Shown here: in pieces, positions 1 through 64,000 of the stretch | Position numbering within the stretch: the first letter of the stretch is position 1 | How the letters are laid out: each line of letters begins with the position of its first letter | Origin: a bacterium | Lineage (GTDB): Bacteria > Patescibacteriota > Patescibacteriia > Patescibacteriales > UBA12465 | NCBI GenBank assembly: GCA_035402825.1 | Contig: DAONDZ010000001.1 | Span: 172,839-236,838 of the forward strand | DNA length: 64,000 nucleotides | Direction: 5' to 3' | Translations under genes and position numbers: made by a program | The notes under the pieces: generated by a model | What the model saw: the letters and a program-made list of their open reading frames with translations, nothing else | Database searches by the model: none | Told to the model about the DNA's origin: nothing

Positions 1-2
1 TT

Positions 3-218
3 TATCTCTATGGATTAAGAGGCTTAATTATCGGTCAAAAAGAACCGATTTTCTGCCTTCTGGTGTCCTTAGGGCCGGCGTTAACCTTCCCCCTGGTTCT
101 ATCTGTTCCATTTTGGGGAGTGACGTTTGCTGCCATTTTCTGGGTCGGCCAAGCGCTGTCACTAGTCGCGGTCGGTTTATATCTGTTTAAAACTATAAAG
201 ATTAGGCGCATAGCTTAA
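3..218 (+). CDS. C-terminal end of a hydrophobic membrane protein (5' part outside the window)
   Basis: Frame is open from the window edge to TAA 216-218. Translation ...PFWGVTFAAIFWVGQALSLVAVGLYLFKTIKIRRIA* looks like a TM helix. A terminator follows. Confidence 0.4.
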   Translation, partial: YLYGLRGLIIGQKEPIFCLLVSLGPALTFPLVLSVPFWGVTFAAIFWVGQALSLVAVGLYLFKTIKIRRIA

Positions 219-228
219 TAATTCTCTC

Positions 229-256
229 GCCCCTCCAAAAAGAGGGGCTTTGTTTT
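229..256 (+). terminator. Intrinsic terminator
   Basis: Stem-loop gcccctc / caaaaa / gaggggc followed by tttgtttt. Confidence 0.6.
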
Positions 257-260
257 ACTC

Positions 261-289
261 TTGATTTTTTTATTTATCCCTGCTATATT
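261..289 (+). promoter_or_regulatory. Candidate sigma70-type promoter of the rpsF-ssb-rpsR operon
   Basis: TTGATT, 17 nt spacer, TATATT. A leader of about 200 nt follows, with a hairpin (agtctca/tgagact, 337-359). Confidence 0.45.
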
Positions 290-491
290 GTCACTACAAC
301 TAAGACCTTTCCCATGTCAGAGCCTTGAGCTTTGACAGTCTCACATTTATGATGAGACTAAAGGTATTTCCAAATCCCGCTATTTTTGGAGTACCGGGGT
401 TTTATTTTGTCAATTTTTTATTTAACTAAAAGCGAGTTTGAATTTAACTATTCTTTAGGGGAAATTCAGCATCGCTTTGCTATCATTTTCT

Positions 492-1010
492 ATGTCAAAA
501 TCCAAACCATCCGGAGCCGCTCACTATGAGCTGTTATTCATCATCTCCAACCGCTTCACCGAAGATGAAGCCAAGAAGTGCGTGGCGAAGGTAGAGAACA
601 TTATTACCCAAGGCGAGGGCAAAATTTCTGCCAGCGAATTTTGGGGCAAGAAGCGTTTAGCTTATCCGATTAAGCACGAGACCTATGGCTATTACAATCT
701 AGTGGAGTTTGACCTAGAAAGGACTGCCTTGGCTAAATTAGAAGAAAAATTGCGCTTAGACCATGAAGTTTTGCGCCATTTAATCGTGATCAAAAAATTG
801 AAGACCGACGAACAGTTGCAGAAAGAAAAGAAGATCAGCGAAAAGATCAGCACCAAGAAGGCGGCGGTCTTGAAAGAGCAAAAAACTCAAGAGGAAAAAG
901 TTGCCAAGGACAAGGTTAGCAAAGCTAAAGATAAGGACAAAGATAAGTCTGATATCAATAGCTTGGATGAGAAGTTGGAAGGCATTTTGAATGCCAATGA
1001 TTTATTATAA
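492..1010 (+). CDS. rpsF: 30S ribosomal protein S6 with a K/E-rich C-terminal extension
   Basis: HYELLFIISNRFTEDEA...WGKKRLAYPIKHETYGYYNLVEF is typical bS6. Conserved rpsF-ssb-rpsR order. The ORF track starts at TTG 477; ATG 492 is more likely. Confidence 0.9.
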   Translation: MSKSKPSGAAHYELLFIISNRFTEDEAKKCVAKVENIITQGEGKISASEFWGKKRLAYPIKHETYGYYNLVEFDLERTALAKLEEKLRLDHEVLRHLIVIKKLKTDEQLQKEKKISEKISTKKAAVLKEQKTQEEKVAKDKVSKAKDKDKDKSDINSLDEKLEGILNANDLL

Positions 1011-1035
1011 TTTTTTAATTTAATCATCAAACTAT

Positions 1036-1458
1036 ATGAGCTTAAACAAGGCCATGCTAATCGGTAATTTGACTCGCGATCCGGAAATGAGAAATACTCC
1101 GAACGGTCAAAACGTCGCTTCTTTCTCTGTCGCTACCAACATGAACTGGACTGATGCCGCTGGCGTCAAACAAAGCAAACCGGAGTTTCATAATATTGTC
1201 GCTTGGCGCAAACTGGCCGAAATCTGCGGTCAATATCTGCACAAGGGCACCAAGGTCTATATTGAAGGACGGATTCAGACTCGCGATTGGGTGGGCCAAG
1301 ATGGCCAGAAGAAATATCGTACCGAAATTGTGGCCGATACTATGGAAATTCTTAGCAGCCGCGGCGGTGAACGCCCGGAAGGCGGCGAAGAAGTTCCGAC
1401 CATTGAAGTCGGTGATGAGAGCAACGAAGAAATCAAGATTGAGAATATTCCTTTTTAA
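1036..1458 (+). CDS. ssb: Single-stranded DNA-binding protein
   Basis: OB-fold signature LIGNLTRDPEMRNTPNGQNVASFSVAT...FHNIVAWRKLAE, an acidic tail ending in IPF, and a position between rpsF and rpsR. Confidence 0.9.
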   Translation: MSLNKAMLIGNLTRDPEMRNTPNGQNVASFSVATNMNWTDAAGVKQSKPEFHNIVAWRKLAEICGQYLHKGTKVYIEGRIQTRDWVGQDGQKKYRTEIVADTMEILSSRGGERPEGGEEVPTIEVGDESNEEIKIENIPF

Positions 1459-1492
1459 TATTTTTCCTCTACTAGGAGGTTATTAAGCTAAT

Positions 1493-1723
1493 ATGAACAA
1501 CAACAATAACAACCAATTCAAGAAAACCAAAGAATGCTATTTTTGCGTGAACAATTTGGAGCCGGATTACAAAGATGTGAAATCTTTGAAGCGCTTCATC
1601 AACTACTACCAAAAGATTTTGTCTGCTTCTCGTACCGGCACTTGTGCTTGGCATCAACGCAAGCTGACTTCAGCTGTTAAACGAGCTCGTTTCATGGCTT
1701 TGGTATCTTTCACTCATAAATAA
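1493..1723 (+). CDS. rpsR: 30S ribosomal protein S18
   Basis: CYFC...DYKDVKSLKRFI...ILSASRTGTCAWHQRKLTSAVKRARFMAL matches bS18. Confidence 0.9.
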   Translation: MNNNNNNQFKKTKECYFCVNNLEPDYKDVKSLKRFINYYQKILSASRTGTCAWHQRKLTSAVKRARFMALVSFTHK

Positions 1724-1738
1724 TTTAACTCTTTTTGT

Positions 1739-2296
1739 ATGTTAGGGATCAGCGAAATTAAAATTGGCCGCGTTCTAGTGGTCAACGGTGAACCGTATGT
1801 CGTTAGCCGCACCGACCATCACAAGATGGGCCGCGGGGGAGCGGTGCTCAAAATTAAATTGCGCAATTTAATTAGCGGCAATATCTTGGAACGAACCGTC
1901 CAGGGCAGCGAAAAAGTGGAAGAAGCGCAAACTCAGACTCAGAAAGCTAATTTTCTCTATAAGGACGCTAACGAAGCGAACTTCATGAATAACAATAGCT
2001 TTGAGCAATTCAGTTTGCCTTTGGAAGACCTGGGTGATAAAGCACAGTATTTAAAAGAAGGCACTGATGTGGACGCTCTCTATTTCAATGACAAGCCGGT
2101 AGCAATTAGCTTGCCGATTAAAATGGAGTTTAAGGTTGTTTCCGCTCCGCCAGCCATTAAAGGCAACTCGGTGGGAAGCGTCACTAAAATAGCCGAACTG
2201 GAAACTGGAGCTAAGGTTAATGTGCCGGTTTTTATTTCCGAAGGAGAAATTATCAGAATTAATACCGATACTGGTGAATACGTGGAAAGAGCTTAA
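1739..2296 (+). CDS. efp: Elongation factor P
   Basis: IKIGRVLVVNGEPYVVSRTDHHKMGRGGAVLKIKLRNLISG and three-domain length (185 aa). Confidence 0.9.
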   Translation: MLGISEIKIGRVLVVNGEPYVVSRTDHHKMGRGGAVLKIKLRNLISGNILERTVQGSEKVEEAQTQTQKANFLYKDANEANFMNNNSFEQFSLPLEDLGDKAQYLKEGTDVDALYFNDKPVAISLPIKMEFKVVSAPPAIKGNSVGSVTKIAELETGAKVNVPVFISEGEIIRINTDTGEYVERA

Positions 2297-2306
2297 TAAT
2301 CTGAAA

Positions 2307-2334
2307 ATAGGGGCTTTTTGCCCCTATTTTTTTT
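2307..2334 (+). terminator. Intrinsic terminator after efp
   Basis: ataggggc / ttttt / gcccctat followed by a T run. Confidence 0.7.
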
Positions 2335-2360
2335 GAGCGGTAAAGTGCTATAATTTAAAT

Positions 2361-3731
2361 ATGATTAGTTTTCTCATTTTTGTTTTCGCCATCTTTTATC
2401 TGCTTTTGAGCTTAAAGCGCCTGGACTGGGCTTTAGCTCTTTTAGTATTGGGCCTCCCCAGCTATCTCTTGCGCTTTGATATCGGCGTTTTGCCCACCAC
2501 CATTTTAGAGCTGATGATTCTCATCGCCTTCGGCGCTTGGTTATACCAGACTATTTGTCGTCATGGGTTTAAATTAGGGCGCTATTGGAAATATCGCTTG
2601 TTGCGCCAGCCCTATCCTTTCCGCTATGTTTTGGTTTTGGTATTAATTATCTCTTTCGTCTCCGTGGGGGTGGCTGGTTTTTCTTTGAGCTCTCTGGGTT
2701 TGTGGCGCGCCTATTTTTTTGAACCGATAATGGTGTTTATTCTTTTCATTAATGCCTTCAAGAGACAAAAGGGGGTGGAGAAGATTTTTGTGGCCATGGC
2801 TATTTCTCTCTTGGCCGTTTCTTTGTTGGCCATATATCAATATACCACTGGGAAATTAATCGCCAATCCTTTTTGGGCAGGCTTAGAAACCCGGCGAGCA
2901 GTTTCTTTCTTCGGCTATCCCAACGCCGTGGGGTTATATATCGCTCCTTTGTTTTTTGTAGTTCTGGGTCTGGCGATTAAACGTTTTAAATATCGCAATA
3001 CCTTTCCCAAGTTTATCTACGCCCTCTCTCTGTTCGGCGTTTTAGCCCTAGCTCTCTTGGCTGTCTATACCGCCAAGTCCGAAGGGGCTCTTTTGGCTCT
3101 GGCTTTTGGCTTGTGGCTATATTTCTTGTTGTATAACAGAAAAACTAGAATTGTTTCTTTGGCCCTAGCTTCCGCGGCCATTGTTGCCCTCTTTGTTTTT
3201 CCTCCTTTCAACCACTATGTCCTAGAAAAAGCGCAGTTGCGAGATTTGTCCGGACAAATTAGGAAACAACAATGGAGTGAGACGATGACCATGTTGCAAG
3301 ACGATCATTGGTTCTTAGGCAGCGGATTAAATAACTATCAAGCTGCCATTGCCCCATATCACAAAGAAGGAATAGATATCAAAAACTATACTAATGGCAC
3401 CACCTTCTGGCAGCCGGTGGAAATATATTTATATCCTCATAATTTCTTTTTGAATTTCTGGGTGGAGCTAGGCATCGCCGGATTATTGGTATTCTCTTGG
3501 GTAGCGGTGAAATATCTTTTCTTGGCTTTCAGGAGTTTTAAATATCAGACCAAAAACAAGAAACGGAATCGAGCGGTGGTTTTAGGGCTAGCTATGGCCA
3601 TGGTGGCTATTTTAGTCCAGGGGATGGTAGATGTACCCTACTTCAAAAACGATTTAGCAGTGATGTTTTGGATATTAGTTTCTCTGGTTTCTCTCTTTAG
3701 TCTTTATCGTCAACAAAAAACCTATGAATGA
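2361..3731 (+). CDS. O-antigen ligase / Wzy_C-family polytopic membrane protein
   Basis: More than 10 predicted TM helices, plus a periplasmic loop with YPHNFFLNFWVELGIAGLL as in the Wzy_C/O-antigen ligase family. Confidence 0.55.
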   Translation: MISFLIFVFAIFYLLLSLKRLDWALALLVLGLPSYLLRFDIGVLPTTILELMILIAFGAWLYQTICRHGFKLGRYWKYRLLRQPYPFRYVLVLVLIISFVSVGVAGFSLSSLGLWRAYFFEPIMVFILFINAFKRQKGVEKIFVAMAISLLAVSLLAIYQYTTGKLIANPFWAGLETRRAVSFFGYPNAVGLYIAPLFFVVLGLAIKRFKYRNTFPKFIYALSLFGVLALALLAVYTAKSEGALLALAFGLWLYFLLYNRKTRIVSLALASAAIVALFVFPPFNHYVLEKAQLRDLSGQIRKQQWSETMTMLQDDHWFLGSGLNNYQAAIAPYHKEGIDIKNYTNGTTFWQPVEIYLYPHNFFLNFWVELGIAGLLVFSWVAVKYLFLAFRSFKYQTKNKKRNRAVVLGLAMAMVAILVQGMVDVPYFKNDLAVMFWILVSLVSLFSLYRQQKTYE

Positions 3732-4413
3732 AGTACTGCAGAAAATAATTGCCGAAAGAAGTTCCTATTCTCGCCGCCAAGCCGAGGTTTTTATCCGTCA
3801 GGGGAAAGTGATGGTGAATGGGAAAATTGCTAAGCTGGGTGATCGGGCTAATTTAGATACGAGAATGACAGTCGGTGGCCGGGAGTTGAAATTGCCGGCG
3901 CAGAAAATATATATCATGCTCAACAAACCCAAAGGATATACTTGTACCAATAGGACATTTAAGGCTGAGAAAAACATTTTTGAATTAGTGCGAATAAACG
4001 AAAAACTTTTTGCTGTTGGCCGTCTGGACAAGGATAGTCATGGCTTGATATTATTAACCAATGATGGAGAATTGACCCAGAAACTAGCCCATCCCCGCTA
4101 TGGCAGCCAAAAAGAGTATGAGGTTATCATCAGCGAAGACGCCGATCACTCCCGGAAATTAATGGAAGGCATGAATATTGGTGAAGATGACGGTTTTGTG
4201 AAGGCCGACAAAGCAAAATATTTGGGTAATCGCAAATATTCCATCATTCTTTCCCAGGGCAAGAAAAGACAAATCAGAAGAATGTTTGGAGCGATTGGGG
4301 TGGACGTATTAGACCTAAAGCGCGTTAAGCTGTCTAATTTAGAGCTGGGCACCCTGCCAGAGGGGAAGTGGCGGGAGCTAACCCCGGAGGAAGTGAAGAG
4401 ATTAAAAAAATAG
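3724..4413 (+). CDS. rRNA pseudouridine synthase (RsuA/RluB family) with an S4 domain
   Basis: S4-like N-terminus (RRQAEVFIRQGKVMVNGK), catalytic motif GRLDKDSHGLILLTNDG, and KKRQIRRMF. Confidence 0.8.
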   Translation: MNEVLQKIIAERSSYSRRQAEVFIRQGKVMVNGKIAKLGDRANLDTRMTVGGRELKLPAQKIYIMLNKPKGYTCTNRTFKAEKNIFELVRINEKLFAVGRLDKDSHGLILLTNDGELTQKLAHPRYGSQKEYEVIISEDADHSRKLMEGMNIGEDDGFVKADKAKYLGNRKYSIILSQGKKRQIRRMFGAIGVDVLDLKRVKLSNLELGTLPEGKWRELTPEEVKRLKK

Positions 4414-4419
4414 TATCCT

Positions 4420-4507
4420 GGAGAAGTCGCATAGTTGGTCTAGTGCGCCGCACTCGAAATGCGGTTGCCGGGAAACCGGCACGTGGGTTCGAATCCCACC
4501 TTCTCCG
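4420..4507 (+). tRNA. tRNA-Ser (anticodon CGA)
   Basis: Acceptor ggagaag/cttctcc, anticodon arm ccgca-ctCGAaa-tgcgg, long variable arm, T-loop gttcgaatc, discriminator G. Confidence 0.9.
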
Positions 4508-4588
4508 CAATAGGGTGTTGAAGTGAGGTATCCAGAGAAAAAGCTTGCCTAGACTCCATTTTGTTTGTATTAAATAAATTTTTAAAAT

Positions 4589-5236
4589 ATGAAATTATTT
4601 TTAACTTCAACGGGGCTGGAAAATGAAGATATTTCTTCTCGTTTTGAAATGAGTTTTTTGCCTAAAAAACCTAAAGATTTATCCTTTTTAGTTATTTCTA
4701 TCCAAGATTCAGAACAAGACGCCGTCTATTTAGAAAAAACTTTAAGTGAAATAAGAAATACTGGCGCTCAAGATATTGACGTTTTCAAATTAGGTAATGA
4801 AAAATTTAGCACTGATAAAGAATACGATGTTATTTTCGTTTGTGGTGGCAATACTTTTGATTATTTAGATAGAGTAAGGAAAACTGGTCTTGATAAATTC
4901 ATAGTGGATTTTGCTAAAAAAGAAAATAGTACTTATGTTGGTGTTAGTGCTGGTAGTGTTTTAGCTGGGCCAGATATTGAAATAGCCGGATGGGGTAGTG
5001 AGGGAGACCAAAATAATATAAAGCTACAAAATTTTGAAGGCTTACGATTGACTGATTTTGTGATATCTCCTCATTATAGAAAAGAATTAAAATCAGAATT
5101 AGATGAATTTAAAAAGAGAACAGAACATCAAATTATTGAGATTGAAGACAATCAAGCGGTTATACTTAATTATTCTAACATGGGGAATTTAAAGGGTGTT
5201 TTAAATATGAGTTATATAAATAAAGATTTTTATTAG
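4589..5236 (+). CDS. Peptidase S51 (dipeptidase E-like)
   Basis: VCGGNTFDYLDRVRKTGL...YVGVSAGSVLAGPDIE matches the S51 nucleophile-elbow region. The gene is visibly AT-rich. Confidence 0.55.
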   Translation: MKLFLTSTGLENEDISSRFEMSFLPKKPKDLSFLVISIQDSEQDAVYLEKTLSEIRNTGAQDIDVFKLGNEKFSTDKEYDVIFVCGGNTFDYLDRVRKTGLDKFIVDFAKKENSTYVGVSAGSVLAGPDIEIAGWGSEGDQNNIKLQNFEGLRLTDFVISPHYRKELKSELDEFKKRTEHQIIEIEDNQAVILNYSNMGNLKGVLNMSYINKDFY

Positions 5237-5310
5237 TTTGCGCAGTCCCACGGCTTACTGTTGTCCATTAGCGCAATAAAGTGCAGATATAATTTTAACG
5301 AATAGAGTTT

Positions 5311-6468
5311 ATGGTCTTTCATTTTGACACTGTTGAAGATTTGGCTGGATTTACCGTAGAAAATGCTAAAGGTGGCGACCCCATTAAAATTTTGACGCGC
5401 GCGTCGTTGACTTCAGATGACCTCAGTTTTTATAAATATTTGGAATTAATATCAAATATTTTTTTGAATAAAAAGCTAATACAAATTGATTGCGTTTATC
5501 AATTTTTAATACTAATTCATAAAGATTTATCCGCTGATTTGTATATTAATGATTTTGGCATTGCTGTTGAAGTAAGGACAAAACGTAGTGTGGAAGCCGG
5601 TGAAGTTGTTACACTAGATGACATCGCCGATATTCGTAAAGTGAAGTTTTCAGACATAGAGATAAAAGACTCCGACAAGGTTATTTATTGTTTTAAAGTC
5701 GGATGGCGGTTCGGGCTATTCTTTGATCTTACGCAGCGCTTACAACCAGCTGGAATCACACAACCAGTAGCGACAGAAAAGCTGGATATTGAAAAAATGT
5801 ATGTATCTATTGGAGACTTGCGTCGTTATCTTTCTTTTTATCATATTTATAAAGCGCTTGAGTCTAAAGAGCAATTTGATGAAATGATGAAAGATGGTTG
5901 GTTCCCTTTCGTGGAAATTATTGCCGGAGAGTATAAAAATTTAAGAGAACTATATCAGAATAAATTTGATTTTGAAAATAGAATAAAAACTATTGTTGAT
6001 AGCTTTGTTGATAAAAGGATACAGAGGATAACTGAAAAGTGGTGGAAGAATCAAATTTTTTCCGACAAAAAGTCTTTAATTGAAGCTGGCGTAAACGCTT
6101 ATTTACGGAATAATCAAGAAGGGTTTGTGCATTGTATAAATACTCTTTACCCGCAAGTGGAGGGAATCTTGCGAAAACTTTATCAGGCCGAAACCGGAAA
6201 AGGCAACGGCGTAAAATCGCCTGAGCTGATTTCTTATATTATTAAAAAAGCGAAAATAAAATCCGGGTCTGATTATTCGTTACTCTTGCCGTTGCCTTTT
6301 CTTGAGTATTTAAAAGACGTGGTTTTCTCAAATTTTAATATTGAAACTGGAAAAACAGAAATGTCGCGTAATACTTCAGGCCATGGGATTGCCGAAGTCA
6401 ACCAGTATACGAAAGAGAGGGCATTGCAGTTAATTTTAATTTTAGACCAAATTTATTTTTACACCTAG
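5311..6468 (+). CDS. Hypothetical protein (385 aa)
   Basis: Long ORF in an AT-rich stretch. Only weak clue: C-terminal ...RNTSGHGIAEVNQYTKERALQLILILDQIYF resembles the R-N-x3-H-G helix of Abi_C-type domains. Confidence 0.5.
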   Translation: MVFHFDTVEDLAGFTVENAKGGDPIKILTRASLTSDDLSFYKYLELISNIFLNKKLIQIDCVYQFLILIHKDLSADLYINDFGIAVEVRTKRSVEAGEVVTLDDIADIRKVKFSDIEIKDSDKVIYCFKVGWRFGLFFDLTQRLQPAGITQPVATEKLDIEKMYVSIGDLRRYLSFYHIYKALESKEQFDEMMKDGWFPFVEIIAGEYKNLRELYQNKFDFENRIKTIVDSFVDKRIQRITEKWWKNQIFSDKKSLIEAGVNAYLRNNQEGFVHCINTLYPQVEGILRKLYQAETGKGNGVKSPELISYIIKKAKIKSGSDYSLLLPLPFLEYLKDVVFSNFNIETGKTEMSRNTSGHGIAEVNQYTKERALQLILILDQIYFYT

Positions 6469-6544
6469 CTTTCGCTATATATTAATTCTGAGTGATTAGG
6501 GACTAAAATTTTTTAATGCTTAAATATTTAGCTACTCATAGGAT

Positions 6545-6796
6545 ATGAAAAACAATTTTAAAATGGAGAAATTTTATGAGAGCGATAAAAAATTTACTTT
6601 TATACGTGAAGAGATTTGTTCCGATGGAAGTATTATTATTTTTGAAATCGCTCGTACAGACTTGGTGGGATTAAGAGATGGTTGTATTGATTTTGATGAA
6701 GAATCGGATAAATTGATAAAAAAATACCGAGGAGGATGTGGCGCTAAATTAGTATTTGAGTATGTTCCAAATTTTGGATTTGATCTTAATAGCTAA
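6545..6796 (+). CDS. Hypothetical small protein (83 aa)
   Basis: ORF only, with no recognisable motif. Confidence 0.35.
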   Translation: MKNNFKMEKFYESDKKFTFIREEICSDGSIIIFEIARTDLVGLRDGCIDFDEESDKLIKKYRGGCGAKLVFEYVPNFGFDLNS

Positions 6797-6847
6797 ATTA
6801 AAAGACAAACAAACTAGAAAAATGATTTAGAAAAAGCATTAACCAAT

Positions 6848-7825
6848 ATGACCCACCACGATCGTGTATATGGAGATGTAGAAATAAATGAGCCGGTGAT
6901 TTTAGAGTTGCTGAACTGTGCATCCATGCAGAGGTTGAAGGGGGTGGACCAGGCGGGATATATGGAGCCATATTTTCCTGGTTCGTCTCATTCTCGCTTT
7001 GAACATTCCGTGGGGGTGTATTTGTTGCTTCGAAAATATGGAGCTTCGCTAGAAGAACAGGTAGCCGGGCTCATTCACGATGTCTCTCATTCGGCTTTTT
7101 CTCACACCATAGACTACGTCTTGGCGGTTGGTTCGGAAAAAGAACAGAATCATCAGGATAATGCGTTTAGTGACTTTGTGAAGAAACTGGAGATTCCGGA
7201 AATTTTGAAAAAATATCAGATTGATTTGGACTACATCTTAGACGACCATAATTTTCCTTTGAAGGAAAATAATCTGCCCGATATTTGCGCTGACAGGATA
7301 GACTATTCTCTGCGCGGCGCTTTAGCCTATGGAGAAATTGAAAGCGCCGACTATTTCTTAGATAATTTGATAGTCCAAGACAAGCAGTGGATATTTAAGG
7401 ACTTCACTAGCGCCAAGAAGTATGCGGAGCTGTTTAATAGTATCAATGCTAAATACTACGCCGGTTTGCCTTCGGCCATGATGTTCCGGACTTCCGGCGA
7501 TTGTCTGCGCCACGCCATTTTGCAGGGCTATATCTCCGAAGCCGACCTCTATACCACCGATGCAGTGGTGTTAGGGAAGATCAAGAGTCACCTAACTGAG
7601 GATGCTCAGCTAAAATTGCTTTTTGCCCGGATGAGCGGGGAGACGAACATCAAAAACGACCCCAATAACTACGATGTCCGGATTTTCTGCAAATCACGGA
7701 TGGTGGACCCGCTTTGCCTGACTAACGAGGGCATTAAGAGGGTCTCTGAGGTGGATTCCAGCTGGATTAAGGTAATTCAAGAGGAATCAAGGCCTAAAGA
7801 GTATTTTTTGAAGTTTGAGAGCTAA
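6848..7825 (+). CDS. HD-domain metal-dependent phosphohydrolase
   Basis: RFEHSVGVYLL...GLIHDVSHSAFSH (H...HD...H motif set). Confidence 0.75.
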   Translation: MTHHDRVYGDVEINEPVILELLNCASMQRLKGVDQAGYMEPYFPGSSHSRFEHSVGVYLLLRKYGASLEEQVAGLIHDVSHSAFSHTIDYVLAVGSEKEQNHQDNAFSDFVKKLEIPEILKKYQIDLDYILDDHNFPLKENNLPDICADRIDYSLRGALAYGEIESADYFLDNLIVQDKQWIFKDFTSAKKYAELFNSINAKYYAGLPSAMMFRTSGDCLRHAILQGYISEADLYTTDAVVLGKIKSHLTEDAQLKLLFARMSGETNIKNDPNNYDVRIFCKSRMVDPLCLTNEGIKRVSEVDSSWIKVIQEESRPKEYFLKFES

Positions 7826-7846
7826 TCGGGAGCTATTTTTCCTGAT

Positions 7847-7875
7847 TTGACAAAACTAAAATAAAGCAGTAATAT
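7847..7875 (+). promoter_or_regulatory. Strong candidate promoter upstream of typA
   Basis: TTGACA, 17 nt spacer, TAATAT. Confidence 0.55.
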
Positions 7876-7887
7876 GAGGGGAGCATA

Positions 7888-7919
7888 AAAATTACGCGTG
7901 CGGCGTAATTTTATTTTTT
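7888..7919 (+). promoter_or_regulatory. Terminator-like hairpin in the typA leader (possible attenuator)
   Basis: aaaattacgc / gtgcg / gcgtaatttt followed by attttttg. It lies between the promoter and ATG 7933. Confidence 0.4.
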
Positions 7920-7932
7920 GAATCAAGATTAT

Positions 7933-9720
7933 ATGGAAATTAGAAATATTGCTATCATTGCCCACGTTGACCACGGTAAGACCACCATTACCGATGCTTT
8001 GTTGCGCCAAAACGGCATGACTGAGGAGGGCGCCAGCATGGATAGCAACTCTTTAGAACAAGAGCGCGGCATCACTATTTACGCCAAGAATGCCAGTTTG
8101 TTCTATAAGGATACTAAAATTAACTTAGTAGATACTCCCGGACACGCCGACTTCAGCTCTGAAGTGGAGCGGGTTTTGCGTTCCATTGATTGCGTGTTGT
8201 TGGTAGTGGACGCCCAGGAAGGACCGATGCCGCAGACTAAATTTGTTTTGAAAAAATCTTTGGAATTAGGTTTAAAACCGATAGTGGCGATTAACAAAAT
8301 TGATAAGCCGGCCGCTAAACCGGAAGAAGTGGTGGAAATGGTCTATGAATTATTTTTAGACTTAGGCGCCAGCGATGAACAATTGGATTTTAAAGTGGTC
8401 TATACTATTGGTCGCGGCGGCAAAGCTGGACTGCGCCCGGATAAATTGGCTGATAATCTCAACCCGCTTTTGGATGTGATTTTAGAAAATGTCGCGCCGG
8501 CCTCCACTCCGAAAATGGACTTAGAACCGCTTTTAGCTCAGCCGTTTAACTTAGCTTATGATAATTTCTTGGGTCGCTGCGCTGTTTGCCGCATCTATCG
8601 CGGCACTGTGAAGGTGGCTCAGAATGTCTACACTTTGAAAAATGACGGCACCGTGCAATCAGGCCGCGTTTCCAAACTCTTCACCTTCTCCGGCTTGCGC
8701 CGCCAGGAAGTGGAGTCGGCTTCAGCCGGAGACATTGTGCTTTTAGCCGGTCTGCCGACTATTGATATCGGCGAAACTATCGCTGACAGCGCCACCGCCA
8801 CTCCTTTGCCGGCCATTACCATTGACGAACCGACTATCTGTTTAAATTTTTTGGTTAATAATTCTCCTTTTGCCGGTCAGGAAGGCAGCTTTGTCACCAG
8901 TCGTCAATTAAAAGAACGTTTAGAAAAAGAATTGGAAATCAATGTGGGCTTGAAAATTGATTTTGCCGATCCGAGTTCGTATAAAGTATTTGGTCGCGGT
9001 GAATTACACATCGCCGTGCTTTTAGAGAATATGCGTCGGGAGGGTTATGAAATTCAAGTCTCTCAACCCCAGGTTATTATCAAAGAAGAAAATGGTGAGA
9101 AATTAGAACCGTATGAAGAAGTGATGATTGATATCCCGGAACAATTCACCGGCACGGTAATTGAAAATCTTTCTAAGCGCCGGGGCCAGATGAAGGACAT
9201 GAAGAATCATAATAGCCAGACTAGATTAGTATTTGAAATACCGACTCGCGGTTTGTTGGGCTATCGCAATGATTTCATAGTTGCCACTCGCGGCGAAGGA
9301 ATTCTTTGCTCTCACTTTTTAGGATTTAAGAAACATGCCGGCGATATTGAAAAGAGCGCATTGGGCTCCATGATTTCCATGATGAGCGGCAAGGCTTTGG
9401 CCTTCTCTCTTTGGAACTTGCAGGAGCGCGGCGTCTTATATATTGGCCCTAACACCGAGGTCTATGAAGGCATGGTGATCGGCAACGTAGCCAAGGGCAA
9501 TGATTTGGCGGTTAATCCGATTAAAGGCAAACAGCTGACTAACGTCCGAGCCTCCGGTACCGATGAAGCCATTATTCTCACCCCGCCGTGGGATTTAACC
9601 CTAGAGCGTGGACTCAGTATTATGAACGCCGATGAATACCTAGAAATTACTCCAAAAAGCATTAGACTGCGCAAGCAGATATTAAAAGAAGTTGATCGCA
9701 ATCGCGCTAAACGAAGTTAA
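7933..9720 (+). CDS. typA: Translational GTPase TypA/BipA
   Basis: [28 protein letters not shown]; EF-G-like domain order, about 595 aa. ATG 7933 is preferred over TTG 7918. Confidence 0.9.
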
Positions 9721-9752
9721 AAACAGAGGAACTCCTCTGTTTTTGCTTTTTT
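9721..9752 (+). terminator. Intrinsic terminator after typA
   Basis: aaacagagg...cctctgttt followed by ttgctttttt. Confidence 0.65.
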
Positions 9753-9785
9753 GACGGTCAGCTAGAAAGAGGGTAGAATGGGAAT

Positions 9786-10403
9786 ATGCTAAAAATATAT
9801 CTCACCCGTCATGGGCAAGACAAGGACAATGAACAAGGGATTTTAAACGGTCATCGCGATGAGCCGCTTTCTGATTTGGGCATTTCTCAGGCCGGTGATT
9901 TGGTGATGGGCATCAAGAAAATTGGTTTGACCTTTGAAAAGGTCTATACCTCGCCCTTGCTGCGCACCCGGCAGACCGCTGATATTATCGCTCGGGAATT
10001 AAAACTAGCTGAGCCGGAAGTTTTAGAAGACTTAATTGAAAGAGATTTTGGAACAATGACCGGCCAGAAGATTGCTGATATCAAAACTTTGTGCGCCGGC
10101 AACCTATTATCTGCCGGACCGATTAACTATTTTCTTTCTCCGGAGGGAGCGGAAACCTTCCCGCAGCTTATCGTTCGAGCGCAAAAAATGCTGGCTAAAA
10201 TTGAAGCTTGGCATCAGGACGGAAATGTTTTGCTAGTCACCCATGGAGACATTGGCAAGATGATTTATGCCGCTTACTACAATTTAGACTGGCAAGAGAC
10301 TTTGCTTTTATTCCACTTCGGCAACACCGACTTAATTCTATTGTCTCCGGATTCCACTCCGGCCCAGGCCCATGTTTTAGAGGCTAGGCAGTATAATCCT
10401 TGA
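9786..10403 (+). CDS. Histidine phosphatase family protein (phosphoglycerate mutase-like)
   Basis: LTRHGQ catalytic RHG motif, later VTHGD. Confidence 0.75.
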   Translation: MLKIYLTRHGQDKDNEQGILNGHRDEPLSDLGISQAGDLVMGIKKIGLTFEKVYTSPLLRTRQTADIIARELKLAEPEVLEDLIERDFGTMTGQKIADIKTLCAGNLLSAGPINYFLSPEGAETFPQLIVRAQKMLAKIEAWHQDGNVLLVTHGDIGKMIYAAYYNLDWQETLLLFHFGNTDLILLSPDSTPAQAHVLEARQYNP

Positions 10404-10438
10404 TGAAAGAAATGTTTGGTTAATTCCGTATTATAATT

Positions 10439-10999
10439 ATGGCGGATAATCTAGAAAAATTGACGGATGAAGAGCTGGCCGCTCTGGCATTATCTGATGA
10501 AGCGGCTTTTAAGCTGATTATTTCGCGGTATAAAGACCGCCTTTTTTATTACCTCAAACGCTTGACGCTTTTAAGCTCTGATGACCTGGATGATATTCTC
10601 CAGCAGGTGTTTATCAAAATATACTATAATCTTAACGGCTTTGACTCTAGTTTGAAATTTTCTTCTTGGGCCTATCGCATTGCCCACAATGAGGCCATGA
10701 ACTATTTCCGCAAGAACAAGGTGAAGACAGAAGATTTGGATAAAGCGGTTTTGGCCGATGACTTATCAGACTTGGAAGCCGATATGGATCGTCATTTGGA
10801 AAGTGAGACGGTTAAACTGGTTTTAGCTGAGTTGGATCATAAGTATCGCGAAGTACTATCTTTAAAATATTTTGCGGAAAAAAACTATCAAGAGATTTCT
10901 GATATTTTAGCTAAGCCAATGGGCACTGTGGCCACTTTAGTTAATCGAGCCAAAAAACAATTTCAAGATAAATATAAAATATATGCTGGAAAAAATTGA
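10439..10999 (+). CDS. ECF-type RNA polymerase sigma factor
   Basis: Region 2 (FSSWAYRIAHNEAMNYFRK) and region 4 HTH (YREVLSLKYFAEKNYQEISDILAKPMGTVATLVNRAKKQF). Confidence 0.85.
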   Translation: MADNLEKLTDEELAALALSDEAAFKLIISRYKDRLFYYLKRLTLLSSDDLDDILQQVFIKIYYNLNGFDSSLKFSSWAYRIAHNEAMNYFRKNKVKTEDLDKAVLADDLSDLEADMDRHLESETVKLVLAELDHKYREVLSLKYFAEKNYQEISDILAKPMGTVATLVNRAKKQFQDKYKIYAGKN

Positions 11000-11756
11000 A
11001 GATCAAATAATCTCCAAGATTAAAATTAAAAAGATTAAGCCTCTAGCCAAGACTTGGTTCTCTTTGCGTCGTCTAGGAGTTTGGTTGCTTTCCGGCGCCT
11101 TCATCGTTTTAGGCGCGGTCTCTATCGCTATGCTGATTACCGTTTTGCGTTTCGGCGATTTTGATATCTATCGCCTGGTCAATCAAAACCTCTTGGTTTT
11201 TGTTATTCTAGTTTTCCCCTATTTCTGGCTGCTCCTCTATATAGTTTTTCTTTCTTTTTCTTTCTGGAAATTGCGCCGCAGCCAATATGGCTATCGCTAT
11301 CAAAAAGTTTGGCTCTGGCTATCTTTCTTTTTAGCCTCCTTAGTTTTGGGGGTAGTGTTGGAGGGGGCGGGGCTAGGGCGGAGTATTGAAAACTATTTAG
11401 CCGATAATTTTTCCGGGTATGGAAAGATAAACTACATGCGCGGCATGTGGGACAATCCGGAGAAAGGATTGCTCTCCGGTGAAATTGTCTTAGTGTCAGA
11501 AAACAATTTAGAGATTAAAGATTTTTCCGGCCAAGTTTGGCAGGTTGATTTAAATGCTGCTCAGGTTGATTCGATGGTTCAGTTGAGTCTAGGGAAGAAG
11601 ATTAAGTTAGTTGGTGAGATTGTCGCTCCTAATAAATTTAAAGCCCGAGAAGTCCGTTCCTGGGGCTGTGGCTGCGCTCATTGCCAAGCCGCTACCAGTT
11701 CCAGCTGCGGCTGTGGCGAGTCGGGCGGCTGTTCGGCTACCTCTTGCGGCCAGTGA
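10983..11756 (+). CDS. Putative membrane anti-sigma factor with a Cys-rich C-terminal tail
   Basis: Overlaps the sigma gene stop. Four TM helices, then a soluble domain ending WGCGCAHCQAATSSSCGCGESGGCSATSCGQ. Confidence 0.5.
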   Translation: MLEKIEDQIISKIKIKKIKPLAKTWFSLRRLGVWLLSGAFIVLGAVSIAMLITVLRFGDFDIYRLVNQNLLVFVILVFPYFWLLLYIVFLSFSFWKLRRSQYGYRYQKVWLWLSFFLASLVLGVVLEGAGLGRSIENYLADNFSGYGKINYMRGMWDNPEKGLLSGEIVLVSENNLEIKDFSGQVWQVDLNAAQVDSMVQLSLGKKIKLVGEIVAPNKFKAREVRSWGCGCAHCQAATSSSCGCGESGGCSATSCGQ

Positions 11757-11818
11757 AAGAAAAATTAATCCGGCCTCGTATTACTAGTGTTAGGGCCTTA
11801 ATTACTAATTCAAAATCT

Positions 11819-12055
11819 ATGAATAAAAACATCCTTTGGGGTGGAATGGTTTCAGCGCTCTTTATTGCCGGTGCTATCTTCGCCTTTAATTCTGGATCTC
11901 AGAAGGTGGCGGCTGAAGATGCTAATCCGAGCGTTAAGCCGGCCAGCTGCGCTTGTCAGGGCGGTCCGGCTAAGTGCGGTGCTAACTGCGCTTGCGGCTG
12001 CCAGAACAAGGCGGCTCAAACTGGCGCTTCAACCGGTTGCGGTTGCGGAAAATAA
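11819..12055 (+). CDS. Small membrane-anchored Cys-rich protein (78 aa)
   Basis: ATG 11819. TM helix (GMVSALFIAGAIFAF), then CACQGGPAKCGANCACGCQNKAAQTGASTGCGCGK. The upstream part of track ORF 11681 overlaps the previous gene. Confidence 0.5.
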   Translation: MNKNILWGGMVSALFIAGAIFAFNSGSQKVAAEDANPSVKPASCACQGGPAKCGANCACGCQNKAAQTGASTGCGCGK

Positions 12056-12082
12056 TTATTGCCATCAAGCTTGATTATAAAA

Positions 12083-12113
12083 ATAGAGCCTTAAGTCCGG
12101 GCTCTATTTTTTG
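12083..12113 (+). terminator. Intrinsic terminator
   Basis: atagagcc / ttaagtccg / ggctctat followed by tttttg. Confidence 0.65.
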
Positions 12114-12173
12114 TGCTATAATATTATCATTACTTGCTTTCTTGCTTTAATTTTGTTTAAATAGGGATGTCTT

Positions 12174-12245
12174 GCTCCCATAGTCTAATGGATATAACGC
12201 AAGCTTCCGGAGCTTGAGATAGGGGTTCGATTCCCTTTGGGAGCG
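12174..12245 (+). tRNA. tRNA-Arg (anticodon CCG)
   Basis: Acceptor gctccca/tgggagc, anticodon arm caagc-ttCCGga-gcttg, T-loop ttcgatt. The D stem is weak. Confidence 0.8.
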
Positions 12246-12318
12246 CAGAGCAAGAAACCAGGCTGGTCCTGGTTTTTTGTTTGGCTAATTTTGGTTAAAT
12301 ATTGTATAATATAATTAT

Positions 12319-13221
12319 ATGGCCAATCAAAAAAATGAAATTAAAAAAGAAGAAGTCCAGTTGAATTTAGGGACGGTAGCTAAAACCGTATTAGTCGATT
12401 TGCCTTTAGGTATTTTTGTTTTTGATTCTCTTTCCGGCCAATGTCTGTTTGCCAATCAAGCCGGAGTGGCTGTGATTGGTGCTGACGCTCAGAGCGTCTT
12501 GGCTATAAATTTTTTTAAAGAGTCTTCTTGGAAAAAATCCGGTATGCTGACGATTGCCAAAAAAGCGATAGCAGAAAAGACTAAACAGTTGTTGAGTGTT
12601 TCTTTCACTAGTTCTTTCGGCAAAGAGATTTGGGCAGATTGTGAGTTCATTCCTTTTCAAGAATCCAGTCACGATTATTTGCTTTTAACCATTCATGACG
12701 TGGCTGATTACAAAGCGGCTATCATTGAAGAAGAAGAAAAATCTGGTCTACTCAAGACATTCTTGGAAGCTATTCCCAACCCGGTGTTCTACAAAGACCT
12801 CAAAGGCGTCTATACCGATTGCAACCAGGCCTTCTTGGATTATAGCGGCAAAAAAAGAACCGAAGTGGTGGGGCACACCGCCTATGATGTTGTGATTAAG
12901 GAACAGGCTGATCAGCACAAGAAAATGGATGTCGAATTATTATCCACCGGGAAGGGCTCCGTGGTGGAATCTCATATTGTCACCACTAACGGCCAGGCCT
13001 ATGACATTATTATCAACAAAGCGGTGATCAAAAATATTCATGGCGAAAAAATCGGGATTGTCGGCATCATTTCTGACGTCACTAAAATAAGAACCGCTGA
13101 GCAGGCGCTTAACGAAAAGGTTGAAGAGTTGGAGAGAGTGAACAAGCTAATGGTTGGTCGAGAGTTGAAGATGGTGGAATTAAAAGAGGAAATAGCCCGG
13201 CTGAAAAATTTGCCGCAGTAG
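12319..13221 (+). CDS. Tandem PAS-domain protein with a C-terminal coiled coil (no recognisable output domain)
   Basis: Two PAS-like blocks (e.g. NPVFYKDLKGVYTDCNQAFLDYSGKKRTEVVGHTAYD...GIVGIISDVT), then a heptad-like tail. Confidence 0.6.
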   Translation: MANQKNEIKKEEVQLNLGTVAKTVLVDLPLGIFVFDSLSGQCLFANQAGVAVIGADAQSVLAINFFKESSWKKSGMLTIAKKAIAEKTKQLLSVSFTSSFGKEIWADCEFIPFQESSHDYLLLTIHDVADYKAAIIEEEEKSGLLKTFLEAIPNPVFYKDLKGVYTDCNQAFLDYSGKKRTEVVGHTAYDVVIKEQADQHKKMDVELLSTGKGSVVESHIVTTNGQAYDIIINKAVIKNIHGEKIGIVGIISDVTKIRTAEQALNEKVEELERVNKLMVGRELKMVELKEEIARLKNLPQ

Positions 13222-14400
13222 CTATTTAGTATCTTTGATGATAGAGATGAAATAGAAGCCGCTTAATATTATTAACGCGAAGACTAAGAAGATATAGTTT
13301 ATCGGCAGAACCAAAGTAACCAGCACGCCGAGGCCGGTGCCTAGGATATAGCCTAACGGTATAGAAGTTCTAAAGAAATCAATTAACGACAGATCTTCCG
13401 CGTCCACAATTTTAAAGAAATAGGTTTCCCGCATCGCCTCCACTAAGGCCGCTCCGATGCGGCTGAAGAATAAGACAGCGCCCCAAATCAGGGCGTTTTT
13501 TGTGTCTAAGCCAAAGAAAAGCAGTAGTGAAATGAATAAGATGCTGATGCCAATATAAAGCATTTCTTTTTCTCCCCAGTATTTATCAGCCAATATTCCC
13601 GCCGGCAATTCAAAGAGCACAAAAGGCAGGAGCATGAAGGAGAACATCAGACCCATAGTTTCCCAACAGAAACCGACGTTTTGTAATAAGTGGAGCGGGA
13701 TATAAATCACCGCCAAACTATAAAAGGTGTTTAACAATATCGCCACGGCGAAGATACCGCGCAGGTTCTTGCGGCGACAGATTTTTTTGACTGTTTCTAA
13801 ACCATTCAGTTTCTGATATTTGTTTCTGTCAATTAGCTCTCGATTTTTTTTGATAAACAGGACATAGAATATGGCCAAAGCTAGGGCGGCAGCCAAATAG
13901 ACAATGCGGTAACCGCTTAACTCAATGAAGTAGCTGGAGATAAACGGAGCCACTATCCAACCTAGGTTTAGAAAGGTGAAAAAGAGAGTGCGGGTTTTGC
14001 CGGTGGAAGAGTTAGAACTATAGCTTTCCACAAAGACATCCATGTTTATCCAAATTAAAGTAGAGGCCACTATTAATAGCGCGAAAGCGATAAAGACGCC
14101 CACGGCTGATTGTACCACCGACATCAATACTAAGGCTAAAAAGTAGAAAAAGAGGACGGCTTCCGAAGTACGGTTGTTACGATATTTTTTGATGATTCCC
14201 GGGAAATAGAGAATAGCCACAAAAGTTGCCAGGTTGGCGCCGAGAAAAAACAAGCTGACCCAGCCCACGCCGACAAATTGTTTGATGTAGCTAGATTCAA
14301 CATAAGCTGGCATAGCAGCGGCTAAGGCCAGGACAAAGGCTAGAAAATAAAGAACCTTGAGATGGGCGGATTTTTTCTTGGGGCTATTTTTTGCGGGCAT
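13222..14400 (-). CDS. MFS-type transporter
   Basis: About 12 TM helices in a 6+6 layout with a basic central loop (KKNRELIDRNKYQK). Confidence 0.6.
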   Translation of the reverse strand: MPAKNSPKKKSAHLKVLYFLAFVLALAAAMPAYVESSYIKQFVGVGWVSLFFLGANLATFVAILYFPGIIKKYRNNRTSEAVLFFYFLALVLMSVVQSAVGVFIAFALLIVASTLIWINMDVFVESYSSNSSTGKTRTLFFTFLNLGWIVAPFISSYFIELSGYRIVYLAAALALAIFYVLFIKKNRELIDRNKYQKLNGLETVKKICRRKNLRGIFAVAILLNTFYSLAVIYIPLHLLQNVGFCWETMGLMFSFMLLPFVLFELPAGILADKYWGEKEMLYIGISILFISLLLFFGLDTKNALIWGAVLFFSRIGAALVEAMRETYFFKIVDAEDLSLIDFFRTSIPLGYILGTGLGVLVTLVLPINYIFLVFALIILSGFYFISIIKDTK

Positions 14401-15184
14401 AACGACGGATTAAATAATAAGATAAGGAAGCGAAAATAATAATTAATAAACTAATGATTTGCGGCCAGCGCCAAATGCCGATAGTCGGAGTGTCATCAGT
14501 GCGCCAGAACTCTAAGACAAAACGGAGAACGGAATAAAGGCATAAATATAATAGCACAATTAATTGGTTTTGATGAGTTTTTCCGGAGAAGCGGCGGTGT
14601 AATAAAATTAACAAGATAAATATTAACAGACAGCCCAGAGATTCATACAAGAAAGTCGGTTGAAAGAACTCATAGGAGATGAATTGGTTAGGGCGGTTGA
14701 TTAAATCAATCGGGATCCCCCAAGGAAGATTAGTGGGGCGGCCGAACAATTCTTGATTAAAATAATTGCCGAAGCGGCCAATGGCTTGGCCCAGAGCTAG
14801 AGCAGGAGTGATGATGGCTAGCCAGAGCCAAGTGTTTTGTTTCTTAGTCCAGACAACCACGGTGATCAGTCCGGCGATAATGGCGCCATGAATGGCTAGG
14901 CCGCCTTCCCAGACCGCCAGAATCTTGCCAGGATATTGGAGATAATAGGAGAGATTTAACAACACATCATAGAGTCGGGCTCCTAATAGTCCAAAAATGA
15001 TTAGCCAAAATGATAAGTCTAAGACTCTTTCGCTTTTGATCTGGTATTTCTTAGCCAGCCTAACAGCTACTAAAAGAGCCAGGAGCATAGCTAAAACCAT
15101 AATTAGCCCATACCAATAAATGGTTATCGGACCTAAGAGCAAAGCAATCCTTTGGGGATGGAAAGTATGAAGGAAATTAATCAT
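14384..15184 (-). CDS. lgt: Prolipoprotein diacylglyceryl transferase
   Basis: YWYGLIMVLAM, GGLAIHGAIIAG, GRFGNYFNQELFGRPTNLPWGI. Start moved to ATG 15184 because the longer ORF runs through tRNA-Leu. Confidence 0.85.
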   Translation of the reverse strand: MINFLHTFHPQRIALLLGPITIYWYGLIMVLAMLLALLVAVRLAKKYQIKSERVLDLSFWLIIFGLLGARLYDVLLNLSYYLQYPGKILAVWEGGLAIHGAIIAGLITVVVWTKKQNTWLWLAIITPALALGQAIGRFGNYFNQELFGRPTNLPWGIPIDLINRPNQFISYEFFQPTFLYESLGCLLIFILLILLHRRFSGKTHQNQLIVLLYLCLYSVLRFVLEFWRTDDTPTIGIWRWPQIISLLIIIFASLSYYLIRRYARKK

Positions 15185-15253
15185 AGTATTATTGTATCTT
15201 TTTTGGCGGGTTTTTTCAAATAAAAACCGGCTACAGGATAGTCGGTTTTTTAG

Positions 15254-15335
15254 TGCGGGCGGAGAGACTCGAACTCTCACGCCGTGAGGCACATGCTCCT
15301 AAGGCATGCGTGTATACCAATTTCACCACGCCCGC
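15254..15335 (-). tRNA. tRNA-Leu (anticodon TAG)
   Basis: Reverse complement gcgggcg...catgc-ctTAGga-gcatg, long variable arm, gttcgagtc, cgcccgc-a. Confidence 0.9.
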
Positions 15336-15426
15336 TCTTTTTCGTCTGTTTTGATATTAAAGCATTATTTTTAAAAAGTAAAGATTGTGATATAATTAAG
15401 ATATTATTAATAATTTCATTGATCTT

Positions 15427-17808
15427 ATGTCGCAAATTAAATTTATCAGTTTTTTCAACGAATTAGGGATTAAAGATGTGCCCCAAGTCGGCGGCAAGAA
15501 TGCTTCCTTGGGCGAAATGTACCGCAAGCTGAAAAGCGCCGGAGTTAGAGTGCCCAATGGCTTTGCCACTACTTCCTCAGCCTATCGCTATTTCTTGGAA
15601 CAACAGGGTCTCAAGAAAAGAATTAGAGAGGAATTGAAAGGATTAAACACCCATGACGTCAAAGATTTGATGAAGCGCGGCGAAGCGGTGCGCCAATTGA
15701 TTCTGGAAACCCCGATGCCGAAAGATTTAGAGAAGGCTATTGTCAAAAGCTATGAACGTTTGTCTAAAGAGTATCGGACTAAGAATTTGGCCGTAGCTGT
15801 TCGTTCTTCCGCTACCGCCGAAGATTTGCCGGATGCTTCTTTCGCCGGACAGCAGGAAACTTTCTTAAATATCAAAGGCAGCAAAGAATTATTAATCGCT
15901 GTCCGCAAATGCATCGCTTCTTTGTTTACCAATCGAGCTATTTCCTATCGCGTTGACAAGGGATTTGACCATTTCAAGATTGCTTTGTCAGTCGGTGTCC
16001 AAAAGATGATTCATTCTGAAGCTTCGGGTGTCATGTTCTCCATTGATACCGAATCTGGTTTCCGCAATGCGGCTTTAATTCATTCTATCTATGGCTTAGG
16101 AGAAAACATTGTTCAGGGCCGGGTTAACCCCGATGAGTTCTATTTCTTCAAACCAACCGAAAAAATTATTTCTCGCTCCATTGGTTTGAAACAACTAAAG
16201 ATGATTTACAATTCCGACCCGAAGAACCCGGTAAAGAATATTAAAGTATCTTCGGCTGATCAATTAAAGCAATCAATTACCGATGCCCAGGTTACTCAGT
16301 TAGGCAAATGGGCGATGATTATTGAAGAGCATTATCAAAAGCCGATGGACATGGAATGGGCTTTGGACGAAAAAGATGGTTTGCTCTATATCATTCAAGC
16401 TCGTCCGGAAACCGTAGAGAGCCAGAAAGACTTAAATGTTTTGGAGCGCTATATACTCTCCAAGAAAGGCCAGCTAATAGTTTCCGGCCAAAGCGTCGGC
16501 AATCGTATCGGTTCTGGTTCGGCGCGCAAAATATTGCAGGCCAAAGATATCAGCCAGTTTAAAAAAGGTGAGGTGCTAGTGACCGACATGACTGACCCAG
16601 ATTGGGAACCGATTATGAAAATCGCTTCGGCTATTGTGACAGACAAAGGCGGCCGGACTTGCCATGCGGCCATTGTTTCTCGGGAGCTGGGCATCCCTTG
16701 CGTGGTGGGAACTAACAAGGCGACTGCTAAAATAAAGACCGGCGATAAGATTACCGTTTCCTGCGCCGAAGGTGAAGCCGGTTTTGTCTATCAGGGTATT
16801 ATTCCTTTTAAAGTAGAGAAAACTAATATCAAGAAATTGGGAAAAGCCAAAACCAAGATTATGATGAATTTGGCCGAACCGGATTTAGCTTTCTTAAACT
16901 CCTTTATTCCTAATGACGGAGTGGGGCTAGCTCGTTTGGAATTCATCATCAACAACTATATCAAGATTCATCCTTTGGCTTTGATTAATTTTGATAAACT
17001 AAAAGACCAGAAAGCGAAGGCTCAGATTGCCAAGATTACTAAAGGATATCAGAACAAGTCGCAATTCTTTGTGGACAAACTAGCCGAGGGGGTAGCAACT
17101 ATTGCCGCCGCCTTTTATCCCAAGGATGTTATCGTCCGCTTATCCGATTTCAAAACCAACGAATATGCCAATTTAATCGGCGGTAAAGATTATGAACCGG
17201 TGGAGTCTAACCCGATGATTGGTTTCCGCGGCGCCAACCGCTATTACAGCCCGCTCTTCTTGCCGGCTTTCAAATTGGAATGCCAGGCTTTGAAGCGAGT
17301 GCGCGAACAGATGGGTTTAACCAACTTAAAAATCATGGTGCCTTTCTGCCGCACCGTGGAAGAAGGCAAGAAGGTGCAGGAGATCATGAAGCAAAACGGT
17401 TTAGTGCGCGGCAAGAATGGTCTGCAAATTTATGTCATGGCTGAAATCCCGTCTAACATTATTTTAGCCGACGAGTTCTGCAATATTTTTGACGGCTTTT
17501 CCATTGGCTCCAATGATTTAACCCAATTAGTTTTAGGTATTGATCGTGATACCGGTGATAATCTTAAAGTAGAAGGTCTTTCTAACGAGAAAAATGAAGC
17601 GGTGAAATTAATGATCCGCTATCTCATTGAAACCGCTAAGCGCCGCAATCGCAAAGTTGGTATTTGCGGTCAAGGCCCCAGCGACTTCCCGGACTTTGCT
17701 GAATTCTTGGTGGAGTGCGGTATTGACAGCATCTCTTTGATTCCGGATACGGTTTTGAAAACCACTATGGCCGTGATTAAAAAAGAGAAGAGATTGAGAA
17801 GAAGATAA
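15427..17808 (+). CDS. ppsA: Phosphoenolpyruvate synthase (pyruvate, water dikinase)
   Basis: GGKNASLGEM, phospho-His loop GGRTCHAAIVSRELGIPCVVG, PEP-utilising C-terminal domain, 793 aa. Confidence 0.9.
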   Translation: MSQIKFISFFNELGIKDVPQVGGKNASLGEMYRKLKSAGVRVPNGFATTSSAYRYFLEQQGLKKRIREELKGLNTHDVKDLMKRGEAVRQLILETPMPKDLEKAIVKSYERLSKEYRTKNLAVAVRSSATAEDLPDASFAGQQETFLNIKGSKELLIAVRKCIASLFTNRAISYRVDKGFDHFKIALSVGVQKMIHSEASGVMFSIDTESGFRNAALIHSIYGLGENIVQGRVNPDEFYFFKPTEKIISRSIGLKQLKMIYNSDPKNPVKNIKVSSADQLKQSITDAQVTQLGKWAMIIEEHYQKPMDMEWALDEKDGLLYIIQARPETVESQKDLNVLERYILSKKGQLIVSGQSVGNRIGSGSARKILQAKDISQFKKGEVLVTDMTDPDWEPIMKIASAIVTDKGGRTCHAAIVSRELGIPCVVGTNKATAKIKTGDKITVSCAEGEAGFVYQGIIPFKVEKTNIKKLGKAKTKIMMNLAEPDLAFLNSFIPNDGVGLARLEFIINNYIKIHPLALINFDKLKDQKAKAQIAKITKGYQNKSQFFVDKLAEGVATIAAAFYPKDVIVRLSDFKTNEYANLIGGKDYEPVESNPMIGFRGANRYYSPLFLPAFKLECQALKRVREQMGLTNLKIMVPFCRTVEEGKKVQEIMKQNGLVRGKNGLQIYVMAEIPSNIILADEFCNIFDGFSIGSNDLTQLVLGIDRDTGDNLKVEGLSNEKNEAVKLMIRYLIETAKRRNRKVGICGQGPSDFPDFAEFLVECGIDSISLIPDTVLKTTMAVIKKEKRLRRR

Positions 17809-17825
17809 TTATTTCCTGTTGATAT

Positions 17826-17860
17826 AAAAAACACCGGCTTTCTGAGCCGGTGTTTTTTTT
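17826..17860. terminator. Bidirectional intrinsic terminator between ppsA and the CDF gene
   Basis: aaaaacaccggc / tttctga / gccggtgtttttttt, with A and T runs on both sides. Confidence 0.7.
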
Positions 17861-17863
17861 GGT

Positions 17864-18871
17864 TTAATTTATTTCAATGTCGATAAAGAGTATCTGTGGT
17901 ATTTGTTGTTTGATGTCTGACTCAATGTCATCAATTTCTTGTCCGATGAGCCGCGGTACTCTGTCCATATAGTCAACGCAGAAGCGCATGAACCCTTCAT
18001 AGTTTTCGCTGGCGAATTCATATTCTTTCTTGAGAAAGCGATTTTTTTCCAAGCGTTCAATTAAGGCGCTGGCGTTGAACTCCACTTCGCATTTGATGAG
18101 GTATTTGTTGACATCTAAAACGGTGGATTTGAAAAGCAATACTTTTTCAATGGTCGGTTCGGACTCCAATATCTCAATGGCTTTCTTTTGTAATTCTTTG
18201 GGCATGGCTTTGGAGAGCAGAAAGGAGCGGTTCTTGTTGATGAGTACTATGGCCATGATACCTAGGAGCAAACCAATCAGAATGGAACCGGCGGCATCAA
18301 AGAAGTGCAAGCCGGTAACACGGCTCAAATAGATACTGCCCATAGCGATAGAGACGCCGATGACTGCTAGGCTGTCTTCATAGAAGACGGCTAGAGAAAC
18401 TGGGTCAGCTTCTTTTAAGGTCTGACGCCACTTTTTGCCGCCACTATGTTTTTTGATGTCTCTAATGGCCAAGAACAAGGTGAATGATTCGATAATAAAT
18501 GAGGCTAAGAGGATATAAATGGTAAAGGAGTGGTAAGTAAAAACTTCTTGATGAATAAGAACGCTAATACCATGGTAGACAGTCACGCCGCAACCAATGA
18601 AGAAGATGCCGCAAGCTGAAATTAGCGCCCAAACAAAACGTTCCCGGCCATAGCCATAGGGGAAGAACTTGTCGGCGGCTTTGGTAGATTTTTTCACTCC
18701 AATCAATAACAAAAATTGATTAGCGGTGTCGGCTAAGCTGTGAACAGCTTCGGAAAATAAGGCGCTGGAACCGGAGAAGGCAAAGCCCACGAATTTGCTT
18801 AAGCAGACGATGCTGTTTCCCAGGAAGGCGGCTAGAACCGGCAATAAGCCGGCAGTTTTTGGATCGGTCAT
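17864..18871 (-). CDS. Cation diffusion facilitator family transporter
   Basis: Six TM helices, HSLADTANQ motif in TM2, cytoplasmic C-terminal domain. Confidence 0.65.
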   Translation of the reverse strand: MTDPKTAGLLPVLAAFLGNSIVCLSKFVGFAFSGSSALFSEAVHSLADTANQFLLLIGVKKSTKAADKFFPYGYGRERFVWALISACGIFFIGCGVTVYHGISVLIHQEVFTYHSFTIYILLASFIIESFTLFLAIRDIKKHSGGKKWRQTLKEADPVSLAVFYEDSLAVIGVSIAMGSIYLSRVTGLHFFDAAGSILIGLLLGIMAIVLINKNRSFLLSKAMPKELQKKAIEILESEPTIEKVLLFKSTVLDVNKYLIKCEVEFNASALIERLEKNRFLKKEYEFASENYEGFMRFCVDYMDRVPRLIGQEIDDIESDIKQQIPQILFIDIEIN

Positions 18872-18877
18872 ATATAG

Positions 18878-20482
18878 TTATTTTATCATGTAGCTATCTT
18901 TTAGGCGATATCCCATCTTTTTGTAATATCCCCGCACGCCCACTCCGGAAATAATGGCTATTTTTTTGATGCCCTCTTTTTTGGCTATGGCTTCGGCGGT
19001 TTGTAATAGTTTTTTACCCCAGCCGGAGTGTTGAATAATCTTTTTTTCTCCGGTCGGCACCAATTCGCCATAGACATGCAACTCTCTGATGAGGGCCGGA
19101 GCGATCGGACTGTCTTTGGATAGTCTCAGCCGGCAGAAACCGTATAATACTTTTTTGTCCGGACTGTCGGCACTAATGAAATATTCCGTACCATTACCGG
19201 CCGGGTATTTAGTGATATTTATTTTGGCTTTATTAATTTCTTTATTCTCTTTAGCTTCCCGACAGCGGATGCAGCGGCATTCTACTCCCCGCTGCTGCAT
19301 CACTTGGCGCAGGTTGGTGATTAAATTACCGGCCACAATAGACTCAGCGGGAATATCTCTAATGAGGCGAATGATGCGGACATACTCCGGCACCACTTTT
19401 TTGCATTCGGTGATTAAATCTTGCAGCTGTTTGTCGGTGTATGGTTTGTATTTTCCTTGTTTATACCATCTATACAGCAAACTACCTTTAGTGACAATGG
19501 TGGGATAAAACTTGATTTGGTCGGGCTGATAATCGGAGTCGTTAAATAGTTTTTTAAACCAAGCCAAGTCTTTCCGCGGGCTAGATCCGGGCAAAGCCGG
19601 CATGAGGTGATAGGTGACTTTAAAGCCATAATCGCGCAGCAGCTTGGTAGCTTGAGCAGTTTCTTTATTCCCATGGCCGCGGCGGTTCTTTTTTAAAATT
19701 TCATCATCAATGGCTTGGACACCTATTTCGACGCGAGTGCAGCCCAATTCCCGCATGGTTTTTACTTCCGTCTCATTAATATAGTCCGGCCGGGTTTCCA
19801 GGGTCAGGCCGATTATCTTATACTCCGCTGTTTCATTTTTTTTCTGCTCTTTAGCTAATTCTTTCTTTAATTCTGGCAGCGACAAGTTTTTGGGGTATGG
19901 GGCCTTGGTATTTTTGATGTTTAGATTATGATGCTTAGCTTTGTTGAAATCATTGGCGCCTTTAAAGCAGTTTAAAATATACCAATATTGGTATTTAATC
20001 GGCAAATAACTCCAGGTGCCGCCAATGACGATGATTTCTATTTTCTTTGGTTCATGGCCGTTGTTTTCTAAAGCGTTTAAGCGCAGCATCACTTGGCGAT
20101 AGGGGTCATAGCCGCAACGAATAGCCCGCATGACGGCCGGTTCGTTAGACAAATAGCTGGTGGGAACATTTTTTTCGTTGGGGCAATAAGCGCAATGACC
20201 AGGGCAGGGGTATGGCTTGGTAAGGACTGCCACCGGAGCAATGCCGGACATTGTTCTAATGGCGCGCTTGCGAAATAGCCGCAGCAGCCGATTGAGCTGC
20301 TCTTTCTTTTTTGGATCCCGAGAGTTTTTAATCTGTTTCTTGATTTCCGCTAAAATTTCCGAATGGAGCGGAATGGGCAGGCCGGAAGACTTCGCGACGG
20401 AGCGTTTAATCTGGTTCATGGTCTCTAAATCCATTGGGGAGGCGAGACTGAGGGCGATAATTTTTTTAGTTGCTCCTTCCAT
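18878..20482 (-). CDS. elp3: Elp3-like radical SAM / GNAT acetyltransferase (tRNA U34 modification family)
   Basis: Radical-SAM cluster CPGHCAYCP, TIM-barrel region, and C-terminal GNAT (HSGWGKKLLQTAEAIAKKEG). Confidence 0.8.
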   Translation of the reverse strand: MEGATKKIIALSLASPMDLETMNQIKRSVAKSSGLPIPLHSEILAEIKKQIKNSRDPKKKEQLNRLLRLFRKRAIRTMSGIAPVAVLTKPYPCPGHCAYCPNEKNVPTSYLSNEPAVMRAIRCGYDPYRQVMLRLNALENNGHEPKKIEIIVIGGTWSYLPIKYQYWYILNCFKGANDFNKAKHHNLNIKNTKAPYPKNLSLPELKKELAKEQKKNETAEYKIIGLTLETRPDYINETEVKTMRELGCTRVEIGVQAIDDEILKKNRRGHGNKETAQATKLLRDYGFKVTYHLMPALPGSSPRKDLAWFKKLFNDSDYQPDQIKFYPTIVTKGSLLYRWYKQGKYKPYTDKQLQDLITECKKVVPEYVRIIRLIRDIPAESIVAGNLITNLRQVMQQRGVECRCIRCREAKENKEINKAKINITKYPAGNGTEYFISADSPDKKVLYGFCRLRLSKDSPIAPALIRELHVYGELVPTGEKKIIQHSGWGKKLLQTAEAIAKKEGIKKIAIISGVGVRGYYKKMGYRLKDSYMIK

Positions 20483-20532
20483 GTTTTTCGAGTATAATAT
20501 AAGTAGTTGTATATTATAATAATAATCATTTT

Positions 20533-21657
20533 ATGTCAAAAACAAAGCTTTTTTTAGCGATTTTTTCTCTGGGGCTGATTTCTTTGGCTCCAATTGCCAC
20601 CCTGGCTTATAGCGTCAGAAGCGAAAGCTCTATCTATATCCCCAAGGAGCAAGCAGTGGAAGGCAATTTGTATGCCGCGGCTTCTAGTTTGGTGATTGAC
20701 GGCAATGTCTATGGCGATGTGATAGCGGCTGCTGAGAATATTACCATTAACGGTGAGGTGAATGGCGATGTCATTGGTGTCGCTTCCAATATCACTGTTA
20801 ACGGTCCGGTTTCCGGCAGTATCCGGGTTTTAGGAGAAAATTTGAATTTTAATAATGCAGTCAATCGAAATATTAATGCCTTGGGCAATGTTGTCATCTT
20901 AGGAAACAATTCCAAAGTAGGCGGTGATGTCTTAGCGGCTAGTGGAGCGTTAGAAAGCCGGGGGCAAATTAATGGCAGCCTGCATGGAGTTTCTGATAGG
21001 TGGGTAATTGCCGGCACGGTTTTACAAAATGTTGACGCTCGGATCAGCAATCCGGAAGGAACAGTGACTTTGGTGGACTCTGCCAAGGTGAGCGGTTCTT
21101 TTAAATACATGTCTTTAAAAGAAGGCGGTATTAATTCTTCCTTAGTAGAGGGAGAAGTGATTCGCTTGGTTCCTAAGGATAAAGGCTGGCAGGCTGGACC
21201 TTATTTTTTGCATCGTTTATATGGGTTGTTGTCTTCTCTATTAGTAGCCTTAGTTATTTTAAGCCTTTGGCCGCGACAGATTAGAAAGATAGCTGTGGTG
21301 GAAAAGAATAAATTGGGTTGGCAAGCCTTAATCGGCTTAGCCGCTTTATTCTTGACCCCTTTCGTTTGCTTCCTCTTGCTTTTCACTTTCATCGGTTGGC
21401 CGCTAGCTTTAATTTTAGGAGTTCTTTGGCTAGTGGCAATATACTTAGCTAAAATTTGGGTGGGTATTTCTTTGGGCGCTTGGATTTTCCAGAAGCTGAA
21501 GAAAGCACCGACTAAAAAAGGATTATCCGAAATGGCTTTGGGCCTATTGGCTCTTTGGATCCTTCTAGCTATTCCTTTTGTCGGCATGGCCGTTTCCTTC
21601 TTGGCTATTTGTTGGGGACTGGGCATGATAGTGGGAAGTATAAAAATTAATCGCTAG
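20533..21657 (+). CDS. Membrane protein with bactofilin-like beta-helix repeats
   Basis: Signal/TM N-terminus, repeated G-[DN]-V units (IDGNVYGDVIAAAENITINGEVNGDVIGVASNITVNG...), four C-terminal TM helices. Confidence 0.4.
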   Translation: MSKTKLFLAIFSLGLISLAPIATLAYSVRSESSIYIPKEQAVEGNLYAAASSLVIDGNVYGDVIAAAENITINGEVNGDVIGVASNITVNGPVSGSIRVLGENLNFNNAVNRNINALGNVVILGNNSKVGGDVLAASGALESRGQINGSLHGVSDRWVIAGTVLQNVDARISNPEGTVTLVDSAKVSGSFKYMSLKEGGINSSLVEGEVIRLVPKDKGWQAGPYFLHRLYGLLSSLLVALVILSLWPRQIRKIAVVEKNKLGWQALIGLAALFLTPFVCFLLLFTFIGWPLALILGVLWLVAIYLAKIWVGISLGAWIFQKLKKAPTKKGLSEMALGLLALWILLAIPFVGMAVSFLAICWGLGMIVGSIKINR

Positions 21658-21662
21658 GAGTT

Positions 21663-23039
21663 ATGTTTCAACCGCAAATTTTTAAAGCTTACGATATTCG
21701 CGGCATCTATGGCCAAGATCTTGATGACCAATTTGCTTTTGATCTCGGTCTTGCTTATGTCTCCTTCCGAAGGCAAGAGGCTGATTTGGCCGGAAAAGAA
21801 TTGAAGGATATTAGTATTGTCGTCGGTTCCGATATGCGTTTGTCTTCTCCAATTCTCAAGGAGAATCTGATAGCCGGGTTAGTGGCCGCTGGCGTGAAGG
21901 TTATTGATATCGGTTTAGTTTCCACTCCGACTTTTTATTTCGCTGTGGCTAACTACGGTCATCAAGGCGGCATTATGGTTTCCGCTTCTCATAATCCGAG
22001 CGAATGGAATGGTTTCAAAGTGGTTCGCTCTCGGGCTTTGCCAATTTCCGGAACTAGCGGTTTGGAGACGCTGAAAGAATTAATCAGCTCCGGCAATTTG
22101 TCTCCGGCGACTGAGCCGGGTCAGATAATTTTGCAAAACGATATTTTGAATGATGAATTAGAATATGATTTGGGGTTAGTTGACTGGCAGAAAATAAAAC
22201 CGCTGAAAATAGTGGCTGATGCGGCTAATAGTATGGGGGCGCAATATTTGGAAGTGCTCTTCAACCGTTTGCCGGGGGAATTGATTAAGCTTAATTTTGA
22301 TTTAGACGGAACTTTCCCGGTTCATGAAGCCGATCCGCTCAAAGAAGAAAATGTTAATCTTCTCAGACAACAGGTTGTCGCTGAACAGGCTGATTTGGGT
22401 ATTACCACTGACGGCGATGGCGATCGGGTGTTCTTTGTTGATAATGAAGGGCAGCTAATTTCTCCAGCTTTGGTCAGAGGATTATTGGCTAAGTTGTTTT
22501 TGCTAGATAATCCAGGAGCTAAGATTGGCTACGATGTCCGTCCGGGGAAAATTACCACCGATTTGATAGCCGAACAGGGCGGTCAAGCCATTCCCACCAA
22601 AGTAGGCCATTCTTTGATTAAGGAGCAGATGATTAAAGACGGCATTTATTTCGCCGGTGAGTCTTCCGGTCATTTCTTTTTAAACACTGAAATTGGTTGT
22701 TTCGAAATGCCGATGCTGATGATTGCCAAGATGCTCTTGGTTTTTTCTCAAAGCGGTCAGAGCGCCAGTGATTATTTGCGCCAATACAAAAAATATTTTT
22801 CTTCCGGGGAGATAAATAGCGAAGTGGCTGACAAGGAGGTAATCTTCGCTCGTTTGAGAGAGAAATACAACGATGGAGAAATTAATGATTTAGACGGTTT
22901 ATCCATTTCTTATCCCAACTTTTGGTTTAATGTCCGAGGCTCCAATACGGAAAATAAAATTCGCCTGAACTTGGAGGCGAATGATGCGGCCACGATGGCG
23001 GCCAAGCGTGATGAAGTTTTAGCTTTGATTAGGACCTAG
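21663..23039 (+). CDS. Phosphomannomutase / phosphoglucomutase family
   Basis: Phosphoserine loop SASHNPSEWNG, metal loop TDGDGDR, sugar loop GESSGH. Confidence 0.85.
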   Translation: MFQPQIFKAYDIRGIYGQDLDDQFAFDLGLAYVSFRRQEADLAGKELKDISIVVGSDMRLSSPILKENLIAGLVAAGVKVIDIGLVSTPTFYFAVANYGHQGGIMVSASHNPSEWNGFKVVRSRALPISGTSGLETLKELISSGNLSPATEPGQIILQNDILNDELEYDLGLVDWQKIKPLKIVADAANSMGAQYLEVLFNRLPGELIKLNFDLDGTFPVHEADPLKEENVNLLRQQVVAEQADLGITTDGDGDRVFFVDNEGQLISPALVRGLLAKLFLLDNPGAKIGYDVRPGKITTDLIAEQGGQAIPTKVGHSLIKEQMIKDGIYFAGESSGHFFLNTEIGCFEMPMLMIAKMLLVFSQSGQSASDYLRQYKKYFSSGEINSEVADKEVIFARLREKYNDGEINDLDGLSISYPNFWFNVRGSNTENKIRLNLEANDAATMAAKRDEVLALIRT

Positions 23040-23737
23040 AGTTTTTTGCCCGGCCGCGGTTTTATAAACCGCCAGACAAATTTAATTATTTCTATTATCT
23101 CTTTAGGACGGCTGACATTTTGCAGCTGTCCTTTTTTGATAGCGGCAATGATGTCTGTTGGGCGGTTAGACTGGCAATTTATCAAGCAATAGTCATCTTT
23201 CAAATAGCGGTTGTCGTGCATATCGCTGGTGGCTACTAATGGTTTATTCAATTTTTTTGCTACCCGAGCTGCCTGGCGATTTTGATTGAAGAGTTTGGTA
23301 TAAAACCAGCTGTGTTCTACGGCATCAAATATTTCCGCGTTTCGTTTCAAGGTTTTTAACCCTAAAGACTGCACTAAAAAATTGGGGTGAGGTGCCATGA
23401 CTAAAGGTTGGGGGTTATTTTTTCGCCAAGCCTTTAATTCGGCTAAAGTTTTGAGACTAGGCAAGGACTCAGCGCCGATAATTAGGACGTGGGCATTGTG
23501 CCAGCGGCTTTTCTGCAGGCTGATTTCTATACCCGGCAACAAGGTGATGCCTCTTTGGGCGGCATAGTCCTTAATTTCCGGAGGGAAATAAAGACGATTA
23601 TGAAGCGTCAAAGCCAAGACTTGAAAATCAAGCTGTTTGGCTTGATTGATTAAATCTCGAGCAGTGTATTTAATTAGAGTGCCGTCTTCCGGATCTTCGT
23701 GGGTATGAAGATGAAGACTGGCTTTTAATATGGGCAT
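23036..23737 (-). CDS. PHP-domain phosphoesterase
   Basis: N-terminal LHLHTHEDPEDG and later histidines (APHPN, SDMHD), typical of PHP. Confidence 0.5.
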   Translation of the reverse strand: MPILKASLHLHTHEDPEDGTLIKYTARDLINQAKQLDFQVLALTLHNRLYFPPEIKDYAAQRGITLLPGIEISLQKSRWHNAHVLIIGAESLPSLKTLAELKAWRKNNPQPLVMAPHPNFLVQSLGLKTLKRNAEIFDAVEHSWFYTKLFNQNRQAARVAKKLNKPLVATSDMHDNRYLKDDYCLINCQSNRPTDIIAAIKKGQLQNVSRPKEIIEIIKFVWRFIKPRPGKKL

Positions 23738-23746
23738 GAGGGTAGA

Positions 23747-24883
23747 TTAATCTCTGACGCATCTTATAGAAAGTCCTTGGGGATGGAGGATATAATTGCG
23801 CCAGACAGCATAGCCGGGAACAAAGTTTCTCTGCCAGGCTTTGTTGGTGTCAATTAAAGACGATGTCCAAAGCGTTGGCTCAGCTCCTAGATATCTAAAA
23901 AATGGTGAGGCGGTATAACGAGTACCGGAGAGGAGAACGTCAAAACCGGATGAGCCGCCGATTAATAGTTTGGTTCCTTCATCGGTGCCGCGAAATCCGG
24001 TGGTGGTGTTGTCATAGGGGAAGTCAGTGGCGCAAGTGCCGGAGGTGCAAACCGCTCTTTCTAAAGTAGTCCATTCGTCATGGGAAGGAATATGCCAACC
24101 ATCAGGGCAAATGCCTTGAGCGCTGGGGGTGAGGGAATATTGCATGGCTTCGTCCCATTGGTATAAGCCGCCGTGGAGCTGGCAATAGGTATAATCACTC
24201 AAATCTCCGTCGGGATCATAGCAGTATTTTTCCAATATTGGCGTGGGGCTGTTATCGGTTTGATCGACTGAACCATCTATAATAGTGCCGATATTCATGT
24301 TTTCTTTTAACCAGCATTGATTGCCGATTTTTATGGTTGCATATTCACAGGTGTCATAATTGGGAGCGTCAGCATTGCAGGTATATCCCAGCAGATTATC
24401 AGAGTTAAGGGTCAAGGTGTCGCCGCAGATAAAACAGCTGCCGCTGCTAATAGTATCCTGGTTGGCACAGTTATTCCCAGCCGCTATTTCCCCGGTTTTG
24501 TTGCCTAAACAGAAATTAATAGTATATTTTTGGTTGTTGTTAGTGGCTTCATAAGTATAGGCGTTAGTGGTGGTAGAGCAGCCGCCATCATTAGGAGTGG
24601 TTGGCGCCGGGACATTGAGGTAAGTGATGCCGGAAGAGCCCACCAAAGGCTGTCCGAAGGTTAGGGTAGCGGGGTAGGACCCTTCTTGACGGTGGTAGCG
24701 TTCCAAAGCTTGTTGGATAGAAATGATATCGCTCGCTCTTTTGTTATCACGGCTTTTAACTCGAGATTGATTATAGGCCACCGTAGCTAGCGCAGTGATG
24801 AGGCCAATGGTCGCCAAGACTAATAATATTTCGATTAGCGTAAAAGCAGAACGATTTTTAGTTTTAGATAAATTTCTGAACAT
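23747..24883 (-). CDS. Type IV pilin-like protein with a C-terminal FISUMP-type domain (paralogue 3)
   Basis: Prepilin-type N-terminus SAFTLIEILLVLATIGL. C-terminus GGLYQWDEAMQY...GICPDGWHIPSHDEW...GFDVLLSGTRY...LSIRCVRD. Confidence 0.75.
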   Translation of the reverse strand: MFRNLSKTKNRSAFTLIEILLVLATIGLITALATVAYNQSRVKSRDNKRASDIISIQQALERYHRQEGSYPATLTFGQPLVGSSGITYLNVPAPTTPNDGGCSTTTNAYTYEATNNNQKYTINFCLGNKTGEIAAGNNCANQDTISSGSCFICGDTLTLNSDNLLGYTCNADAPNYDTCEYATIKIGNQCWLKENMNIGTIIDGSVDQTDNSPTPILEKYCYDPDGDLSDYTYCQLHGGLYQWDEAMQYSLTPSAQGICPDGWHIPSHDEWTTLERAVCTSGTCATDFPYDNTTTGFRGTDEGTKLLIGGSSGFDVLLSGTRYTASPFFRYLGAEPTLWTSSLIDTNKAWQRNFVPGYAVWRNYILHPQGLSIRCVRD

Positions 24884-24910
24884 GGTTTTATTATATCATA
24901 GAATGAAGAC

Positions 24911-24938
24911 AAAAAAAATCACGAGGTTTCCCTCGTAA
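24911..24938 (-). terminator. Intrinsic terminator of the 24942-25340 gene
   Basis: On the minus strand, acgaggg-aaac-ctcgt followed by a T8 run. Confidence 0.55.
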
Positions 24939-24941
24939 TTT

Positions 24942-25340
24942 TTATTGACAGTCATTAATCATTTCAGCTGGTAGCTTATACTGAGCCAAATCGGCGCAAG
25001 TATATTTCTTTTCTCCATTCCAAATTATTTGCCACTCGCCGTTTTGCTTGGCGGCGAAAAATATTCCTTCGTATTTGTCGGTAATCGTCACTATGCCTTT
25101 AATGAATTGGCTATTTTCTCGAGCCACTTTGACGTCCACTTTGTCCAAGGACTGGCCGCTTTGTTTAGCGAATAGTTTTTGGATAGTGCTGAGGCGATCT
25201 TCATAGCTCATAGTCTGCCCGGCCGGAGTCTGATTTTGATTCTGATTGGTTTGGCGACGGGAGAAAATGAAAAAAGCAGTGATAATCGCGGCTATAACTA
25301 TAATGGCTATAATTAGCCAGATAATATATCGGCGGTTCAT
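24942..25340 (-). CDS. Hypothetical membrane-anchored protein
   Basis: N-terminal TM (IIWLIIAIIVIAAIITAFFIF), Q/N-rich linker, small globular domain. Confidence 0.5.
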   Translation of the reverse strand: MNRRYIIWLIIAIIVIAAIITAFFIFSRRQTNQNQNQTPAGQTMSYEDRLSTIQKLFAKQSGQSLDKVDVKVARENSQFIKGIVTITDKYEGIFFAAKQNGEWQIIWNGEKKYTCADLAQYKLPAEMINDCQ

Positions 25341-25359
25341 ATTTTTAGATATAAATTAA

Positions 25360-25385
25360 GCTCTCTAGAATCTGGGGAGGAGTCC
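25360..25385. repeat. Left arm of a 26-nt imperfect inverted repeat (partner 25630-25656)
   Basis: The reverse complement of gctctctagaatctggggaggagtcc matches ggacctcctccccagattttaaagagc, apart from one inserted c and three substitutions. Confidence 0.7.
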
Positions 25386-25392
25386 GACGCTA

Positions 25393-25530
25393 CTATTTCT
25401 TTTTAGCAGTCTTTTTGGCAGTTTTCTTCTTGGCAACTTTCTTGACGGCCTTTTTCACAACCTTCTTCACGGCCTTCTTTGCCACTTTCTTTTTTGCTAC
25501 TTTCTTGGTAGCTTTTTTCTTAGTAGCCAT
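25393..25530 (-). CDS. Lysine/alanine-rich basic protein, 45 aa (histone H1-like composition); absent from the ORF track
   Basis: Minus-strand ATG 25530 to TAG 25393: MATKKKATKKVAKKKVAKKAVKKVVKKAVKKVAKKKTAKKTAKKK. Confidence 0.55.
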   Translation of the reverse strand: MATKKKATKKVAKKKVAKKAVKKVVKKAVKKVAKKKTAKKTAKKK

Positions 25531-25629
25531 AATAATAAAATTAATATAGTTTATTAACAGGAAAACCGACCTTTATTTTCCTGTGTCAAAGCAAATGCCT
25601 TGACCTAGAAAAATAAAGCCAAAAAAATT

Positions 25630-25656
25630 GGACCTCCTCCCCAGATTTTAAAGAGC
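25630..25656. repeat. Right arm of the inverted repeat bracketing the Lys-rich ORF
   Basis: See 25360-25385. Confidence 0.7.
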
Positions 25657-25787
25657 TTTAACAAACTAGGGAAATAAATTTTTAAAAAACTTTTTTATCT
25701 AATTATATTTTATCAAATTTTAGAAAACTTGGCAATGATTTTTTCACTTTTTTGTTTTTTTATCAACTAAAATATTTTTTGCGCAAT

Positions 25788-28226
25788 TTAGATTCCATCG
25801 TGGCGATAAATGCGGCGATAGAAAAATCTTTTTACAATTTCCGTGACTAATAGATAACTCAACACGATGATAATAATGCTGCCGATAACCTTAAAAGGTA
25901 GCGGGGTGAAATCAAAGACATTGCCCAAGGGCGTCATGGCCACTAGCCAGCCGATGGCGATGATTAAGAGGGTAGCGCCGGCTAAATATTTGCTGGGCCA
26001 AGATTGGATGAAGGGCAGTTTTTTGGTACGGATAATATAGACCACTAATACTTGGGTAGCCAATGATTCCATGAACCAACCAGTCTGGAAAAGACTGTCT
26101 TTTAGGCCGAAAATTGCGAATAATACGTAAAAAGTGATTAAATCAAAGACCGAGCTAATGGGCCCGAAGACATACATAAAACGCTTGATAAACTTCATAT
26201 CCCAATGCTTGGGTTTCTTTAAATAGTCTTCATCTACCCGGTCGGTGGGAATAGCTAATTGCGAGGTATCATAGAGCAGGTTATTGAACAAAATTTGTCC
26301 CGGGAGCATTGGGAAAAAGGGCAGAAAAAGGGAGGCGCCGATGAGGGAAAACATGTTGCCGAAGTTGGAGCTGAGACCCATCATCAAGTACTTCATGGTG
26401 TTGCCGAAAGTCTTCCGACCTTCCAGAACTCCGTCCATCAGCTCTTGGAGTCCTTTCTTCATCAAGATGATATCAGCGGTCTTTTTGGCAACATCGACTG
26501 CGTTATCCACAGATATCCCCACGTCAGCCATTTTTAGAGAAGGAGCGTCATTGATGCCATCACCCATATAGCCGACTACTGAGCCGTCATTTTTTAAAGT
26601 TTCAATTATTTTTTCTTTTTGCATCGGGGAGAGGCGAGCGAAGATATTGTTTTGCCGCGCCCGTAGAGCTAACTCCTGATGGCTGAGCTTATCAATATCT
26701 AATTCGTCTCCGGAAATGATGCCGGTGATGGTAATATTCAAGTCGCGGCAAATTTTTTCCGTTACCAAAGGACTATCACCGGTGAGGATCTTAATCTCAA
26801 TGCCATGCTCTTTCATGAAGCGAATAGTTTCGGAAGCGCTTTTCTTGGGCGGGTCATAGAAGGCGACAAAACCGTGGAGAGTTAGGCCCTTTTCTTCGCT
26901 AATTTGGTATTTTGGCTTGTGTTTGGCTATTTTTCGGGTGGCAATTGCCAAAACTCGAAATCCTTCTCGGCTCAAAGATTGATATAAAGCATTAGCTTTT
27001 TTCTTGTCGACCAGATGACAGATTTTAAACACTTCTTCCGGTGCGCCTTTGGTGATAATTATTTCTTCGCCCTTTTCTGAACAAATAATGGAAGAGCGGC
27101 GGCGGGTAAAGTCATAGGGAATCTCGGCAACTTTTTTAGCGCCGCGGATATCTATCTTTTTAAAATCTAATATTGCTTTGTCCAGCAAGCTCTTAATTCC
27201 AGTTTCAAAAGCGCCATTGAGATAGGCGAGGCGCAGGACTTGTTCGTCTGTCTCTCCTTTTAAGTTGAGGTGTTTAACAACGGTAATCTTGTCTTGAGTC
27301 AAGGTTCCGGTTTTGTCAGTGCATAAGATGTCCATACTGCCGAAGTCTGGAATAGCATTCAATCTTTTAACAATAACGCCCCCTTTGGCCATCTTAATGG
27401 CTCCTCTAGCCATATTAACACTCATAATCATGGGCAAAAGTTCAGGGGTAACGCCCACAGCGACGGCAATAGCGAAAACTAAAGAGTCAATAAGATCTTT
27501 GTGGTATAAGGCGTTGATGATGAAAATGATTAAAACAATGAAGGTGATGATTTTGATAATCAGCATGCCGAAACTTTTGATGTCTAGTTCAAAAGCATTA
27601 GGGGTATCATTTTCTCTCAGGTGGCTGGCAATTTGGCCGTACTCGGTACTTAATCCGGTTTTGACAACCAAGGCTCTGGCAAAACCGGAGACTACGTTGG
27701 TGCCGGAAAATATTAAACGGCCCTTTTTGTCATCTGGGTCTTTTTGAACCGGAAAACTTTCGCCGGTGAGGATTGATTCATTAATATAGAAATCATCAGC
27801 CTCTAATAGTTCAGCGTCGGCCGGGATGATATCGCCGGCGGAGAGGATTAGTAGGTCTCCGGGGACTAAATAACGGGTTAAAATCTCTTGTTGCTTGCCG
27901 CCGCGAATGATTAGAGCCTTAGTGGCCAGCTTTTTAGCGATTTTTTCAGCGGCTTGGCCGGATTTATGCTCTTGATAGAAGTTGAGGACTACACTTAAAA
28001 AAACCATGAATAATATAACAGCCATACTTTTGAATTCTCCGGTCAGCCCTGAGATGATAGCGGAAATAATCAACATGATAATCAAAGGGTTCTTAAAATA
28101 GGAGAGGAATTTCAAAATCCCCGGCATCTTTTTTTTGTGAGCCAGTTCGTTGTAGCCGTATTGCTTGAGTCGCGCCTTAGCTTCGGATTCGCTGAGGCCG
28201 CATTGAGACGGTATTTTCTTTTTCAT
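25788..28226 (-). CDS. mgtA: Mg2+-importing P-type ATPase
   Basis: DKTGTLT, TGDS, GDGINDAPSLKMADVGISV, and the MgtA-type C-terminus LPFFPMLPGQILFNNLLYDTSQLAIPTDRVDEDYLKKPKHWD. Confidence 0.85.
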   Translation of the reverse strand: MKKKIPSQCGLSESEAKARLKQYGYNELAHKKKMPGILKFLSYFKNPLIIMLIISAIISGLTGEFKSMAVILFMVFLSVVLNFYQEHKSGQAAEKIAKKLATKALIIRGGKQQEILTRYLVPGDLLILSAGDIIPADAELLEADDFYINESILTGESFPVQKDPDDKKGRLIFSGTNVVSGFARALVVKTGLSTEYGQIASHLRENDTPNAFELDIKSFGMLIIKIITFIVLIIFIINALYHKDLIDSLVFAIAVAVGVTPELLPMIMSVNMARGAIKMAKGGVIVKRLNAIPDFGSMDILCTDKTGTLTQDKITVVKHLNLKGETDEQVLRLAYLNGAFETGIKSLLDKAILDFKKIDIRGAKKVAEIPYDFTRRRSSIICSEKGEEIIITKGAPEEVFKICHLVDKKKANALYQSLSREGFRVLAIATRKIAKHKPKYQISEEKGLTLHGFVAFYDPPKKSASETIRFMKEHGIEIKILTGDSPLVTEKICRDLNITITGIISGDELDIDKLSHQELALRARQNNIFARLSPMQKEKIIETLKNDGSVVGYMGDGINDAPSLKMADVGISVDNAVDVAKKTADIILMKKGLQELMDGVLEGRKTFGNTMKYLMMGLSSNFGNMFSLIGASLFLPFFPMLPGQILFNNLLYDTSQLAIPTDRVDEDYLKKPKHWDMKFIKRFMYVFGPISSVFDLITFYVLFAIFGLKDSLFQTGWFMESLATQVLVVYIIRTKKLPFIQSWPSKYLAGATLLIIAIGWLVAMTPLGNVFDFTPLPFKVIGSIIIIVLSYLLVTEIVKRFFYRRIYRHDGI

Positions 28227-28295
28227 TATTAATATTATACCGTAAATTTTACAATTAGGAAATAAAAAATCCGCTGGAGGCGGATTTAATATAGT

Positions 28296-28574
28296 TTAGT
28301 AACCTTGTTTTTCTAGATCTTCTTTCTCCTCCTGTAATCTTTGAATTTCAGCAGGGGAAAGATCTTTCTGCAGCATTCGGATTAATCCATTTAACTCCAC
28401 GGTCTGGGAGACATTCTCTAAGCAAAAGTCTTTGAGGGTAGTAGCTTCGGCCAAATTTTTGGGACGAGCGATGACGTTGCAGAGGCTGACGTCGTATTCA
28501 ATATGTTGGATGCTTAAAAAATGTGTTAATCCCTGAAACTCAGGATAGGTTAGGTTCTTAATTAGATAATGCAT
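28296..28574 (-). CDS. Hypothetical protein (92 aa)
   Basis: ORF only. Confidence 0.4.
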   Translation of the reverse strand: MHYLIKNLTYPEFQGLTHFLSIQHIEYDVSLCNVIARPKNLAEATTLKDFCLENVSQTVELNGLIRMLQKDLSPAEIQRLQEEKEDLEKQGY

Positions 28575-28647
28575 TTTCGAGGTTTTAGGTTAGCTTTAAT
28601 GAACAACCGAACAGCATAACGGAAATTACTCTTTTTGTCAATTCTGA

Positions 28648-29310
28648 TTATTTATGTTTTTCTTGTTTGTAGGCCAGATAAGAATAGACAATTGGGCCTA
28701 AAACAGCGATGGCCACGCCAGCCAGGAAGAGCCAACCGGCTAGAACCATAGGCAAATAAGGGGCGATAATAATAATGATGCCGAAAATGATGAAGCTATA
28801 GGTGCTTAGCTTATGAGTTTTCTTCCACACTGTCGGAGAAGACATGGTCCAGGGGGTGCGAACGCCGACAAACCAATTGTCTTTCAAGTTTTGCATGGTT
28901 ATGCCAATAATGATCATCATAATACCAATCACTGCGGCGATGGTTTTGCCGATATTAATATTGTAACCCAGGTTGGCCAAGGTAGTGGCGGCAAAAACTA
29001 TAGTTAGGGTGCCAATGATTAAGGCCTTAATAACATGATAGGTATTAGCAAATTTAGTATAGTTTTCTTTTTTAGGATCTAAGGCCGGCAAAACCCAGAA
29101 GAGAACATACATTATTAAGAGCAAGGAGGGTAAGAAAATTGTCTGAAACATTTTAGAGCTATAACCATCAGCCACGCCCTGGAAGTTCCAGTGGCTGGCG
29201 ACTCTATCCGGCAAAGCTGAATAGCTAACTGCGGCTAGGACGATGGCCCCCACTACGAATAGCAAAGGGATAATCTCGGTTTTTAGGCTCATTTTTAGAG
29301 GCATTTTCAT
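28648..29310 (-). CDS. SdpI/YhfL-family membrane protein (DUF1648 + SdpI)
   Basis: PDRVASHWNFQGVADGYSSK, then NWFVGVRTPWTMSSPTVWKKTHK; six TM helices. Confidence 0.55.
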   Translation of the reverse strand: MKMPLKMSLKTEIIPLLFVVGAIVLAAVSYSALPDRVASHWNFQGVADGYSSKMFQTIFLPSLLLIMYVLFWVLPALDPKKENYTKFANTYHVIKALIIGTLTIVFAATTLANLGYNINIGKTIAAVIGIMMIIIGITMQNLKDNWFVGVRTPWTMSSPTVWKKTHKLSTYSFIIFGIIIIIAPYLPMVLAGWLFLAGVAIAVLGPIVYSYLAYKQEKHK

Positions 29311-29361
29311 ATTATTGATTATTATTAATTTATGCTATATTCATTATAGAGCATTACTATT

Positions 29362-30045
29362 ATGGATACAATAACCCCTAAAACCGGATTTATTTTGATT
29401 GATAAGCCCCAGCACATCAGTTCACATGCGGTGGTTAGTATTTTGCGCCGCATTACCAACACTAAGCGCATCGGCCATGCCGGTACTTTGGATCCGTTAG
29501 CCACCGGCTTGCTCATTTTAGCTATTGGCCGCGAGGCGACTAAAAGATTAGATGAGTTCGCTAAGCAAGATAAAGAATATATTGCCGCTATCCGTTTCGG
29601 TTTTGAAAGTGTCAGCTACGATGCCGAAGGCCCGATTACCCAAATATATTCTGGACTTGGCTTGGAAAAAGAAAAAATTATGGACGCCCTGTCTTCTTTC
29701 TTGGGAAAAATTGAACAATATCCGCCTAAGTATAGCGCCAAAAAACAAAATGGCAAACGACTATATCAATTGGCTAGAAAGAACCAACCGATAGAATTAA
29801 AGCCTAGCCTAGTGGAGATTAAAGGTTTGGACATTTTAGACTATAGCTGGCCGGATTTAAAGGTCAAAGTTAATTGTGGCACCGGTACCTATATCCGATC
29901 TTTGGCCCATGATTTAGGAAAGAAATTAGGTTGTGGCGCCTATCTCAGCGATTTGCGCCGAACTAGAATTGGTGCACAGACTATTGACCGAGCCGTGGAA
30001 TTGGATACAATGGATAGGGATAATTGGGTAAAATATCTCTTTTAG
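29362..30045 (+). CDS. truB: tRNA pseudouridine(55) synthase
   Basis: GHAGTLDPLATGLLILAIG catalytic Asp motif. The last base of the stop codon is the first base of the next tRNA. Confidence 0.9.
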   Translation: MDTITPKTGFILIDKPQHISSHAVVSILRRITNTKRIGHAGTLDPLATGLLILAIGREATKRLDEFAKQDKEYIAAIRFGFESVSYDAEGPITQIYSGLGLEKEKIMDALSSFLGKIEQYPPKYSAKKQNGKRLYQLARKNQPIELKPSLVEIKGLDILDYSWPDLKVKVNCGTGTYIRSLAHDLGKKLGCGAYLSDLRRTRIGAQTIDRAVELDTMDRDNWVKYLF

Positions 30046-30128
30046 CCGAAGTGGCGAAATTGGTAGACGCGCTAGTTTCAGGTACTAGTCCCAGCGATGG
30101 GTTGGGGGTTCGAGTCCCCCCTTCGGCA
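30045..30128 (+). tRNA. tRNA-Leu (anticodon CAG)
   Basis: Acceptor gccgaag/cttcggc, anticodon arm ctagt-ttCAGgt-actag, long variable arm, gttcgagtc. Confidence 0.9.
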
Positions 30129-30349
30129 CTGCAGAAAACGGGCAATAGCCCGTTTTTGTTTTGCTCTTGATGTGATATAATTAGGATATAAATAGATAAA
30201 ATATATGAGATCTAAAAAAACCGCGAGCGTTTCTGAGACTGAAAAAAATATTAAGCAGCTGATTGCCGATTATCAAAATCGCCTTTTGATGTTGCAAGCC
30301 GAACAGCAGAAGATAATTGACGCTAATTCTTCTTCTCAAACTTAAAGAT

Positions 30350-33300
30350 ATGAATGATAAAAATAATTTTGAAAATTTAAATAATCAGCCCAGTCCAGAA
30401 TCTGCAGAAAAAACTCCGGAGCAATTATTGGAGAAATTGGAACCGTTGTTGGACGGCTTGTCTCAGGTTGAGGAAGCTATTGAAGATCGAGGGTTGGAGT
30501 ACATTGATAACCAGCCGGATAAGAAATCAAAATCGGCGGTTAAAATGCAGCAGATTATTGAAACCCTACAAAAGGAAAGTCTAGTGCTTTTAAAAAAGAT
30601 TTCTAAAGAACTGGCCAGCTATCCTCGGGCAGTGGCCGATACTTTTCGAGATAACTATATTAATAACAGCGCGGCTCGCAAGAATCGCAAGTTTTCCAAA
30701 AATGATTTTTCAAATCAAGAAAAAAGTTCCACTAATCAAACTGATGAAGAGGCTTCCGCTGATTGGATTAAGTCCAATAAAATATTTGAAGCTAATTTGC
30801 GGGAAGCCAAAGGATTAATAACCATGATGAACTCTCAGAATTGGGGAAATTCGGCTAAAGCCGATGCGGCGTTTTTGAGTTCCCAGCGCTTGCTGGAAAC
30901 CTTGATTAATCAGGCTAATTTTTTGTACCGCAATGCAGAAATTTCGAGATTATTAGAAATTTTAGAAAAAAACTCTACTACCGTTCTTAGCCCTATTTCT
31001 CATCTGGATAAGATTATAGAAACCCAATGTACCCATTTTACCGTTGCCGGAGGCATCCCTTCCTATTATAACATTGAATATGACAATCCGACTGACCAGA
31101 AAATTAAAGAGGTTTTTTCTGATGATCCCTTTTTGATTTTGAATTATTTAAAAAATGCGCCTGACTCAGTTCGCAATTTACGAAGTGGGTTGTTGTTGGG
31201 ACAGCTGGATGTTTTAATGGAAAAATACCCTAGTCCTGGAGTTTGGCCGGTTTTTATTGGCCAGGCTTTTAAGCGGGCGATTAATATTAACCCGGAGAAA
31301 TATTTAAATGATCCGGACAAGCGAGCTTATCTGTTTTCTGTTTTTAAAAATAGTTTTGCTAAAGGAGAAACCAGAGAATTCGGGGATCTTTATCGTTTCT
31401 ATGACGAGTTCCAGGGAGTTGATAAACAAGAACGGGAAGAACTAATTGACCGCATGCGTCATACTAACGAAGAAGACATTAAATTATCAATGTTGCCCTT
31501 GACCCCGGCGGAAATTAAAAAGTTAGCGCCGGAAAATCCTGGTCTTCAATTTTTCTTTCATAAAGAATTAGGACTAACCGCTGATGAAAGGCTGGTGATT
31601 TTGCAGGAACAAATTCAAAAGACTACTACTAGTCGCGCCTATTGTTTCCTGGTTCGTTTAGCTAGCTCTTTTTCTGATTGCCTAGCGGGGTTAGATTCGG
31701 CTAAAGTGGAGGAATCACTTAACAAATTAATTGCCATAACCTCTAGAGGGTCTCAATTAGAAGATTTGCAAGAATTATTAATATTATTTGAGAAAAATAA
31801 TATTCCGGCGCAATATCGCGACAGCTTAATTTCCGCTTACGCTGGAAATTTTAATAACCCCGGTGTCTTGTTGGACGTGATGAATAAAAATATTGATGCT
31901 TCCGGAGCGGCTAGGTGGGTTCAAAAGCAACCGGGATTGGCGGATAAGTTAGAACCAGCTTTTTATCGCACGGCTAAGTTTGACGATTTGCGCCATTTTT
32001 TCTTTCAAGTGCTAGACGGCCGCCCCGCAGCCGATATGGATTTATTAACCAAGACCTATGCTGAACAAATTGCCTTTTTGCCCGCCCAGGATTTTATTGA
32101 TCTTTTCTTGGTGAGCAAGAAGATTGATAAGCGCTATGCTCCGCTGTTTATTCTCAAAACCAGTAGTCTTCGTGATCAATTAACTGAAGCCTTGAATGTG
32201 GGTTCTATTACCCAAGATGATTATGATTGGACGGCCCAGGAGTTTTTTAAGCTCGGTTCGGCTGAGACGGCTAATAAGTTTTTGAATGATTGTTTCGCTC
32301 CTGGGAAGATGAGCCCGGAATCTCGGCTAGAGGCTTTAGAGAGCTATGGAGTTTCTCGGGCCCATCGGGACCCGTCTATACTGGAGGCCATTAACAGCAA
32401 TTTTCTTAAGTTCGAGGAAAAGAAGGTTCTGGCGGCCAGTTTTTTTAATGAATTTGTTAAATATAAGGAGAACTATCTTTATATACTTCAAGATATTAGG
32501 GCTTTCAGAACTTTTGAAATATTTTTCACCCCGGAAGAGCGAAAAGAATATTTCAAAAAAATAGTTGCTGACCCAGAGCCCGCGGTAATTATCCGGTTGT
32601 TACTTGATTATTTCAATGATGCTCAAAGAGAGCGAATAATAACGGCTAATATAGCGCCGGAAGATTGGCAACAATTCTTCGCGGCGGCTTTGAATACCGA
32701 AGACTTGGGAGTTGAAGAAATATTTTTAGCCAATATCAATTCACTATCCGCAGGCGAACGCGAGCTATTTTCTAAACGGATAACTTCTCGGGACAATATT
32801 TTGGTTCCCCGGGGCGCCAAGGAGGATAATAGCAGTAGCTCCGCGTTTTTAAGTAGATTATTAAATAATTTACAAGAAGATGCTTCCGATCAAGATAATT
32901 CTCAGTCTTTATCCCGTGAACTATTGGCTAAGATTTTTTCCGGACCAAACTTGTCTGCCTCAGTTCTTAATTCTTTAATTGATCGTAGCGATAAATTAAA
33001 AATTGCCGGTCAGGATGTTTTTGATGAGTACATTGATCAATGCGCCCAGGCCGATGGCGGGGTCTATACTTTGCGAATTTTGGATCATCTGGGCCGGCTA
33101 GATCTGGATATTCTGTCCGCTGAACAAATTAAGACGCTGTCCTATAAATTTCTGCGAGAGAAAGGTATGAGTTTTGAGGTTTATGGATTATATTTTAATT
33201 CTGACCCGGAGCGGCCGATTTTCTATTTAGACCAAGCGGGAATGGATCTGGCTTTGCAGAAAGCTGTCATCGGCGATGGCAACGATCAAATTAAATTTTT

Positions 33301-35413
33301 GCGTTTGCAAAGAGAGGCGCGCGGTCGGGGACTGGTGGCTTGCAGTCCGGAACAAGAACAACAGACTATTTTAGGCATTATGAGTTATAATAGCTCCTGG
33401 GTTTCGGCGCGGGAACTGTTTGATTTTGATAATGAGATGTTTTTAAACGGCGCCCGGGAGTTAATAACGAGGAATAAGGCTAGTCGAGAGTTAGTGAAGT
33501 CCATTTTAACTTCAGGCATTGAGATTTCGGGTTCTTTGGCGCCAGAAATTATTGCTCATAGTTTTGGCGACCGGCTTGAATTCTTTTTGCCTTATCTCTG
33601 CCAGGCCTATGGTCAGGATCCTAAATTGCGAGAGCAGATTAAAGATCAAGTTAAAGGAGTTGAGGGCTCGGATGCCAAAACAAGACTGAACACTATTCTT
33701 TTACAAGAAGACTTCTTAAGCCCAGCCGAATTAAAAGCTCTTTATGACGAAGTTCGGGAAAGGAAGAGCCCCCGCGAACAAGTTTTGGCTAATGCGGAAA
33801 TTTTTGGGTCGTTTGTGACGGCTAATAAAATGGAAGAAATCAGCGCTTTTATCGAAGGCGAAGACCGAGAGGCCGAAGCCGCCGTCAAGAATATTTCCGA
33901 GTTTGTCGCTCGCTATCCTTTGCAGAGCAAGGGAAGAACGATAGCAGTAATGCTCTTTGCCAGAGAATATCTGCCGGAGCTCGGCGTGGGAGAGATTATC
34001 AAAAGAGTGGGACGGAGTTTGAACAAGTATGAAAAGATTTTGGCTGACTTTGAATATAATAATATTCCCGCCGGTTTGCAGGCTTCTATTGGTATGGAGT
34101 ATGAAATCACTGATTCCACCGCTTCCGGGTACAAAGAATTAACCGAAGGTAATTTGGCCACTGATATTTCTCGTTTAAGCGCGGCTGCTCATATTGGCTC
34201 CGGCAATGATGCTGTCCACGAAATTGCTACTCGTCCAGCCACTAATCCCTATTTATTACTTTTAGAGATGAAGCTTCTAAATGATATTGAATATGTGGAC
34301 TTCAACTTTGATCGCTCTCCATTATATCAGAAAGGTTCTCGCGGTTATCACTTAACTATTGGCGGCGAGAGCGGCTTAAATGTTAATGCTAATACCTTCT
34401 TTATCCAAAACGCTCTATTGGCCGCTTCTTGGGGCGGAGTCCATGCCGGTGAGCTGGGCAAAAAAACTTCCGGCGGCCGCGGCGTCACTTTGCGCCAGCG
34501 TGATGCCAGCCAGACTCATAATGTGAAGATATTTGAAAAGACAACTCCGTCGGTGGAATTGCGTTCTTTGTCTATTGATAAGATGGAATCATTTCAGCGC
34601 TCAGTGCTCAGCGCCTACAACAGCGCTATCGCCATTCAAGCCTTAGAAAAATATACCGCTCTTTCTTCTTATCAACTCCCTGAAGTTTTTGGTGAGAGTA
34701 AAAATGCAGAGGAGTTTTTCTTAAAGTTGAGTGAGGAGGTTCATGGCTTGATGCCCGAAACTTTTGGTGAAAGCAAAGCAAAAATTGAAACAGCTAGCGC
34801 TGAAGTTAAAGAGATTATATATTCTTGGGCTAAATTGGTTACCGATGTCCAGAAGGCCGTGGAATATCATAATAATGAATTTTTGAGCGGCGAGACCTAT
34901 GGCTACTTAGATAAAGAGATTTGGGTGGATACACAATCTTTTGGCGGCGAATATAATCAGAAACGTTTTGAAGAAGTGGTGAGCTCTATTGATCCCACAT
35001 TATCGGTGGAAGAATATACTAATACCACTAAGATTAAGTTTAATGATTTATTTGCCAGCTTCAGCAAGGAATTAGCCGATAGTTTTACCAAAATAAATAA
35101 TTTATACCTCAAGCCCACCACTAAAAGCCGAGAACAGGGGAAGGATGGAACAAAAGAGCAAAATATTTTTGCCGGCGATCAGGCTAACGCTATCGCTATG
35201 TTACGCACCACGAAGATGAATAATGAAACCCTGGAAGGCCGCAATGATAGGGTCTATTTAGAGGGCACGATTTTTGATACGGTCGGCGACAAACGGCAGG
35301 GATATTATTACATCCAAGGAGCCAGCGAGAAGATGCTGACCCATGCCGTTCAGATTGCTCTTTTGGAGTTTAATCGGAGCATGGAGAAAATACTGCATAA
35401 GCGGGCAGCCTAA
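30350..35413 (+). CDS. Giant protein (1687 aa from ATG 30350): long helical N-terminal region plus a C-terminal glutamine-synthetase-like amidoligase-type domain
   Basis: Uninterrupted ORF. Ordered motifs near the C-terminus: SIGMEYEI, AVHEIATRP, RGYHLTIGG, GRGVTLRQR, SVELRSLS (nt about 34070-34640). Confidence 0.7.
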   Translation: MNDKNNFENLNNQPSPESAEKTPEQLLEKLEPLLDGLSQVEEAIEDRGLEYIDNQPDKKSKSAVKMQQIIETLQKESLVLLKKISKELASYPRAVADTFRDNYINNSAARKNRKFSKNDFSNQEKSSTNQTDEEASADWIKSNKIFEANLREAKGLITMMNSQNWGNSAKADAAFLSSQRLLETLINQANFLYRNAEISRLLEILEKNSTTVLSPISHLDKIIETQCTHFTVAGGIPSYYNIEYDNPTDQKIKEVFSDDPFLILNYLKNAPDSVRNLRSGLLLGQLDVLMEKYPSPGVWPVFIGQAFKRAININPEKYLNDPDKRAYLFSVFKNSFAKGETREFGDLYRFYDEFQGVDKQEREELIDRMRHTNEEDIKLSMLPLTPAEIKKLAPENPGLQFFFHKELGLTADERLVILQEQIQKTTTSRAYCFLVRLASSFSDCLAGLDSAKVEESLNKLIAITSRGSQLEDLQELLILFEKNNIPAQYRDSLISAYAGNFNNPGVLLDVMNKNIDASGAARWVQKQPGLADKLEPAFYRTAKFDDLRHFFFQVLDGRPAADMDLLTKTYAEQIAFLPAQDFIDLFLVSKKIDKRYAPLFILKTSSLRDQLTEALNVGSITQDDYDWTAQEFFKLGSAETANKFLNDCFAPGKMSPESRLEALESYGVSRAHRDPSILEAINSNFLKFEEKKVLAASFFNEFVKYKENYLYILQDIRAFRTFEIFFTPEERKEYFKKIVADPEPAVIIRLLLDYFNDAQRERIITANIAPEDWQQFFAAALNTEDLGVEEIFLANINSLSAGERELFSKRITSRDNILVPRGAKEDNSSSSAFLSRLLNNLQEDASDQDNSQSLSRELLAKIFSGPNLSASVLNSLIDRSDKLKIAGQDVFDEYIDQCAQADGGVYTLRILDHLGRLDLDILSAEQIKTLSYKFLREKGMSFEVYGLYFNSDPERPIFYLDQAGMDLALQKAVIGDGNDQIKFLRLQREARGRGLVACSPEQEQQTILGIMSYNSSWVSARELFDFDNEMFLNGARELITRNKASRELVKSILTSGIEISGSLAPEIIAHSFGDRLEFFLPYLCQAYGQDPKLREQIKDQVKGVEGSDAKTRLNTILLQEDFLSPAELKALYDEVRERKSPREQVLANAEIFGSFVTANKMEEISAFIEGEDREAEAAVKNISEFVARYPLQSKGRTIAVMLFAREYLPELGVGEIIKRVGRSLNKYEKILADFEYNNIPAGLQASIGMEYEITDSTASGYKELTEGNLATDISRLSAAAHIGSGNDAVHEIATRPATNPYLLLLEMKLLNDIEYVDFNFDRSPLYQKGSRGYHLTIGGESGLNVNANTFFIQNALLAASWGGVHAGELGKKTSGGRGVTLRQRDASQTHNVKIFEKTTPSVELRSLSIDKMESFQRSVLSAYNSAIAIQALEKYTALSSYQLPEVFGESKNAEEFFLKLSEEVHGLMPETFGESKAKIETASAEVKEIIYSWAKLVTDVQKAVEYHNNEFLSGETYGYLDKEIWVDTQSFGGEYNQKRFEEVVSSIDPTLSVEEYTNTTKIKFNDLFASFSKELADSFTKINNLYLKPTTKSREQGKDGTKEQNIFAGDQANAIAMLRTTKMNNETLEGRNDRVYLEGTIFDTVGDKRQGYYYIQGASEKMLTHAVQIALLEFNRSMEKILHKRAA

Positions 35414-35430
35414 AATATTGTTAACTACCA

Positions 35431-35459
35431 AAAACAGCTCCTTGCGGAGCTGTTTTTTC
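35431..35459. terminator. Intrinsic terminator after the giant gene
   Basis: aaaacagctcc / ttgc / ggagctgtttt followed by ttct. Confidence 0.7.
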
Positions 35460-35465
35460 TTGCTG

Positions 35466-35538
35466 GGCGGGGTACGGGAATCGAACCCGTAACTCAAGTG
35501 CCACAAACTTGCGTGATAACCGTTTCACCAACCTCGCC
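35466..35538 (-). tRNA. tRNA-His (anticodon GTG) with genomically encoded G-1
   Basis: Reverse complement g-gcgaggt...caagt-ttGTGgc-acttg...acggg-ttcgatt-cccgt-accccgc-c. The extra 5' G sits opposite the C discriminator. Confidence 0.85.
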
Positions 35539-35547
35539 ATGTCAATA

Positions 35548-36075
35548 TTAAACCTCGTAAAAATAAACACTGTTTCCGTTTATATCTAATTTTTTGCTGA
35601 TTGTCAAGTTAGGGATAGAAAAAAGATAGCTGATAATTATGGTTTTAGGCCGGCATTCCTTGGTAATTCTCTCTGATAATTTAGCCATCATTGTTGGAAC
35701 TAGGTAGACATAAATTAGGTCAGCTTTTTTGATGTCGGTTTTGAATAAGTCTTCTCGAATCAGGTTAATGCGGCTTTTCTTTTTGTTTAACATCATTTTA
35801 GAGAAAAAATAGAGCCAGCGAGAATGTTCTATGCCAATTAGTTTAGCTTTGGGGTATTTTTTTTCCATGATTTGCAAAAAGTCGGCTTGACCGGCGCCTA
35901 GTTCATAAATAGTCTCGGTCCCTTTTAGTTTGATTTCGGGAACGATTAAAGCCAATATCTTTTGGCCGGCTCTCATGAAAGGAGCCGCGCCGCGAAAAAC
36001 AATGTGGAAGAAATCAACCGCCGCTAGGACAAGAATGGCGGCTAAAATTATTTCTAGGATTATGAGCCAAATCAT
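35548..36075 (-). CDS. Class I SAM-dependent methyltransferase with an N-terminal TM helix
   Basis: Motif I IYELGAGQADF and post-I acidic residue. 175 aa. Confidence 0.6.
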   Translation of the reverse strand: MIWLIILEIILAAILVLAAVDFFHIVFRGAAPFMRAGQKILALIVPEIKLKGTETIYELGAGQADFLQIMEKKYPKAKLIGIEHSRWLYFFSKMMLNKKKSRINLIREDLFKTDIKKADLIYVYLVPTMMAKLSERITKECRPKTIIISYLFSIPNLTISKKLDINGNSVYFYEV

Positions 36076-36193
36076 AGGTTTAAAATTAATGGTTATTATC
36101 TTTATTATACCATAGTTAATTGTTTTGTCCTACTTGGTTTTTTATAAATAAAAAACCCGGATGATTCCGGGTTTGGGGTTGAGACTAAAGTCT

Positions 36194-36541
36194 TTAAAAT
36201 GAAATAATAACCAGACTGTCAGGGTGGTGGCCCATTTCTCGGGGATGTATGGCTCTTCTTAGCGCCCAAGATTGTTCATCTGGGAAATAAGCAATTCGGA
36301 AAGCTTCATCTTTATCGGTTATTAATAAATTAACGCCCATCTCCAGCACGGTTATTTTTTTGCTGGTGCTGTCTTTTTGAATGATGAAATACTCAATTTT
36401 GCAACAAGCCAAGAACTGACTTTTTTTCTCGGTGTTGACTCCAGTCAATTTGATAACCTTACCGATTAGTTTTTCGGGCTTGGCTACCTTGGCTTTTTCT
36501 AATAAAGCCTTCAAGGCTTGTTCATTACTCATTGTACTCAT
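36194..36541 (-). CDS. Hypothetical protein (115 aa)
   Basis: ORF with a terminator hairpin downstream (36151-36175). Confidence 0.45.
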   Translation of the reverse strand: MSTMSNEQALKALLEKAKVAKPEKLIGKVIKLTGVNTEKKSQFLACCKIEYFIIQKDSTSKKITVLEMGVNLLITDKDEAFRIAYFPDEQSWALRRAIHPREMGHHPDSLVIISF

Positions 36542-36656
36542 GGCGAATTGTTTAAGGTTCGTGTTTAATCAATTGATAAAAAATTATATGATATCCCCGA
36601 TTCTCTGTCAATGGAGCAATAAAAAAAGAGCCCGGAGCTCTTTTTGGTAAAATTGT

Positions 36657-36848
36657 TTAATCCTTGTAAACAATTTCTGCTTGCACGAACTTAGCCGCCT
36701 TAATGACGAATGTTTGATCTTTTTTGATAGCATCGCGCAGCTCCTCTTCTTTGATATTTAAGAAAGCGGAGCCTGTCTGGCGGCGGTTAAGTATGGATTG
36801 GATGGTTGCTTCCACATCCACTGTTTCAATGTCTACTTTTGGTGTCAT
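36657..36848 (-). CDS. Hypothetical small protein (63 aa)
   Basis: ORF only. It is the last chromosomal gene before the island's left junction. Confidence 0.35.
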   Translation of the reverse strand: MTPKVDIETVDVEATIQSILNRRQTGSAFLNIKEEELRDAIKKDQTFVIKAAKFVQAEIVYKD

Positions 36849-36887
36849 TACGAACTCTCCTATATTTAATAAATGAAATCAAATTAC

Positions 36888-36992
36888 GTGCTCTTCCGAG
36901 AGAGGATATATAAACAATTAAATTATTAATGAAACAAAGCAACGGACAATATTTTCGGCATTGATAAATTAATATTACTTTTTATAAAAAAA
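36888..36992 (+). repeat. Junction J1 (attL-like): degenerate core, element left arm and promoter
   Basis: gtgctct-tccgagagaggatatataaacaa...cattgataaattaatattactttttataa aligns with 38310-38416, including an identical 29-mer. Contains TTGATA, 16 nt spacer, TATAAA (36961-36988). Confidence 0.6.
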
Positions 36993-37118
36993 AGTCAATT
37001 AATTTAAAATTATAGTTTTATAAAATAATTATCTCTATTTTTAGAGATTTTCTCAGTTCTCGCTATTACTGAGTGGCATGTGTTATAATATGAATACTAA
37101 GTATTAATTTTGTTTTAT

Positions 37119-38216
37119 ATGAAATCTAAAAAAGCCTTTACTCTCATTGAACTCCTCGTTGTGATTGCCATCATTGGCATCCTCGCTACTATTTCCGTTA
37201 TTGCTTTAAACAATGCTCGCGCTAAATCGCGTGATGCTAAAAGAATTGGAGATATCAAGCAAGTCTCAACTGCTTTAGAGCTTTTCTTTAATGATAAAAA
37301 TCGTTATCCGACTGTGGAAGAATGGAATACCGGACAGATTTTTTCTACTACTACCGGCGCTACCTCGACTTATATGCAAATCATTCCAGCCGCCCCAACG
37401 CCTAACGATGGCTCTTGCACAACTGGACAAAACACTATTAGCTATACTCCAACACTCGATGGAGCTTCCTATACTGTCTCTTTTTGTTTAGGCAATACTA
37501 CTGGGGCCCTTGATTCCGGACCGAAGTGCTTGACTCCTGGAGGCGTTTTGGATGTAGATTGTTCAATCACTATTCCTGCCGCCCCTAGCTTTGCTTGTGG
37601 CACTGATAGTGTGACTTATGAAGGTGAAGTCTATCCTACTGTTTATATTGATAATACTGGTGGCCACAATTTGAGCCTTCCTGGCCAATGTTGGTTCGCC
37701 AAAAACCTCAATGTGGGAACTATGGTTGCTGGTGCTGCCAATCAAGCTGATAACGGTATTATAGAAAAGTATTGTTATAATGATAATACTTCCAATGAAT
37801 GTGCTACTGATGGCGGTTTGTATCAATGGGATGAAGCTATGCAATATTCCGTGGCTGAATCGGCTCAGGGCATTTGCCCTGACGGGTGGCATTTGCCGAC
37901 TGACGCAGAACAAAATACCTTGGATCAAAATTTAAATGACACCACTTGTAATGCTAATAGAACTGGAGATTGGGGTTGTGCTAACGCCGGTACTAAATTA
38001 CAGGACGGTGGGACTTCTGGACTTAATGTTCTCCGAGCCGGCACTCGTTATATCAATGCGGCGTTCTACGCTCGAGGGGTGTACACGATTTTTTGGTCAT
38101 CGTCTATTAGCGGTTCGGCCGCCTGGGGTCGGAATGTGACCACTAACAACGCTGCCGTTTACCGCAATTCTTATGACCGAACCACCGGCTATTCTGTGCG
38201 TTGTCTTCAGGACTAA
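37119..38216 (+). CDS. Type IV pilin-like protein with a C-terminal FISUMP-type domain (paralogue 1, not matched by the TR)
   Basis: KAFTLIELLVVIAIIGILA prepilin-type N-terminus. GGLYQWDEAMQY...GICPDGWHLPTDAEQNTL...YSVRCLQD. ATG 37119 preferred. Extended -10 TGtTATAAT at 37081-37089. Confidence 0.8.
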   Translation: MKSKKAFTLIELLVVIAIIGILATISVIALNNARAKSRDAKRIGDIKQVSTALELFFNDKNRYPTVEEWNTGQIFSTTTGATSTYMQIIPAAPTPNDGSCTTGQNTISYTPTLDGASYTVSFCLGNTTGALDSGPKCLTPGGVLDVDCSITIPAAPSFACGTDSVTYEGEVYPTVYIDNTGGHNLSLPGQCWFAKNLNVGTMVAGAANQADNGIIEKYCYNDNTSNECATDGGLYQWDEAMQYSVAESAQGICPDGWHLPTDAEQNTLDQNLNDTTCNANRTGDWGCANAGTKLQDGGTSGLNVLRAGTRYINAAFYARGVYTIFWSSSISGSAAWGRNVTTNNAAVYRNSYDRTTGYSVRCLQD

Positions 38217-38248
38217 TTCGACTATTTTGATCTTTTGGAAGGCCGAAT

Positions 38249-38267
38249 CACTAGAATATTTCTAGTG
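38249..38267 (+). terminator. Hairpin downstream of paralogue 1
   Basis: cactagaa / tat / ttctagtg. No strong T run, so terminator function is uncertain. Confidence 0.35.
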
Positions 38268-38273
38268 GTATAA

Positions 38274-38399
38274 ACAAAAAGAGAACTGGCACAGGCCAGT
38301 TCTCAGAAAGTACTCCTCCGAGAAGAAATATCGAAACATTTAAACGAAATTGTTGAGGAAATTAAACTTTGGTCGATGTTTTTGACATTGATAAATTAA
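38274..38399 (+). pseudogene. 3'-terminal remnant of a serine recombinase gene spanning junction J2
   Basis: Reads TKRELAQASSQKVLLREEISKHLNEIVEEIKLWSMFLTLIN*, compared with NKRELATASSPKVPLREKISKRFNEIIGEIKRWARFLDECPF* at the end of the 43659-45236 recombinase. Nothing upstream of it is recombinase-like. Confidence 0.65.
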
Positions 38400-38415
38400 T
38401 ATTACTTTTTATAAC
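38388..38415 (+). promoter_or_regulatory. Candidate promoter in the element left arm
   Basis: TTGATA, 16 nt spacer, TATAAC. Identical 29-mer at 36958-36986. A perfect TTGACA also sits at 38382-38387. Confidence 0.4.
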
Positions 38416-38489
38416 TATAAAAGTCAACAAAGTTAAAATCCTCTTTTGTTTATTCAAAAACCTAATTAAAATTTACTCCCACTATTGTC

Positions 38490-38499
38490 GGGGGGGGGG
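38490..38499 (+). repeat. G10 homopolymer tract in the promoter region of the DGR target gene
   Basis: tcGGGGGGGGGGcagaaaaTGtTATAAT. The tract ends 10 nt upstream of the -10 hexamer. Confidence 0.9.
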
Positions 38500-38506
38500 C
38501 AGAAAA

Positions 38507-38515
38507 TGTTATAAT
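38507..38515 (+). promoter_or_regulatory. Extended -10 element (TGtTATAAT) upstream of the DGR target gene
   Basis: The same TGtTATAAT is found upstream of paralogue 1 (37081-37089). Confidence 0.5.
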
Positions 38516-38551
38516 AAAACTAGATTAAGCTAATTATTAATTTATTTTAAT

Positions 38552-39697
38552 ATGTTAAAGAGAAAAGCCTTCACTCTAGTAGAACTATTGGTAGTAATAG
38601 CCATCATTGGCCTATTAGCTACTCTATCAGTCATTGCTCTAAATAGTGCTAGAGCTAAGTCTAGAGATGCTAAGAGAGTAGCTGATGTTAAACAGATCTC
38701 TACGGCTCTAGAGCTATTCTTCAATGATGCTGGCAGATACCCCACTGATCTAGAATGGGCTAGTGGCTCTTTAGAGTATAATGGTCAGACCTATCTCTCT
38801 ATTATCCCTTCTGCCCCTACCCCTGCTGATGGTAGCTGTGACTCTACTACCAACTCTTTTTCTTATACCCAGGATAATAGTGGTGAATCATATACTCTCA
38901 CCTTCTGTACTGGTGGAGTAGTGGGTTCTCTTACTGCTGGTGAGCTTTGTGCTACCCCGGGTGGGATGGCGGGGTGTGGGGGAGGCGGGGGCTGTATTCT
39001 TGATTGTACTAACAAAAACTGTGGTGATGATGGCTGCGGTGGTAGCTGTGGTGTTTGTACCGGCAATGATGTCTGTACTAATGGTACCTGTACTACTCCT
39101 CCTTTTGCTTGCGGAGACTCTGTCTCCTATGGCGGTGAATCATATCCCACGGTTCTGATCGGAGCCCAGTGTTGGTTTGCTAAGAATTTAAATGTTGGGG
39201 ATATGGTGACCGGGGTCACCCCTCAGTCAAACAACGCTATTGTAGAAAAATATTGTTATAATGATGACGCTTCTCATGAATGCGCCACCTACGGTGGCCT
39301 ATACCAATGGGATGAAGCTATGCAATATTCTGTCACCGAAGGGGCCCAAGGTATTTGTCCTGACGGTTGGCATATCCCAACTGACGCTGAACAAAATACT
39401 TTAGACCAAGGTTTAAATGATACTACTTGTAATGCTAATAGAATTTTAGCTTGGGACTGTGCCAATGCCGGTACCAAATTACAGGCTGGAGGTACTTCTC
39501 ATTTTGAAGGCCTCTTGGCCGGCTACCGCAATACCAATGGGTCGTTCAACGATCAAGGGACGTACGCGCTCTTCTGGTCATCTACTATTAGTGGACCGGA
39601 TGCCTGGGATCGGCTCTTGTACACTGGCTACGCGACCGTTCGCCGCGGTCATGATGACCGAGCCTACGGCTTTTCCGTGCGTTGCCTTCAGGACTAA
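38552..39697 (+). CDS. DGR variable (target) protein: type IV pilin-like N-terminus, Cys/Gly-rich linker, FISUMP-type C-terminal domain
   Basis: KAFTLVELLVVIAIIGLLA; CGGGGGCILDCTNKNCGDDGCGGSCGVCTGNDVCTNGTCT; GGLYQWDEAMQY...GFSVRCLQD. The last 178 nt form the VR. Confidence 0.9.
   Translation: MLKRKAFTLVELLVVIAIIGLLATLSVIALNSARAKSRDAKRVADVKQISTALELFFNDAGRYPTDLEWASGSLEYNGQTYLSIIPSAPTPADGSCDSTTNSFSYTQDNSGESYTLTFCTGGVVGSLTAGELCATPGGMAGCGGGGGCILDCTNKNCGDDGCGGSCGVCTGNDVCTNGTCTTPPFACGDSVSYGGESYPTVLIGAQCWFAKNLNVGDMVTGVTPQSNNAIVEKYCYNDDASHECATYGGLYQWDEAMQYSVTEGAQGICPDGWHIPTDAEQNTLDQGLNDTTCNANRILAWDCANAGTKLQAGGTSHFEGLLAGYRNTNGSFNDQGTYALFWSSTISGPDAWDRLLYTGYATVRRGHDDRAYGFSVRCLQD
39518..39695 (+). other. 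DGR variable region (VR)
   Basis: 178 nt aligned without gaps to TR 40277-40454. There are 16 mismatches, each opposite a TR adenine. Confidence 0.9.
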
Positions 39698-39700
39698 TTC

Positions 39701-39727
39701 GACTATTTTGACTATTTTGACTATTTT
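39701..39727 (+). repeat. Three tandem copies of gactatttt just after the target stop codon
   Basis: gactatttt gactatttt gactatttt. Paralogue 1 has one copy in the same place (taattcgactattttga is shared). Confidence 0.85.
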
Positions 39728-39752
39728 TCCGCCTCGTGTAAGCGAGGCGGAA
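39727..39752 (+). promoter_or_regulatory. GC-rich hairpin downstream of VR (candidate DGR target-recognition cruciform and/or terminator)
   Basis: ttccgcctcg / tgtaag / cgaggcggaa: a 10-bp perfect stem. With a t-g closing pair the loop becomes GTAA (GNRA-type). Confidence 0.55.
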
Positions 39753-39768
39753 TTAATTAAATTTTTCT

Positions 39769-40113
39769 ATGGCTACCTATGATAATTTGCCGGTGTATAA
39801 AGCCAGTTATGATTTACTGCTAGAAATATTCACTTTCAGTAAGAACATGGACAAAGAATATAAATATACCATTGGAGAAGATTTGAAAAAAGAAACCACG
39901 GCCATGATTACCAATATCTATCGCGCCAACTGCAACCAAAATAAAAAAGAGTTAATTCAAAGTGGTCGGGAAAATTTGGAAGTCATCAGATTATATTTAC
40001 GCCTAATTAAAGATTTGAAACAAATAAATTTGTTAAAATTTGTAAAGATTAATGAAATTATTGAGTCAATTTCCAAGCAATTAAATTTTTGGCAAAGTGC
40101 CATGAAATCATAA
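39769..40113 (+). CDS. avd: DGR accessory variability determinant (four-helix-bundle, 23S rRNA IVS protein family)
   Basis: 114 aa helical protein (PVYKASYDLLLEIFTFSKNMDKEYKYTIGEDLKKETTAMITNIYRAN...) sitting between target and TR as in canonical DGRs. Confidence 0.75.
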   Translation: MATYDNLPVYKASYDLLLEIFTFSKNMDKEYKYTIGEDLKKETTAMITNIYRANCNQNKKELIQSGRENLEVIRLYLRLIKDLKQINLLKFVKINEIIESISKQLNFWQSAMKS

Positions 40114-40276
40114 TGGGCCAGAGTCGTCATCGGTTACGGCCAGGGCGAGCGTGCCTCACTAGTCCAATAGTCCACTAAATTTTCTAAATTTAGTAATTGA
40201 CGGGGCAACCTGTCATTCTGCTGATTTTTTAGATAATATCAAATCAGCCGAAGAGGTTAGCGATTATTATAAAAGA

Positions 40277-40454
40277 GCCGGCAACCGCAATACCAATGGG
40301 TCGTTCAACAATCAAGGGACGAACGCGAACTTCTGGTCATCTACTATTAGTGGACCGGATGCCTGGAATCGGAACTTGAACACTGGCAACGCGACCGTTA
40401 ACCGCAATCATAATGACCGAGCCAACGGCTTTTCCGTGCGTTGCCTTCAGGACT
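40277..40454 (+). other. DGR template region (TR)
   Basis: Encodes AGNRNTNGSFNNQGTNANFWSSTISGPDAWNRNLNTGNATVNRNHNDRANGFSVRCLQD in the VR frame, with 15 AAY codons. Flanked by hairpins at 40178-40198, 40220-40248 and 40461-40487. Confidence 0.9.
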
Positions 40455-40508
40455 GGTCAAAAGGAGCCATATATCAATGGCTTCTTTTATTTTACTAAAA
40501 TATTTTTT

Positions 40509-41684
40509 ATGTCCGACAAACTTCTGGTTGACCTTTTTCAAGCCTATTACGACGCCCGACGCTATAAAAGAAATACAATGAGCGCTCTTAACTTTGAGAT
40601 TAATTTGGAGCAAAATATATTTGAATTGTATCGGGAGATAAAAAATAATACTTATCAAATTAGTCCCAGCCTAGCTTTTATTATCTTTGACCCGGTGCAG
40701 AGAGAAATTATCGCCTCGCCCTTTCGGGATCGAGTCGTGCATCACCTGGTTTTTAATTATATCAACCCCATTCTTGAAAATCTCTTTATTTCTGACAGTT
40801 ATAGCTGTCGCCAAGGCAAGGGTATTAGCTACGGAGTTAAGCGAGTCGCTCATTTTGTCCGCTCCAGTTCGCAAAATTATAGAGTTGATAATTATATTCT
40901 CAAATTGGATATTTCCGGCTATTTTATGAGTATTAACCAATCTGTTTTATATGATAAGGTAGAAAATTATTTATTAAGGCATAATGTTGATTACCCCTTT
41001 GACCTAAAATTAATTTCAGCCCTGCTAAAGAGAATTGTTTTTCACGATTATATTAAAGATTGCGTTATAAGAGGTGGAAAGACCAACTGGAAAAAATTAC
41101 CCCGCAACAAGAGTCTATTTTTCACGCCCCCGGGTTTTGGTTTGCCCATTGGCAATTTAACCTCGCAATTATTTAGTAATGTTTATTTAAATGATTTTGA
41201 CCATTATATTAAGCGGACTTTGAAATTTAAGTATTATGGTCGTTATGTCGATGACTTAATCATTATTGACGGTAGTAAAGAAAGGCTCCAAATAGCTATG
41301 GCCAAAATTGCGGAATATTTATCAACGAATCTAAACTTAAAAATTCACCCCAGAAAAATCTATTTACAGCCCTATGCCAAAGGCGTTAATTTTTTAGGCG
41401 GGATTATTAAACCCCACAGAATTTATGTCCGCCACCGGACTAAAACCAGTTTTTATCGCTCAGCGACTAAGGCTAATAATATTCTGAAGAATGTAGATGT
41501 AGAAAGGAAAGCCCTCAGGAAAATTTTATCCAGTTTTAATTCCTATTTAGGGGTGTTTGGGCAATATCAGACCTATAATTTACGCCGTAAAATATTGGAC
41601 AACAAGCTATCCTCGGATTTTTGGCGTTATTTTAGACTTGGGAAAGGTGAGTCAAGATATAGAAAAATTGTTTTAAGAAAATAA
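40509..41684 (+). CDS. DGR reverse transcriptase
   Basis: LPIGNLTSQLFSNVYLNDFD (the IGxxxSQ motif typical of DGR RTs) and YGRYVDDLIII (YxDD). ATG 40509 chosen because the longer track ORF (40413) starts inside the TR. Confidence 0.9.
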   Translation: MSDKLLVDLFQAYYDARRYKRNTMSALNFEINLEQNIFELYREIKNNTYQISPSLAFIIFDPVQREIIASPFRDRVVHHLVFNYINPILENLFISDSYSCRQGKGISYGVKRVAHFVRSSSQNYRVDNYILKLDISGYFMSINQSVLYDKVENYLLRHNVDYPFDLKLISALLKRIVFHDYIKDCVIRGGKTNWKKLPRNKSLFFTPPGFGLPIGNLTSQLFSNVYLNDFDHYIKRTLKFKYYGRYVDDLIIIDGSKERLQIAMAKIAEYLSTNLNLKIHPRKIYLQPYAKGVNFLGGIIKPHRIYVRHRTKTSFYRSATKANNILKNVDVERKALRKILSSFNSYLGVFGQYQTYNLRRKILDNKLSSDFWRYFRLGKGESRYRKIVLRK

Positions 41685-41690
41685 TTATAC

Positions 41691-42306
41691 TTATCCCCAG
41701 CAAAATGCTAGCAAATTTAAATATTTAAAAAAGTTTTTCAAATTCCCAATAAATTCACCCCTTAACCTTACCGCTAATTTATGCTATGATACATTCAGAC
41801 TTAATCAATAAAAATATATAACCTCGGGACCCATTGTTGAATAGATGTCGCTCGCATGAAACGCAAAATAAAAAAATAAAACTCATAAAATAATATCCCC
41901 TGTAAATTAGCAAAGTCTTTCTTTGCCAATTGAAACTAATTAACCAGCATTTGTCCGTGCTCGGTTTTTTTGTTTTGGCAAAGACTATTAAATTTCGTCG
42001 TCGCCTGTTTAGATAGCGAAACAGGTTAGTTGATTTCTTTGGTGTAAACATAAGCGTGTAGTTTGGTTTTAGCCTATTAGTGGTACTTGCCCGTCGCTAA
42101 TGGCTAGTTCTGTTATTAATTTCTCATTTTTGACCGTCCCCCAAGCATTGTTTTTTAGTTTTTTTTCGGCGAGGCTTGTCCGCTCGCCGAAAAAATAAAA
42201 ACAAGCTGGGGGCGGTAAATGAGATTTTAGACAAAAGTAGTGTCCGTTTGTCGTGTGCCTCTATTAGACTTGACTATAGGCACACTTAACGCCGTTATTA
42301 AACTCT
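41691..42306 (+). other. Conserved structured non-coding region upstream of Rep (copy 1): promoter, terminator-like hairpin, nested stem-loops, candidate replication origin
   Basis: Aligns with 47040-47682. TTAACC, 17 nt, TATGAT at 41762-41790. Hairpin plus T run at 41944-41976. Nested structure 42122-42224 (tctcattt...aaatgaga enclosing ttttttcggcgag/ctcgccgaaaaaa). Hairpin gtgtgcct...aggcacac at 42253-42285. Confidence 0.55.
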
Positions 42307-43098
42307 ATGGAAATTAAACCACGAGTTTATCGGCAGAAGCTGGTAGAGTCGGGTGATTATGTGGAAATATATGATTATGAGAATTTCATTAAAATTAATC
42401 AAAAGAGAAAACGAAGAAGAAATACAACCAAGAGACCTAAATTTATCGGCCCACCTACTTATTTAGATGTGCTTTGTCGAGAAACAAAAAATGGTTTTTC
42501 TCTAAGGCGAACTCGGTCAAATATTGTTAGATTGGTAAATTCTAACCCCGATTTAAAAGTATTTATTACTCTCACCTTTGATAGCCATAAATTCGGGGAT
42601 AAGCCGTTTACTGATTTTAAGGAATGTAATTTGATATTTTCTAATTTCATTAAACGACTAAAAAGGAAATATCCCGATTTAAAATATTTGGCCGTGCCTG
42701 AATTTCAGAGCGACTATTATCACCGCACCAATATTAGAAAAGAATTTGGCGGTAATATTCACTATCATTTATTGTCTAATTTGCCGTTTATTGAAAATAC
42801 TCAATTAGAAAAAATCTGGGGCTACGGATTTATTAAAATCAATAATATCCGACAGGTGTCTGCTGTCGGTCCGTATGTGGCTAAATATGTCGGCAAAGAA
42901 TTGTTTGACGGTCGTTTAAATGGGAAAAAGAAATTGTTTTATTCTCGCACTCTTAATCGCTCTAAAATCATTATTACCTACTCAAAAATAAAAGAATATT
43001 TAAACAACTTAAAATCACCCCTCAAGCTTTTGCACGAGACAACTTACAAGTCCGAGTATCTCAGCAGAGCTCGCTATCGGCTCTATAAACAAGGATAG
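42307..43098 (+). CDS. HUH-superfamily rolling-circle replication initiator (two-tyrosine type), copy 1
   Basis: Motif 1 VFITLTF, motif 2 NIHYHLLS (HUH), motif 3 GPYVAKYVGKE (Y-x3-Y). Confidence 0.7.
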   Translation: MEIKPRVYRQKLVESGDYVEIYDYENFIKINQKRKRRRNTTKRPKFIGPPTYLDVLCRETKNGFSLRRTRSNIVRLVNSNPDLKVFITLTFDSHKFGDKPFTDFKECNLIFSNFIKRLKRKYPDLKYLAVPEFQSDYYHRTNIRKEFGGNIHYHLLSNLPFIENTQLEKIWGYGFIKINNIRQVSAVGPYVAKYVGKELFDGRLNGKKKLFYSRTLNRSKIIITYSKIKEYLNNLKSPLKLLHETTYKSEYLSRARYRLYKQG

Positions 43099-43138
43099 CA
43101 AAACTGATTTTGTTAATCATACGTTCATCTAAAATATA

Positions 43139-43288
43139 ATGACTATTGAGGCTCTTAAAAAATCAATAGTAGGTCGTGGGCGACAGTATTCCGATGACGA
43201 ATTGGAGACAATTAGACGCGACTTATACCAACTGGCTCATCTGCTAGTCGAATATTATTTTAATCAGCAAAAAATATTAATAAAATAA
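43139..43288 (+). CDS. Small helical protein (49 aa), YSDDELE-RRDLY family
   Basis: MTIEALKKSIVGRGRQYSDDELETIRRDLYQLAHLLVEYYFNQQKILIK. Conserved in E_C (48518-48673). Confidence 0.5.
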   Translation: MTIEALKKSIVGRGRQYSDDELETIRRDLYQLAHLLVEYYFNQQKILIK

Positions 43289-43298
43289 ATAAAAAATT

Positions 43299-43454
43299 AT
43301 GATGAGTATAAGTAAATTAAGAAAATTGTTAAGCGAAAAGGCAAATGAATACAGCGAAGAAGAACTAGAAGAAATGCGGCGAGATATTTATACATTTGCT
43401 AATCTAGCCTTTGATATTTATAAAGAGAATCCCAGGATATTAGATAAATATTAA
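43299..43454 (+). CDS. Small helical protein (51 aa), paralogue of the preceding ORF
   Basis: MMSISKLRKLLSEKANEYSEEELEEMRRDIYTFANLAFDIYKENPRILDKY shares the YS-EELE-x-RRD-Y-x-A-L core. Confidence 0.45.
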   Translation: MMSISKLRKLLSEKANEYSEEELEEMRRDIYTFANLAFDIYKENPRILDKY

Positions 43455-43461
43455 AGCGATA

Positions 43462-43658
43462 TTGTAAAAATAAAAATATATGTTATTATCCTTAATGGAC
43501 ATAACTTATAATAGCGGAAAGCTACTATTTTCTTACATCATAATGACGGCAGATAAGTCGTTTTGATATAAAGGGAGCAGTGGCTGTTTCAACAAGGCTT
43601 TCCGCTAAGTTGTGTCCAACAGTTCACTGCTCTCTTTTTATTATTAACTTTTAACCCT
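43462..43658 (+). promoter_or_regulatory. Promoter plus about 165-nt structured leader of the recombinase gene (copy 1)
   Basis: TTGTAA, 16 nt, TGtTATTAT (43462-43489). P1 ggacataactta/taagttgtgtcc; P2 agcggaaagc/gctttccgct; long-range gagcagtg (43575-82)/cactgctc (43625-32) followed by tctcttttta. Confidence 0.5.
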
Positions 43659-45236
43659 ATGCAAAAAGGAATAATCTATTACCGAGTTTCAACCGAAGAT
43701 CAGGCTCAAACTGGTGTTAGTTTGGAGCAACAGAAAAACGCTTGTCTTGATTACGCTCAAAAGAATGATATTGAAATACTAAAATTATTTCACGATGACG
43801 GAGTGTCTGCTAAAACTACCAAAAGAGCAGGACTTCAAGAACTATTGGCGTATTGTAAAAAGAATCATAAAGAGATTGATTGTTTGATAGTCTATAAAAT
43901 TGACCGGCTATCTCGAAATGTAAAAGACTACGCCACGCTATTAATGGCTTTGGGCGAATTTAACATTAAATTCATATCTACCACTGAAACCGTTAACGAA
44001 ACTTCTAGCGGAAAATTAATTGGCACAATTATGGCCTCGTTCGCTCAATTTGATAATGATGTTAGGAGCGAAAGAGTGTCGGTCTGTATGCTCGAAAAAG
44101 CCAAGCAGGGAATCTGGTGCTTCAAGGCCCCATTCGGTTATCTAAACAGCCGTGATGAGCAAAATAGAGCCATTATAACCATTGATAAGAGTAGGGCCGA
44201 GATTATTAAAATGGCCTTTGAAAAGTTTGCTACAGGATTATATAAAATGGAGGAAATACGGATAATGATGATTAAGGCCGGATTTAAAACCTGGCGAGAT
44301 AAAGAAATAAGCATCCAAAGTGTATTTAGAATTTTGATTGATAAGTTTTATATTGGAGTTATGACGATTAAAGGTCAAGAATATCAGGGGAGCCACGAGG
44401 TTTTTATTAATGAAAACACTTTTTATAAATGTCAAAAATTAATCCGCACTTCTAAACGAGGCGACAATATTGCTTTTAAACGCACTAATGAAATGTTCCC
44501 TCTCAGAAATTTTATTTTATGCCCCTCCTGTGGTCGTCCTTTTACTGCTTGCTTGTCCCGCAACTCCCGGGGTAATTATTACCCGTATTATAGATGTTAT
44601 AACAAAAACTGCCGAGGTTATAAATCAATATCTAAAGATAAATTGGAAAATAAGTTCAGCGATTATCTTAAAAGTATAGCGCCTGATCCTTATTTTGCCA
44701 AAGATTTAAGATTAATAGTTATTGAGGAATGGGAGAAAAAAATTAAAAACTATAAAGGCAGTTTGGTTGATGCCAAAAATCAGTTAGAAGTATTGGAATT
44801 AGAAAAGTCCAAATTGATAGAAATGAAGAAAAAGGACCTGCTTGACGACAATGATTTTAAAGAAGAAATGTCTAAAGTGAAGATTAAAATTGCTGAGAAA
44901 CAGTCTACCCCAGCTGAGAATATTCCTAATAATTTTGACATTAAGAAACAATCCAAAAAAGTTTTTGATATCATTCCCGACCTTGATAAATTTTATAATA
45001 GTCTTGGTTATTATGACAAACTTAAATTTCAGAGTTTGATTTTTCCCGAAAAGGTCTATTTTGATTTTTCAGAAAGTCGAACAGCTAAAATGTCGCTAAT
45101 ATTACAGAATAAAAGAGAACTGGCGACTGCCAGTTCCCCGAAAGTACCCCTCCGAGAGAAGATATCTAAACGATTTAACGAAATTATTGGGGAAATTAAG
45201 CGGTGGGCGAGGTTTTTGGACGAATGCCCATTTTGA
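43659..45236 (+). CDS. Large serine recombinase (integrase), copy 1
   Basis: Resolvase-type catalytic domain (IYYRVSTEDQ...VYKIDRLSRN), recombinase domain, zinc ribbon (CPSCGRPFTAC...YYRCYNKNC), coiled coil. Confidence 0.85.
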   Translation: MQKGIIYYRVSTEDQAQTGVSLEQQKNACLDYAQKNDIEILKLFHDDGVSAKTTKRAGLQELLAYCKKNHKEIDCLIVYKIDRLSRNVKDYATLLMALGEFNIKFISTTETVNETSSGKLIGTIMASFAQFDNDVRSERVSVCMLEKAKQGIWCFKAPFGYLNSRDEQNRAIITIDKSRAEIIKMAFEKFATGLYKMEEIRIMMIKAGFKTWRDKEISIQSVFRILIDKFYIGVMTIKGQEYQGSHEVFINENTFYKCQKLIRTSKRGDNIAFKRTNEMFPLRNFILCPSCGRPFTACLSRNSRGNYYPYYRCYNKNCRGYKSISKDKLENKFSDYLKSIAPDPYFAKDLRLIVIEEWEKKIKNYKGSLVDAKNQLEVLELEKSKLIEMKKKDLLDDNDFKEEMSKVKIKIAEKQSTPAENIPNNFDIKKQSKKVFDIIPDLDKFYNSLGYYDKLKFQSLIFPEKVYFDFSESRTAKMSLILQNKRELATASSPKVPLREKISKRFNEIIGEIKRWARFLDECPF

Positions 45237-45240
45237 TAAT
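45111..45240 (+). repeat. Junction J3 (attP-like hybrid between units E_B and E_C)
   Basis: aaaagagaactggcgactgccagttccccgaaa-gtacccc-tccgagagaagatatctaaacga.... The left half matches 50311-50350 and the right half matches 38317-38399. Confidence 0.65.
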
Positions 45241-45250
45241 TTTTTGGTGC

Positions 45251-45279
45251 TTGACTTTTCCTCAGAAAAGTGGTATTAT
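45251..45279 (+). promoter_or_regulatory. Candidate cargo promoter of unit E_C
   Basis: TTGACT, 17 nt, TATTAT. Confidence 0.5.
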
Positions 45280-45366
45280 TATATATTCAACAAATTAGAC
45301 TTACTGTTTAATTTTAGCTATAATAAAGGAATAATACAAGAGTAAATTTATACTAAAATTAACAAT

Positions 45367-45552
45367 ATGTTAAAAAATCAAGTGAATTCCAACGAAAATA
45401 AAGTTAACCTGATAAATGATATATATAATCAGGCTTTAAACGACATTGAAAAAATTAAAAAGGAAAGGGATAAGAAAATTAAGAATGTTCTGAAAGAAAT
45501 AGATAAAAAGCACGTAGCCAAGGCTCTCAGGGATATAAAAAATTCAAAATAA
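45367..45552 (+). CDS. Hypothetical K/N-rich small protein (61 aa)
   Basis: ORF only, with coiled-coil-like composition. Confidence 0.35.
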   Translation: MLKNQVNSNENKVNLINDIYNQALNDIEKIKKERDKKIKNVLKEIDKKHVAKALRDIKNSK

Positions 45553-45583
45553 TTTTTAATATTAAAAAATAACAATCAATTAT

Positions 45584-46969
45584 ATGAATATGGAAAATCA
45601 AGTCAAGGAATCCCCATTAGAAAAAGCTAAACGGCTAAAAGCCGAAAAAGAAAGCAAAGATCAGGCCAAAATCGAGGCTGAATCTTCCGCTAAAGCTGAA
45701 AAATTGGGGGCTCTTAATAGCCAAAAACAAGGACTAGAAAATCAGCTCGATGAAATTAATTCTAAAATTGAAGCCTCGAGGGGCGAAGCTCATGAAACTA
45801 GGGACACCATGCAAGAGGCTGGCCTAAATAAAGACGAGGAATTTAAAGGTGAATATAATTCCACCATTTCTGAAGTGGCTGGAAATTTAAATGAATTGAG
45901 AAATGAAAGAAATAGAATTAAGGCCGAGTTAGAGCAAATTAATTCTAATATTGAAAATTTTGAAGTCAACGAAGCTATTTCGGAGGGCAAAGAAGCTACT
46001 CAGGAAGCGGTTGAAACTGTTAATCAGGAAAACGAGCAGGCTATAACCCAAGTAGAAAATTATCCCGGTGCTGAAGCTGGGGATATTAAGGCTTCTCAGG
46101 AAATAGTGTCCGAAATAAACCAGGAGGTTAATCAGGTTGTTAAAAATTCTGAGAATAATGTTAAAGAAGTATCCGGTGAAAAAAAAGAGGAAAAAAAGGA
46201 AAAAACATTTGATTTTGATGATATTGCCAAAGAAATCACGTCTGACGTCGCCCATCTTTTAAATGAAGAAGATAAAAGACTGAAGATAGTAAAAGAAAAT
46301 ATTTTAAAAATGCCTAAAGCGAGCAAGGGAGATTATGAAAAAATTTTCGCGGAGGAAGCTGTTAAATTTGAAAGACGCCTCTATACCGTTAACAATTTAT
46401 TAGCTAAGTTAGAATATCCGATTAATAGACTTGCATATCAAGGGAAGTATGACCAAGATCGTGATAAAAATTTGAAGAGGCAGGAAGAATTGGTTAATTA
46501 CATTAATAATATCGCCAACACTAGCCCGGCTAGCCAAAAAGAAACGGAAATATTCAATATTTTGAGAGAAAAAATTGCAAAGGCATCAGACAAGGAGACT
46601 GCGGGAGAAAAAAAAGAAAAAACATTCGAAGAGGTTAGACAGGAAGTGGCGGTAGAAGTCGGTAATCTTGTCAACGCAGAAAGAAATAAATTAAGCGACG
46701 CAGAACTAAGAGTGCGTAATTTTCAAGGAGGCAAGGAAGAATATGAAAAATTAAGACATGATATTTATGGCATTCAATGGGATGCTCGCTACCTCGTAGA
46801 TATTGATGAAAAATTGGAACCTTTAAAAATTATTGCTACACAATCTGGGAAGTTGAAAGAATTTGACAAGATGCATCAGGATCAAACTATTTCTGATTAT
46901 AAAAATTTCAATAAAGTAGCTGGAGAATTGATAGAAGATTTGGACAAAAAGATGTCAAAAACATCCTAG
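45584..46969 (+). CDS. Acidic coiled-coil protein (461 aa) with an internal duplication
   Basis: E/K/N/Q-rich N-terminal half. Two related modules each begin GEKKE(E)K..KTF(D/E) (nt about 46176 and 46604). Confidence 0.6.
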   Translation: MNMENQVKESPLEKAKRLKAEKESKDQAKIEAESSAKAEKLGALNSQKQGLENQLDEINSKIEASRGEAHETRDTMQEAGLNKDEEFKGEYNSTISEVAGNLNELRNERNRIKAELEQINSNIENFEVNEAISEGKEATQEAVETVNQENEQAITQVENYPGAEAGDIKASQEIVSEINQEVNQVVKNSENNVKEVSGEKKEEKKEKTFDFDDIAKEITSDVAHLLNEEDKRLKIVKENILKMPKASKGDYEKIFAEEAVKFERRLYTVNNLLAKLEYPINRLAYQGKYDQDRDKNLKRQEELVNYINNIANTSPASQKETEIFNILREKIAKASDKETAGEKKEKTFEEVRQEVAVEVGNLVNAERNKLSDAELRVRNFQGGKEEYEKLRHDIYGIQWDARYLVDIDEKLEPLKIIATQSGKLKEFDKMHQDQTISDYKNFNKVAGELIEDLDKKMSKTS

Positions 46970-46999
46970 ATAAATTTTACAGGATTATAAAAAAACTAC

Positions 47000-47030
47000 A
47001 AAAACGCTTTTAAAAGGGCGTTTTTGTGTT
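47000..47030 (+). terminator. Intrinsic terminator after the E_C cargo
   Basis: aaaaacgc / ttttaaaagg / gcgttttt followed by gtgttt. Confidence 0.5.
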
Positions 47031-47039
47031 TAATAATAT

Positions 47040-47682
47040 TTATCCACAGCGAAATATTAGCAAAACTAATTATTTTAAAAAATTGTTAAAATCACTCGCA
47101 AAACCAGCCCTTAACCCGCCCTCAAAAATATGGTATAATATAGTTGGACTAAAATAAAAATAAACTAACGCTGGGAACCACGGTTGAAACGGTATAAAGA
47201 TTATTGTATGCGCTTCTAAATAAAATAAAACTCAAAAAATATTATCCCTTGCAAAAATTAGCAAAGTCCAGTCTTTGCCAATTTAAACTTTAAACCAACA
47301 TTAGGCCGATGTTCGGTTTTTTTGTTTTGGTAAAGAGTAGTCGTCGGTTAGCAGTCTTGCCGTTGCTAGCCGACGACCATGCCTGTTTAGTCTCTCGTCT
47401 TTGGCTAAGCAGGTTGGTAATTCCTTTTAGGTGAACATAAGCGTATGATCTTGATTTAGCCCATTAGCGGCGTTTGCCCCGTTGCTAGTGGCTTGTTCTG
47501 TTCTTTTAATTTCTCATTATTGACGCCGCCGGACTGGATTTTTTCTTTTTTCGGCGAGTTGTCTGCGAGCCGAAAAAGAAAAACCAGCCGAGGCGGTAAA
47601 TGAGATTTTAGACAGAATAGTTCCCAGTGTGCCGTCGTCATATTAGACTTGACTATAGGCACACTTAACGCCGTGATAACTT
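47040..47682 (+). other. Conserved structured non-coding region upstream of Rep (copy 2)
   Basis: TTAACC, 17 nt, TATAAT (47111-47139, with TG). Hairpin plus T run at 47295-47329. Nested structure 47512-47608. Hairpin gtgtgcc...ggcacac at 47627-47664 with the same loop, tattagacttgactat. Confidence 0.55.
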
Positions 47683-48468
47683 ATGGAGATTAAACCACGA
47701 GTTTATCGGCAAAAGCTGATAGAGTCGGGTGATTATGTAGAAATATATGACTTTGAGAATTTCATTAAAATCAATCAAAAAAGAAAAAAGAGAAGAAATA
47801 AAAATAAAATTAAAAAAGATACTAATGACGAGGATAAAGAAAACGAGCAAAACTTAAAAAGCCATTTTTCATTGAGGCGGAGCCGATCAAATATTATTCG
47901 GTTGGTAAATTCCAACCCCGATTTAAAAGTATTTATCACCTTAACTTTTGATAGCCATAAATTTGGGGATAAGCCATTTACTGATTTTAAGGAATGTAAT
48001 TTGATATTTTCTAATTTCATTAAGCGGTTAAAACGGAAATACCCTGAATTAAAATATCTGGCCGTTCCCGAATTTCAAAGCGATTATTATCACCGCACTA
48101 ACATCAGAAAAGAATTTGGCGGTAATATTCACTATCATTTGCTGTCTAATTTGCCATTTATTCAGAGCGAAGAATTAGAGAAAATTTGGGGCTACGGATT
48201 CATTAAAATCAATAATATCCGACAGGTGTCTGCTGTCGGGCCGTATGTCGCCAAATATATCGGCAAAGAATTATTTGACGGTCGCTTAAATGGAAAGAAA
48301 AAATTGTTTTATTCGAGGACTCTTAATCGCTCTAAAATTGTTATTACTTATTCAAGAATAAAAGAATATCTCAACAACTTAAAATCACCTCTCCAGCTTT
48401 TGCACGAGACAACTTATCAGGCCGAATATGTCGGCAGAGTTCGCTATCGGCTCTATAAACAAAGGTAG
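47683..48468 (+). CDS. HUH rolling-circle replication initiator, copy 2
   Basis: Same three motifs as copy 1 (VFITLTF, NIHYHLLS, GPYVAKYIGKE). Differs mainly in the basic, low-complexity residues 30-65. Confidence 0.7.
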   Translation: MEIKPRVYRQKLIESGDYVEIYDFENFIKINQKRKKRRNKNKIKKDTNDEDKENEQNLKSHFSLRRSRSNIIRLVNSNPDLKVFITLTFDSHKFGDKPFTDFKECNLIFSNFIKRLKRKYPELKYLAVPEFQSDYYHRTNIRKEFGGNIHYHLLSNLPFIQSEELEKIWGYGFIKINNIRQVSAVGPYVAKYIGKELFDGRLNGKKKLFYSRTLNRSKIVITYSRIKEYLNNLKSPLQLLHETTYQAEYVGRVRYRLYKQR

Positions 48469-48517
48469 CCTAGTTAATAAACTAAAGTTGAATACCGACC
48501 CATTCAATATTCAACTC

Positions 48518-48673
48518 ATGATTAGTTTGACAGTCCTTAAAAAATTAATAGTAAGCCGTGGCCGACAGTATTCCGATGACGAATTGGAGACAATCAGGCG
48601 CGACTTATACCAACTGGCTCATCTTTCGTTCAAGTATTATCTTAATCAGCAAAAAAAGCTATTGTCAAAATAA
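48518..48673 (+). CDS. Small helical protein, YSDDELE-RRDLY family (E_C copy)
   Basis: MISLTVLKKLIVSRGRQYSDDELETIRRDLYQLAHLSFKYYLNQQKKLLSK. The track ORF 48428 starts inside Rep; ATG 48518 is preferred. Confidence 0.45.
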   Translation: MISLTVLKKLIVSRGRQYSDDELETIRRDLYQLAHLSFKYYLNQQKKLLSK

Positions 48674-48852
48674 AAATATATGCTAATATCCTTAATGGAC
48701 ACAATTAAATTAAGGCATAGCAACTATTCTCAAATCATAATGACGGCAGATGAGTCGTTTTGATATAAAGGGAGCAGTGGCTGTTTCAGTTATGCCTTGC
48801 ATAATTGTGTCCGACAGTTCACTGCTCTCTTTTTATTATTAACTTTAAATTT
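48662..48852 (+). promoter_or_regulatory. Promoter plus structured leader of the recombinase gene (copy 2)
   Basis: TTGTCA...TAATAT. P1 ggacacaatta/taattgtgtcc; P2 aaggcata/tatgcctt (a different sequence from copy 1, but still paired); same conserved loop and same cactgctc-tctcttttt end. Confidence 0.5.
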
Positions 48853-50382
48853 ATGGCCAAGCAAAAAGGTATTGTTTATTACCGAGTTTCTACCGAAGAT
48901 CAAGCTCAAACTGGCATTAGCTTAGAACAGCAGAAAAATGCCTGCCTTGATTATGCTCAAAAGAATGAAATTGAAATCTTGAAATTATTTCACGATGACG
49001 GCGTGTCCGCCAAAACTACCAAAAGGGCAGGCCTTCAAGAGTTGCTGGCGTATTGTAAAAAGAATTACAAAGAGATTGATTGTCTGATAGTTTATAAAAT
49101 TGACCGCTTGTCCCGAAATGTAAAAGACTACGCTACCTTGCTTATGGTTCTTGGCGAATTAAACATTAAATTCATTTCCACCACCGAAACAGTCAACGAT
49201 ACATCGAGCGGAAAGCTTATTGGCACGATTATGGCCTCATTTGCTCAATTTGATAATGATGTGCGAAGTGAAAGGGTGTCGGTTTGTATGCTGGAAAAGG
49301 CCAAGCAGGGGATTTGGTGCTTCAAAGCCCCATTTGGTTATCTAAACAGTCGAGATGGGCAAAATAGAGCCATTATAACCGTTGATAAGGAGCGTATGCC
49401 CATTATAAAAATGGCCTTTGAAAAGTTTGCCACGGGTTTATACAAAATGGAGGAAATTAGGCAGATGATGATTAAGGCCGGATTTAAAACATGGCGAGAT
49501 AAGGAAATAAGTATTCAAAGCGTATTCAGGATTTTAATTGATAAGTTCTATATTGGCGTTATGACGATTAAGGGCCAAGAATATCAAGGCAGTCATGAGA
49601 TATTTATTAATGAAAATACTTTTTATAAATGCCAAAAATTAATCCGTACTTCCAAGCGAGGCGACAATATTTCCTTTAAACGCACTAACGAATTATTCCC
49701 CTTGCGAAATTTTATTTTATGTCCCTCTTGCGGTCGGCCTTTCACCGCCTGCTTATCAAAAAATCACCAAGGCAAGCTCTACCCCTATTATATGTGCTAT
49801 AACAAACTCTGCCGAGGCTATAAGTCCATATCCAAAGATAAGCTGGAAAATCAGTTCAGCGATTATTTGAAAAATATATCGCCTGATCCTGATTTTGCTA
49901 AAGCTTATCAAGTAATTGTGGTCGAGGAATGGGAAAAAGGCTTGAAAAACTATCAAAGCAGTCTGGCTAATATAAAAAATGAATTAGATCAGTTGGAAAT
50001 AGAAAAATCTAAATTAATTGAAATGAAGAAAAAAGAGCTTTTAGATGACGAGGATTTTAAAGAGGAAATGTATAGAGTAAAAGTTAAAATAGCTGATAAA
50101 CAAAATTTTCCAGCCGACAATATCGCCGATGATTTTGATGTTAAAAAAGAATCTAAAAAAATTTTTACCATTATCCCTAATTTGGATAAATTCTATAATG
50201 GATTAAATTATTACGAAAAAATTAAACTACAAGGTTTGATTTTTCCTGAAAAGCCGGTGTTTGATTTTTCCGAAAATCGAACCCACAAAATCTCGCTAAT
50301 ATTACAAAACAAAAGAGAGCTGGCAAGTGCCAGTTCTCCGAAAGTACCCCCAAGAGGAATCGAACCTCTATGGTCAGCTTAG
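48853..50382 (+). CDS. Large serine recombinase (integrase), copy 2; its 3' end runs antisense into tRNA-Arg
   Basis: MAKQKGIVYYRVSTEDQ..., collinear with copy 1 up to ...SSPKVP, then PRGIEPLWSA* encoded opposite the tRNA. ATG 48853 preferred. Confidence 0.85.
   Translation: MAKQKGIVYYRVSTEDQAQTGISLEQQKNACLDYAQKNEIEILKLFHDDGVSAKTTKRAGLQELLAYCKKNYKEIDCLIVYKIDRLSRNVKDYATLLMVLGELNIKFISTTETVNDTSSGKLIGTIMASFAQFDNDVRSERVSVCMLEKAKQGIWCFKAPFGYLNSRDGQNRAIITVDKERMPIIKMAFEKFATGLYKMEEIRQMMIKAGFKTWRDKEISIQSVFRILIDKFYIGVMTIKGQEYQGSHEIFINENTFYKCQKLIRTSKRGDNISFKRTNELFPLRNFILCPSCGRPFTACLSKNHQGKLYPYYMCYNKLCRGYKSISKDKLENQFSDYLKNISPDPDFAKAYQVIVVEEWEKGLKNYQSSLANIKNELDQLEIEKSKLIEMKKKELLDDEDFKEEMYRVKVKIADKQNFPADNIADDFDVKKESKKIFTIIPNLDKFYNGLNYYEKIKLQGLIFPEKPVFDFSENRTHKISLILQNKRELASASSPKVPPRGIEPLWSA
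50311..50350 (+). repeat. Junction J4 (attR-like): element right arm plus core, fused to the tRNA-Arg acceptor stem
   Basis: aaaagagagctggcaagtgccagttctccgaaa-gtacccc, then caagaggaatcgaacc (the tRNA T arm, antisense). Confidence 0.65.
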
Positions 50383-50416
50383 AAGGCTGGTGTTCTATCC
50401 ATTGAACTATGGGGGC
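50345..50416 (-). tRNA. tRNA-Arg (anticodon TCT)
   Basis: Reverse complement gccccca-ta-gttc...ccagc-ctTCTaa-gctga...agagg-ttcgatt-cctct-tgggggt-a. Position 72 gives a G1-U72 pair, and this end coincides with the island junction. Confidence 0.85.
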
Positions 50417-50439
50417 AAAACAGCTCTAACTTAGCAGAG

Positions 50440-51234
50440 CTAGGCGTCAATGTCAACGAAATCTCTTTGTCGCAGAGCTTCATAGGCGATAATGGCGGCG
50501 GAAACGGAAACATTTAAGGAATCTAAATCAGCTTGCATCGGAATCTTGATAGCCGCATCGGCTCCGGTTAGCCACTGGTCGCTGAGCCCTTCCGCTTCGG
50601 TTCCCAACACAATAGCGCTGGCTTTTTGCCAATCTATTTCTTGGTAGTTTTTAGCGGCTTGAGTGGAGGCGGCATAGCTCTTGATTTTGTTCTTTTTTAG
50701 CCAGGCCATGATAGCCGGAGTTGAGGCTGAGGCGGTTTGGACTTTAAAAACATTTCCTTGGCTGGCGCGTATCACATTAGGGTGATAGATATCAGTCTGT
50801 TCATCGGCGATAATGACAGCATCAATATTTCCCGCGGCAGCAGTGCGGATGATAGCGCCTAAGTTACCCGGCTTCTCAACGGTTTCTAGAATAATTAGCA
50901 AAGGATTTGGTTTTAGTTTTAAATCTTCCAGCGCAGTATTTTTTATTTTCGCCACCGCCAGATAACCATCCGGATTTTCTTTTTGGGAAATAAGGTTAAA
51001 TATTTTCAGTGACACCGGAATGAGGATGGTTTTAGTGGTGAGCAGATCTTGGCTCTTAACCAATTCGGGGCAATAGAAAATTTCTTGGAGCGGCCAATGA
51101 TTAGCCAGCGCCATCTTAATTTCTCGTTCACCATCAATGATAGTCAAGCCATTTTTCTGTCTGACGCGGTGTTTATTGAGCTTGACTAATTGCTTGATTT
51201 TTTCGTTTTGCGGACTAATTATGGTTTCGGTCAT
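50440..51234 (-). CDS. TrmH/SpoU-family RNA 2'-O-methyltransferase (RlmB-like)
   Basis: LLIILETVEKPGNLGAIIRTAAAGNIDAVII and SLNVSVSAAIIAYE (SPOUT knot motifs). Confidence 0.8.
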   Translation of the reverse strand: MTETIISPQNEKIKQLVKLNKHRVRQKNGLTIIDGEREIKMALANHWPLQEIFYCPELVKSQDLLTTKTILIPVSLKIFNLISQKENPDGYLAVAKIKNTALEDLKLKPNPLLIILETVEKPGNLGAIIRTAAAGNIDAVIIADEQTDIYHPNVIRASQGNVFKVQTASASTPAIMAWLKKNKIKSYAASTQAAKNYQEIDWQKASAIVLGTEAEGLSDQWLTGADAAIKIPMQADLDSLNVSVSAAIIAYEALRQRDFVDIDA

Positions 51235-51331
51235 ATTATCTCCATTTTACAAGGGCTTTTATATATTGTCAAAAGACCATAATCTAGCTATAATAGGAAT
51301 ACTATTTAACATTCCCGTGCTAAATTTATTT

Positions 51332-52810
51332 ATGCTTAGTTGCGACTTTAAAGACAAAATTGATCGGGAGGAAGGCCATCGCTATCCACCTTTAAATAAT
51401 CAACCTAAACCAGCTAAAGGCTGGTATATTTTAGGGTTTTTAGTGGCCGGTATTATCCTTTTTTCCGCTACTTTGCTCATTGGCGGCGAAGGCCAACAGT
51501 CTTGGGCCAATATTCCTTTCTTAGGCCGGTTGCTGGGCGGAGACAAAGCACTGCAAGGAGAGAATGAAGACAGAATAAATATTTTGCTTTTAGGTATGGG
51601 CGGCAAGAATCATGATGGCGGACTGCTGACCGATACTATTATCTTAGCCAGTCTCAAGCCATCTACCCAAGAAGGCGTCCTATTGTCCTTGCCCCGCGAT
51701 ATGGCTGTCCCCACTCAGAATGGTAATTGGCAAAAAGTTAATTCCATTAATGCCTATGCCGAATCTCGGAAAGAAAATGGCAGTCAGGTTTTAGCGGATA
51801 ATCTTAGCAATCTATTGGAGGTGCCGATAAACTATTATGTCCGAGTGGATTTTGACGGTTTTGTGAAGATGATTGATGACATTGGCGGCATTGATATTGA
51901 GGTGGATAATACTTTAGATGATTATCAATATCCTATCCGCGGCGAAGAAGACAACCCCAGTTATAATGCCCGCTATGAACACTTGCATATTGATAAAGGC
52001 TGGCAGCATATGGACGGCACCTTGGCTTTAAAGTATGTTCGTAGCCGTCATGGTATCAATGGCGAAGGTTCAGATTTCGCTCGCAGCCGCAGACAGCAGA
52101 AAGTTATCTCGGCAGGCAAAGAGAAATTATTAAAAAGTGAAAATTTACTCAAACCTGGCATGATTGCCCGGGTGATTGCCGATTTGAATCAGAATATTAG
52201 TACCAATTTAGGCGTTTGGGAAATTGCTCGACTTTGGAATTTGTTTAAAGATATTAATCAGGACAAAATAGTGAACAAAGTTTTAGATGACGGTCCGACT
52301 AACTATCTCTCGGCCACCATCGGCGTTGATGGCGCCTATCTGCTAGTCCCCAAGACCGGAAATTTCTCCGCTATCCGCGCTTTTGTGCAAACCCTCATGG
52401 CACCGGCGCAGAAGACGGACAATAATACTGAGGCTAAGACCGAAGAAAATAAACTGAGCTCAGCTAATTTAAGCAATGTTAATTTTGTCGCTCCGGCCTT
52501 AGTGGAAATAAAGAACGGCACCACCATTAAAGGTTTAGCCACTCAAGTAGCTAACGAAATGAAGGAAGCTAACTTCTCCGTGACTAGAATTAGCAATGCC
52601 AGTCAGCAAGACTTTATCCAGACTGTAATTTTTGATTTAACCTATGGCGCCAAGCCCGAGGCTTTGAAAGGTTTGCAAAAACTGACTAAAGCTAAGATTG
52701 AGAAAACCTTGCCTGATTGGTTGACTCAGGAAATTAAAGATAGCGTTAAAGCCGATCCCAGCCAGCGTCGCCCTGATTTCATTGTAATTTTGGGCAGCGA
52801 TAACCAATAA
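51332..52810 (+). CDS. LytR-CpsA-Psr (LCP) family protein with a LytR_C domain
   Basis: INILLLGMGG...LTDTIILASL...LSLPRDMAV...NYYVRVDFDGFVKMIDDIGGIDIEV. ATG 51332 chosen because the longer ORF overlaps the antisense trmH-like gene. Confidence 0.8.
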   Translation: MLSCDFKDKIDREEGHRYPPLNNQPKPAKGWYILGFLVAGIILFSATLLIGGEGQQSWANIPFLGRLLGGDKALQGENEDRINILLLGMGGKNHDGGLLTDTIILASLKPSTQEGVLLSLPRDMAVPTQNGNWQKVNSINAYAESRKENGSQVLADNLSNLLEVPINYYVRVDFDGFVKMIDDIGGIDIEVDNTLDDYQYPIRGEEDNPSYNARYEHLHIDKGWQHMDGTLALKYVRSRHGINGEGSDFARSRRQQKVISAGKEKLLKSENLLKPGMIARVIADLNQNISTNLGVWEIARLWNLFKDINQDKIVNKVLDDGPTNYLSATIGVDGAYLLVPKTGNFSAIRAFVQTLMAPAQKTDNNTEAKTEENKLSSANLSNVNFVAPALVEIKNGTTIKGLATQVANEMKEANFSVTRISNASQQDFIQTVIFDLTYGAKPEALKGLQKLTKAKIEKTLPDWLTQEIKDSVKADPSQRRPDFIVILGSDNQ

Positions 52811-52814
52811 TAAT

Positions 52815-54293
52815 ATGAGCATGAAGCCCTGGAGAATTGAAGAGCAATATGATGATCTACCGGTGGTGGCTTTAGTGGGCCGGACCAATGTGGGGAAATC
52901 AACTTTATTCAATCGTTTGACGGAAAATAATCAAGCGCTAGTTTCGGATATTGAGAACACCACCCGCGACAGCAATTTAGGAGTGGTGAAGTGGCGACGC
53001 GCTAAATTTCTGTTAGTGGATACCGCCGGCGTCATTGATAGCCGGTTTTTGTCTGATAAGAAATTCAGCACTCCGCAAACCGGAGCGATAGAAGCTAAGA
53101 CCCAGAAGCAAGTCGTGGACTTTTTTAAAAAAGCCGCGGTAATTATCTTTTTAGCTGATGGCAAGACCGGTTTAATGGCTCAAGACAAGGAAATAGTGAA
53201 GTTTTTGCAGCGTCGACCGTTGTATCAGAAGAAAACCATTTTGGTGGTTAACAAGGTAGACGGCCAGCGCCAGGCTTGGAGTTCCTCGGAATTTAATCGC
53301 TTGGGCTTAGGCGAACCGCATTTGGTTTCTGCTTTGACCGGTCGTGGCACCGGAGATTTTTTGGATGTGGTTTCGGAGCGATTGAAAAATAATGATCAAG
53401 AAAAATTAGATATTACCGAAGCAGTGACTGACCATCCGATTAATGTCTGCATTATCGGCCAGCCTAATGTCGGCAAATCTTCTTTGTTAAATTCCATTTT
53501 GGGATATGAAAGAGTGATTGTCAGCCCAGTGCCGCACACTACTCGCGAACCGCAACACACCGAAATAGTCTATCAAGGCCAAAGGATTAGATTTGTGGAT
53601 ACCGCTGGTATTAGCAAACACGGTCATAAAGGGGAAGGATTGACTAAGGAAGGCATTTCTAAGTCTTTGAAGGTTTTGAAAAAAGCGGATATTGCGCTTT
53701 TAGTTTTAGATATTAGCGCTGGCATCACTCATCAAGACGCGAAAATCGTGGAAGAGATTATGGACTCTCGCAAGAGCTTCATGATTCTAGCTAATAAATG
53801 GGATTTGGTTAATCCGCGCGATACTAAGCAATGGACTAATTATGTTTTCCGTTATCTGCCTTTTGCCACTTGGGCGCCTTTGCAGTTTATTTCCGCTAAG
53901 ACCGGAGCGAAGGTAGAAAAAATCATGGAGCTGATTAAGGAAATGGATCAGGCCCGGCACAGAGAGGTTAGCGATTCGCAATTAGATAAGTTTTTAAATA
54001 GAATTGTCAAAATTCATTTGCCTACCAAGGGCAAGGGACAGAAAAAACCGCGCATCTATGAAATCCGCCAGAGCGGAGTGCGGCCGCCGCGCTTTGAGGT
54101 GCGTATCGGCTCTCGGGAGGATTTAGATTATTCCTATCTTCGTTTTATTGAGAACCAACTTCGCCAGCAGTTTGCATTGACCGGCATTCCAATTCGGGTG
54201 AGGGTGATTAAAAAAAGTTTGACTCCGAAAGAATTATCCGAGCAAAGAGAAGAAAAAGAAGCGGTAGCTAAGAAGAAAAAATTGGCTGCTTAA
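52815..54293 (+). CDS. der: Ribosome biogenesis GTPase Der (EngA)
   Basis: Two G domains (GRTNVGKSTLFN; GQPNVGKSSLLN) plus a KH-like C-terminus. Confidence 0.9.
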   Translation: MSMKPWRIEEQYDDLPVVALVGRTNVGKSTLFNRLTENNQALVSDIENTTRDSNLGVVKWRRAKFLLVDTAGVIDSRFLSDKKFSTPQTGAIEAKTQKQVVDFFKKAAVIIFLADGKTGLMAQDKEIVKFLQRRPLYQKKTILVVNKVDGQRQAWSSSEFNRLGLGEPHLVSALTGRGTGDFLDVVSERLKNNDQEKLDITEAVTDHPINVCIIGQPNVGKSSLLNSILGYERVIVSPVPHTTREPQHTEIVYQGQRIRFVDTAGISKHGHKGEGLTKEGISKSLKVLKKADIALLVLDISAGITHQDAKIVEEIMDSRKSFMILANKWDLVNPRDTKQWTNYVFRYLPFATWAPLQFISAKTGAKVEKIMELIKEMDQARHREVSDSQLDKFLNRIVKIHLPTKGKGQKKPRIYEIRQSGVRPPRFEVRIGSREDLDYSYLRFIENQLRQQFALTGIPIRVRVIKKSLTPKELSEQREEKEAVAKKKKLAA

Positions 54294-54309
54294 TTAGAGA
54301 AATATTAAT

Positions 54310-54852
54310 ATGAAAATAATTGTCGGCCTAGGCAATCCAGAGCAAAAATATAACGGCACCAGACATAACGCCGGCTTTATGATTTTGGATAAATTGTCTA
54401 GACCGGAAGAATGGAAAGAGAACAAAAAGTTTAAGGCTTTAGTTTTAGAGCGAAATGGCGACCTCTGGCTAAAACCCCTCACCTACATGAATCTTTCCGG
54501 AACCAGCGTTCGGGCCGCTTTAGACTATTATCACCTCATCCCGAGGAAATTAGGGCTATTTAAAGCTAAGGATAGCGACTTGAGTGACGTTTTAACCGTT
54601 ATCCACGATGATTTGGATGTTGATCTAGGAAAATACAAGACTACGACTGATTCCAGAAGCGCCGGCCATCGCGGCATTGATTCAATTATTAACCAACTTA
54701 AGACCCAGAAATTTAAACGAATTAGAGTCGGAGTCCGCAGCGAATCGCGTGGTGCTATTCCGGCGGAGAAATTTGTTTTGCAGAAATTCGGAGCTAATGA
54801 ATGGGAGAAAATAGAAAAATTGATTCCGGAAATATCACAAGAAATTAAATAG
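54310..54852 (+). CDS. pth: Peptidyl-tRNA hydrolase
   Basis: IVGLGNPEQKYNGTRHNAGF signature. Confidence 0.9.
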   Translation: MKIIVGLGNPEQKYNGTRHNAGFMILDKLSRPEEWKENKKFKALVLERNGDLWLKPLTYMNLSGTSVRAALDYYHLIPRKLGLFKAKDSDLSDVLTVIHDDLDVDLGKYKTTTDSRSAGHRGIDSIINQLKTQKFKRIRVGVRSESRGAIPAEKFVLQKFGANEWEKIEKLIPEISQEIK

Positions 54853-54963
54853 AACGAAAGAGACAAGATGCCCTAATGATATTGGGCATTTTTGTTTTTA
54901 ACTTGACAGAGTGGGAATAATTAGTACACTAGGTACTGTAACTATTCATCTTTCTTCCTAAAT

Positions 54964-57171
54964 ATGAACCTAATCATAGTAGAGTCCCCCACTAAAGCTA
55001 AGACCATCAGCAAATTTCTGGACCGCGAATACGTGGTGGAGTCTTCTTTTGGGCATGTGCGCGATTTGCCGAAATCCAAAATGGGCGTAGATATTGAACA
55101 TGAGTTTCAGCCGGAATATATTGTGCCGCTTAAATCTAAAAAAACTATCACTAAACTTAAAGGCTTAGCCAAGAAAGCCGATGAGGTTATTCTGGCTTCC
55201 GATGAAGACCGTGAAGGGGAAGCGATTGCTTGGCACTTAAGTGAGAGCTTAGGGCTAGACGCCAAGAAAGCTAAGCGGATTGTTTTTCATGAAATTACCA
55301 AGCCGGCTATTTTGGAAGCTCTCAGTCATCCGCGCCATATTGATTCTAAATTGGTTGACGCTCAGCAAGCGAGAAGAATATTGGATCGCTTAGTGGGCTA
55401 TGAGCTCTCTCCCTTTCTATGGAAAAAAGTGGCTAAAGGATTGTCGGCCGGTCGGGTGCAAAGCGTGGCGGTCCGATTGATAGTGGAGAGAGAAAGAGAA
55501 ATTCAAGCTTTCAAACAAGAAGAATATTGGAGTATCAAAGGAGATTTCTCCACGGCCTCAGAAAAAGAAAAATTTGAAGCTCAACTACAAAAAGTGTCGG
55601 ACAAAAGTTTAGACAAGTTAGCTATCAAGAGTCAGGCAGAAGCCGATGACTTAATTGTCGCTATCAAAAAAGAACAATATAGTATTTTAAATATTGAGAA
55701 CAAGCGTTCCAAGAAAAATCCGCCCACTCCTTTCACCACTTCTACTTTGCAACAGACCGCCAATAATCTTTTGGGTTTCAGCGCTAAGCAAACCATGACT
55801 TTGGCTCAGAAATTATATGAATTGGGGCATATCACTTACATGCGTACCGATTCTTTGAACTTATCAGACAAATTTTTAACCGAGTCTAAAGAATATCTAT
55901 TATCCGAACTAGGAGAGAAATATGTTTTAGATTCTCCGCGCCGTTTCAAGACTAAAAGCAAGGGGGCACAAGAAGCTCATGAAGCTATTCGTCCCACAGC
56001 GGCTCACAACAGTCCGGAAAGCTTGAAGGACAAGTTAGAGCCCGGTCAGTATCGTTTATATCGTCTAATCTGGCAGAGATCTATGGCTACTCAGATGCCG
56101 GAGGCTATTTTAGATGTCACAGTGGTGGATATTGCTGCCGGTGATAAATATACTTTCCGTTCCAATGGTCAAATATTGCAATTCGATGGCTATTTAAAGA
56201 TCTATCCGGAAAAAACTAAGGAGCAAACTTTGCCGCTTTTAGAAAAGGGTCAGGATTTGAATCTCTTGGCTATTTCTGGCGAACAGCATTTTACTAATCC
56301 GCCGGCTCGCTATTCTGATGCCAGCTTGGTGAAAGAGTTGGAAAAGCACGGCATCGGTCGGCCTTCCACCTATGCTCCGACCATTTCCACTATTATTGAT
56401 CGCAATTATGTCTTTAGAGATGAAAAAAAGAAATTAGGTCCGACTGATATCGCTTTCGTGGTAATTGATTTATTGGTAGCGCACTTTAAAGAAATTGTGG
56501 ACTATCAATTCACGGCTGATATGGAAGGCAACTTAGATGAGATTGCCGAGGGCAAAAGAGAATGGGTGCCGGTGATTGATGATTTCTATAACCACTTCCA
56601 CAAGAATTTAGAAAATAAATATAAGGAAATTATGAAAACCGATATTGTGCCGGAAGAAAAATCAACTGAGGTTTGTGAGAAATGCAACTCGCCGATGATT
56701 ATCAAAACTGGCCGCTATGGCAAATTCTTGGCCTGCAGCAATTTTCCCGAATGTCGCAATATCCGTTCCATGAAAGGGAAACTAGAATCGCCTAAAGACG
56801 AAACTCATTTGAAAGAGTTAGCGGAGAAATATAAAGATCAGGTTTGCGAGAAATGCGGTGAGCCGATGGCGGTAAAAAATGGCAAGTTCGGCCCCTTCTT
56901 GGGATGTTCCGGATATCCGAAGTGCAAGAATATCAAGAATATCGGCGATAGTGATCAGCCGGAAATTATCTGTCCGAAATGTAAAGAGGGCAAGATTGTA
57001 AAGAAGTTTTCCCGCCGCGGCGCTTTCTACGCTTGTTCCAGCTATCCGGCCTGCAAGAATGCTTATTGGGGCCGGCCGACCGGTGAGAAATGCCCGGACT
57101 GCGGCGCTCTCTTAATTGATGACAAGGGCGGTATTAAATGCAGCGACAAGGGCTGCGGCTATGAAGCTTAA
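54964..57171 (+). CDS. topA: DNA topoisomerase I
   Basis: TOPRIM LIIVESPTKAKTISKFL, active-site region ITYMRTDS, and four C-terminal C4 zinc ribbons. Confidence 0.9.
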   Translation: MNLIIVESPTKAKTISKFLDREYVVESSFGHVRDLPKSKMGVDIEHEFQPEYIVPLKSKKTITKLKGLAKKADEVILASDEDREGEAIAWHLSESLGLDAKKAKRIVFHEITKPAILEALSHPRHIDSKLVDAQQARRILDRLVGYELSPFLWKKVAKGLSAGRVQSVAVRLIVEREREIQAFKQEEYWSIKGDFSTASEKEKFEAQLQKVSDKSLDKLAIKSQAEADDLIVAIKKEQYSILNIENKRSKKNPPTPFTTSTLQQTANNLLGFSAKQTMTLAQKLYELGHITYMRTDSLNLSDKFLTESKEYLLSELGEKYVLDSPRRFKTKSKGAQEAHEAIRPTAAHNSPESLKDKLEPGQYRLYRLIWQRSMATQMPEAILDVTVVDIAAGDKYTFRSNGQILQFDGYLKIYPEKTKEQTLPLLEKGQDLNLLAISGEQHFTNPPARYSDASLVKELEKHGIGRPSTYAPTISTIIDRNYVFRDEKKKLGPTDIAFVVIDLLVAHFKEIVDYQFTADMEGNLDEIAEGKREWVPVIDDFYNHFHKNLENKYKEIMKTDIVPEEKSTEVCEKCNSPMIIKTGRYGKFLACSNFPECRNIRSMKGKLESPKDETHLKELAEKYKDQVCEKCGEPMAVKNGKFGPFLGCSGYPKCKNIKNIGDSDQPEIICPKCKEGKIVKKFSRRGAFYACSSYPACKNAYWGRPTGEKCPDCGALLIDDKGGIKCSDKGCGYEA

Positions 57172-57195
57172 TTAATATTTAGATTACCAATAAAT

Positions 57196-57232
57196 AAAAC
57201 CCCCGTTTTTACAGCGGGGGTTTTATTTATTT
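57196..57232. terminator. Bidirectional terminator between topA and the 57250 gene
   Basis: aaaacccccg / tttttacag / cgggggtttt with flanking A and T runs. Confidence 0.6.
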
Positions 57233-57249
57233 ATTGCTAGAGAGGCTTA

Positions 57250-57660
57250 TTATTTTTTTCTGGTGCGGCTGGTTTTGGGAGCGGCCGGTTCGGAATATTC
57301 TTCGCGCTCATATTTCTTCTCTTGTTTGGTTTGCATGAAGTCAAAGATACGTCGCAGCACTTCGCCGATGATCATGAGATATGACCCGGTATTGTTGAGG
57401 CGATCTTTCAAGGTATGGAAAAGATTGTTCACCTTCTCATTTAATCCTTCCACCATTTGGGCGCCGGCCTCAATTTTCTCTTGAATATACTTGGTCAATT
57501 CGCTGACTTTCTGAATAGTGGCTTCAACTTGCTTGATTACCCGATAGACGCTGCGCAAGGTAGCGATGAGGTAATATAGGGACCAGCAGACGAAAACGGT
57601 AAATCCCGTGATACATAAAGCGAGAACTAAATTTAAAATATCGCGGCTAGAGTCAAACAT
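57250..57660 (-). CDS. Hypothetical membrane-anchored coiled-coil protein
   Basis: One N-terminal TM helix, then a helical region and a basic tail. Confidence 0.45.
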   Translation of the reverse strand: MFDSSRDILNLVLALCITGFTVFVCWSLYYLIATLRSVYRVIKQVEATIQKVSELTKYIQEKIEAGAQMVEGLNEKVNNLFHTLKDRLNNTGSYLMIIGEVLRRIFDFMQTKQEKKYEREEYSEPAAPKTSRTRKK

Positions 57661-57677
57661 AATTATATAATTAATTA

Positions 57678-60101
57678 TTAAAAGTCTCTTAAGACGGCTT
57701 CAAATTTGTCTTGGAGTCGTTTGATCAACTCAGCTTGCAAGGTGTCTATCTCTTCCGAGGTTAGAGTTCGGGTCTGGTCTTGATAGTTGACGTGGAAAGC
57801 CAGGCTTTTTTGGCCGGCCGCTAAATTGGTGCCTTCATAGACATCAAACAGTTCCACGTTGGCTATTAAGGAGTTGAAGTTCTTAATCTCCTGATATAAA
57901 TCATTATACAATATTTTTTGGCTAACGACAAAAGCTAGGTCGCGGACCACGGGCGGATATTTGGAGTTTTCTCGGTAGGTTTTGGCGGCGGTGCTTTCCT
58001 TGAGCTTTAAAATTTGGTTCAAACTTAATTCGGCGCAGACTACCATTTTTTTGAGGCCGTTATTTTTTTGTACCAAATCGGCGATTTTAGCAATCAGGCC
58101 CAATTCTTTGTGATCAACTTTGATTATCGCCCGCATTTTGCTGTCGGCATAGCCGGGAGTGAGATCGGTGGGAACAAAGATTACTTCCCATTGATCTTGG
58201 CTGATATGGCCGATTAATCTGGTGATGATGCTCTTTAATTTAGCGAATAGTTCGCCGGCGTTGTTTCCGGCCAGCATAATGCCTAATTTCTTTTCTTGAT
58301 AGGGAAGACGTTCTTCCTTGTTTTTAGTTTCGTAGAAATCACCGGGCAAGTCCTGGAAGATAGAGCCGATTTCAAAGATGCCAATCTCATCATATTTATA
58401 TTGATTGGTTTTGATATTGCCCAAGAGATTAACCACTAGGTTCTGACGCAACAAAGTGTGCTGCTGGGAAATGGGGTTGGCTAGGCGCAAATATCCCTGA
58501 GTGTTCAAGTTAGCTTTTTCTAAGTCAGTTTCATTAACGAAGGAGTAGTTATAGACCTCAAAAAGCTTGGCATCTAGGCTGAGGGCATCTTTGATTTGCC
58601 ATTCCAGCGCTCGAGCCAAATTATCTTCCGGCAAAGCCATTTTGCTTTCCGGCAATTCGCCCGGGAAATTATTATATCCATAGATGCGCATGATTTCTTC
58701 GGCGATATCTTCTTTAATTGCCACGTCCTTAGCGGCTCGCCAGCTGGGGACGATGACGGTCAAAGCCTCCTTGCTTTCTTCGCTAATTTCAAAACCGAGA
58801 TGGTTCAATATTTTTTTAATTTCTTTCTTCTCCATTTCCACGCCCATCAAGTTTCTGAGCCAAGCCCAAGGCATCACAATGGTTTTTGTTTCTGGCAACG
58901 GAGTGCTTTGGATATTTAATTCGCTGCTGATTTTGGCGCTCGGAACTAATTCTTTGATTAAGCTGACTACGGCCTTCAAGGCTAGGTCGGTTAGTTGCGG
59001 GTCTAAAGATTTTTCAAAGCGCATAGAAGCTTCGGTACGCAGAGCCAAGTTCTGAGAACTCTTTCTGATACTGGAAGCTTGGAAGTTGGCGGATTCAATG
59101 ATAATGGCAGTGGTCTCCGGGTTGATGGCGCTATTTTGGCCGCCGATAATACCAGCTATGGCGATGGGATCTTTGCCGTCGGTAATGAGCAAGGTGTCGG
59201 AGTTGAGTTTTCTTTCTTGGCCGTCTAGACACAGCAGCTCCTCATTCTTTTTGGCGCAACGCACTACAATTTTTTTGATATTTTTGGCATCAAAAGTATG
59301 GAGCGGCTGGCCTAATTCCAACATGATGTAGTTGGCGGCATCTACGATATTATTAATCGGCTTTTGGCCGACCGCCATTAATCTGTCTTTCAGCCATTTA
59401 GGTGATTCGGCCACTTCAATGCCTTCCAGTTTAATAGCTAAATAGCGCGGACAGAGTTTGGCGTCTTCTACTTTTATATTCAGAGTCTCCGCCGGATTAT
59501 TTTCAGGAGTTAATTCACTGGTGCGACTATAGGGTTTGAGTTTGATGTCTAAGAGAGCAGAAAGTTCGCGGGCCAGGCCATAATGTCCCCAAAGATCGGA
59601 GCGATGGGATAGTGACTTATTGTCCACCTCTAAGATTACATCATCAGATTTCAGATAGTCGGCAAAGTTCTGGCCGATTTTGGCTTTTTCTAAAACCATA
59701 ATTCCGCTATGGTCTTGGCCTAGGCCCAATTCATCGGCCGCACAAATCATACCGGATGATTTTTCTCCTCTGACTTCAGCTTCTTTGATCTCTAGCCCGT
59801 TAGGCAAGATAGCGCCGACTAAAGCCACCGGTACTAATTGGCCCACAGCGACATTGGGAGCGCCACAAACTATGCGCAGAGTTTCGGCACCGACGTTGAC
59901 AGTGGTAATTTGCAAGCGGTCGGCGTTGGGATGTTTTTCCACGCTCAGCACCTGACCCACGACTACGTTTTTAAAACGGTCGCCGGGTCTTTCTATTTTT
60001 TCCACCTCCACGGTATGCAGAGTGAGTTCGGAGGCAATGGTTTCGGGAGTGATTCCTTTGAGGCTCAAGAATTCTTGCAGCCAATTGATTGAAAGCAGCA
60101 T
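57678..60101 (-). CDS. pheT: Phenylalanine-tRNA ligase beta subunit
   Basis: N-terminal tRNA-binding OB fold (HPNADRLQITTVNVG), B3/4, B5 and FDX-ACB regions. 807 aa, directly downstream of pheS. Confidence 0.9.
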   Translation of the reverse strand: MLLSINWLQEFLSLKGITPETIASELTLHTVEVEKIERPGDRFKNVVVGQVLSVEKHPNADRLQITTVNVGAETLRIVCGAPNVAVGQLVPVALVGAILPNGLEIKEAEVRGEKSSGMICAADELGLGQDHSGIMVLEKAKIGQNFADYLKSDDVILEVDNKSLSHRSDLWGHYGLARELSALLDIKLKPYSRTSELTPENNPAETLNIKVEDAKLCPRYLAIKLEGIEVAESPKWLKDRLMAVGQKPINNIVDAANYIMLELGQPLHTFDAKNIKKIVVRCAKKNEELLCLDGQERKLNSDTLLITDGKDPIAIAGIIGGQNSAINPETTAIIIESANFQASSIRKSSQNLALRTEASMRFEKSLDPQLTDLALKAVVSLIKELVPSAKISSELNIQSTPLPETKTIVMPWAWLRNLMGVEMEKKEIKKILNHLGFEISEESKEALTVIVPSWRAAKDVAIKEDIAEEIMRIYGYNNFPGELPESKMALPEDNLARALEWQIKDALSLDAKLFEVYNYSFVNETDLEKANLNTQGYLRLANPISQQHTLLRQNLVVNLLGNIKTNQYKYDEIGIFEIGSIFQDLPGDFYETKNKEERLPYQEKKLGIMLAGNNAGELFAKLKSIITRLIGHISQDQWEVIFVPTDLTPGYADSKMRAIIKVDHKELGLIAKIADLVQKNNGLKKMVVCAELSLNQILKLKESTAAKTYRENSKYPPVVRDLAFVVSQKILYNDLYQEIKNFNSLIANVELFDVYEGTNLAAGQKSLAFHVNYQDQTRTLTSEEIDTLQAELIKRLQDKFEAVLRDF

Positions 60102-60109
60102 ATAGTTAT

Positions 60110-61138
60110 TTAAAATTGTTCTAAAAAGCGTAAGTCACCGCTATTGAAAAGTCTAATATCATCAATGCCATATTGGAGCATGGTCAAACGGTTCAATCCG
60201 AAACCGAAAGCGAAGCCGGTATATTCATCCGGGTTAATGCCGCCGGCTCTCAATACTTCGGGATGGATCATGCCGCAACCGACAATTTCCAGCCAGCCGG
60301 TATGTTTGCAGAGCTTGCAGCCTTTGCCCTGGCAGAGAAAACAGGTGTATTCACCGTTAGCTCCTGGCTCCACGAAAGGATAAAATTTGGGGCGCAGACG
60401 GAGCTTGGTTTGAGGGCCATATAATTTTTGTCCGACTAATTCCAGCAGGCCTTTCAGGTGGTTGAAGTTAATATTCTTGTCGACAATAATGCCTTCCATT
60501 TGCAAAAAGGTATGTTCGTGGCGGACATCGGTAGCTTCGCTTCTAAATACTCGGCCGGGAATGATTCCTTTCAGCGGCGCACCGTATTTTTCTAGTGATC
60601 TAACTTGAACCGAAGAGGTGTGAGTGCGCAAAACTAAGTTCATTTTTCCAGGCTGATCTTTTTCGCCGACATAGAAAGTGTCTTGCATATCGCGAGCCGG
60701 GTGATCGGCTGGAATGTTAATAGCCTCAAAGTTGTAGTATTCGCTTTCCAGTTCCGGGCCGTCCAAAATAGAGAAGCCTAAGGAAGTAAAAATATCTTCT
60801 AATTGTTTTTGAGTTTGAGACAAGGGATGGAGATGGCCGCGATTTTGGTCGCTGCCCGGCAAGGTGGGGTCAATAGTTTCCGATTTATTCTTGCTGCCCT
60901 CCAGAGCGTTTCTCACTTCATTGTACCTTTCAGTCACTTCCTGTTTCATTTGGTTGGCTAGCTGTCCGGCTTCTTTGCGGGCATCTTCACTTAAATCTTT
61001 GATATTTTTGAGGACTTGGCTCAGCTCACCTTGGCGAGAAAAATATTTTTGTTCCACATTTTTCAGCCAAGCGCTGTCTTTAGCTTGGTTGAGCTGGTCT
61101 AAAATTTCTTTTTTGAGATTTTCTAATTTTTTTTGCAT
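60110..61138 (-). CDS. pheS: Phenylalanine-tRNA ligase alpha subunit
   Basis: Class II motifs (HPARDMQDTFY; LRTHTSSVQ; GFAFGFGLNRLTML). Confidence 0.9.
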   Translation of the reverse strand: MQKKLENLKKEILDQLNQAKDSAWLKNVEQKYFSRQGELSQVLKNIKDLSEDARKEAGQLANQMKQEVTERYNEVRNALEGSKNKSETIDPTLPGSDQNRGHLHPLSQTQKQLEDIFTSLGFSILDGPELESEYYNFEAINIPADHPARDMQDTFYVGEKDQPGKMNLVLRTHTSSVQVRSLEKYGAPLKGIIPGRVFRSEATDVRHEHTFLQMEGIIVDKNINFNHLKGLLELVGQKLYGPQTKLRLRPKFYPFVEPGANGEYTCFLCQGKGCKLCKHTGWLEIVGCGMIHPEVLRAGGINPDEYTGFAFGFGLNRLTMLQYGIDDIRLFNSGDLRFLEQF

Positions 61139-61142
61139 ATGA

Positions 61143-61523
61143 TTATTCAGTTTTTTTAGAGCCCAAAAGGAAGAACTCTAAGACTGAAATGATAATGATT
61201 AAAAGGATGAGATTAAGCCAGCTAAATAAGTTCTGGGAAAGCAGCCAGAGAACGGCTACTATCAAAAAAGCGAAAAGGAAGGATTGGCGGAAAGCAGTTT
61301 TGACGGAATGGAGAATTAGAGCTTGGCCTTTCACTTTAAAACGGATGAGAAAGCCCAAGATGGCGATAATACCGGCTAAAGCCAAGAAGAGAGAAAGATA
61401 GAAAAGCAAGAATCCCAGCCAGTTGGTATTTTCCGGGTTGATGAGAAACATCACGGCGATAAAAAGTCCCCAGAGAACCGCGGTCAAACCGCCCATGACG
61501 GAAAGATAGTTTTTGAGAGTCAT
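61143..61523 (-). CDS. Hypothetical integral membrane protein (4 TM)
   Basis: Hydrophobic ORF, tightly packed between valS and pheS. Confidence 0.5.
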   Translation of the reverse strand: MTLKNYLSVMGGLTAVLWGLFIAVMFLINPENTNWLGFLLFYLSLFLALAGIIAILGFLIRFKVKGQALILHSVKTAFRQSFLFAFLIVAVLWLLSQNLFSWLNLILLIIIISVLEFFLLGSKKTE

Positions 61524-61528
61524 ATGAA

Positions 61529-64000
61529 TTAACGATTATTTAATTTGTCTAATTCTTGGCGATAGTTTTCTAACTTAGCCTTTTCAACGGCCACTATTTT
61601 TTCCGGGGCTTTAGCAACAAATTCAGCATTGTTTAATTTGCTCTCTAAAGAAGCAATCATTTTATTTAAGTTTTCTTTTTCTTTGGCGATTCTTTGGGCT
61701 TCTTTAGCCGGATCAATTTCGGCTACTAAATATATTTCCATATCGCCTAAGGCGATGAAAATAGCGTCAGCGATTTTTTCGCCCTGAGCGGCAATCGTCA
61801 GTTCGGAAATGCCGGTTTTTAATCCTTTAATAATTTCGGCCTGAGAAGAAATCAATTCTTGATTAGTCGGGGCATAGATTAGAGCCTTAATCTTTTGAGC
61901 CGGTTCTATCTTGTTCTCGGAGCGAGCGTTTCTGATGCTGGCCACTAAATCGGTTATCAATTTAAACTCCGCGTTGTCTTCTAGCTCGGTAGTTTGGGGC
62001 CAGGAAGAAACTAACAGCAAATCCTTTTGAGCTAATTTGCCCCAAATGACTTCCGTAACAAACGGAATAAAGGGGTGATAGGCGCGCAAGAGGTTCTTTA
62101 GGATATAGGCCAGAATAGCTTCTTTGTCTTTTTCTATTTTGGCGATTTCTAAATACCAATCGGCTAATTCGTTCCAAGTGAAATAATTCAATTCTTCTAC
62201 GGCCAAAGAGAATTCATAGTTGTCCAATTTTTGTCCGACCGCTTTCATGGTTTGATTGAAACGAGACAAAATCCATTTATCAGCTAAAGTTTTAGCGGCG
62301 GGAATATCGTCGGCGGCAAAATATTTTTGTTCAACATCGCTTAAAATATAGCGGCTGATGTTCCAGAGCTTATTGATGAAATTTCTTTGGGCGGTAATTT
62401 TCTCTTCGCTCAAGCGAGCATCGTTTCCGGGGGTGGTGCCATAGAGCAAGCTGAGACGAACGGCATCAGTCCCGAATTCATCAGATACCGTTACCGGGTC
62501 AATGCCGTTGCCTTTAGATTTAGACATTTTCTTGCCGTCTTTATCCAAAATCATGCCATGGAGATAGACGGTTTGGAAAGGGATTTCTTGCAAGGCAAAC
62601 AAGGACATCATAATCATGCGGGATACCCAGAGGGTGATGATTTCATAGCCGGTTTCTAAAACTTGAGTCGGGTGGAACTTGGCTAAGTCGCCGGTCTTTT
62701 GGCCGTTAACATAATTTTCCGGCCAGCCTAGAGTGGAAAAGGTCCACATTGATGACGAGAACCAAGTATCCAAAGTATCGGGATCCTGAGTCCAGCCGGA
62801 TTCAGTGGGGGCAGTGGTACCGACATAGATTTCTTCGCCTTTATACCAGACCGGGATGCGATGGCCGAACCAAATTTGGCGAGAGATGCACCAATCATGA
62901 AGATTATTAACCCAATCAGTATATTTTTTATAGAATCTTTCCGGAACGAATTTTACTGAGCCGTTTTCGGCGGCCTCTAAAGCTTTTTCCTTCAAGGATT
63001 TATTGTCTAGTCTTTCCAGCTTCTTATCTACGGCCACAAACCATTGCTTAGAGGGCAGCGGTTCAATCGGAGTATCACAGCGATAGCAGACGGATAGATT
63101 GTTTTCCATATCCTCTTCGCTGATTAACAAGCCGGTCTCTCTTAATTTAGCCACCACTTTCTCTCTGGCTTCTAATCCGGTTAGTCCGTTATATTCCGGG
63201 GAGACATTATAGATCAAACCATCTTCGTTGATGATTTTTTTAATTTCTAAATTATTTTTTTCAGCCATTTGCCAATCCACTGCCGAGTGAGCCGGAGTGA
63301 CGCCCAAAGCGCCGGTACCAAATTCCATCTCCACATTATGATCGGCGATTATTTTGATATGCAAAGGCTGGCCGACAAAGTTAATGTCATATTCTTGGCC
63401 GATATATTGTTTATACCGTTCATCTTTAGGGTTAACCGCTATCGCCGTGTCGCCCAATTTAGTTTCCGGCCGAGTGGTGGAAATAGCGATAGGGAAATCG
63501 GAGGAATATTTGAAAGTATAGATTTTAGCGGTTTGAGCTTTGTATTCCACTTCGTCATCGGCTAAAGTGGAGTGGCAACGCGGGCACCAATTGACTATTC
63601 TTTCGCCGCGATAGATGGCGCCGCCCTCATACATGTCGCAAAACATTTTAGCCACGGCTGCTTGACGCGGTTCGTCTAAGGTAAAAGCTTGGCGGGACCA
63701 ATCTAGAGATCCGCCTAAGCGTCTGATTTGATAGAGAATAGTGCTTTGAGTTTCTTGCAAAAAACTCCAGACTTTTTCTAGGAATTTTTCCCGTCCTAAA
63801 TCATGGCGGCTGAGGTTTTCTTCTTTTTTAATCTTTTTTTCCACTACATTTTGAGTGGCAATGGCCGCATGGTCGGTTCCGGGAAGCCAAAGAGCGCGAT
63901 ATCCCTTGAGGCGGTGATAGCGGATGAGGAGATCTTCAATGGCGACCGTGGAGGCATGGCCCAAATGAAGCTTGTCGGTGATGTTGGGCGGCGGCAGGAT
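61529..64000 (-). CDS. valS: Valine-tRNA ligase (5' end beyond the window)
   Basis: The frame stays open to the window edge (…PPPNITDKLHLGHA, HIGH region). Also KMSKSKGN, a CP1 editing domain and a C-terminal coiled coil. Confidence 0.9.
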   Translation of the reverse strand: MLPPPNITDKLHLGHASTVAIEDLLIRYHRLKGYRALWLPGTDHAAIATQNVVEKKIKKEENLSRHDLGREKFLEKVWSFLQETQSTILYQIRRLGGSLDWSRQAFTLDEPRQAAVAKMFCDMYEGGAIYRGERIVNWCPRCHSTLADDEVEYKAQTAKIYTFKYSSDFPIAISTTRPETKLGDTAIAVNPKDERYKQYIGQEYDINFVGQPLHIKIIADHNVEMEFGTGALGVTPAHSAVDWQMAEKNNLEIKKIINEDGLIYNVSPEYNGLTGLEAREKVVAKLRETGLLISEEDMENNLSVCYRCDTPIEPLPSKQWFVAVDKKLERLDNKSLKEKALEAAENGSVKFVPERFYKKYTDWVNNLHDWCISRQIWFGHRIPVWYKGEEIYVGTTAPTESGWTQDPDTLDTWFSSSMWTFSTLGWPENYVNGQKTGDLAKFHPTQVLETGYEIITLWVSRMIMMSLFALQEIPFQTVYLHGMILDKDGKKMSKSKGNGIDPVTVSDEFGTDAVRLSLLYGTTPGNDARLSEEKITAQRNFINKLWNISRYILSDVEQKYFAADDIPAAKTLADKWILSRFNQTMKAVGQKLDNYEFSLAVEELNYFTWNELADWYLEIAKIEKDKEAILAYILKNLLRAYHPFIPFVTEVIWGKLAQKDLLLVSSWPQTTELEDNAEFKLITDLVASIRNARSENKIEPAQKIKALIYAPTNQELISSQAEIIKGLKTGISELTIAAQGEKIADAIFIALGDMEIYLVAEIDPAKEAQRIAKEKENLNKMIASLESKLNNAEFVAKAPEKIVAVEKAKLENYRQELDKLNNR

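Follow-up and report, generated by a model that had tools for sequence, protein, structure and literature searches.

The ~620 nt upstream of a rolling-circle initiator gene (Rep) in a 64-kb window of patescibacterial DNA (the window being the whole stretch that was analysed, 64,000 nt) probably serve as origin and control region for a small integrative element of the rolling-circle type, a reading to which we assign a probability of about 0.72 on the basis of comparative sequence analysis. The region is built of four modules kept in 48 distinct loci, namely, in order, an extended -10 promoter, a ~180-nt structured stretch, a ~113-nt long hairpin and a nick-site hairpin. It occurs in two copies in the window, which share 83% identity over the region; no conserved small ORF was found in it, since the two copies have different minus-strand ORFs and their indels come in lengths not divisible by three. 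When RNAalifold was run on a plain MAFFT alignment in which distant subfamilies were combined, misaligned hairpin arms left hardly any structure to be recovered, and structure calls were instead based on single-sequence folds together with covariance-model alignment. The covariation of the stems that a preliminary description of this DNA had put forward was upheld in 47-48 homologues, where it was measured with controls. Folding as RNA and folding as single-stranded DNA predict the same strand and hence the two are not separable here. All features given below lie on the plus strand unless indicated otherwise.

The two Rep copies (42307-43098, 263 aa, and 47683-48468, 261 aa) had been described as two-tyrosine HUH initiators carrying a Y-x3-Y motif, with an HMM search proposed as the check. 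Both matched the Pfam family PF23343 (REP_ORF2-G2P) with E ~1e-15 and scores of 58.2 and 57.1 bits, well above the curated cut-off of 27.8 bits. The residues T88-L89-T90 (FITLTF), H152-Y153-H154 and Y190/K193/Y194 (YVAKY) were invariant across an alignment of 29 Rep sequences, and the phiX174 protein A proved collinear with Rep (VFITLTF/VFDTLTL, HYH/HFH and AVGPYVAKYVGK/AVGFYVAKYVNK), the alignment of catalytic motifs including AVG-YVAKYV-K. The assignment thus stands on a Pfam match, invariant motifs and the phiX174 A alignment. Replication initiators of inovirus-like and microvirus genomes were among the tblastn matches to Rep, while no relative emerged when PDB sequences were searched with a profile built from the Rep alignment. 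By its sequence, Rep is a phiX174-A-like two-tyrosine HUH nuclease for which cleavage is predicted. The gene II protein of the Ff phages (M13/f1/fd), which gives its name to the Pfam family, has 410 aa, whereas Rep with its 263 aa and Y-x3-Y motif is nearer to phiX174 A.

Just before the Rep start codon of both copies we found the hairpin with an invariant loop that had been noted previously, at 42253-42285 (GTGTGCC-loop-GGCACAC, the loop containing TTAGACTTGACTAT) and at 47628-47664 (ACTTGA at 47647-47652). The loop sequence displayed is TTAACTTGACTAT, and ACTTGACTATAGGCACAC occurs exactly twice in the 64-kb window with up to 3 mismatches allowed (expected number 0). AACTTGACTATAGGCACACTTAACGCCGT of the nick loop is invariant in 21 loci; almost all relatives have AACTTGA or ACTTGA in front of Rep, even where Rep identity falls to 28%, and the family as a whole displays TTA(A/G)ACTTGAC(T/C)ATA in a hairpin loop ~30 nt before the Rep start codon. 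According to single-sequence folds, the stems closing this loop differ by subfamily (GTGTGCCTAT/ATAGGCACAC, GCTTAT/ATAAGC, GGCCCGG/CCGGGCC and GACGGCTA/TAGCCGTC), and the motif falls in the predicted loop in most subfamilies. Compensatory changes are seen in the stems, e.g. ATAGGC/GCCTAT, ATAAGC/GCTTAT and ATACGC/GCGT-TAT. The likeness to the phiX174 nick site suggested in the preliminary description was borne out by the phiX174 record, in which rep_origin is annotated at 4306 inside ccCAACTTG|ATATTAATAACACTATAGACCAC (the bar marking the cut), AACTTGA being the core of the annotated origin (CAACTTG|ATA). The element's TTA(G/A)ACTTGACTATAGGCACAC has both AACTTGA and the downstream ACTATAG in common with the phiX174 origin, and a conserved nick sequence of the CTTG|A type thus lies beside the rep gene, as in plus-strand origins of the phiX174/pC194 type. 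The predicted nick is located between G42272 and A42273 in copy 1 and between 47651 and 47652 in copy 2. The 30-nt phiX174 origin differs in lying within gene A and outside any hairpin loop, whereas the motif described here occupies a predicted loop upstream of Rep; in phiX174, an 11-nt AT-rich spacer separates the two origin blocks, and this phage has an icosahedral capsid and no integrase.

The long nested hairpin spans 42117-42229 in copy 1 (~113 nt, ~44 bp) and 47495-47623 in copy 2. In copy 1 it is layered, with an outer stem (TCTCATTT/AAATGAGA), a GC-rich stem, a T run pairing with an A run and an inner CGGCGAG/CTCGCCG stem. Folding of 42102-42299 as single-stranded DNA yielded -46.9 kcal/mol, corresponding to z = -8.9 relative to 200 shuffles. 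In the alignment of 48 sequences (A9, built with covariance model R1), 84% of cells pair compared with 45-50% when the partners are slid, the former value being inflated since A9 was fitted to the model structure. Changes on both sides were observed in 30 of 50 pairs, and none of 500 shuffles reached the observed values. The nested structure with compensatory arms proposed earlier is present in both copies, with covariation well above both controls. The plus strand contains 75 G-U pairs versus 42 A-C mismatches, a modest asymmetry among mutually related sequences. The hairpin is 77-82% identical to that of relatives bearing the morphogenesis ATPase Zot (including loci L054 and L067), the Reps of which are only 37-40% identical; this greater likeness argues for recognition by something besides Rep, and the hairpin is a candidate minus-strand origin and/or packaging signal. 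A role as terminator was rejected, as whichever strand is read, the 5' arm carries the T run and the 3' arm the A run.

The 5' third of the region has the appearance of a module that is transcribed into RNA, not of origin DNA. The promoter P1 was found in both copies where it had been placed before, at 41762-41790 (TTAACC, 17 nt, TG-n-TATGAT) and 47111-47139 (TTAACC, 17 nt, TG-n-TATAAT), each -10 being preceded by the TG of an extended -10 element. Its consensus TTGATT...TGCTATAAT recurs at the matching relative place in a 21-locus alignment and in most of the 48 distinct loci. The structured stretch runs for ~180 nt from the predicted start site to a hairpin with T run (41797-41976 and 47146-47328). 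In copy 1 it contains an invariant hairpin GCAAAG-N5-CTTTGC at 41910-41926 and a terminator-like stem at 41944-41964 with the T run starting at 41965 (stem and T run together 41944-41976); in copy 2 the corresponding features are at 47261-47278 and 47295-47328. The terminator-like stems differ in sequence yet pair in both copies (CC-AGCA/TGCT-GG versus CC-AACAT/ATGTT-GG), confirming the previous observation. In a sequence-based alignment of 47 sequences (A11), 90% of cells pair compared with 36-44% with partners slid; 11 of 34 pairs show both-sided changes, and G-U pairs are frequent. The copy 1 fold (41797-41978) is thermodynamically ordinary (z = -0.72), so that the support for this module comes from conservation and covariation only. 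Neither of the non-coding blocks matched an Rfam family at gathering or permissive thresholds, only tRNAs reaching the gathering score, and 41650-43700 gave generic hairpin matches, all of them sub-threshold. No convincing complementarity emerged between the module and other parts of the element; the sole instance found in both copies falls within the codons for the conserved Rep residues LLSNLPF and is probably fortuitous. Between module and long hairpin lie variable hairpins (42003-42026 and 42071-42105 in copy 1) whose count and sequence vary between subfamilies, with an extra hairpin in copy 2 at 47340-47377. The interval from the terminator to the Rep ATG yielded no promoter, and the hairpins are thus probably transcribed within the Rep leader.

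Both copies of the region are embedded in integrated elements arranged in tandem at a tRNA-Arg gene, with a relic (c0) to their left. Element c1 (38316-45150) comprises a left end made of a recombinase tail, a diversity-generating retroelement (DGR) as cargo, the origin region, Rep, two small ORFs and a recombinase, and element c2 (45151-50351) comprises a tail, ORFs of 61 and 461 aa, the origin region, Rep, one small ORF and a recombinase. The small ORFs following Rep (49 and 51 aa) are charged and by inspection exhibit no obvious membrane helix. The large serine recombinase of c1 (43659-45236) extends into the left end of c2, which supplies its final 86 nt (45151-45236), and that of c2 (48805-50382) runs into the tRNA, the right junction of c2 being located inside the 3' end of tRNA-Arg(tct) (50344-50416, minus strand). 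The recombinases contain Resolvase, Recombinase and zinc-ribbon domains, and their ORF spans attP; the resolved att junctions reveal a short shared core at the tRNA 3' end, and at almost all loci the recombinase is followed by a tRNA gene. Judged by gene content and junctions, c1 and c2 are large-serine-recombinase integrative elements at a tRNA gene. The recombinase itself is preceded by a structured leader (43453-43658; copy 2, 48653-48857) that comprises a TG-containing promoter (TTGTAA-16-TATTAT), a long outer stem and, directly ahead of the ATG, a terminator-like hairpin with T run; the two copies of the leader share 95% identity, and across 47 loci the identity over ~200 nt is 75-94%. 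The cargo of c1 consists of the DGR target (38552-39697), the template repeat TR (40277-40454) and the reverse transcriptase RT (40413-41684). This RT, adjacent to copy 1, was also considered as a retron or as an RT/ncRNA system using the hairpins, which was rejected as it belongs to the DGR. The 461-aa cargo protein of c2, low in complexity and rich in E/K, had no Pfam or PADLOC match. Across the elements, the cargo includes DGR, Abi and restriction-modification genes as well as PD-Lambda-5.

Zot is carried by distant relatives of these elements, which are catalogued as viral in IMG/VR and in which ~580 nt lie between Zot and the downstream Rep; the elements therefore look like inovirus-type prophages. 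Zot is absent from the window and from every locus of the close group, in which a DGR or defence genes stand in its place, and judging from gene order and content c1 and c2 are very probably stripped-down relatives of filamentous phages. Since the relatives are Zot-bearing inovirus-like prophages, we infer by analogy that the ~620-nt region corresponds to the intergenic region before gene II in filamentous phages. Among all fetched loci, no circular or terminally redundant contig came from the close group; one extra contig contains another integrated copy. Neither an attP junction read nor a coverage excess turned up for this group, and scans of IMG/VR with the nick motif and the hairpin-base motif matched nothing. 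These absences count against the origin reading.

Among the closest known systems are the Ff phages, which like the element family described here have a ~500-600-nt non-coding hairpin-rich block directly before the initiator gene and behind the genes for morphogenesis; in M13, this block is a 505-nt gap that separates gene I (Zot family) and gene IV from gene II. The Ff intergenic block contains a packaging hairpin, minus-strand origin hairpins and the plus-strand origin, a layout for which 10.1101/2023.11.28.569023 cites the papers of Dotto and Zinder. Unlike in Ff, the nick hairpin is located 30 nt from the ATG, an RNA module bounded by promoter and terminator is present, c1 and c2 are without Zot or recognisable coat genes, and integration proceeds via the element's own large serine recombinase. 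Plasmids of the pC194/pUB110 type, which have a nick sequence of the CTTGATA type, are likewise small replicons with a Rep of the same superfamily, and some clostridial relatives of the element have ACTTGATATTA. As in these plasmids, a separate, strongly folded and orientation-specific structure lies upstream that could prime lagging-strand synthesis. The ssoA hallmark CS-6 (TAGCGT/A), however, is not conserved: TAGCGA is found only in one loop of copy 1 (42014-42019) and is absent from copy 2 and the other loci; moreover, the elements described here integrate at tRNA genes. Vibrio cholerae RS1/TLC and plasmid pDolos are similarly small and have their own Rep and origin without virion genes; the present elements likewise pair their own Rep and origin with no recognisable virion genes, as is characteristic of inovirus satellites. 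They differ from the present elements, which have their own serine recombinase and cargo and a patescibacterial host.

Taken together, the modules would operate in the following manner. The serine recombinase would excise the element as a circle, and Rep would nick the extruded loop at ACTTG|A on the plus strand, remaining linked to this strand via one tyrosine. The plus strand would be displaced by the host replisome and the round closed by the second tyrosine. On the displaced plus strand, the long hairpin could fold and act as minus-strand origin, packaging signal or both. In the 5' third, the sigma-70-type promoter would drive synthesis of a ~180-nt structured RNA of the same sense as Rep ending at the intrinsic terminator, which may be an attenuating leader or a regulatory RNA holding Rep expression low.

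The conserved promoter and intrinsic terminator, the G-U pairs tolerated by the plus strand and the lack of a separate Rep promoter would also be compatible with a region working as RNA only, i.e. as a long structured 5' UTR or a small RNA that governs the translation or stability of Rep, the origin then lying elsewhere or being absent. We regard this as improbable because the loop motif equals the phiX174 nick sequence and is kept down to 28% Rep identity while the stems change, and because a two-tyrosine HUH nuclease needs such a site, for which the element offers no other candidate. Somewhat less likely still is a function as origin of transfer, with Rep as the relaxase of an integrative mobilisable element hijacking a conjugation or DNA-export apparatus. 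Precedent exists in some streptococcal integrative mobilisable elements, reported to use Rep-type HUH proteins as relaxases (PMC7563843), and the elements contain a serine recombinase and cargo in the absence of morphogenesis genes. However, Rep falls in the G2P family of inoviruses and plectroviruses, relatives sharing this origin architecture have Zot and are catalogued as viral, and conjugation genes were not seen at any locus examined.

The two tyrosines of Rep are also found in IS91-type enzymes, whose target preference is CTTG-containing like the motif of the element, which raises the idea of a rolling-circle transposase of the IS91/Helitron type with the hairpins as transposon end signals. 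This we consider very unlikely: the element boundaries are serine-recombinase att sites at tRNA 3' ends, 1.7-5.6 kb left of the motif, each element has a single motif with no second end, and the 263-aa protein matches the phage Rep family.

Within the preferred reading as a phage-derived origin and control region, a more far-reaching proposal can be made tentatively, and we hold it to be possible rather than probable. The Zot-less c1, c2 and their ~45 relatives would be phagemid-like satellites of Patescibacteria inoviruses, with the long hairpin as a packaging signal common with Zot-bearing helper prophages, the ~180-nt RNA as an immunity or copy-control RNA, and filamentous virions carrying DGRs and anti-phage systems from one ultra-small bacterium to another in the form of single-stranded DNA. 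A Zot-bearing locus (L054) resides in the same MAG as two further loci (L001 and L021); in the complete chromosome OW818634.1, only a Zot-less locus (L031) was found. In the case of pDolos, hardly anything except a packaging signal is reported to be required for a rolling-circle replicon to be carried by an inovirus (10.1101/2023.11.28.569023).

The origin itself is as expected before a rolling-circle initiator, and it is the context that carries the value of the finding. The elements form a compact and widespread mobile-element family in Patescibacteria, represented by over 45 distinct loci from metagenomes and MAGs; every element joins a phiX174-like Rep, a filamentous-phage-style origin block, an attP-spanning serine recombinase gene and swappable cargo that includes an active DGR and defence systems. 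The DGRs of Patescibacteria have been classed almost entirely as cellular (10.1101/2020.04.01.020958), and a DGR within a mobile element thus bears on their spread. The Zot-less forms are invisible to inovirus detection based on pI/Zot (PMC6813254). The system can be tested directly, as a nick at ACTTG|A, an att core and a ~180-nt RNA are all predicted precisely, and pieces of the element could become parts for genetic tools, which this phylum lacks.

The window is a segment of low-GC Patescibacteria chromosome, with its nearest homologues all in Patescibacteria MAGs, and it contains one module as two diverged copies (83-87% identical, spaced 5.2-5.4 kb), held by the integrated elements c1 and c2. 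Each copy comprises about 620 nt of non-coding DNA, an ORF of 263 or 261 aa (42307-43098 and 47683-48468, called Rep), one or two small ORFs, a second non-coding block, conserved and about 200 nt long, and a large serine recombinase of 525 aa (Resolvase, Recombinase and zinc-ribbon domains). The preliminary description had taken the 263/261-aa proteins for two-tyrosine HUH Reps, which was borne out: both match Pfam PF23343 (REP_ORF2-G2P) well over the cut-off, the catalytic motifs FxTLTF, HYH and Y-VAK-Y are invariant in 29 homologues, and pairwise alignment places Rep and phiX174 protein A collinearly across the three motifs (AVGPYVAKYVGK in Rep, AVGFYVAKYVNK in phiX174 A). In tblastn searches against phage records, Rep matched replication initiators of microviruses and of rodent-faeces 'bajarodino' viruses, whose name suggests inovirus-like genomes; no sequence-related solved structure was found for Rep. 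Downstream of Rep, copy 1 has two paralogous ORFs of ~50 aa (43139-43288 and 43299-43454), both with the motif (Y/E)S(D/E)EELE..(I/M)RRD(L/I)Y, and copy 2 has one (48428-48673). They gave no family match and might serve in copy control or as a recombination-directionality factor.

The sequence ACTTGACTATAGGCACAC occurs in the window only at 42268 and 47647 (chance expectation none), and almost all of the relatives retrieved, including clostridial ones with Reps 28-40% identical, have the motif TTAACTTGA(Y)(Y)ATA..CACAC upstream of Rep; some of the clostridial ones read ACTTGATATTA. The resemblance to the phiX174 nick site noted earlier agrees with the phiX174 record: its origin is annotated at position 4306, within CAACTTG|ATATTAATAACACTATAGACCAC, and AACTTGA and ACTATAG are both common to the element, whereas the AT-rich spacer of phiX174 is missing from it. 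Single-sequence folds place the motif in a predicted loop in most subfamilies, on stems that vary (GTGTGCCTAT/ATAGGCACAC, GCTTAT/ATAAGC, GGCCCGG/CCGGGCC, GACGGCTA/TAGCCGTC, ATCGGTTAG/CTAACCGAT). Judged from sequence, the combination of a conserved loop, changing stems and a neighbouring two-tyrosine HUH nuclease is what marks a plus-strand origin, and by homology the cut is predicted between G42272 and A42273 in copy 1 and at 47651/47652 in copy 2.

The upstream regions of the two copies were aligned with those of 19 loci (Rep 56-95% identical), and a metagenome scan by nick motif enlarged the set to 47-48 distinct sequences. Five modules stand in constant order throughout the aligned loci: a promoter (consensus TTGATT and TGCTATAAT; TTAACC-17-TG-TATGAT/TATAAT in the window), a ~180-nt stretch starting near CATAGACTTAT, one to three hairpins varying in number and sequence, a long nested hairpin of 44-56 bp, and a hairpin with TTA(A/G)ACTTGACTAT in its loop, followed by an invariant GGCACACTTAACGCCGT and, ~10 nt further on, the Rep ATG. 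The ~180-nt stretch has an AT-rich hairpin at its 5' side, a closing helix that differs by subfamily (GGGA/TCCC, GAAGA/TCTTC, GGAGAC/GTCTTC, AGAGA/TCTCT), an inner hairpin that is also variable (CTAGC-UACG-GCTAG versus CAGT-...-ACTG), a wholly invariant hairpin GCAAAG-N5-7-CTTTGC and, at its 3' end, a covarying hairpin and a T run. In the sequence-based alignment of 47 sequences, 90% of cells pair versus 36-44% with slid partners and 11 of 34 pairs show both-sided changes; the folding energy in copy 1 is unremarkable (z = -0.72). Hairpin covariation and the promoter and terminator signals support this 5' module, which may act as an attenuating or regulatory RNA. A DnaA-box-like nonamer (TTATCCCCA at 41691-41699, TTATCCACA at 47040-47048) stands at the left boundary of the conserved non-coding block; in the window copies it lies ~80 nt before the -10. 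With at most one mismatch allowed, it occurs in the 150 nt ahead of the -10 in 22 of 47 distinct loci, and in a control stretch in 1 of 47; its position is fixed (-78 to -81) in nearly all c1/c2-subfamily members and is -56 in locus L021.

For the long hairpin, 42102-42299 folds as single-stranded DNA at -46.9 kcal/mol (z = -8.9). A covariance model built from 21 sequences gave exactly two plus-strand matches in the window and matches in 46 other loci. In the resulting alignment, which is fitted to the model and somewhat inflates pairing, 84% of cells pair versus 45-50% with slid partners; both-sided changes occur in 30 of 50 pairs (267 cells versus 49-63 in slid controls), the observed values were reached by no shuffle, and the double changes are plain in the raw sequences too. 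The covariation proposed earlier for the upstream stems is borne out, with controls, in both structures. G-U pairs exceed A-C mismatches (75 versus 42), a mild sign that the plus strand folds. A role as terminator was ruled out by the T run on the 5' arm. The long hairpin is 77-82% identical between c1-type elements and loci L054, L060 and L067, their Reps being only 37-40% identical, which suggests that something besides Rep reads it; candidates are the host priming machinery (minus-strand origin) and virion assembly proteins (packaging signal).

The second conserved non-coding block (43453-43658 and 48653-48857), upstream of the recombinase gene, is 95% identical between copies, a higher value than in the flanking genes; across 47 loci identity is 75-94%. 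The block contains an extended -10 promoter of its own, a covarying outer stem and, in an alternative fold, a terminator-like hairpin and T run right before the ATG. It resembles an attenuator or a riboswitch-like leader, and gave no Rfam match.

In nearly every locus a minus-strand tRNA gene of varying identity directly follows the recombinase. Similarity between the copies ends at 45150 and 50351, within the 3' end of tRNA-Arg(tct); the copy 1 recombinase ORF runs 28 codons past 45150, and this 'tail' peptide is also encoded at 38298-38384 and, in 17 other loci, 1.7-5.6 kb upstream of Rep. Junctions align with a P arm ...CTGGCnnnGCCAGTTCYCCGAAAGTACYCC and a P' arm TCCGAGAGRAGATATC..., and share a short core at the tRNA end. 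These limits place in the window a tandem array that leads up to the tRNA: from left to right, a relic c0 (about 36895-38315), c1 (38316-45150) and c2 (45151-50351). Because attP lies within the recombinase gene, integration would swap the recombinase C-terminus. The final ~28 codons of the gene are supplied by the left end of the element (45151-45236, 38316-38384, 36895-36940); the copy 2 ORF enters the tRNA gene and copy 1 borrows the copy 2 tail. The decayed c0 keeps a tail remnant, ~160 nt from the end of a recombinase gene (38223-38315) and another pilin-like gene of the Fib_succ_major kind (37110-38216), whose 3' end (38037-38214) is VR-like but diverged; it suggests repeated integration at one tRNA with older copies pushed leftwards. 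The right arms (50290-50345 on the minus strand, 45090-45145, 38255-38310) carry CTGGCnnnGCCAG and then a T run on the minus strand, which would be a replacement terminator for the tRNA after integration; at the left junction of locus L002, the original tRNA terminator can be seen in its displaced position.

Distant relatives, drawn from MAGs and 16 IMG/VR contigs and with Reps 35-52% identical, encode a large protein, one of ~100 aa and a Zot-family ATPase before the common origin block, which is the gene order of filamentous phages (in M13, genes I and IV, then an intergenic region of 505 nt, then gene II). Inoviruses with serine recombinases and Candidate Phyla Radiation hosts are on record (PMC6813254). 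These Zot-bearing relatives have an extra conserved ~130-nt non-coding block between the long hairpin and a minus-strand 97-aa ORF with a weak ArdC-N match (L054 4300-4460, L034 5430-5590, L027 5450-5610, L067 1490-1650, L053 5650-5780); it holds CTACCTTGATAGGCGA, a second CTTGATA-type motif, and terminates in GCCACAGATAGACAAT. No Zot was found in the close group, c1 and c2 included, and no c1-type sequence in IMG/VR. That the Zot-less elements are satellites of a helper phage has some support, since the long hairpin is common to both groups, the Zot-bearing L054 shares one MAG with L001 and L021, and pDolos provides a precedent (10.1101/2023.11.28.569023); the complete chromosome OW818634.1, from which only a Zot-less element was recovered, counts against obligate co-residence. 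Variable cargo of the close group comprises Fic and PIN-domain proteins, Abi_2, DNA methyltransferases, a restriction-modification methylase, PD-Lambda-5 and, in c1 and L002, a diversity-generating retroelement (DGR). The c1 DGR (38552-41684; VR 39518-39695, TR 40277-40454, RT 40413-41684) is apparently active; TR and VR (178 nt) are 91% identical, and all mismatches checked by inspection fall at TR adenines. It targets a pilin-like protein bearing N_methyl and Fib_succ_major domains, and L002 is arranged in the same way. DGRs of the Patescibacteria phylum have been described as almost entirely cellular (10.1101/2020.04.01.020958).

The feature is real and its original reading as a rolling-circle origin region essentially right, as supported by sequence comparison of the Rep family and motifs, nick-motif conservation and loop placement, hairpin covariation, promoter and terminator signals, att junctions and kinship with Zot-bearing prophages. 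The element would be excised to a circle, Rep would nick at ACTTG|A with rolling-circle synthesis following, and the long hairpin would work on the plus strand once displaced. An origin of this sort is to be expected in a known kind of replicon; the interest lies in the element family, its cargo and the two uncatalogued structured non-coding blocks.

Follow-up and report, generated by a model that had tools for sequence, protein, structure and literature searches.

A covariation-supported leader RNA, probably a two-state attenuator, upstream of large serine recombinase genes in mobile elements of Patescibacteria-like bacteria

The question raised by this locus is what resides in the non-coding stretch at 43462–43658, which lies between an open reading frame of 51 amino acids (43299–43454) and a gene of 525 amino acids (43659–45236) whose Resolvase, Recombinase and Zn_ribbon_recom domains (Pfam) mark it as a large serine recombinase (LSR). 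The window, that is, the whole 64,000-nucleotide stretch of DNA that was analysed, contains a second such unit 5.2 kb downstream of the first, with repeated blocks that are 84–90% identical. Each unit is composed of a gene for a HUH-type Rep (PF23343), a small open reading frame, the non-coding region and the LSR gene. The original prediction placed a structured leader upstream of each LSR gene and offered three uses for it, namely control of recombinase expression, a small RNA or a DNA site. Serine integrases are key genome-engineering tools and drivers of mobile-element spread, and to our knowledge almost nothing is known about the control of their expression at the RNA level. The LSR of the window is identical to a protein from an uncultured bacterium, and the closest loci are found in Patescibacteria MAGs, so that the host appears to be of Patescibacteria type.

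The analyses described below indicate that the region probably consists of a promoter and a ~145-nt cis-acting 5′ leader RNA that would serve as a two-state attenuator of the LSR gene. The genes and promoters on which the argument draws are the following.

43659..45236, + strand: LSR gene 1, assigned by its Pfam domains; the crossover site of the element lies inside its 3′ end (att alignment)
48853..50382, + strand: LSR gene 2, start ATG at 48853; its 3′ end overlaps tRNA-Arg(TCT), 50344–50416, in antisense
43462..43489, + strand: promoter of leader copy 1, −35 TTGTAA, 16-nt spacer, TG-extended −10 TATTAT
48662..48689, + strand: promoter of leader copy 2, −35 TTGTCA, 16-nt spacer, TG-extended −10 TAATAT

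Both promoters had been predicted from the −35 and −10 hexamers, and both are present, each with an extended −10. In copy 1, 7 nt separate the last base of the −10 from the first base pair of the helix P1. The same arrangement, a TG-extended −10 located 5–7 nt before P1, recurs in 14 of the 15 distinct leaders that are now available, the remaining one (L093) having TATAAT without the TG.

Both non-coding regions (43462–43658 and 48662–48852) contain a structured leader of ~145 nt that ends 11–45 nt before the LSR start codon. Its elements in the two copies are given here, with P denoting paired segments and T the terminator-like helix.

43497..43507, + strand: 5′ strand of P1, copy 1, GGACATAACTT; partner 43607–43617; present in the minimum free energy (MFE) fold
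43513..43523, + strand: 5′ strand of P2, copy 1, AGCGGAAAGCT; partner 43596–43606; hypervariable in sequence among homologues
43537..43567, + strand: P3 hairpin, copy 1, ATCA.AATGAC, loop, GTCGTT.TGAT; formed in both folds
43570..43588, + strand: terminator 5′ arm, copy 1, made of the A-tract AAA, T-lower GGGAGCAGTG, an unpaired G and T-upper CTGTT
43574–43590, + strand: P4, copy 1, a weak local hairpin of the P-state, GGAGCAG/CTGTTTC, made from bases of the terminator 5′ arm
43589..43595, + strand: linker, copy 1, TCAACAA; in the T-state its CAAC pairs with GTTG of the P1 3′ strand (P5)
43596..43617, + strand: 3′ strands, copy 1, P2 43596–43606 and P1 43607–43617; in the T-state, the apical part of the long hairpin
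43618..43642, + strand: terminator 3′ arm, copy 1, AACAG, TT, CACTGCTCTC, TTT, continuing as the U-tract TTTTTATT, where an attenuated transcript is predicted to end
48696..48837, + strand: leader copy 2, 138.9 bits with covariance model R1; U-tract to 48837
48697–48707/48802–48812, + strand: P1, copy 2
48712–48719/48791–48798, + strand: P2, copy 2
48734–48764, + strand: P3, copy 2
48767–48784/48814–48832, + strand: terminator arms, copy 2

The two copies preserve these helices by different means. P1 is formed by GGACATAACTT and AAGTTGTGTCC in copy 1 and by GGACACAATTA and TAATTGTGTCC in copy 2, which bears out the compensatory changes originally described, and covariation across the 15 leaders agrees. 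P2 had been noted as a helix that differs completely in sequence and is paired in both copies; this is what is seen (AGCGGAAAGC(T)/(G)GCTTTCCGCT in copy 1 versus AAGGCATA/TATGCCTT in copy 2), again with support from covariation among homologues. The nearly invariant loop of about 60 nt corresponds to a 62-nt core that is 95% identical between the copies. The alternative pairing of gagcagtg with cactgctc is also present and is longer than had been noted, as the helix between AAAGGGAGCAGTG and CACTGCTCTCTTT is extended by CTGTT with AACAG and is then followed by TTTTTATT; covariation supports this terminator-like 3′ helix as well, and the U-tract follows its stem. P3, P4 and P5 are additional helices with covariation support that the prediction had missed. 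As a whole, the original observation is confirmed as real.

Two folds can be drawn from these elements. In the P-state, a clamp between the 5′ and 3′ ends of the leader (P1–P2) closes a three-way junction with the hairpins P3 and P4. In the T-state, a single long hairpin (P5, T-upper and T-lower) ends in the U-tract. For copy 1, the MFE structure is the P1/P2 fold at −49.2 kcal/mol (z = −5.1), with none of 200 shuffled sequences as good. A slightly longer stretch of copy 2 has the alternative long hairpin as its MFE structure, at −49.2 kcal/mol (z = −3.7).

LSR homologues were taken as a graded series from a protein search, and the DNA around a sample of them was fetched; the resulting sample amounts to 15 distinct leader sequences from two clades, drawn from metagenome assemblies. 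All 15, together with duplicate loci, lie on the same strand immediately 5′ of an LSR start and never elsewhere. Group 1 comprises 11 leaders whose LSRs are 44–100% identical to that of the window. Loci with the leader have LSRs at 95% (L002, leader containing a run of N), 89% (L004, leader cut at the contig end), 85% (L001), 69% (L010), 67% (L005), 58% (L090), 57% (L006), 50% (L094), 49% (L093), 47% (L007) and 44% (L097). Group 2 comprises 4 leaders, detected by covariance model only, whose LSRs are ~30% identical to that of the window. The leader is absent upstream of other LSR genes that are equally related (L092, 51%; L096, 46%; L009, L011 and L012, 41–43%) and is therefore dispensable.

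The covariance model and homologue search called for by the original prediction were carried out and yielded 13 further distinct leaders, in which all helices are kept by compensatory changes. A search of the window and 97 loci (548 kb) with model R1, built from 11 leaders, returned all known copies at 89–141 bits, together with weaker matches directly 5′ of the distant LSRs L065, L037, L034 and L031, as well as a partial match in L040. On inspection, the leaders of L065, L037, L034 and L031 share the architecture of group 1. With model R2, in which the group-2 leaders are included, these score 81–89 bits, and no match was obtained upstream of ~70 other LSR loci, nor was a further copy found in the window. 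Three LSR loci from annotated phages likewise gave no match to the covariance model. From this distribution, the leader is specific to two LSR lineages.

Other collections add little. The nearest LSRs in annotated phages and plasmids are at most 38% identical, viral contigs gave no match either by protein or by the P1...P1′ DNA pattern, and genome contigs contained only 2 close loci, one of which is L002. Among the matches listed in a protein-alignment scan of metagenomes, most were distant LSRs, and L010 was the sole close leader added; the distant loci were later used for testing, and group-2 leaders turned up in four. Contigs of ~3 kb that were checked for a circular free form showed no terminal overlap. 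The small mobile elements that carry the leader family integrate at tRNA genes and belong to Patescibacteria-like (candidate phyla radiation) bacteria. The cargo of leader-bearing elements includes a diversity-generating retroelement.

The order of elements is the same throughout. The extended −10 is followed after 5–7 nt by the 5′ strand of P1 (9–11 nt), a bulge (2–6 nt) and the 5′ strand of P2 (6–11 nt); then come a variable and often U-rich linker, P3, and the A-tract with the 5′ arm of T-lower (8–10 nt). A small internal loop, the 5′ arm of T-upper (4–6 nt) and a linker containing CAAC, CAGU or CAGA lead to the 3′ part, in which the 3′ strands of P2 and P1 are followed, after 0–1 nt, by the 3′ arms of T-upper and T-lower and by the U-tract. 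The LSR start codon is usually found 11–45 nt past the leader (~130 nt or more in L065). Within each group the sequences of P1 and P3 are kept and that of P2 drifts freely, and J12, J23 and the loop of P3 vary among homologues in both length and sequence.

Covariation was assessed in several alignments. A8 is a hand-made alignment of 14 leaders fitted to the structure, which MAFFT returned unchanged; L093 was left out of A6 and A8 and is included in A3, A10 and the scripted pair counts over 15 leaders. In A8, standard pairs make up 97.8% of 643 helix cells, and 33 of 51 pairs are changed on both sides (145 cells). None of 500 shuffles reached the observed pairing, and sliding the partners by 1–3 columns left 41–50% paired. 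An earlier hand alignment of 10 sequences gave the same picture.

Because A8 had been fitted to the structure, the tests were repeated on alignments not fitted to the helix being tested. From the plain MAFFT alignment A3, RNAalifold predicts the T helix and the apical helix P5 unaided, and pairing there reaches 98.3% for P1, 95.1% for T-lower, 97.3% for T-upper and 95.5% for P5. In A10, which was fitted to the T-state only, the unfitted columns of P1 are 98.7% paired and 7 of its 11 pairs have changed on both sides. Across alignments, T-lower is 95–96% paired with 6–9 pairs changed on both sides, and P5 is 95.5–100% paired. P2 is too variable for sequence alignment, so that its figures come from the hand alignment A8, where it is 99.2% paired and 10 of 11 pairs are changed on both sides; P3 in A8 is 95.3% paired (7 of 10 pairs changed on both sides). 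P4 is weaker, with 86–90% paired and changes that are mostly from G.U to G-C or A-U. The further homologues could have shown P1 and P2 to lack covariation, and the opposite is seen.

The same pairs indicate which molecule folds. Among 686 helix cells in 15 leaders, 641 are Watson-Crick and 30 are G.U, none is A.C, and 15 are other mismatches. A G.U pair would be A.C on the complementary strand, so that only the LSR-sense strand is constrained. This bears directly on the idea of a site in double-stranded DNA, whether an attP of the recombinase, an operator formed by the inverted repeats TGGACACAA/TTGTGTCCA, or the locus of a guide RNA that pairs with att by analogy to the IS110 bridge RNA. The arms of P1 are indeed inverted repeats and form the most sequence-conserved helix within group 1, and a recombinase gene adjoins, but mismatches that are specific to one strand rule out a double-stranded site, and we give this family of explanations close to no weight.

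The position of the crossover points the same way. In an alignment of four att junctions, the left arm is common to the sites at 38.2, 45.1 and 50.3 kb and the right arm to those at 36.9, 38.3 and 45.1 kb, with the crossover near GTACYCC, inside the 3′ end of the LSR gene and beside tRNA-Arg (near 45150 and 50350). These junction repeats place attP ~1.5 kb from the leader rather than within it. The DNA site entertained in the original prediction is thus not supported, with G.U and never A.C among the mismatches and a crossover located in the 3′ part of the recombinase gene. LSRs use protein domains to recognise their att sites. For a guide RNA, the longest matches between leader and att are 7–10 nt (8 loci), compared with a mean of ~8 and a maximum of 11–14 for shuffled leaders, and the adjoining enzyme is a Resolvase/Recombinase/Zn-ribbon LSR, not a DEDD recombinase of the bridge-RNA type. 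Nothing supports an RNA that takes a direct part in recombination directionality.

Folded single-stranded DNA would also be constrained on one strand, and G.T is tolerated there too. A single-strand origin (sso) of a rolling-circle element, priming lagging-strand synthesis, would suit the HUH-type Rep encoded by the elements of the window, and known sso sequences are strand-specific, heavily paired, non-coding stretches of ~150 nt. The leader, however, also occurs in elements with AAA_25 or Toprim replication genes (L007 and L094), in whose fetched flanks no HUH Rep was found, and in group-2 loci with no Rep nearby; it travels with the LSR and not with a replication module. Its position right behind the promoter and its terminal U-tract close to the LSR start are, in addition, features of an RNA, and no conserved loop motif resembling CS-6 is visible in the alignment. 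An sso is, on these grounds, extremely improbable. From the presence of the leader in elements without HUH Rep, the promoter just before it and its U-tract end, we conclude that the folding molecule is, as judged from sequence, RNA of the LSR-sense strand.

The two folds of this putative RNA could in principle coexist, since P1/P2 and T cross each other yet have no common nucleotides. The evidence that they alternate comes from P5. The GUUG in the 3′ strand of P1 has two possible partners, CAAC of the linker in the T-state and CAAC of the P1 5′ strand in the P-state, so that the linker competes with the P1 5′ strand for it. In A10, column 123 is G, U or A and covaries both with column 10 in P1 (CG 8, AU 4, UA 3) and with column 107 in P5 (CG 7, AU 4, UA 3, UG 1); column 126 exhibits the same double covariation, its partners being columns 7 and 104. 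Double covariation of a single nucleotide indicates two functional pairings, and the fact that the P1 3′ strand covaries in either of its pairings favours a terminator/antiterminator switch over a static pseudoknot. A second competition concerns the 5′ arm of T-lower, which can pair with T-upper and UUC as the weak, G.U-rich P4 that must open before T can form. Two mutually exclusive conserved pairings that involve the terminator, as in attenuators, are accordingly present, one at the P1 3′ strand and the other at the T-lower 5′ arm, which pairs with P4 or with the T 3′ arm.

These observations also weigh on a different reading of the unit as a stand-alone small RNA gene. There, T would be a constitutive terminator, possibly pseudoknotted with P1/P2, the RNA would act in trans or as a stable product, and integrase production would depend solely on leak-through or on a weak promoter within the U-tract. 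The unit does run from a promoter to a terminator-like hairpin with a U-tract, the crossing helices could coexist as just described, and a weak promoter-like match overlaps the U-tract of copy 2 (48811–48839). Yet the covariation of P5 with the P1 3′ strand means that P1 is open in one functional state, and the invariable placement of the leaders directly 5′ of an LSR start also speaks against this reading. With a linker of only 0–1 nt between P1 and the T 3′ arm, the opposite linker of 6–10 nt would have to span a P1–P2 stack of ~21 bp; by our own geometric estimate the full P1+P2+T pseudoknot is strained at best, a structure that nearest-neighbour models forbid. A small RNA gene is therefore regarded as unlikely.

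The preferred reading, a cis-acting leader that alternates between the P- and T-states, is consistent with the computed energetics. With each state enforced in a nearest-neighbour model, which takes neither pseudoknots nor proteins into account, their energies differ by 0.5–8.2 kcal/mol in all 15 leaders, the lower-energy state usually being P in group 1 and T in group 2. Between the two options raised by the original prediction, a pseudoknot or a terminator/antiterminator choice, the second is favoured by the closeness of the folds in energy and by the double covariation of the P1 3′ strand. When growing prefixes were folded, P2 and then P1 became the MFE structure once their 3′ strands existed in all 14 leaders; T became so only after its 3′ arm was complete, and only in 6 of the 14. 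The barrier between the states along the best nested refolding path (findpath) is 25–40 kcal/mol, a heuristic value that overestimates and ignores pseudoknotted intermediates. The early appearance of P2 and P1, together with this very high computed barrier, suggests that the choice is probably made during transcription. If the numbers are roughly right, the fold chosen co-transcriptionally would be trapped, and the default would be the clamp, that is, read-through.

Whether T qualifies as an intrinsic terminator depends on the trait considered. A G+C-rich stem followed by a run of U is provided by GGGAGCAGTG/CACTGCTCTC and TTTTTATT, and a run of 4–6 U follows the T stem in all 11 group-1 leaders. 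The hairpin is not compact with a short loop, as its arms lie ~35–40 nt apart, and a simple terminator scan left it uncalled because its loop limit was 8 nt. The gap between the arms is filled by T-upper and P5, which results in one long irregular hairpin with a large structured apical part. Three of the 4 group-2 leaders have a weak U-tract (UUUGGCAUAU or UUUGGUUUAU), and there the start codon follows the hairpin by 14–16 nt; in these three, the T hairpin may work chiefly at the level of translation, by occluding the ribosome landing site.

A mechanism can be proposed on this basis. In the P-state, the 5′ end of the transcript would pair with a segment ~100 nt downstream (P1 stacked on P2), P4 would sequester the terminator 5′ arm, and integrase would be made. 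In the T-state, P1 and P2 would be open, the P1 3′ strand would pair locally with the CAAC linker as P5, and the terminator arms would form the long hairpin with its U-tract 11–45 nt before the start codon. The T-state is thus predicted to stop transcription before the integrase gene, where transcription itself, termination at the U-tract and the regulatory outcome are all parts of the proposal; if read through, it would in addition bury the ribosome landing region. The trigger of the choice, likewise part of the model, would be something that acts during transcription to block the 5′ clamp or to stabilise it. Termination would require either that the 5′ strands of P1 and P2 be held during the ~100-nt window before their partners appear, or that P5 form fast.

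A translating ribosome is one conceivable holder of the 5′ strands. In this ribosome-coupled form of attenuation, the transcript would begin as a leaderless mini-ORF, its AUG overlapping the first bases of P1 (ATGGACA), and a ribosome on its first 15–24 codons would keep the P1/P2 5′ strands unpaired and favour the terminator. Fourteen of the 15 leaders have an NTG overlapping the beginning of P1 (in group 1, ATG in 7 of 11 and TTG in 3; in group 2, TTG, GTG or ATG), the spacing from the −10 would place the transcription start at or beside it, and ORFs of 15–24 codons follow in most leaders. The corresponding codon is ACG in L093, however, and in L034 the ORF is closed after 4 codons. Neither the length, frame and stop position of the ORF nor the peptide is conserved, the T and G of the NTG are accounted for by base pairs of P1, and the differences between homologues are compensatory in helices rather than synonymous. 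Attenuation of this kind is highly improbable.

A metabolite or ion could act instead if the P2/P3/P4 three-way junction were an aptamer whose ligand stabilises the P-state and prevents termination. A three-way junction on a long P1–P2 stem with a terminator as expression platform is the classic riboswitch layout, and with no known class matching, the riboswitch would be an orphan. Known aptamers keep a conserved unpaired core, though, and none is evident here: the invariant columns located in A8 all lie in helices or in the U-tract, and the variable J12, J23 and P3 loop offer no such core. An integrase gene also suggests no obvious metabolic ligand. We regard a riboswitch as very unlikely. 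As no invariant unpaired nucleotide was seen, and as P1 and P3 are kept while P2 drifts, we infer that a protein, an RNA or the speed of the polymerase is more likely to be the effector of the attenuator than a small-molecule ligand. A further-reaching version, held only tentatively and considered rather doubtful, is that the leader is the receptor of a specific signal, such as a protein of the element or host, an RNA or a small molecule that no known class senses, that would license integrase synthesis at the right moment. Such a moment might be, for instance, entry into a new cell or the time before excision.

Searches for a known family fit with a leader that is new. With Rfam 15 at gathering thresholds, the whole window yielded 6 tRNAs only, and a permissive scan of 43400–43720 returned only sub-threshold, miRNA-like hairpins, of which mir-6 scored highest (32 bits; gathering score 58). 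The original impression that no known riboswitch or leader is involved thus stands, the Rfam scan that it asked for having found no family above threshold. A T-box leader was considered and rejected, given the lack of a T-box match in the permissive scan of 43400–43720 and a P4 loop that is not conserved (UGG in copy 1; UUUUC, AUUAC or AUCC elsewhere). A search of the literature found no description of a leader RNA for serine recombinases.

We read the leader as a new family of RNAs that operate in the manner of terminator/antiterminator leaders; its clamp topology is unusual and its association with integrase genes is new. If this is true, the gating of an integrase by a compact, self-contained two-state leader of ~145 nt would add a new regulatory module, and the leader would be a rare covariation-supported RNA family from Patescibacteria. 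It would also offer a handle on the timing of integration in very small elements that consist of Rep, a small ORF and an integrase. Should the leader prove to be a signal receptor, serine integrases would have their first known dedicated RNA switch, and mobile elements of the candidate phyla radiation would have yielded a new orphan class of regulatory RNA.

Several known systems share parts of this design. In phage lambda, the sib element of int is an RNA structure that limits integrase synthesis in a temperate, integrative element, as proposed here; sib acts from the 3′ end via RNase III on a tyrosine-type enzyme, whereas the leader is a 5′ element with a terminator for a serine-type enzyme. 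As with lambda sib, the mRNA ends differently at its 3′ side in the free and integrated states, since att is located within or beside the int transcript. Riboswitches with terminator platforms have a comparable long closing stem, three-way junction and alternative terminator pairing upstream of a gene, but in the leader no invariant unpaired core was seen, and it has no Rfam class match or candidate ligand. Protein-dependent antitermination (BglG/LicT at RAT, PyrR, TRAP) also relies on two exclusive folds, between which a helix-binding protein could decide, and P1 and P3 kept within groups with a drifting P2 would be expected of helices contacted by a protein. The leader differs in having no RAT, PyrR or TRAP motif, and the association with an integrase is new.

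The closest functional likeness appears to be with attenuation of the pT181/pIP501 type. In pT181 repC and pIP501/pAMbeta1 repR, a 5′ segment pre-empts the terminator by distal pairing unless a countertranscript occupies it. The proposed leader resembles these systems in that a 5′-proximal segment pairs with a distal "preemptor" and blocks a downstream intrinsic terminator, that occupation of the 5′ segment would give the terminator, that the decision is co-transcriptional, and that the setting is a small mobile replicon. No match to a minus-strand promoter was found inside 43496–43642; by eye, the minus strand of group 1 has TTGAAA-16-TATATC, which has no counterpart in group 2 and whose −10 does not end in the conserved T. 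A countertranscript encoded in trans could also act. The known systems control rep, whereas the leader would control a serine integrase, and there is no sequence similarity between them. The topology differs as well, as the terminator 5′ arm here lies inside the loop closed by the clamp, and the 3′ strands of the clamp lie inside the apical loop of the terminator. An antiterminator in which the 5′ end is clamped to a distal segment, enclosing the terminator 5′ arm, would be an unusual attenuator design and a possible template for engineered ones.

Both att arms recur within 36888-50416, and the repeats point to a tandem array of three integrative elements beside tRNA-Arg(TCT). This arrangement, which is suggested by the repeats in the sequence, would comprise a degenerate element without a large serine recombinase (LSR) and two further elements, one of which would have a diversity-generating retroelement (DGR) aboard.

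Features of the putative tandem array and of the surrounding window
30317-35413, 1698-aa ORF upstream of tRNA-His
38226, 45060 and 50260, att left arm, three copies
36888, 38310 and 45144, att right arm, three copies
About 36.9-38.3 kb, putative element A, degenerate, without LSR
38.3-45.15 kb, putative element B, with DGR
45.15-50.35 kb, putative element C
37110-38216 and 38552-39697, two DGR target proteins
38037-38214, second DGR variable repeat, more diverged
39518-39695, DGR variable repeat
39769-40113, DGR bAvd
40277-40454, DGR template repeat
40413-41684, DGR reverse transcriptase
43299-43454, small ORF, about 50 aa, helical
45114-45139 and 50320-50333, G+C-rich hairpin with a T-run after it, on the minus strand within the 3' coding part of the LSR gene
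45584-46969, 461-aa coiled-coil-like protein, cargo of putative element C, no Pfam match

The crossover site lies within the 3' end of the LSR gene, and the C-terminus of the recombinase therefore differs between copies (...PLREKISK... versus ...PRGIEPLWSA). The minus-strand hairpin and T-run in the 3' coding region of the LSR are so placed that, once the element has integrated, they would terminate the tRNA-Arg gene.

The DGR is located at 37110-41684. Differences between its variable repeat at 39518-39695 and the template are confined to template adenines. Both target proteins have a pilin-like N-terminus, and the one of these two paralogs that was scanned against Pfam (38552-39697) matched N-methylation and Fib_succ_major.

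Two further LSR loci carry copies of the putative two-state leader RNA. The copy in L002 is near-identical, and its N run (L002:417-439) falls exactly within the P3 hairpin; the source MAG is labeled Gammaproteobacteria, though the contig is probably a patescibacterial one that was misbinned. At the second locus (L040:68-202), the terminator half alone is kept, with the terminator arms and their spacing to the ATG, and the 5' strands of P1 and P2 were not seen in the sequence upstream; this copy may have degenerated or be permanently off.

A short way 5' of LSR genes, with or without the leader, the helical ORF of about 50 aa is conserved, being found in the window and likewise at L009, L011, L012, and L016. 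It has no Pfam match and carries the motif ...EELEx(L/M)RxDxYxxAxxxFD...; its product may serve as a factor for directionality or regulation.

Follow-up and report, generated by a model that had tools for sequence, protein, structure and literature searches.

An attachment site within the recombinase gene of small integrative elements at tRNA 3′ ends, and two isoforms of the recombinase

Small integrative elements of Patescibacteria are likely to employ a large serine recombinase (LSR) that targets the extreme 3′ end of tRNA genes and has attP inside its own gene, giving two isoforms of the enzyme, the free form of which carries a helix inferred to be functional. The attP crossover lies in or beside the codon of Val496, 28-30 codons before the stop. 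DNA that contains attP, either as a free circle or as an internal tandem junction, encodes an enzyme of ~525 amino acids with a conserved amphipathic helix at its end. At attR, the gene encodes a chimera of ~507 amino acids, in which the acceptor and T arms of the tRNA, read in antisense, supply the last ~10 residues; the detached tail remains intact at attL. A rolling-circle Rep is carried by the elements of the window (the whole stretch of DNA that was analysed, 64,000 nucleotides in length), and a set of defence genes by relatives.

The array beside tRNA-Arg(TCT)

A head-to-tail array adjoins tRNA-Arg(TCT) and occupies 36.9-50.4 kb of the window. It is composed of two elements, E_B and E_C, and of a decayed one, E_A, which has been reduced to a pilin-like gene and ~90 nt from the 3′ end of the recombinase gene. 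Both E_B and E_C are ordered as tail arm, cargo, rolling-circle Rep (PF23343; phrog 'replication initiation'), and LSR body. The features are as follows, with the boundaries of the two elements assuming exchange in GTAC.

36894-36970, plus strand: junction J1, where the tail arm of E_A has decayed (stop after 12 codons, frameshift, no Trp)
38222-38309, plus strand: 3′-end remnant of the E_A recombinase gene, corresponding to the P arm (repeat D7), with a perfect hairpin kept at 38281-38304
38310-38399, plus strand: detached tail of E_B, intact, VLLREEISKHLNEIVEEIKLWSMFLTLIN followed by a stop
38314-45147, plus strand: element E_B, 6,834 bp, containing in order the tail arm, a DGR (pilin-like target, bAvd, RT), Rep (42307-43098), and the LSR body
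43659-45236, plus strand: LSR copy 1, 525 amino acids, with body residues 1-497 from E_B and the last 28 codons from the left arm of E_C
45115-45136, minus strand: terminator-like hairpin GAGAACTGGC-GACT-GCCAGTTC with a minus-strand T-run, at codons ELATASS in the P arm of attP (dG -18.1)
45144-45150, unstranded: core of junction J3, GTACCCC, in which GTA is the Val496 codon; the sole stretch in common with the tRNA junction J4
45148-50347, plus strand: element E_C, 5,200 bp, containing in order the tail arm, a 61-aa ORF, a 461-aa ORF, rolling-circle Rep (47683-48468), and the LSR body
45151-45236, plus strand: left (P′) arm of E_C, with the swappable tail LREKISKRFNEIIGEIKRWARFLDECPF followed by a stop; the first ~25-30 nt are the P′ half-site of attP, and the conserved helix motif is further out
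48853-50382, plus strand: LSR copy 2, 509 amino acids, adjacent to the tRNA and identical to database protein P0004
50315-50338, minus strand: hairpin and T-run, a putative replacement terminator for tRNA-Arg, 6 nt past the tRNA 3′ end and antisense in the LSR ORF
50344-50416, minus strand: tRNA-Arg(TCT), intact (ARAGORN); the integration target, forming the B′ side

The two recombinase copies both contain Resolvase, Recombinase, and Zn_ribbon_recom domains, are 85% identical, and are collinear up to ...ASSPKV, which ends in Val496. Copy 1, the long isoform with the helical tail, is identical to database protein P0001 and continues with PLREKISKRFNEIIGEIKRWARFLDECPF and a stop. Copy 2 continues with PPRGIEPLWSA and a stop, where the tail PRGIEPLWSA derives from the acceptor and T arms of tRNA-Arg, read in antisense, and the stop codon is located in its anticodon loop. 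An earlier note, made from the sequence alone, had described two reading frames that run in parallel and then diverge, one into a 28-residue tail from E_C and the other into a tail antisense to the tRNA, and the sequences bear this out. The same holds for its observations that the left arm of E_B keeps an intact homologous tail without a recombinase, only the ~90-nt remnant being present upstream, and that the left arm at J1 is degenerate.

An attachment core of ~35 bp stands only in part. The repeat is mostly P arm, and the true core is 4-10 bp. As a common core of attP and attB, the 35-bp repeat was rejected: it represents P-arm homology, the P arms being alike in both copies because the recombinases are homologous, and the tRNA side shares only GTACCCC. 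The motif GCCAGTTCnCnGAAAGTAC occurs three times in the window, at 38295, 45129, and 50329, against a chance expectation of 0.01. GTAC is the only sequence common to all three junctions, and the crossover at J3 is inferred to lie in or beside it by analogy with the mapping in related elements described below. Since the P arm of E_B is joined there to the P′ arm of E_C, J3 is an attP-like hybrid. Such an array would arise from integration of a two-element circle or from insertion of a second element at the tRNA-proximal junction, and these origins could not be distinguished.

When the elements of the window are circularised in silico, E_B and E_C encode long-form LSRs of 524 and 527 amino acids, respectively, whose tails are 54% identical compared with 85% for the bodies. 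An exact look-up in a collection of 15 billion proteins returned neither the E_C circle (527 aa) nor the E_B circle (524 aa) nor the form expected for a single copy of E_B at the tRNA (507 aa). In addition, a search from the host genes on either side turned up no empty attB; the contigs either end at the tRNA or J2 or contain this array as well. In the absence of exact circular-form proteins and of an empty attB, excision of the window's own elements has not been shown.

Free circles, the crossover point, and the attachment arms

The assignment of the enzyme to the LSRs rests on domains, residues, and fold. The catalytic domain (PF00239) is detected with E values of 1e-35 and 3e-36 in the two copies, and alignments of 35 and of 94 homologues show no variation at Y7, R9, S11, and further residues of this domain. 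It is followed by PF07508 (Recombinase) and then by PF13408 (zinc ribbon), and the model helices 344-391 and 397-419 fit an inserted coiled coil. The fold matches those of the SPbeta, Bxb1, phiC31, and LI integrases (Foldseek E values of 1e-19 to 1e-11). A search with copy 1 gave 244 homologues at E < 1e-20, the best 120 of which are 38-100% identical to it, and the few homologues with a named source come from the Patescibacteria group or from unclassified bacteria.

The link between the 3′ end of the gene and a tRNA is found throughout this family. A tail with the pattern x-R/T/G-G-I/F-E-P-L..., which is the antisense reading of the tRNA T-arm, is present in 104 of the best 120 homologues and could be recognised by eye in about four more, while the helical tail with (D/E)-I-x-x-W is present in only four of the same 120, namely copy 1, P0052, P0057, and P0078. 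At the loci that were fetched, about 33 of 48 family LSR genes stop inside an antisense tRNA, mostly tRNA-Glu but also tRNA-Arg, -Ala, -Met, -Asn, and -Leu, and intact tRNAs were found by ARAGORN to overlap the LSR stop in the window and in about 33 loci. None of 76 unrelated phage LSR genes from IMG/VR, which holds only distant LSRs (≤33% identity) and served as the negative control, stops in this way. A scan of genome contigs with a single sequence yielded three loci only, and an alignment query would reach further.

Val496, encoded by GTA or GTG, is the sole nearly invariant C-terminal residue in the family. Its codon is the reverse complement of the tRNA discriminator base and two neighbours, including the first base of CCA. 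Homologues whose reading frames stop before the core would have refuted an attachment site inside the gene, but no intact homologue ends before Val496. A few truncated or partial homologue products do end before this residue.

The crossover point could be mapped by comparing a free and an integrated form of the same element. A circular contig of 11,164 bp with a terminal direct repeat of ~126 nt (L018) encodes a long-form LSR and is a circular permutation, at ~90% nucleotide identity, of an element integrated at tRNA-Glu (L019). In the alignment of the two, the blocks abut at the hexamer TGGTAG:

attP, in L018: ...CAATTCCTCTT-TGGTAG-ACCACTGTATTC
attL, in L019: ...CAAATTTTC-TGGTAG-ACCACTG
attR, in L019: ...CCTCTT-TGGTAG-CCCCAACGGGATTCGAACC

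The common core of 6 bp is located 30 codons upstream of the long-form stop and is the reverse complement of CTACCA, which comprises two acceptor-stem bases, the discriminator A, and the encoded CCA. Cores of 7 bp (GTAGTCC, in L012) and 10 bp (in L024) are found at the same place. A second contig of 10,823 bp (L001), which lacks a tRNA, encodes the long-form LSR P0052, and its exact 30-nt terminal overlap indicates a circular assembly. With these two contigs and the in-silico circles, the claim that a circular element would encode the long helical tail is well supported. The further claim, that the crossover is inside the reading frame and exchanges the last ~28 residues of the enzyme, is supported in the window as well as family-wide, and a crossover downstream of the stop codon, which would have contradicted it, is not what the mapping gives.

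The arms on both sides of the core carry additional information. The T-arm sequence AATCGAACC, at positions 14-25 in the distal part of the tRNA-side half-site, is found again in the P′ arm, displaced outward from the crossover by 5 bp. An offset of +5 bp was the best one in five of seven P′/B′ pairs, with summed matches of 41/84 that were reached in 0 of 2000 shuffles, although this holds for the P′/B′ side only and the pairs are few and partly related. A ZD motif 5 bp further out in attP than in attB has been described for LSR att sites (PMC3783163), and the register shift in P′ thus favours the LSR as the recombinase acting at these sites. When the P and P′ arms were compared for dyad symmetry, none was clear, with only 9-13 matches of 24 and no consistent centre. 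Because the P′ half-site takes up the initial ~30 nt of the tail, the ~10 codons at the start of the tail are under constraint both as DNA and as protein.

The P arm is predicted to serve the host gene as well. Within the 45 nt past the tRNA 3′ end, on the tRNA strand and inside the LSR ORF, a strong hairpin followed by a T-run is present in 15 of 16 integrated relatives, and the same arrangement is found in most free P arms. The stem sequences are quite different, and the energies are usually the lowest of all windows of the same ORF; that of the hairpin at 45115-45136 is below every background window of its ORF. In L019 and L012, the displaced host flank holds the tRNA's own terminator hairpin. 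As the host terminator is displaced by integration, the element would supply a replacement, antisense through the codons Q-x-K-x-E-L-A-x-A-x-S.

Conservation of the tail and possible functions of the isoforms

Intact tail arms on the same strand are located 5-11 kb upstream of the integrated recombinase in nine elements (L004, L010, L012, L013, L019, L021, L022, L024, and E_B). These arms were located by a motif search and two tail HMMs, with E values of 1e-11 to 1e-17 among 38,644 peptides, and six further tail variants came from a profile search against 1.84 billion representative proteins. The sole decayed tail is that of E_A, an element without a recombinase. In the Nei-Gojobori comparison, pN is smaller than pS in nearly all tail pairs and dN/dS is mostly 0.15-0.5; for the codons beyond the att half-site in the detached arms of L010, L012, and L013, it is 0.08-0.25. 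The pairs compared are few and partly related, and synonymous sites are near saturation while the amino acids of the tail are kept. As judged from these substitution patterns, the tail is under selection. The earlier note had listed a tail not conserved among homologues as a result that would refute its proposal; the tail turned out to be conserved in homologues of 45-65% identity.

The conserved part of the tail has the motif h-N-x-h-h-x-E-I-x-x-W-x-x-h-L and is found 45-70 nt away from the crossover. Of 11 tails from the window's subfamily, 10 have the Trp, all have Glu at -4, and all have a hydrophobic residue at each of the positions -18, -14, -10, -7, -6, -3, +3, and +4, counted from the Trp. 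A second subfamily, with bodies less than 50% identical, shares the hydrophobic positions from -10 to +4 (nearly 100% conserved) and the Trp in all of its eight tails. The spacing of three to four residues between hydrophobic positions fits an amphipathic helix. An AlphaFold2 model based on 94 sequences (mean pLDDT 81.8) is confident as far as about residue 465, which takes in the catalytic, recombinase, zinc-ribbon, and coiled-coil parts, and residues 466-525 have a pLDDT below 50, with helices predicted at 480-490 and 504-520. The tail helix thus appears to be on a flexible tether, and its docking site could not be placed. Residues 466-496 score low in spite of the deep alignment there.

From these data it may be inferred that the tail helix is a functional part of the free-form enzyme, carried on a flexible tether of ~35 residues. 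It would most likely take part in contacts between subunits or with a partner, by which the isoforms may differ in activity or in preferred direction. Whether the isoforms do differ functionally is about evenly balanced in our judgement; neither of them has been subjected to a functional test, and the direction of any difference is not known.

One alternative, possible but in our view doubtful, is that the helix is needed for stability or catalysis, so that the tRNA-tailed form is crippled by its own integration and can be mobilised only in trans by the long form of a tandem neighbour or an incoming circle. There is a precedent in the SSV-type integrases (PMC7253208). Tandem arrays like that of the window keep one long-form copy, most database copies represent the integrated form, and some integrated copies are frameshifted (L005, L016, and L051), all of which would agree with an enzyme inactivated on integration. 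However, the integrated LSR bodies are nearly all intact ORFs across 38-89% identity, and only ~28 of 525 residues are exchanged, outside the folded domains.

It is also unlikely that the tail is merely a passenger of genome compaction, in which the overlap of attP with the 3′ end of the gene saves space in elements of 5-11 kb, the tail is dispensable, the isoforms are equal, and a separate RDF is used. In favour of a passenger, the last 60 residues of the protein come out as disordered or undocked in the prediction, cryo-EM maps of the SPbeta and phiC31 integrases show disorder at the C-terminus, and the body evolves more slowly than the tails. Every element has small ORFs without a known function, among which unannotated RDFs are possible, and none could be named. 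A dispensable tail is nevertheless difficult to reconcile with pN below pS in codons past the ~30-bp half-site, with the retention of the hydrophobic periodicity and the Trp in subfamilies with such divergent bodies, and with detached tails that stay intact in nine integrated elements and are decayed in the defunct E_A.

More unlikely again, as a specific form of a functional tail, is a direction switch that needs no RDF and is set by DNA topology, in which the long form made from attP would be integrative only and the form made from attR, with its tRNA-derived tail in place of the helix, would be able to carry out excision by attL x attR, or the reverse. The tethered amphipathic helix of the long form would then help to set the coiled-coil lock, and the sequence of the recombinase would tell the element whether it is integrated. 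Other LSRs owe their direction to coiled-coil contacts and to binding of the RDF to the zinc-ribbon domain; cryo-EM work on phiC31 shows that the RDF also touches the acidic extreme C-terminus of the integrase, and an RDF fused to the C-terminus of an LSR reverses direction (PMC5737554), a fusion also used in cryo-EM work. By analogy with this evidence, a tethered C-terminal helix would be well placed to influence the contacts that decide direction. The suggestion, already made in the earlier note, that the tail switches activity or direction is plausible and remains unproven.

For part of the family, integration at the tRNA could be ascribed to a co-resident tyrosine recombinase, with the LSR gene merely lying at the end of the element. 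The enzymes that usually target tRNA genes are tyrosine integrases, and L018, L019, and L003 encode Phage_integrase-family and HTH_17-like proteins, the L018-type elements also carrying AbiV and a ResIII/methylase pair. We consider this very improbable. A domain search found no tyrosine recombinase in the window's elements, nor AbiV, an HTH_17-like protein, or a ResIII/methylase pair, and the association of the LSR 3′ end with the tRNA is seen throughout the family irrespective of cargo, so that a tyrosine enzyme cannot explain it; moreover, the core is only 6 bp and the 5-bp register shift in P′ is typical of LSRs. Weakest is the view that the long tail is a tandem read-through artefact, or that its conservation reflects a DNA signal such as an att half-site or promoter rather than a protein, which can hardly be maintained: the window's long form exists only through E_C adjoining E_B, and the tail does begin with an att half-site of ~30 nt that is strongly conserved in nucleotide sequence, but long forms are encoded on circular contigs without a tandem partner, the conserved motif lies beyond that half-site, and it is the amino acids that are kept while synonymous changes have nearly saturated.

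Significance and comparison with known systems

What controls direction in serine integrases is under active structural study, and it limits their use in genome engineering; reversal at present needs a separate RDF protein. A natural enzyme that alters its own C-terminus on integration would offer a simple, testable pair of isoforms, and the C-terminal swap could serve as a built-in sensor of state. The family is, in addition, a source of tRNA-targeting LSRs with compact and well-defined att sites, in which att arm, coding sequence, and host-gene signal (the predicted antisense terminator) are tightly overlaid. A warning also follows for the use of databases: nearly all entries of this family are the chimeric integrated isoform, in which ~10 residues are tRNA antisense and not native.

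The closest relatives in mechanism are the characterised LSRs phiC31, Bxb1, A118/LI, and SPbeta, which have the same domain order (Resolvase, Recombinase, and zinc ribbon with an embedded coiled coil), the same fold, a short common core, and the same 5-bp outward shift of the ZD motif in attP relative to attB. To our knowledge, attP is intergenic in the characterised LSR systems, whereas here it is in the coding sequence of the enzyme itself, so that integration alters the protein; the targeting of the tRNA 3′ end and the predicted use of the P arm as an antisense terminator are further differences. In the literature searched, we found neither an LSR with attP in its own coding sequence nor an LSR family dedicated to tRNA 3′ ends. 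This is an absence from that literature and not a proof, and an attP inside the ORF of an LSR is apparently undescribed.

SSV-type archaeal tyrosine integrases likewise have the site inside the integrase ORF, a tRNA as the target, and a gene partitioned by integration (PMC7253208). The feature of an attP inside the ORF is met here by the comparison of L018 (attP) with L019 (attL and attR) and by the window junctions J2-J4. In SSV, however, the chemistry is that of a tyrosine enzyme and the gene is cut into two large non-functional parts, whereas here the last ~28 codons are replaced and the folded domains are kept. The present family is a mechanistic analogue and not a member of the SSV type, as only serine-recombinase domains were found.

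In their integration-dependent immunity, the mycobacteriophages BPs and Brujita produce a viral-form repressor that bears a C-terminal ssrA-like degradation tag. Such a tag is not seen here: the extreme C-termini of the long tails (...DECPF, ...TLIN, ...VEILE, and ...TQTSF) are neither conserved nor ssrA-like, and the conserved feature is an internal amphipathic helix. The resemblance to these phages is that attP is in the 3′ part of a gene, such that the free and integrated proteins differ in C-terminus and behaviour (PMC4557955). In BPs and Brujita, however, it is the repressor gene that is split, by a tyrosine integrase, whereas here the recombinase itself is changed.

A further close analogue is Tn4451, in which the promoter for TnpX is created at the joint of the circle. 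The filamentous phage phiRSM combines a serine recombinase, a rolling-circle element, and integration at a tRNA 3′ end (PMC4471427), but its enzyme is of the small resolvase/invertase type and its attP is between orf14 and orf15 and not in a gene. Engineered integrase-RDF fusions show that a C-terminal attachment can set the direction of an LSR (PMC5737554). There the attachment is a whole RDF and artificial, whereas here it is a natural helix of 28 amino acids, the presence of which is set by DNA topology.

A terminator-like hairpin in the recombinase gene

The last constant codons of the large serine recombinase (LSR) genes of these elements carry, in the antisense direction, a hairpin with a T-run that resembles an intrinsic terminator of the target tRNA. 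In the window these are found at the following positions:

45115-45136, minus strand, terminator-like hairpin and T-run
50315-50338, minus strand, terminator-like hairpin and T-run
38281-38304, minus strand, terminator-like hairpin and T-run

A hairpin with a T-run is also present at the equivalent position in relatives (database loci L004, L007, L008, L012, L014, L015, L019-L024, and L027-L029), among which the stems vary in sequence while the structure is conserved.

Unusual recombinase tails and detached tail arms

Some LSR genes of the family carry C-terminal tails that are neither tRNA-derived, as assessed with ARAGORN, nor helical (for example, ...PPIVANALPFLFGKSTY before the stop codon). 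These genes may be located where a tRNA site has degraded, or at junctions of another kind:

L013, 9911-11530, LSR gene with such a tail
L011, 2-1462, LSR gene with such a tail
L026, 9956-11530, LSR gene with such a tail

The C-terminal end of an unrelated 185-residue protein from another assembly (P0123) is exactly the E_B tail, VLLREEISKHLNEIVEEIKLWSMFLTLIN; a neighbouring gene appears to continue, without a change of reading frame, into a detached tail arm at an attL.

The diversity-generating retroelement of E_B

The element E_B contains a complete diversity-generating retroelement (DGR; 38552-41684), which targets a type IV pilin-like protein whose C-terminal domain is Fib_succ_major:

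39518-39695, VR
39769-40113, bAvd
40277-40454, TR
40413-41684, RT

The TR and VR differ at 16 positions, every one of which is an adenine in the TR. Directly 5′ of a TATAAT-like box and the target gene (start 38552) lies a G10 homopolymer (38490-38499), which could be a phase-variable promoter tract. The decayed element E_A retains a second pilin-like Fib_succ_major gene (37110-38216), the 3′ end of which (38037-38214) has 72% identity to the DGR repeat, with mismatches showing no adenine specificity, and may represent an old or orphaned variable region.

Array breaks and cargo of related elements

In independent assemblies of the same organism, contigs are broken at the tRNA, ending ~60 nt beyond the gene for the SpoU methylase (L170 and L171), or near J2, the junction at the left end of E_B (L172 and L173), which is consistent with repeat-induced or population-level variation in array content. 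Instead of the Rep and DGR cargo of the window elements, the free circular or terminally redundant relatives (L018 168-9757; L001 3231-9125) carry defence-type genes, which encode an AbiV HEPN protein and a ResIII helicase paired with an N6/N4 methylase, together with genes for a tyrosine recombinase and an HTH_17-like protein.
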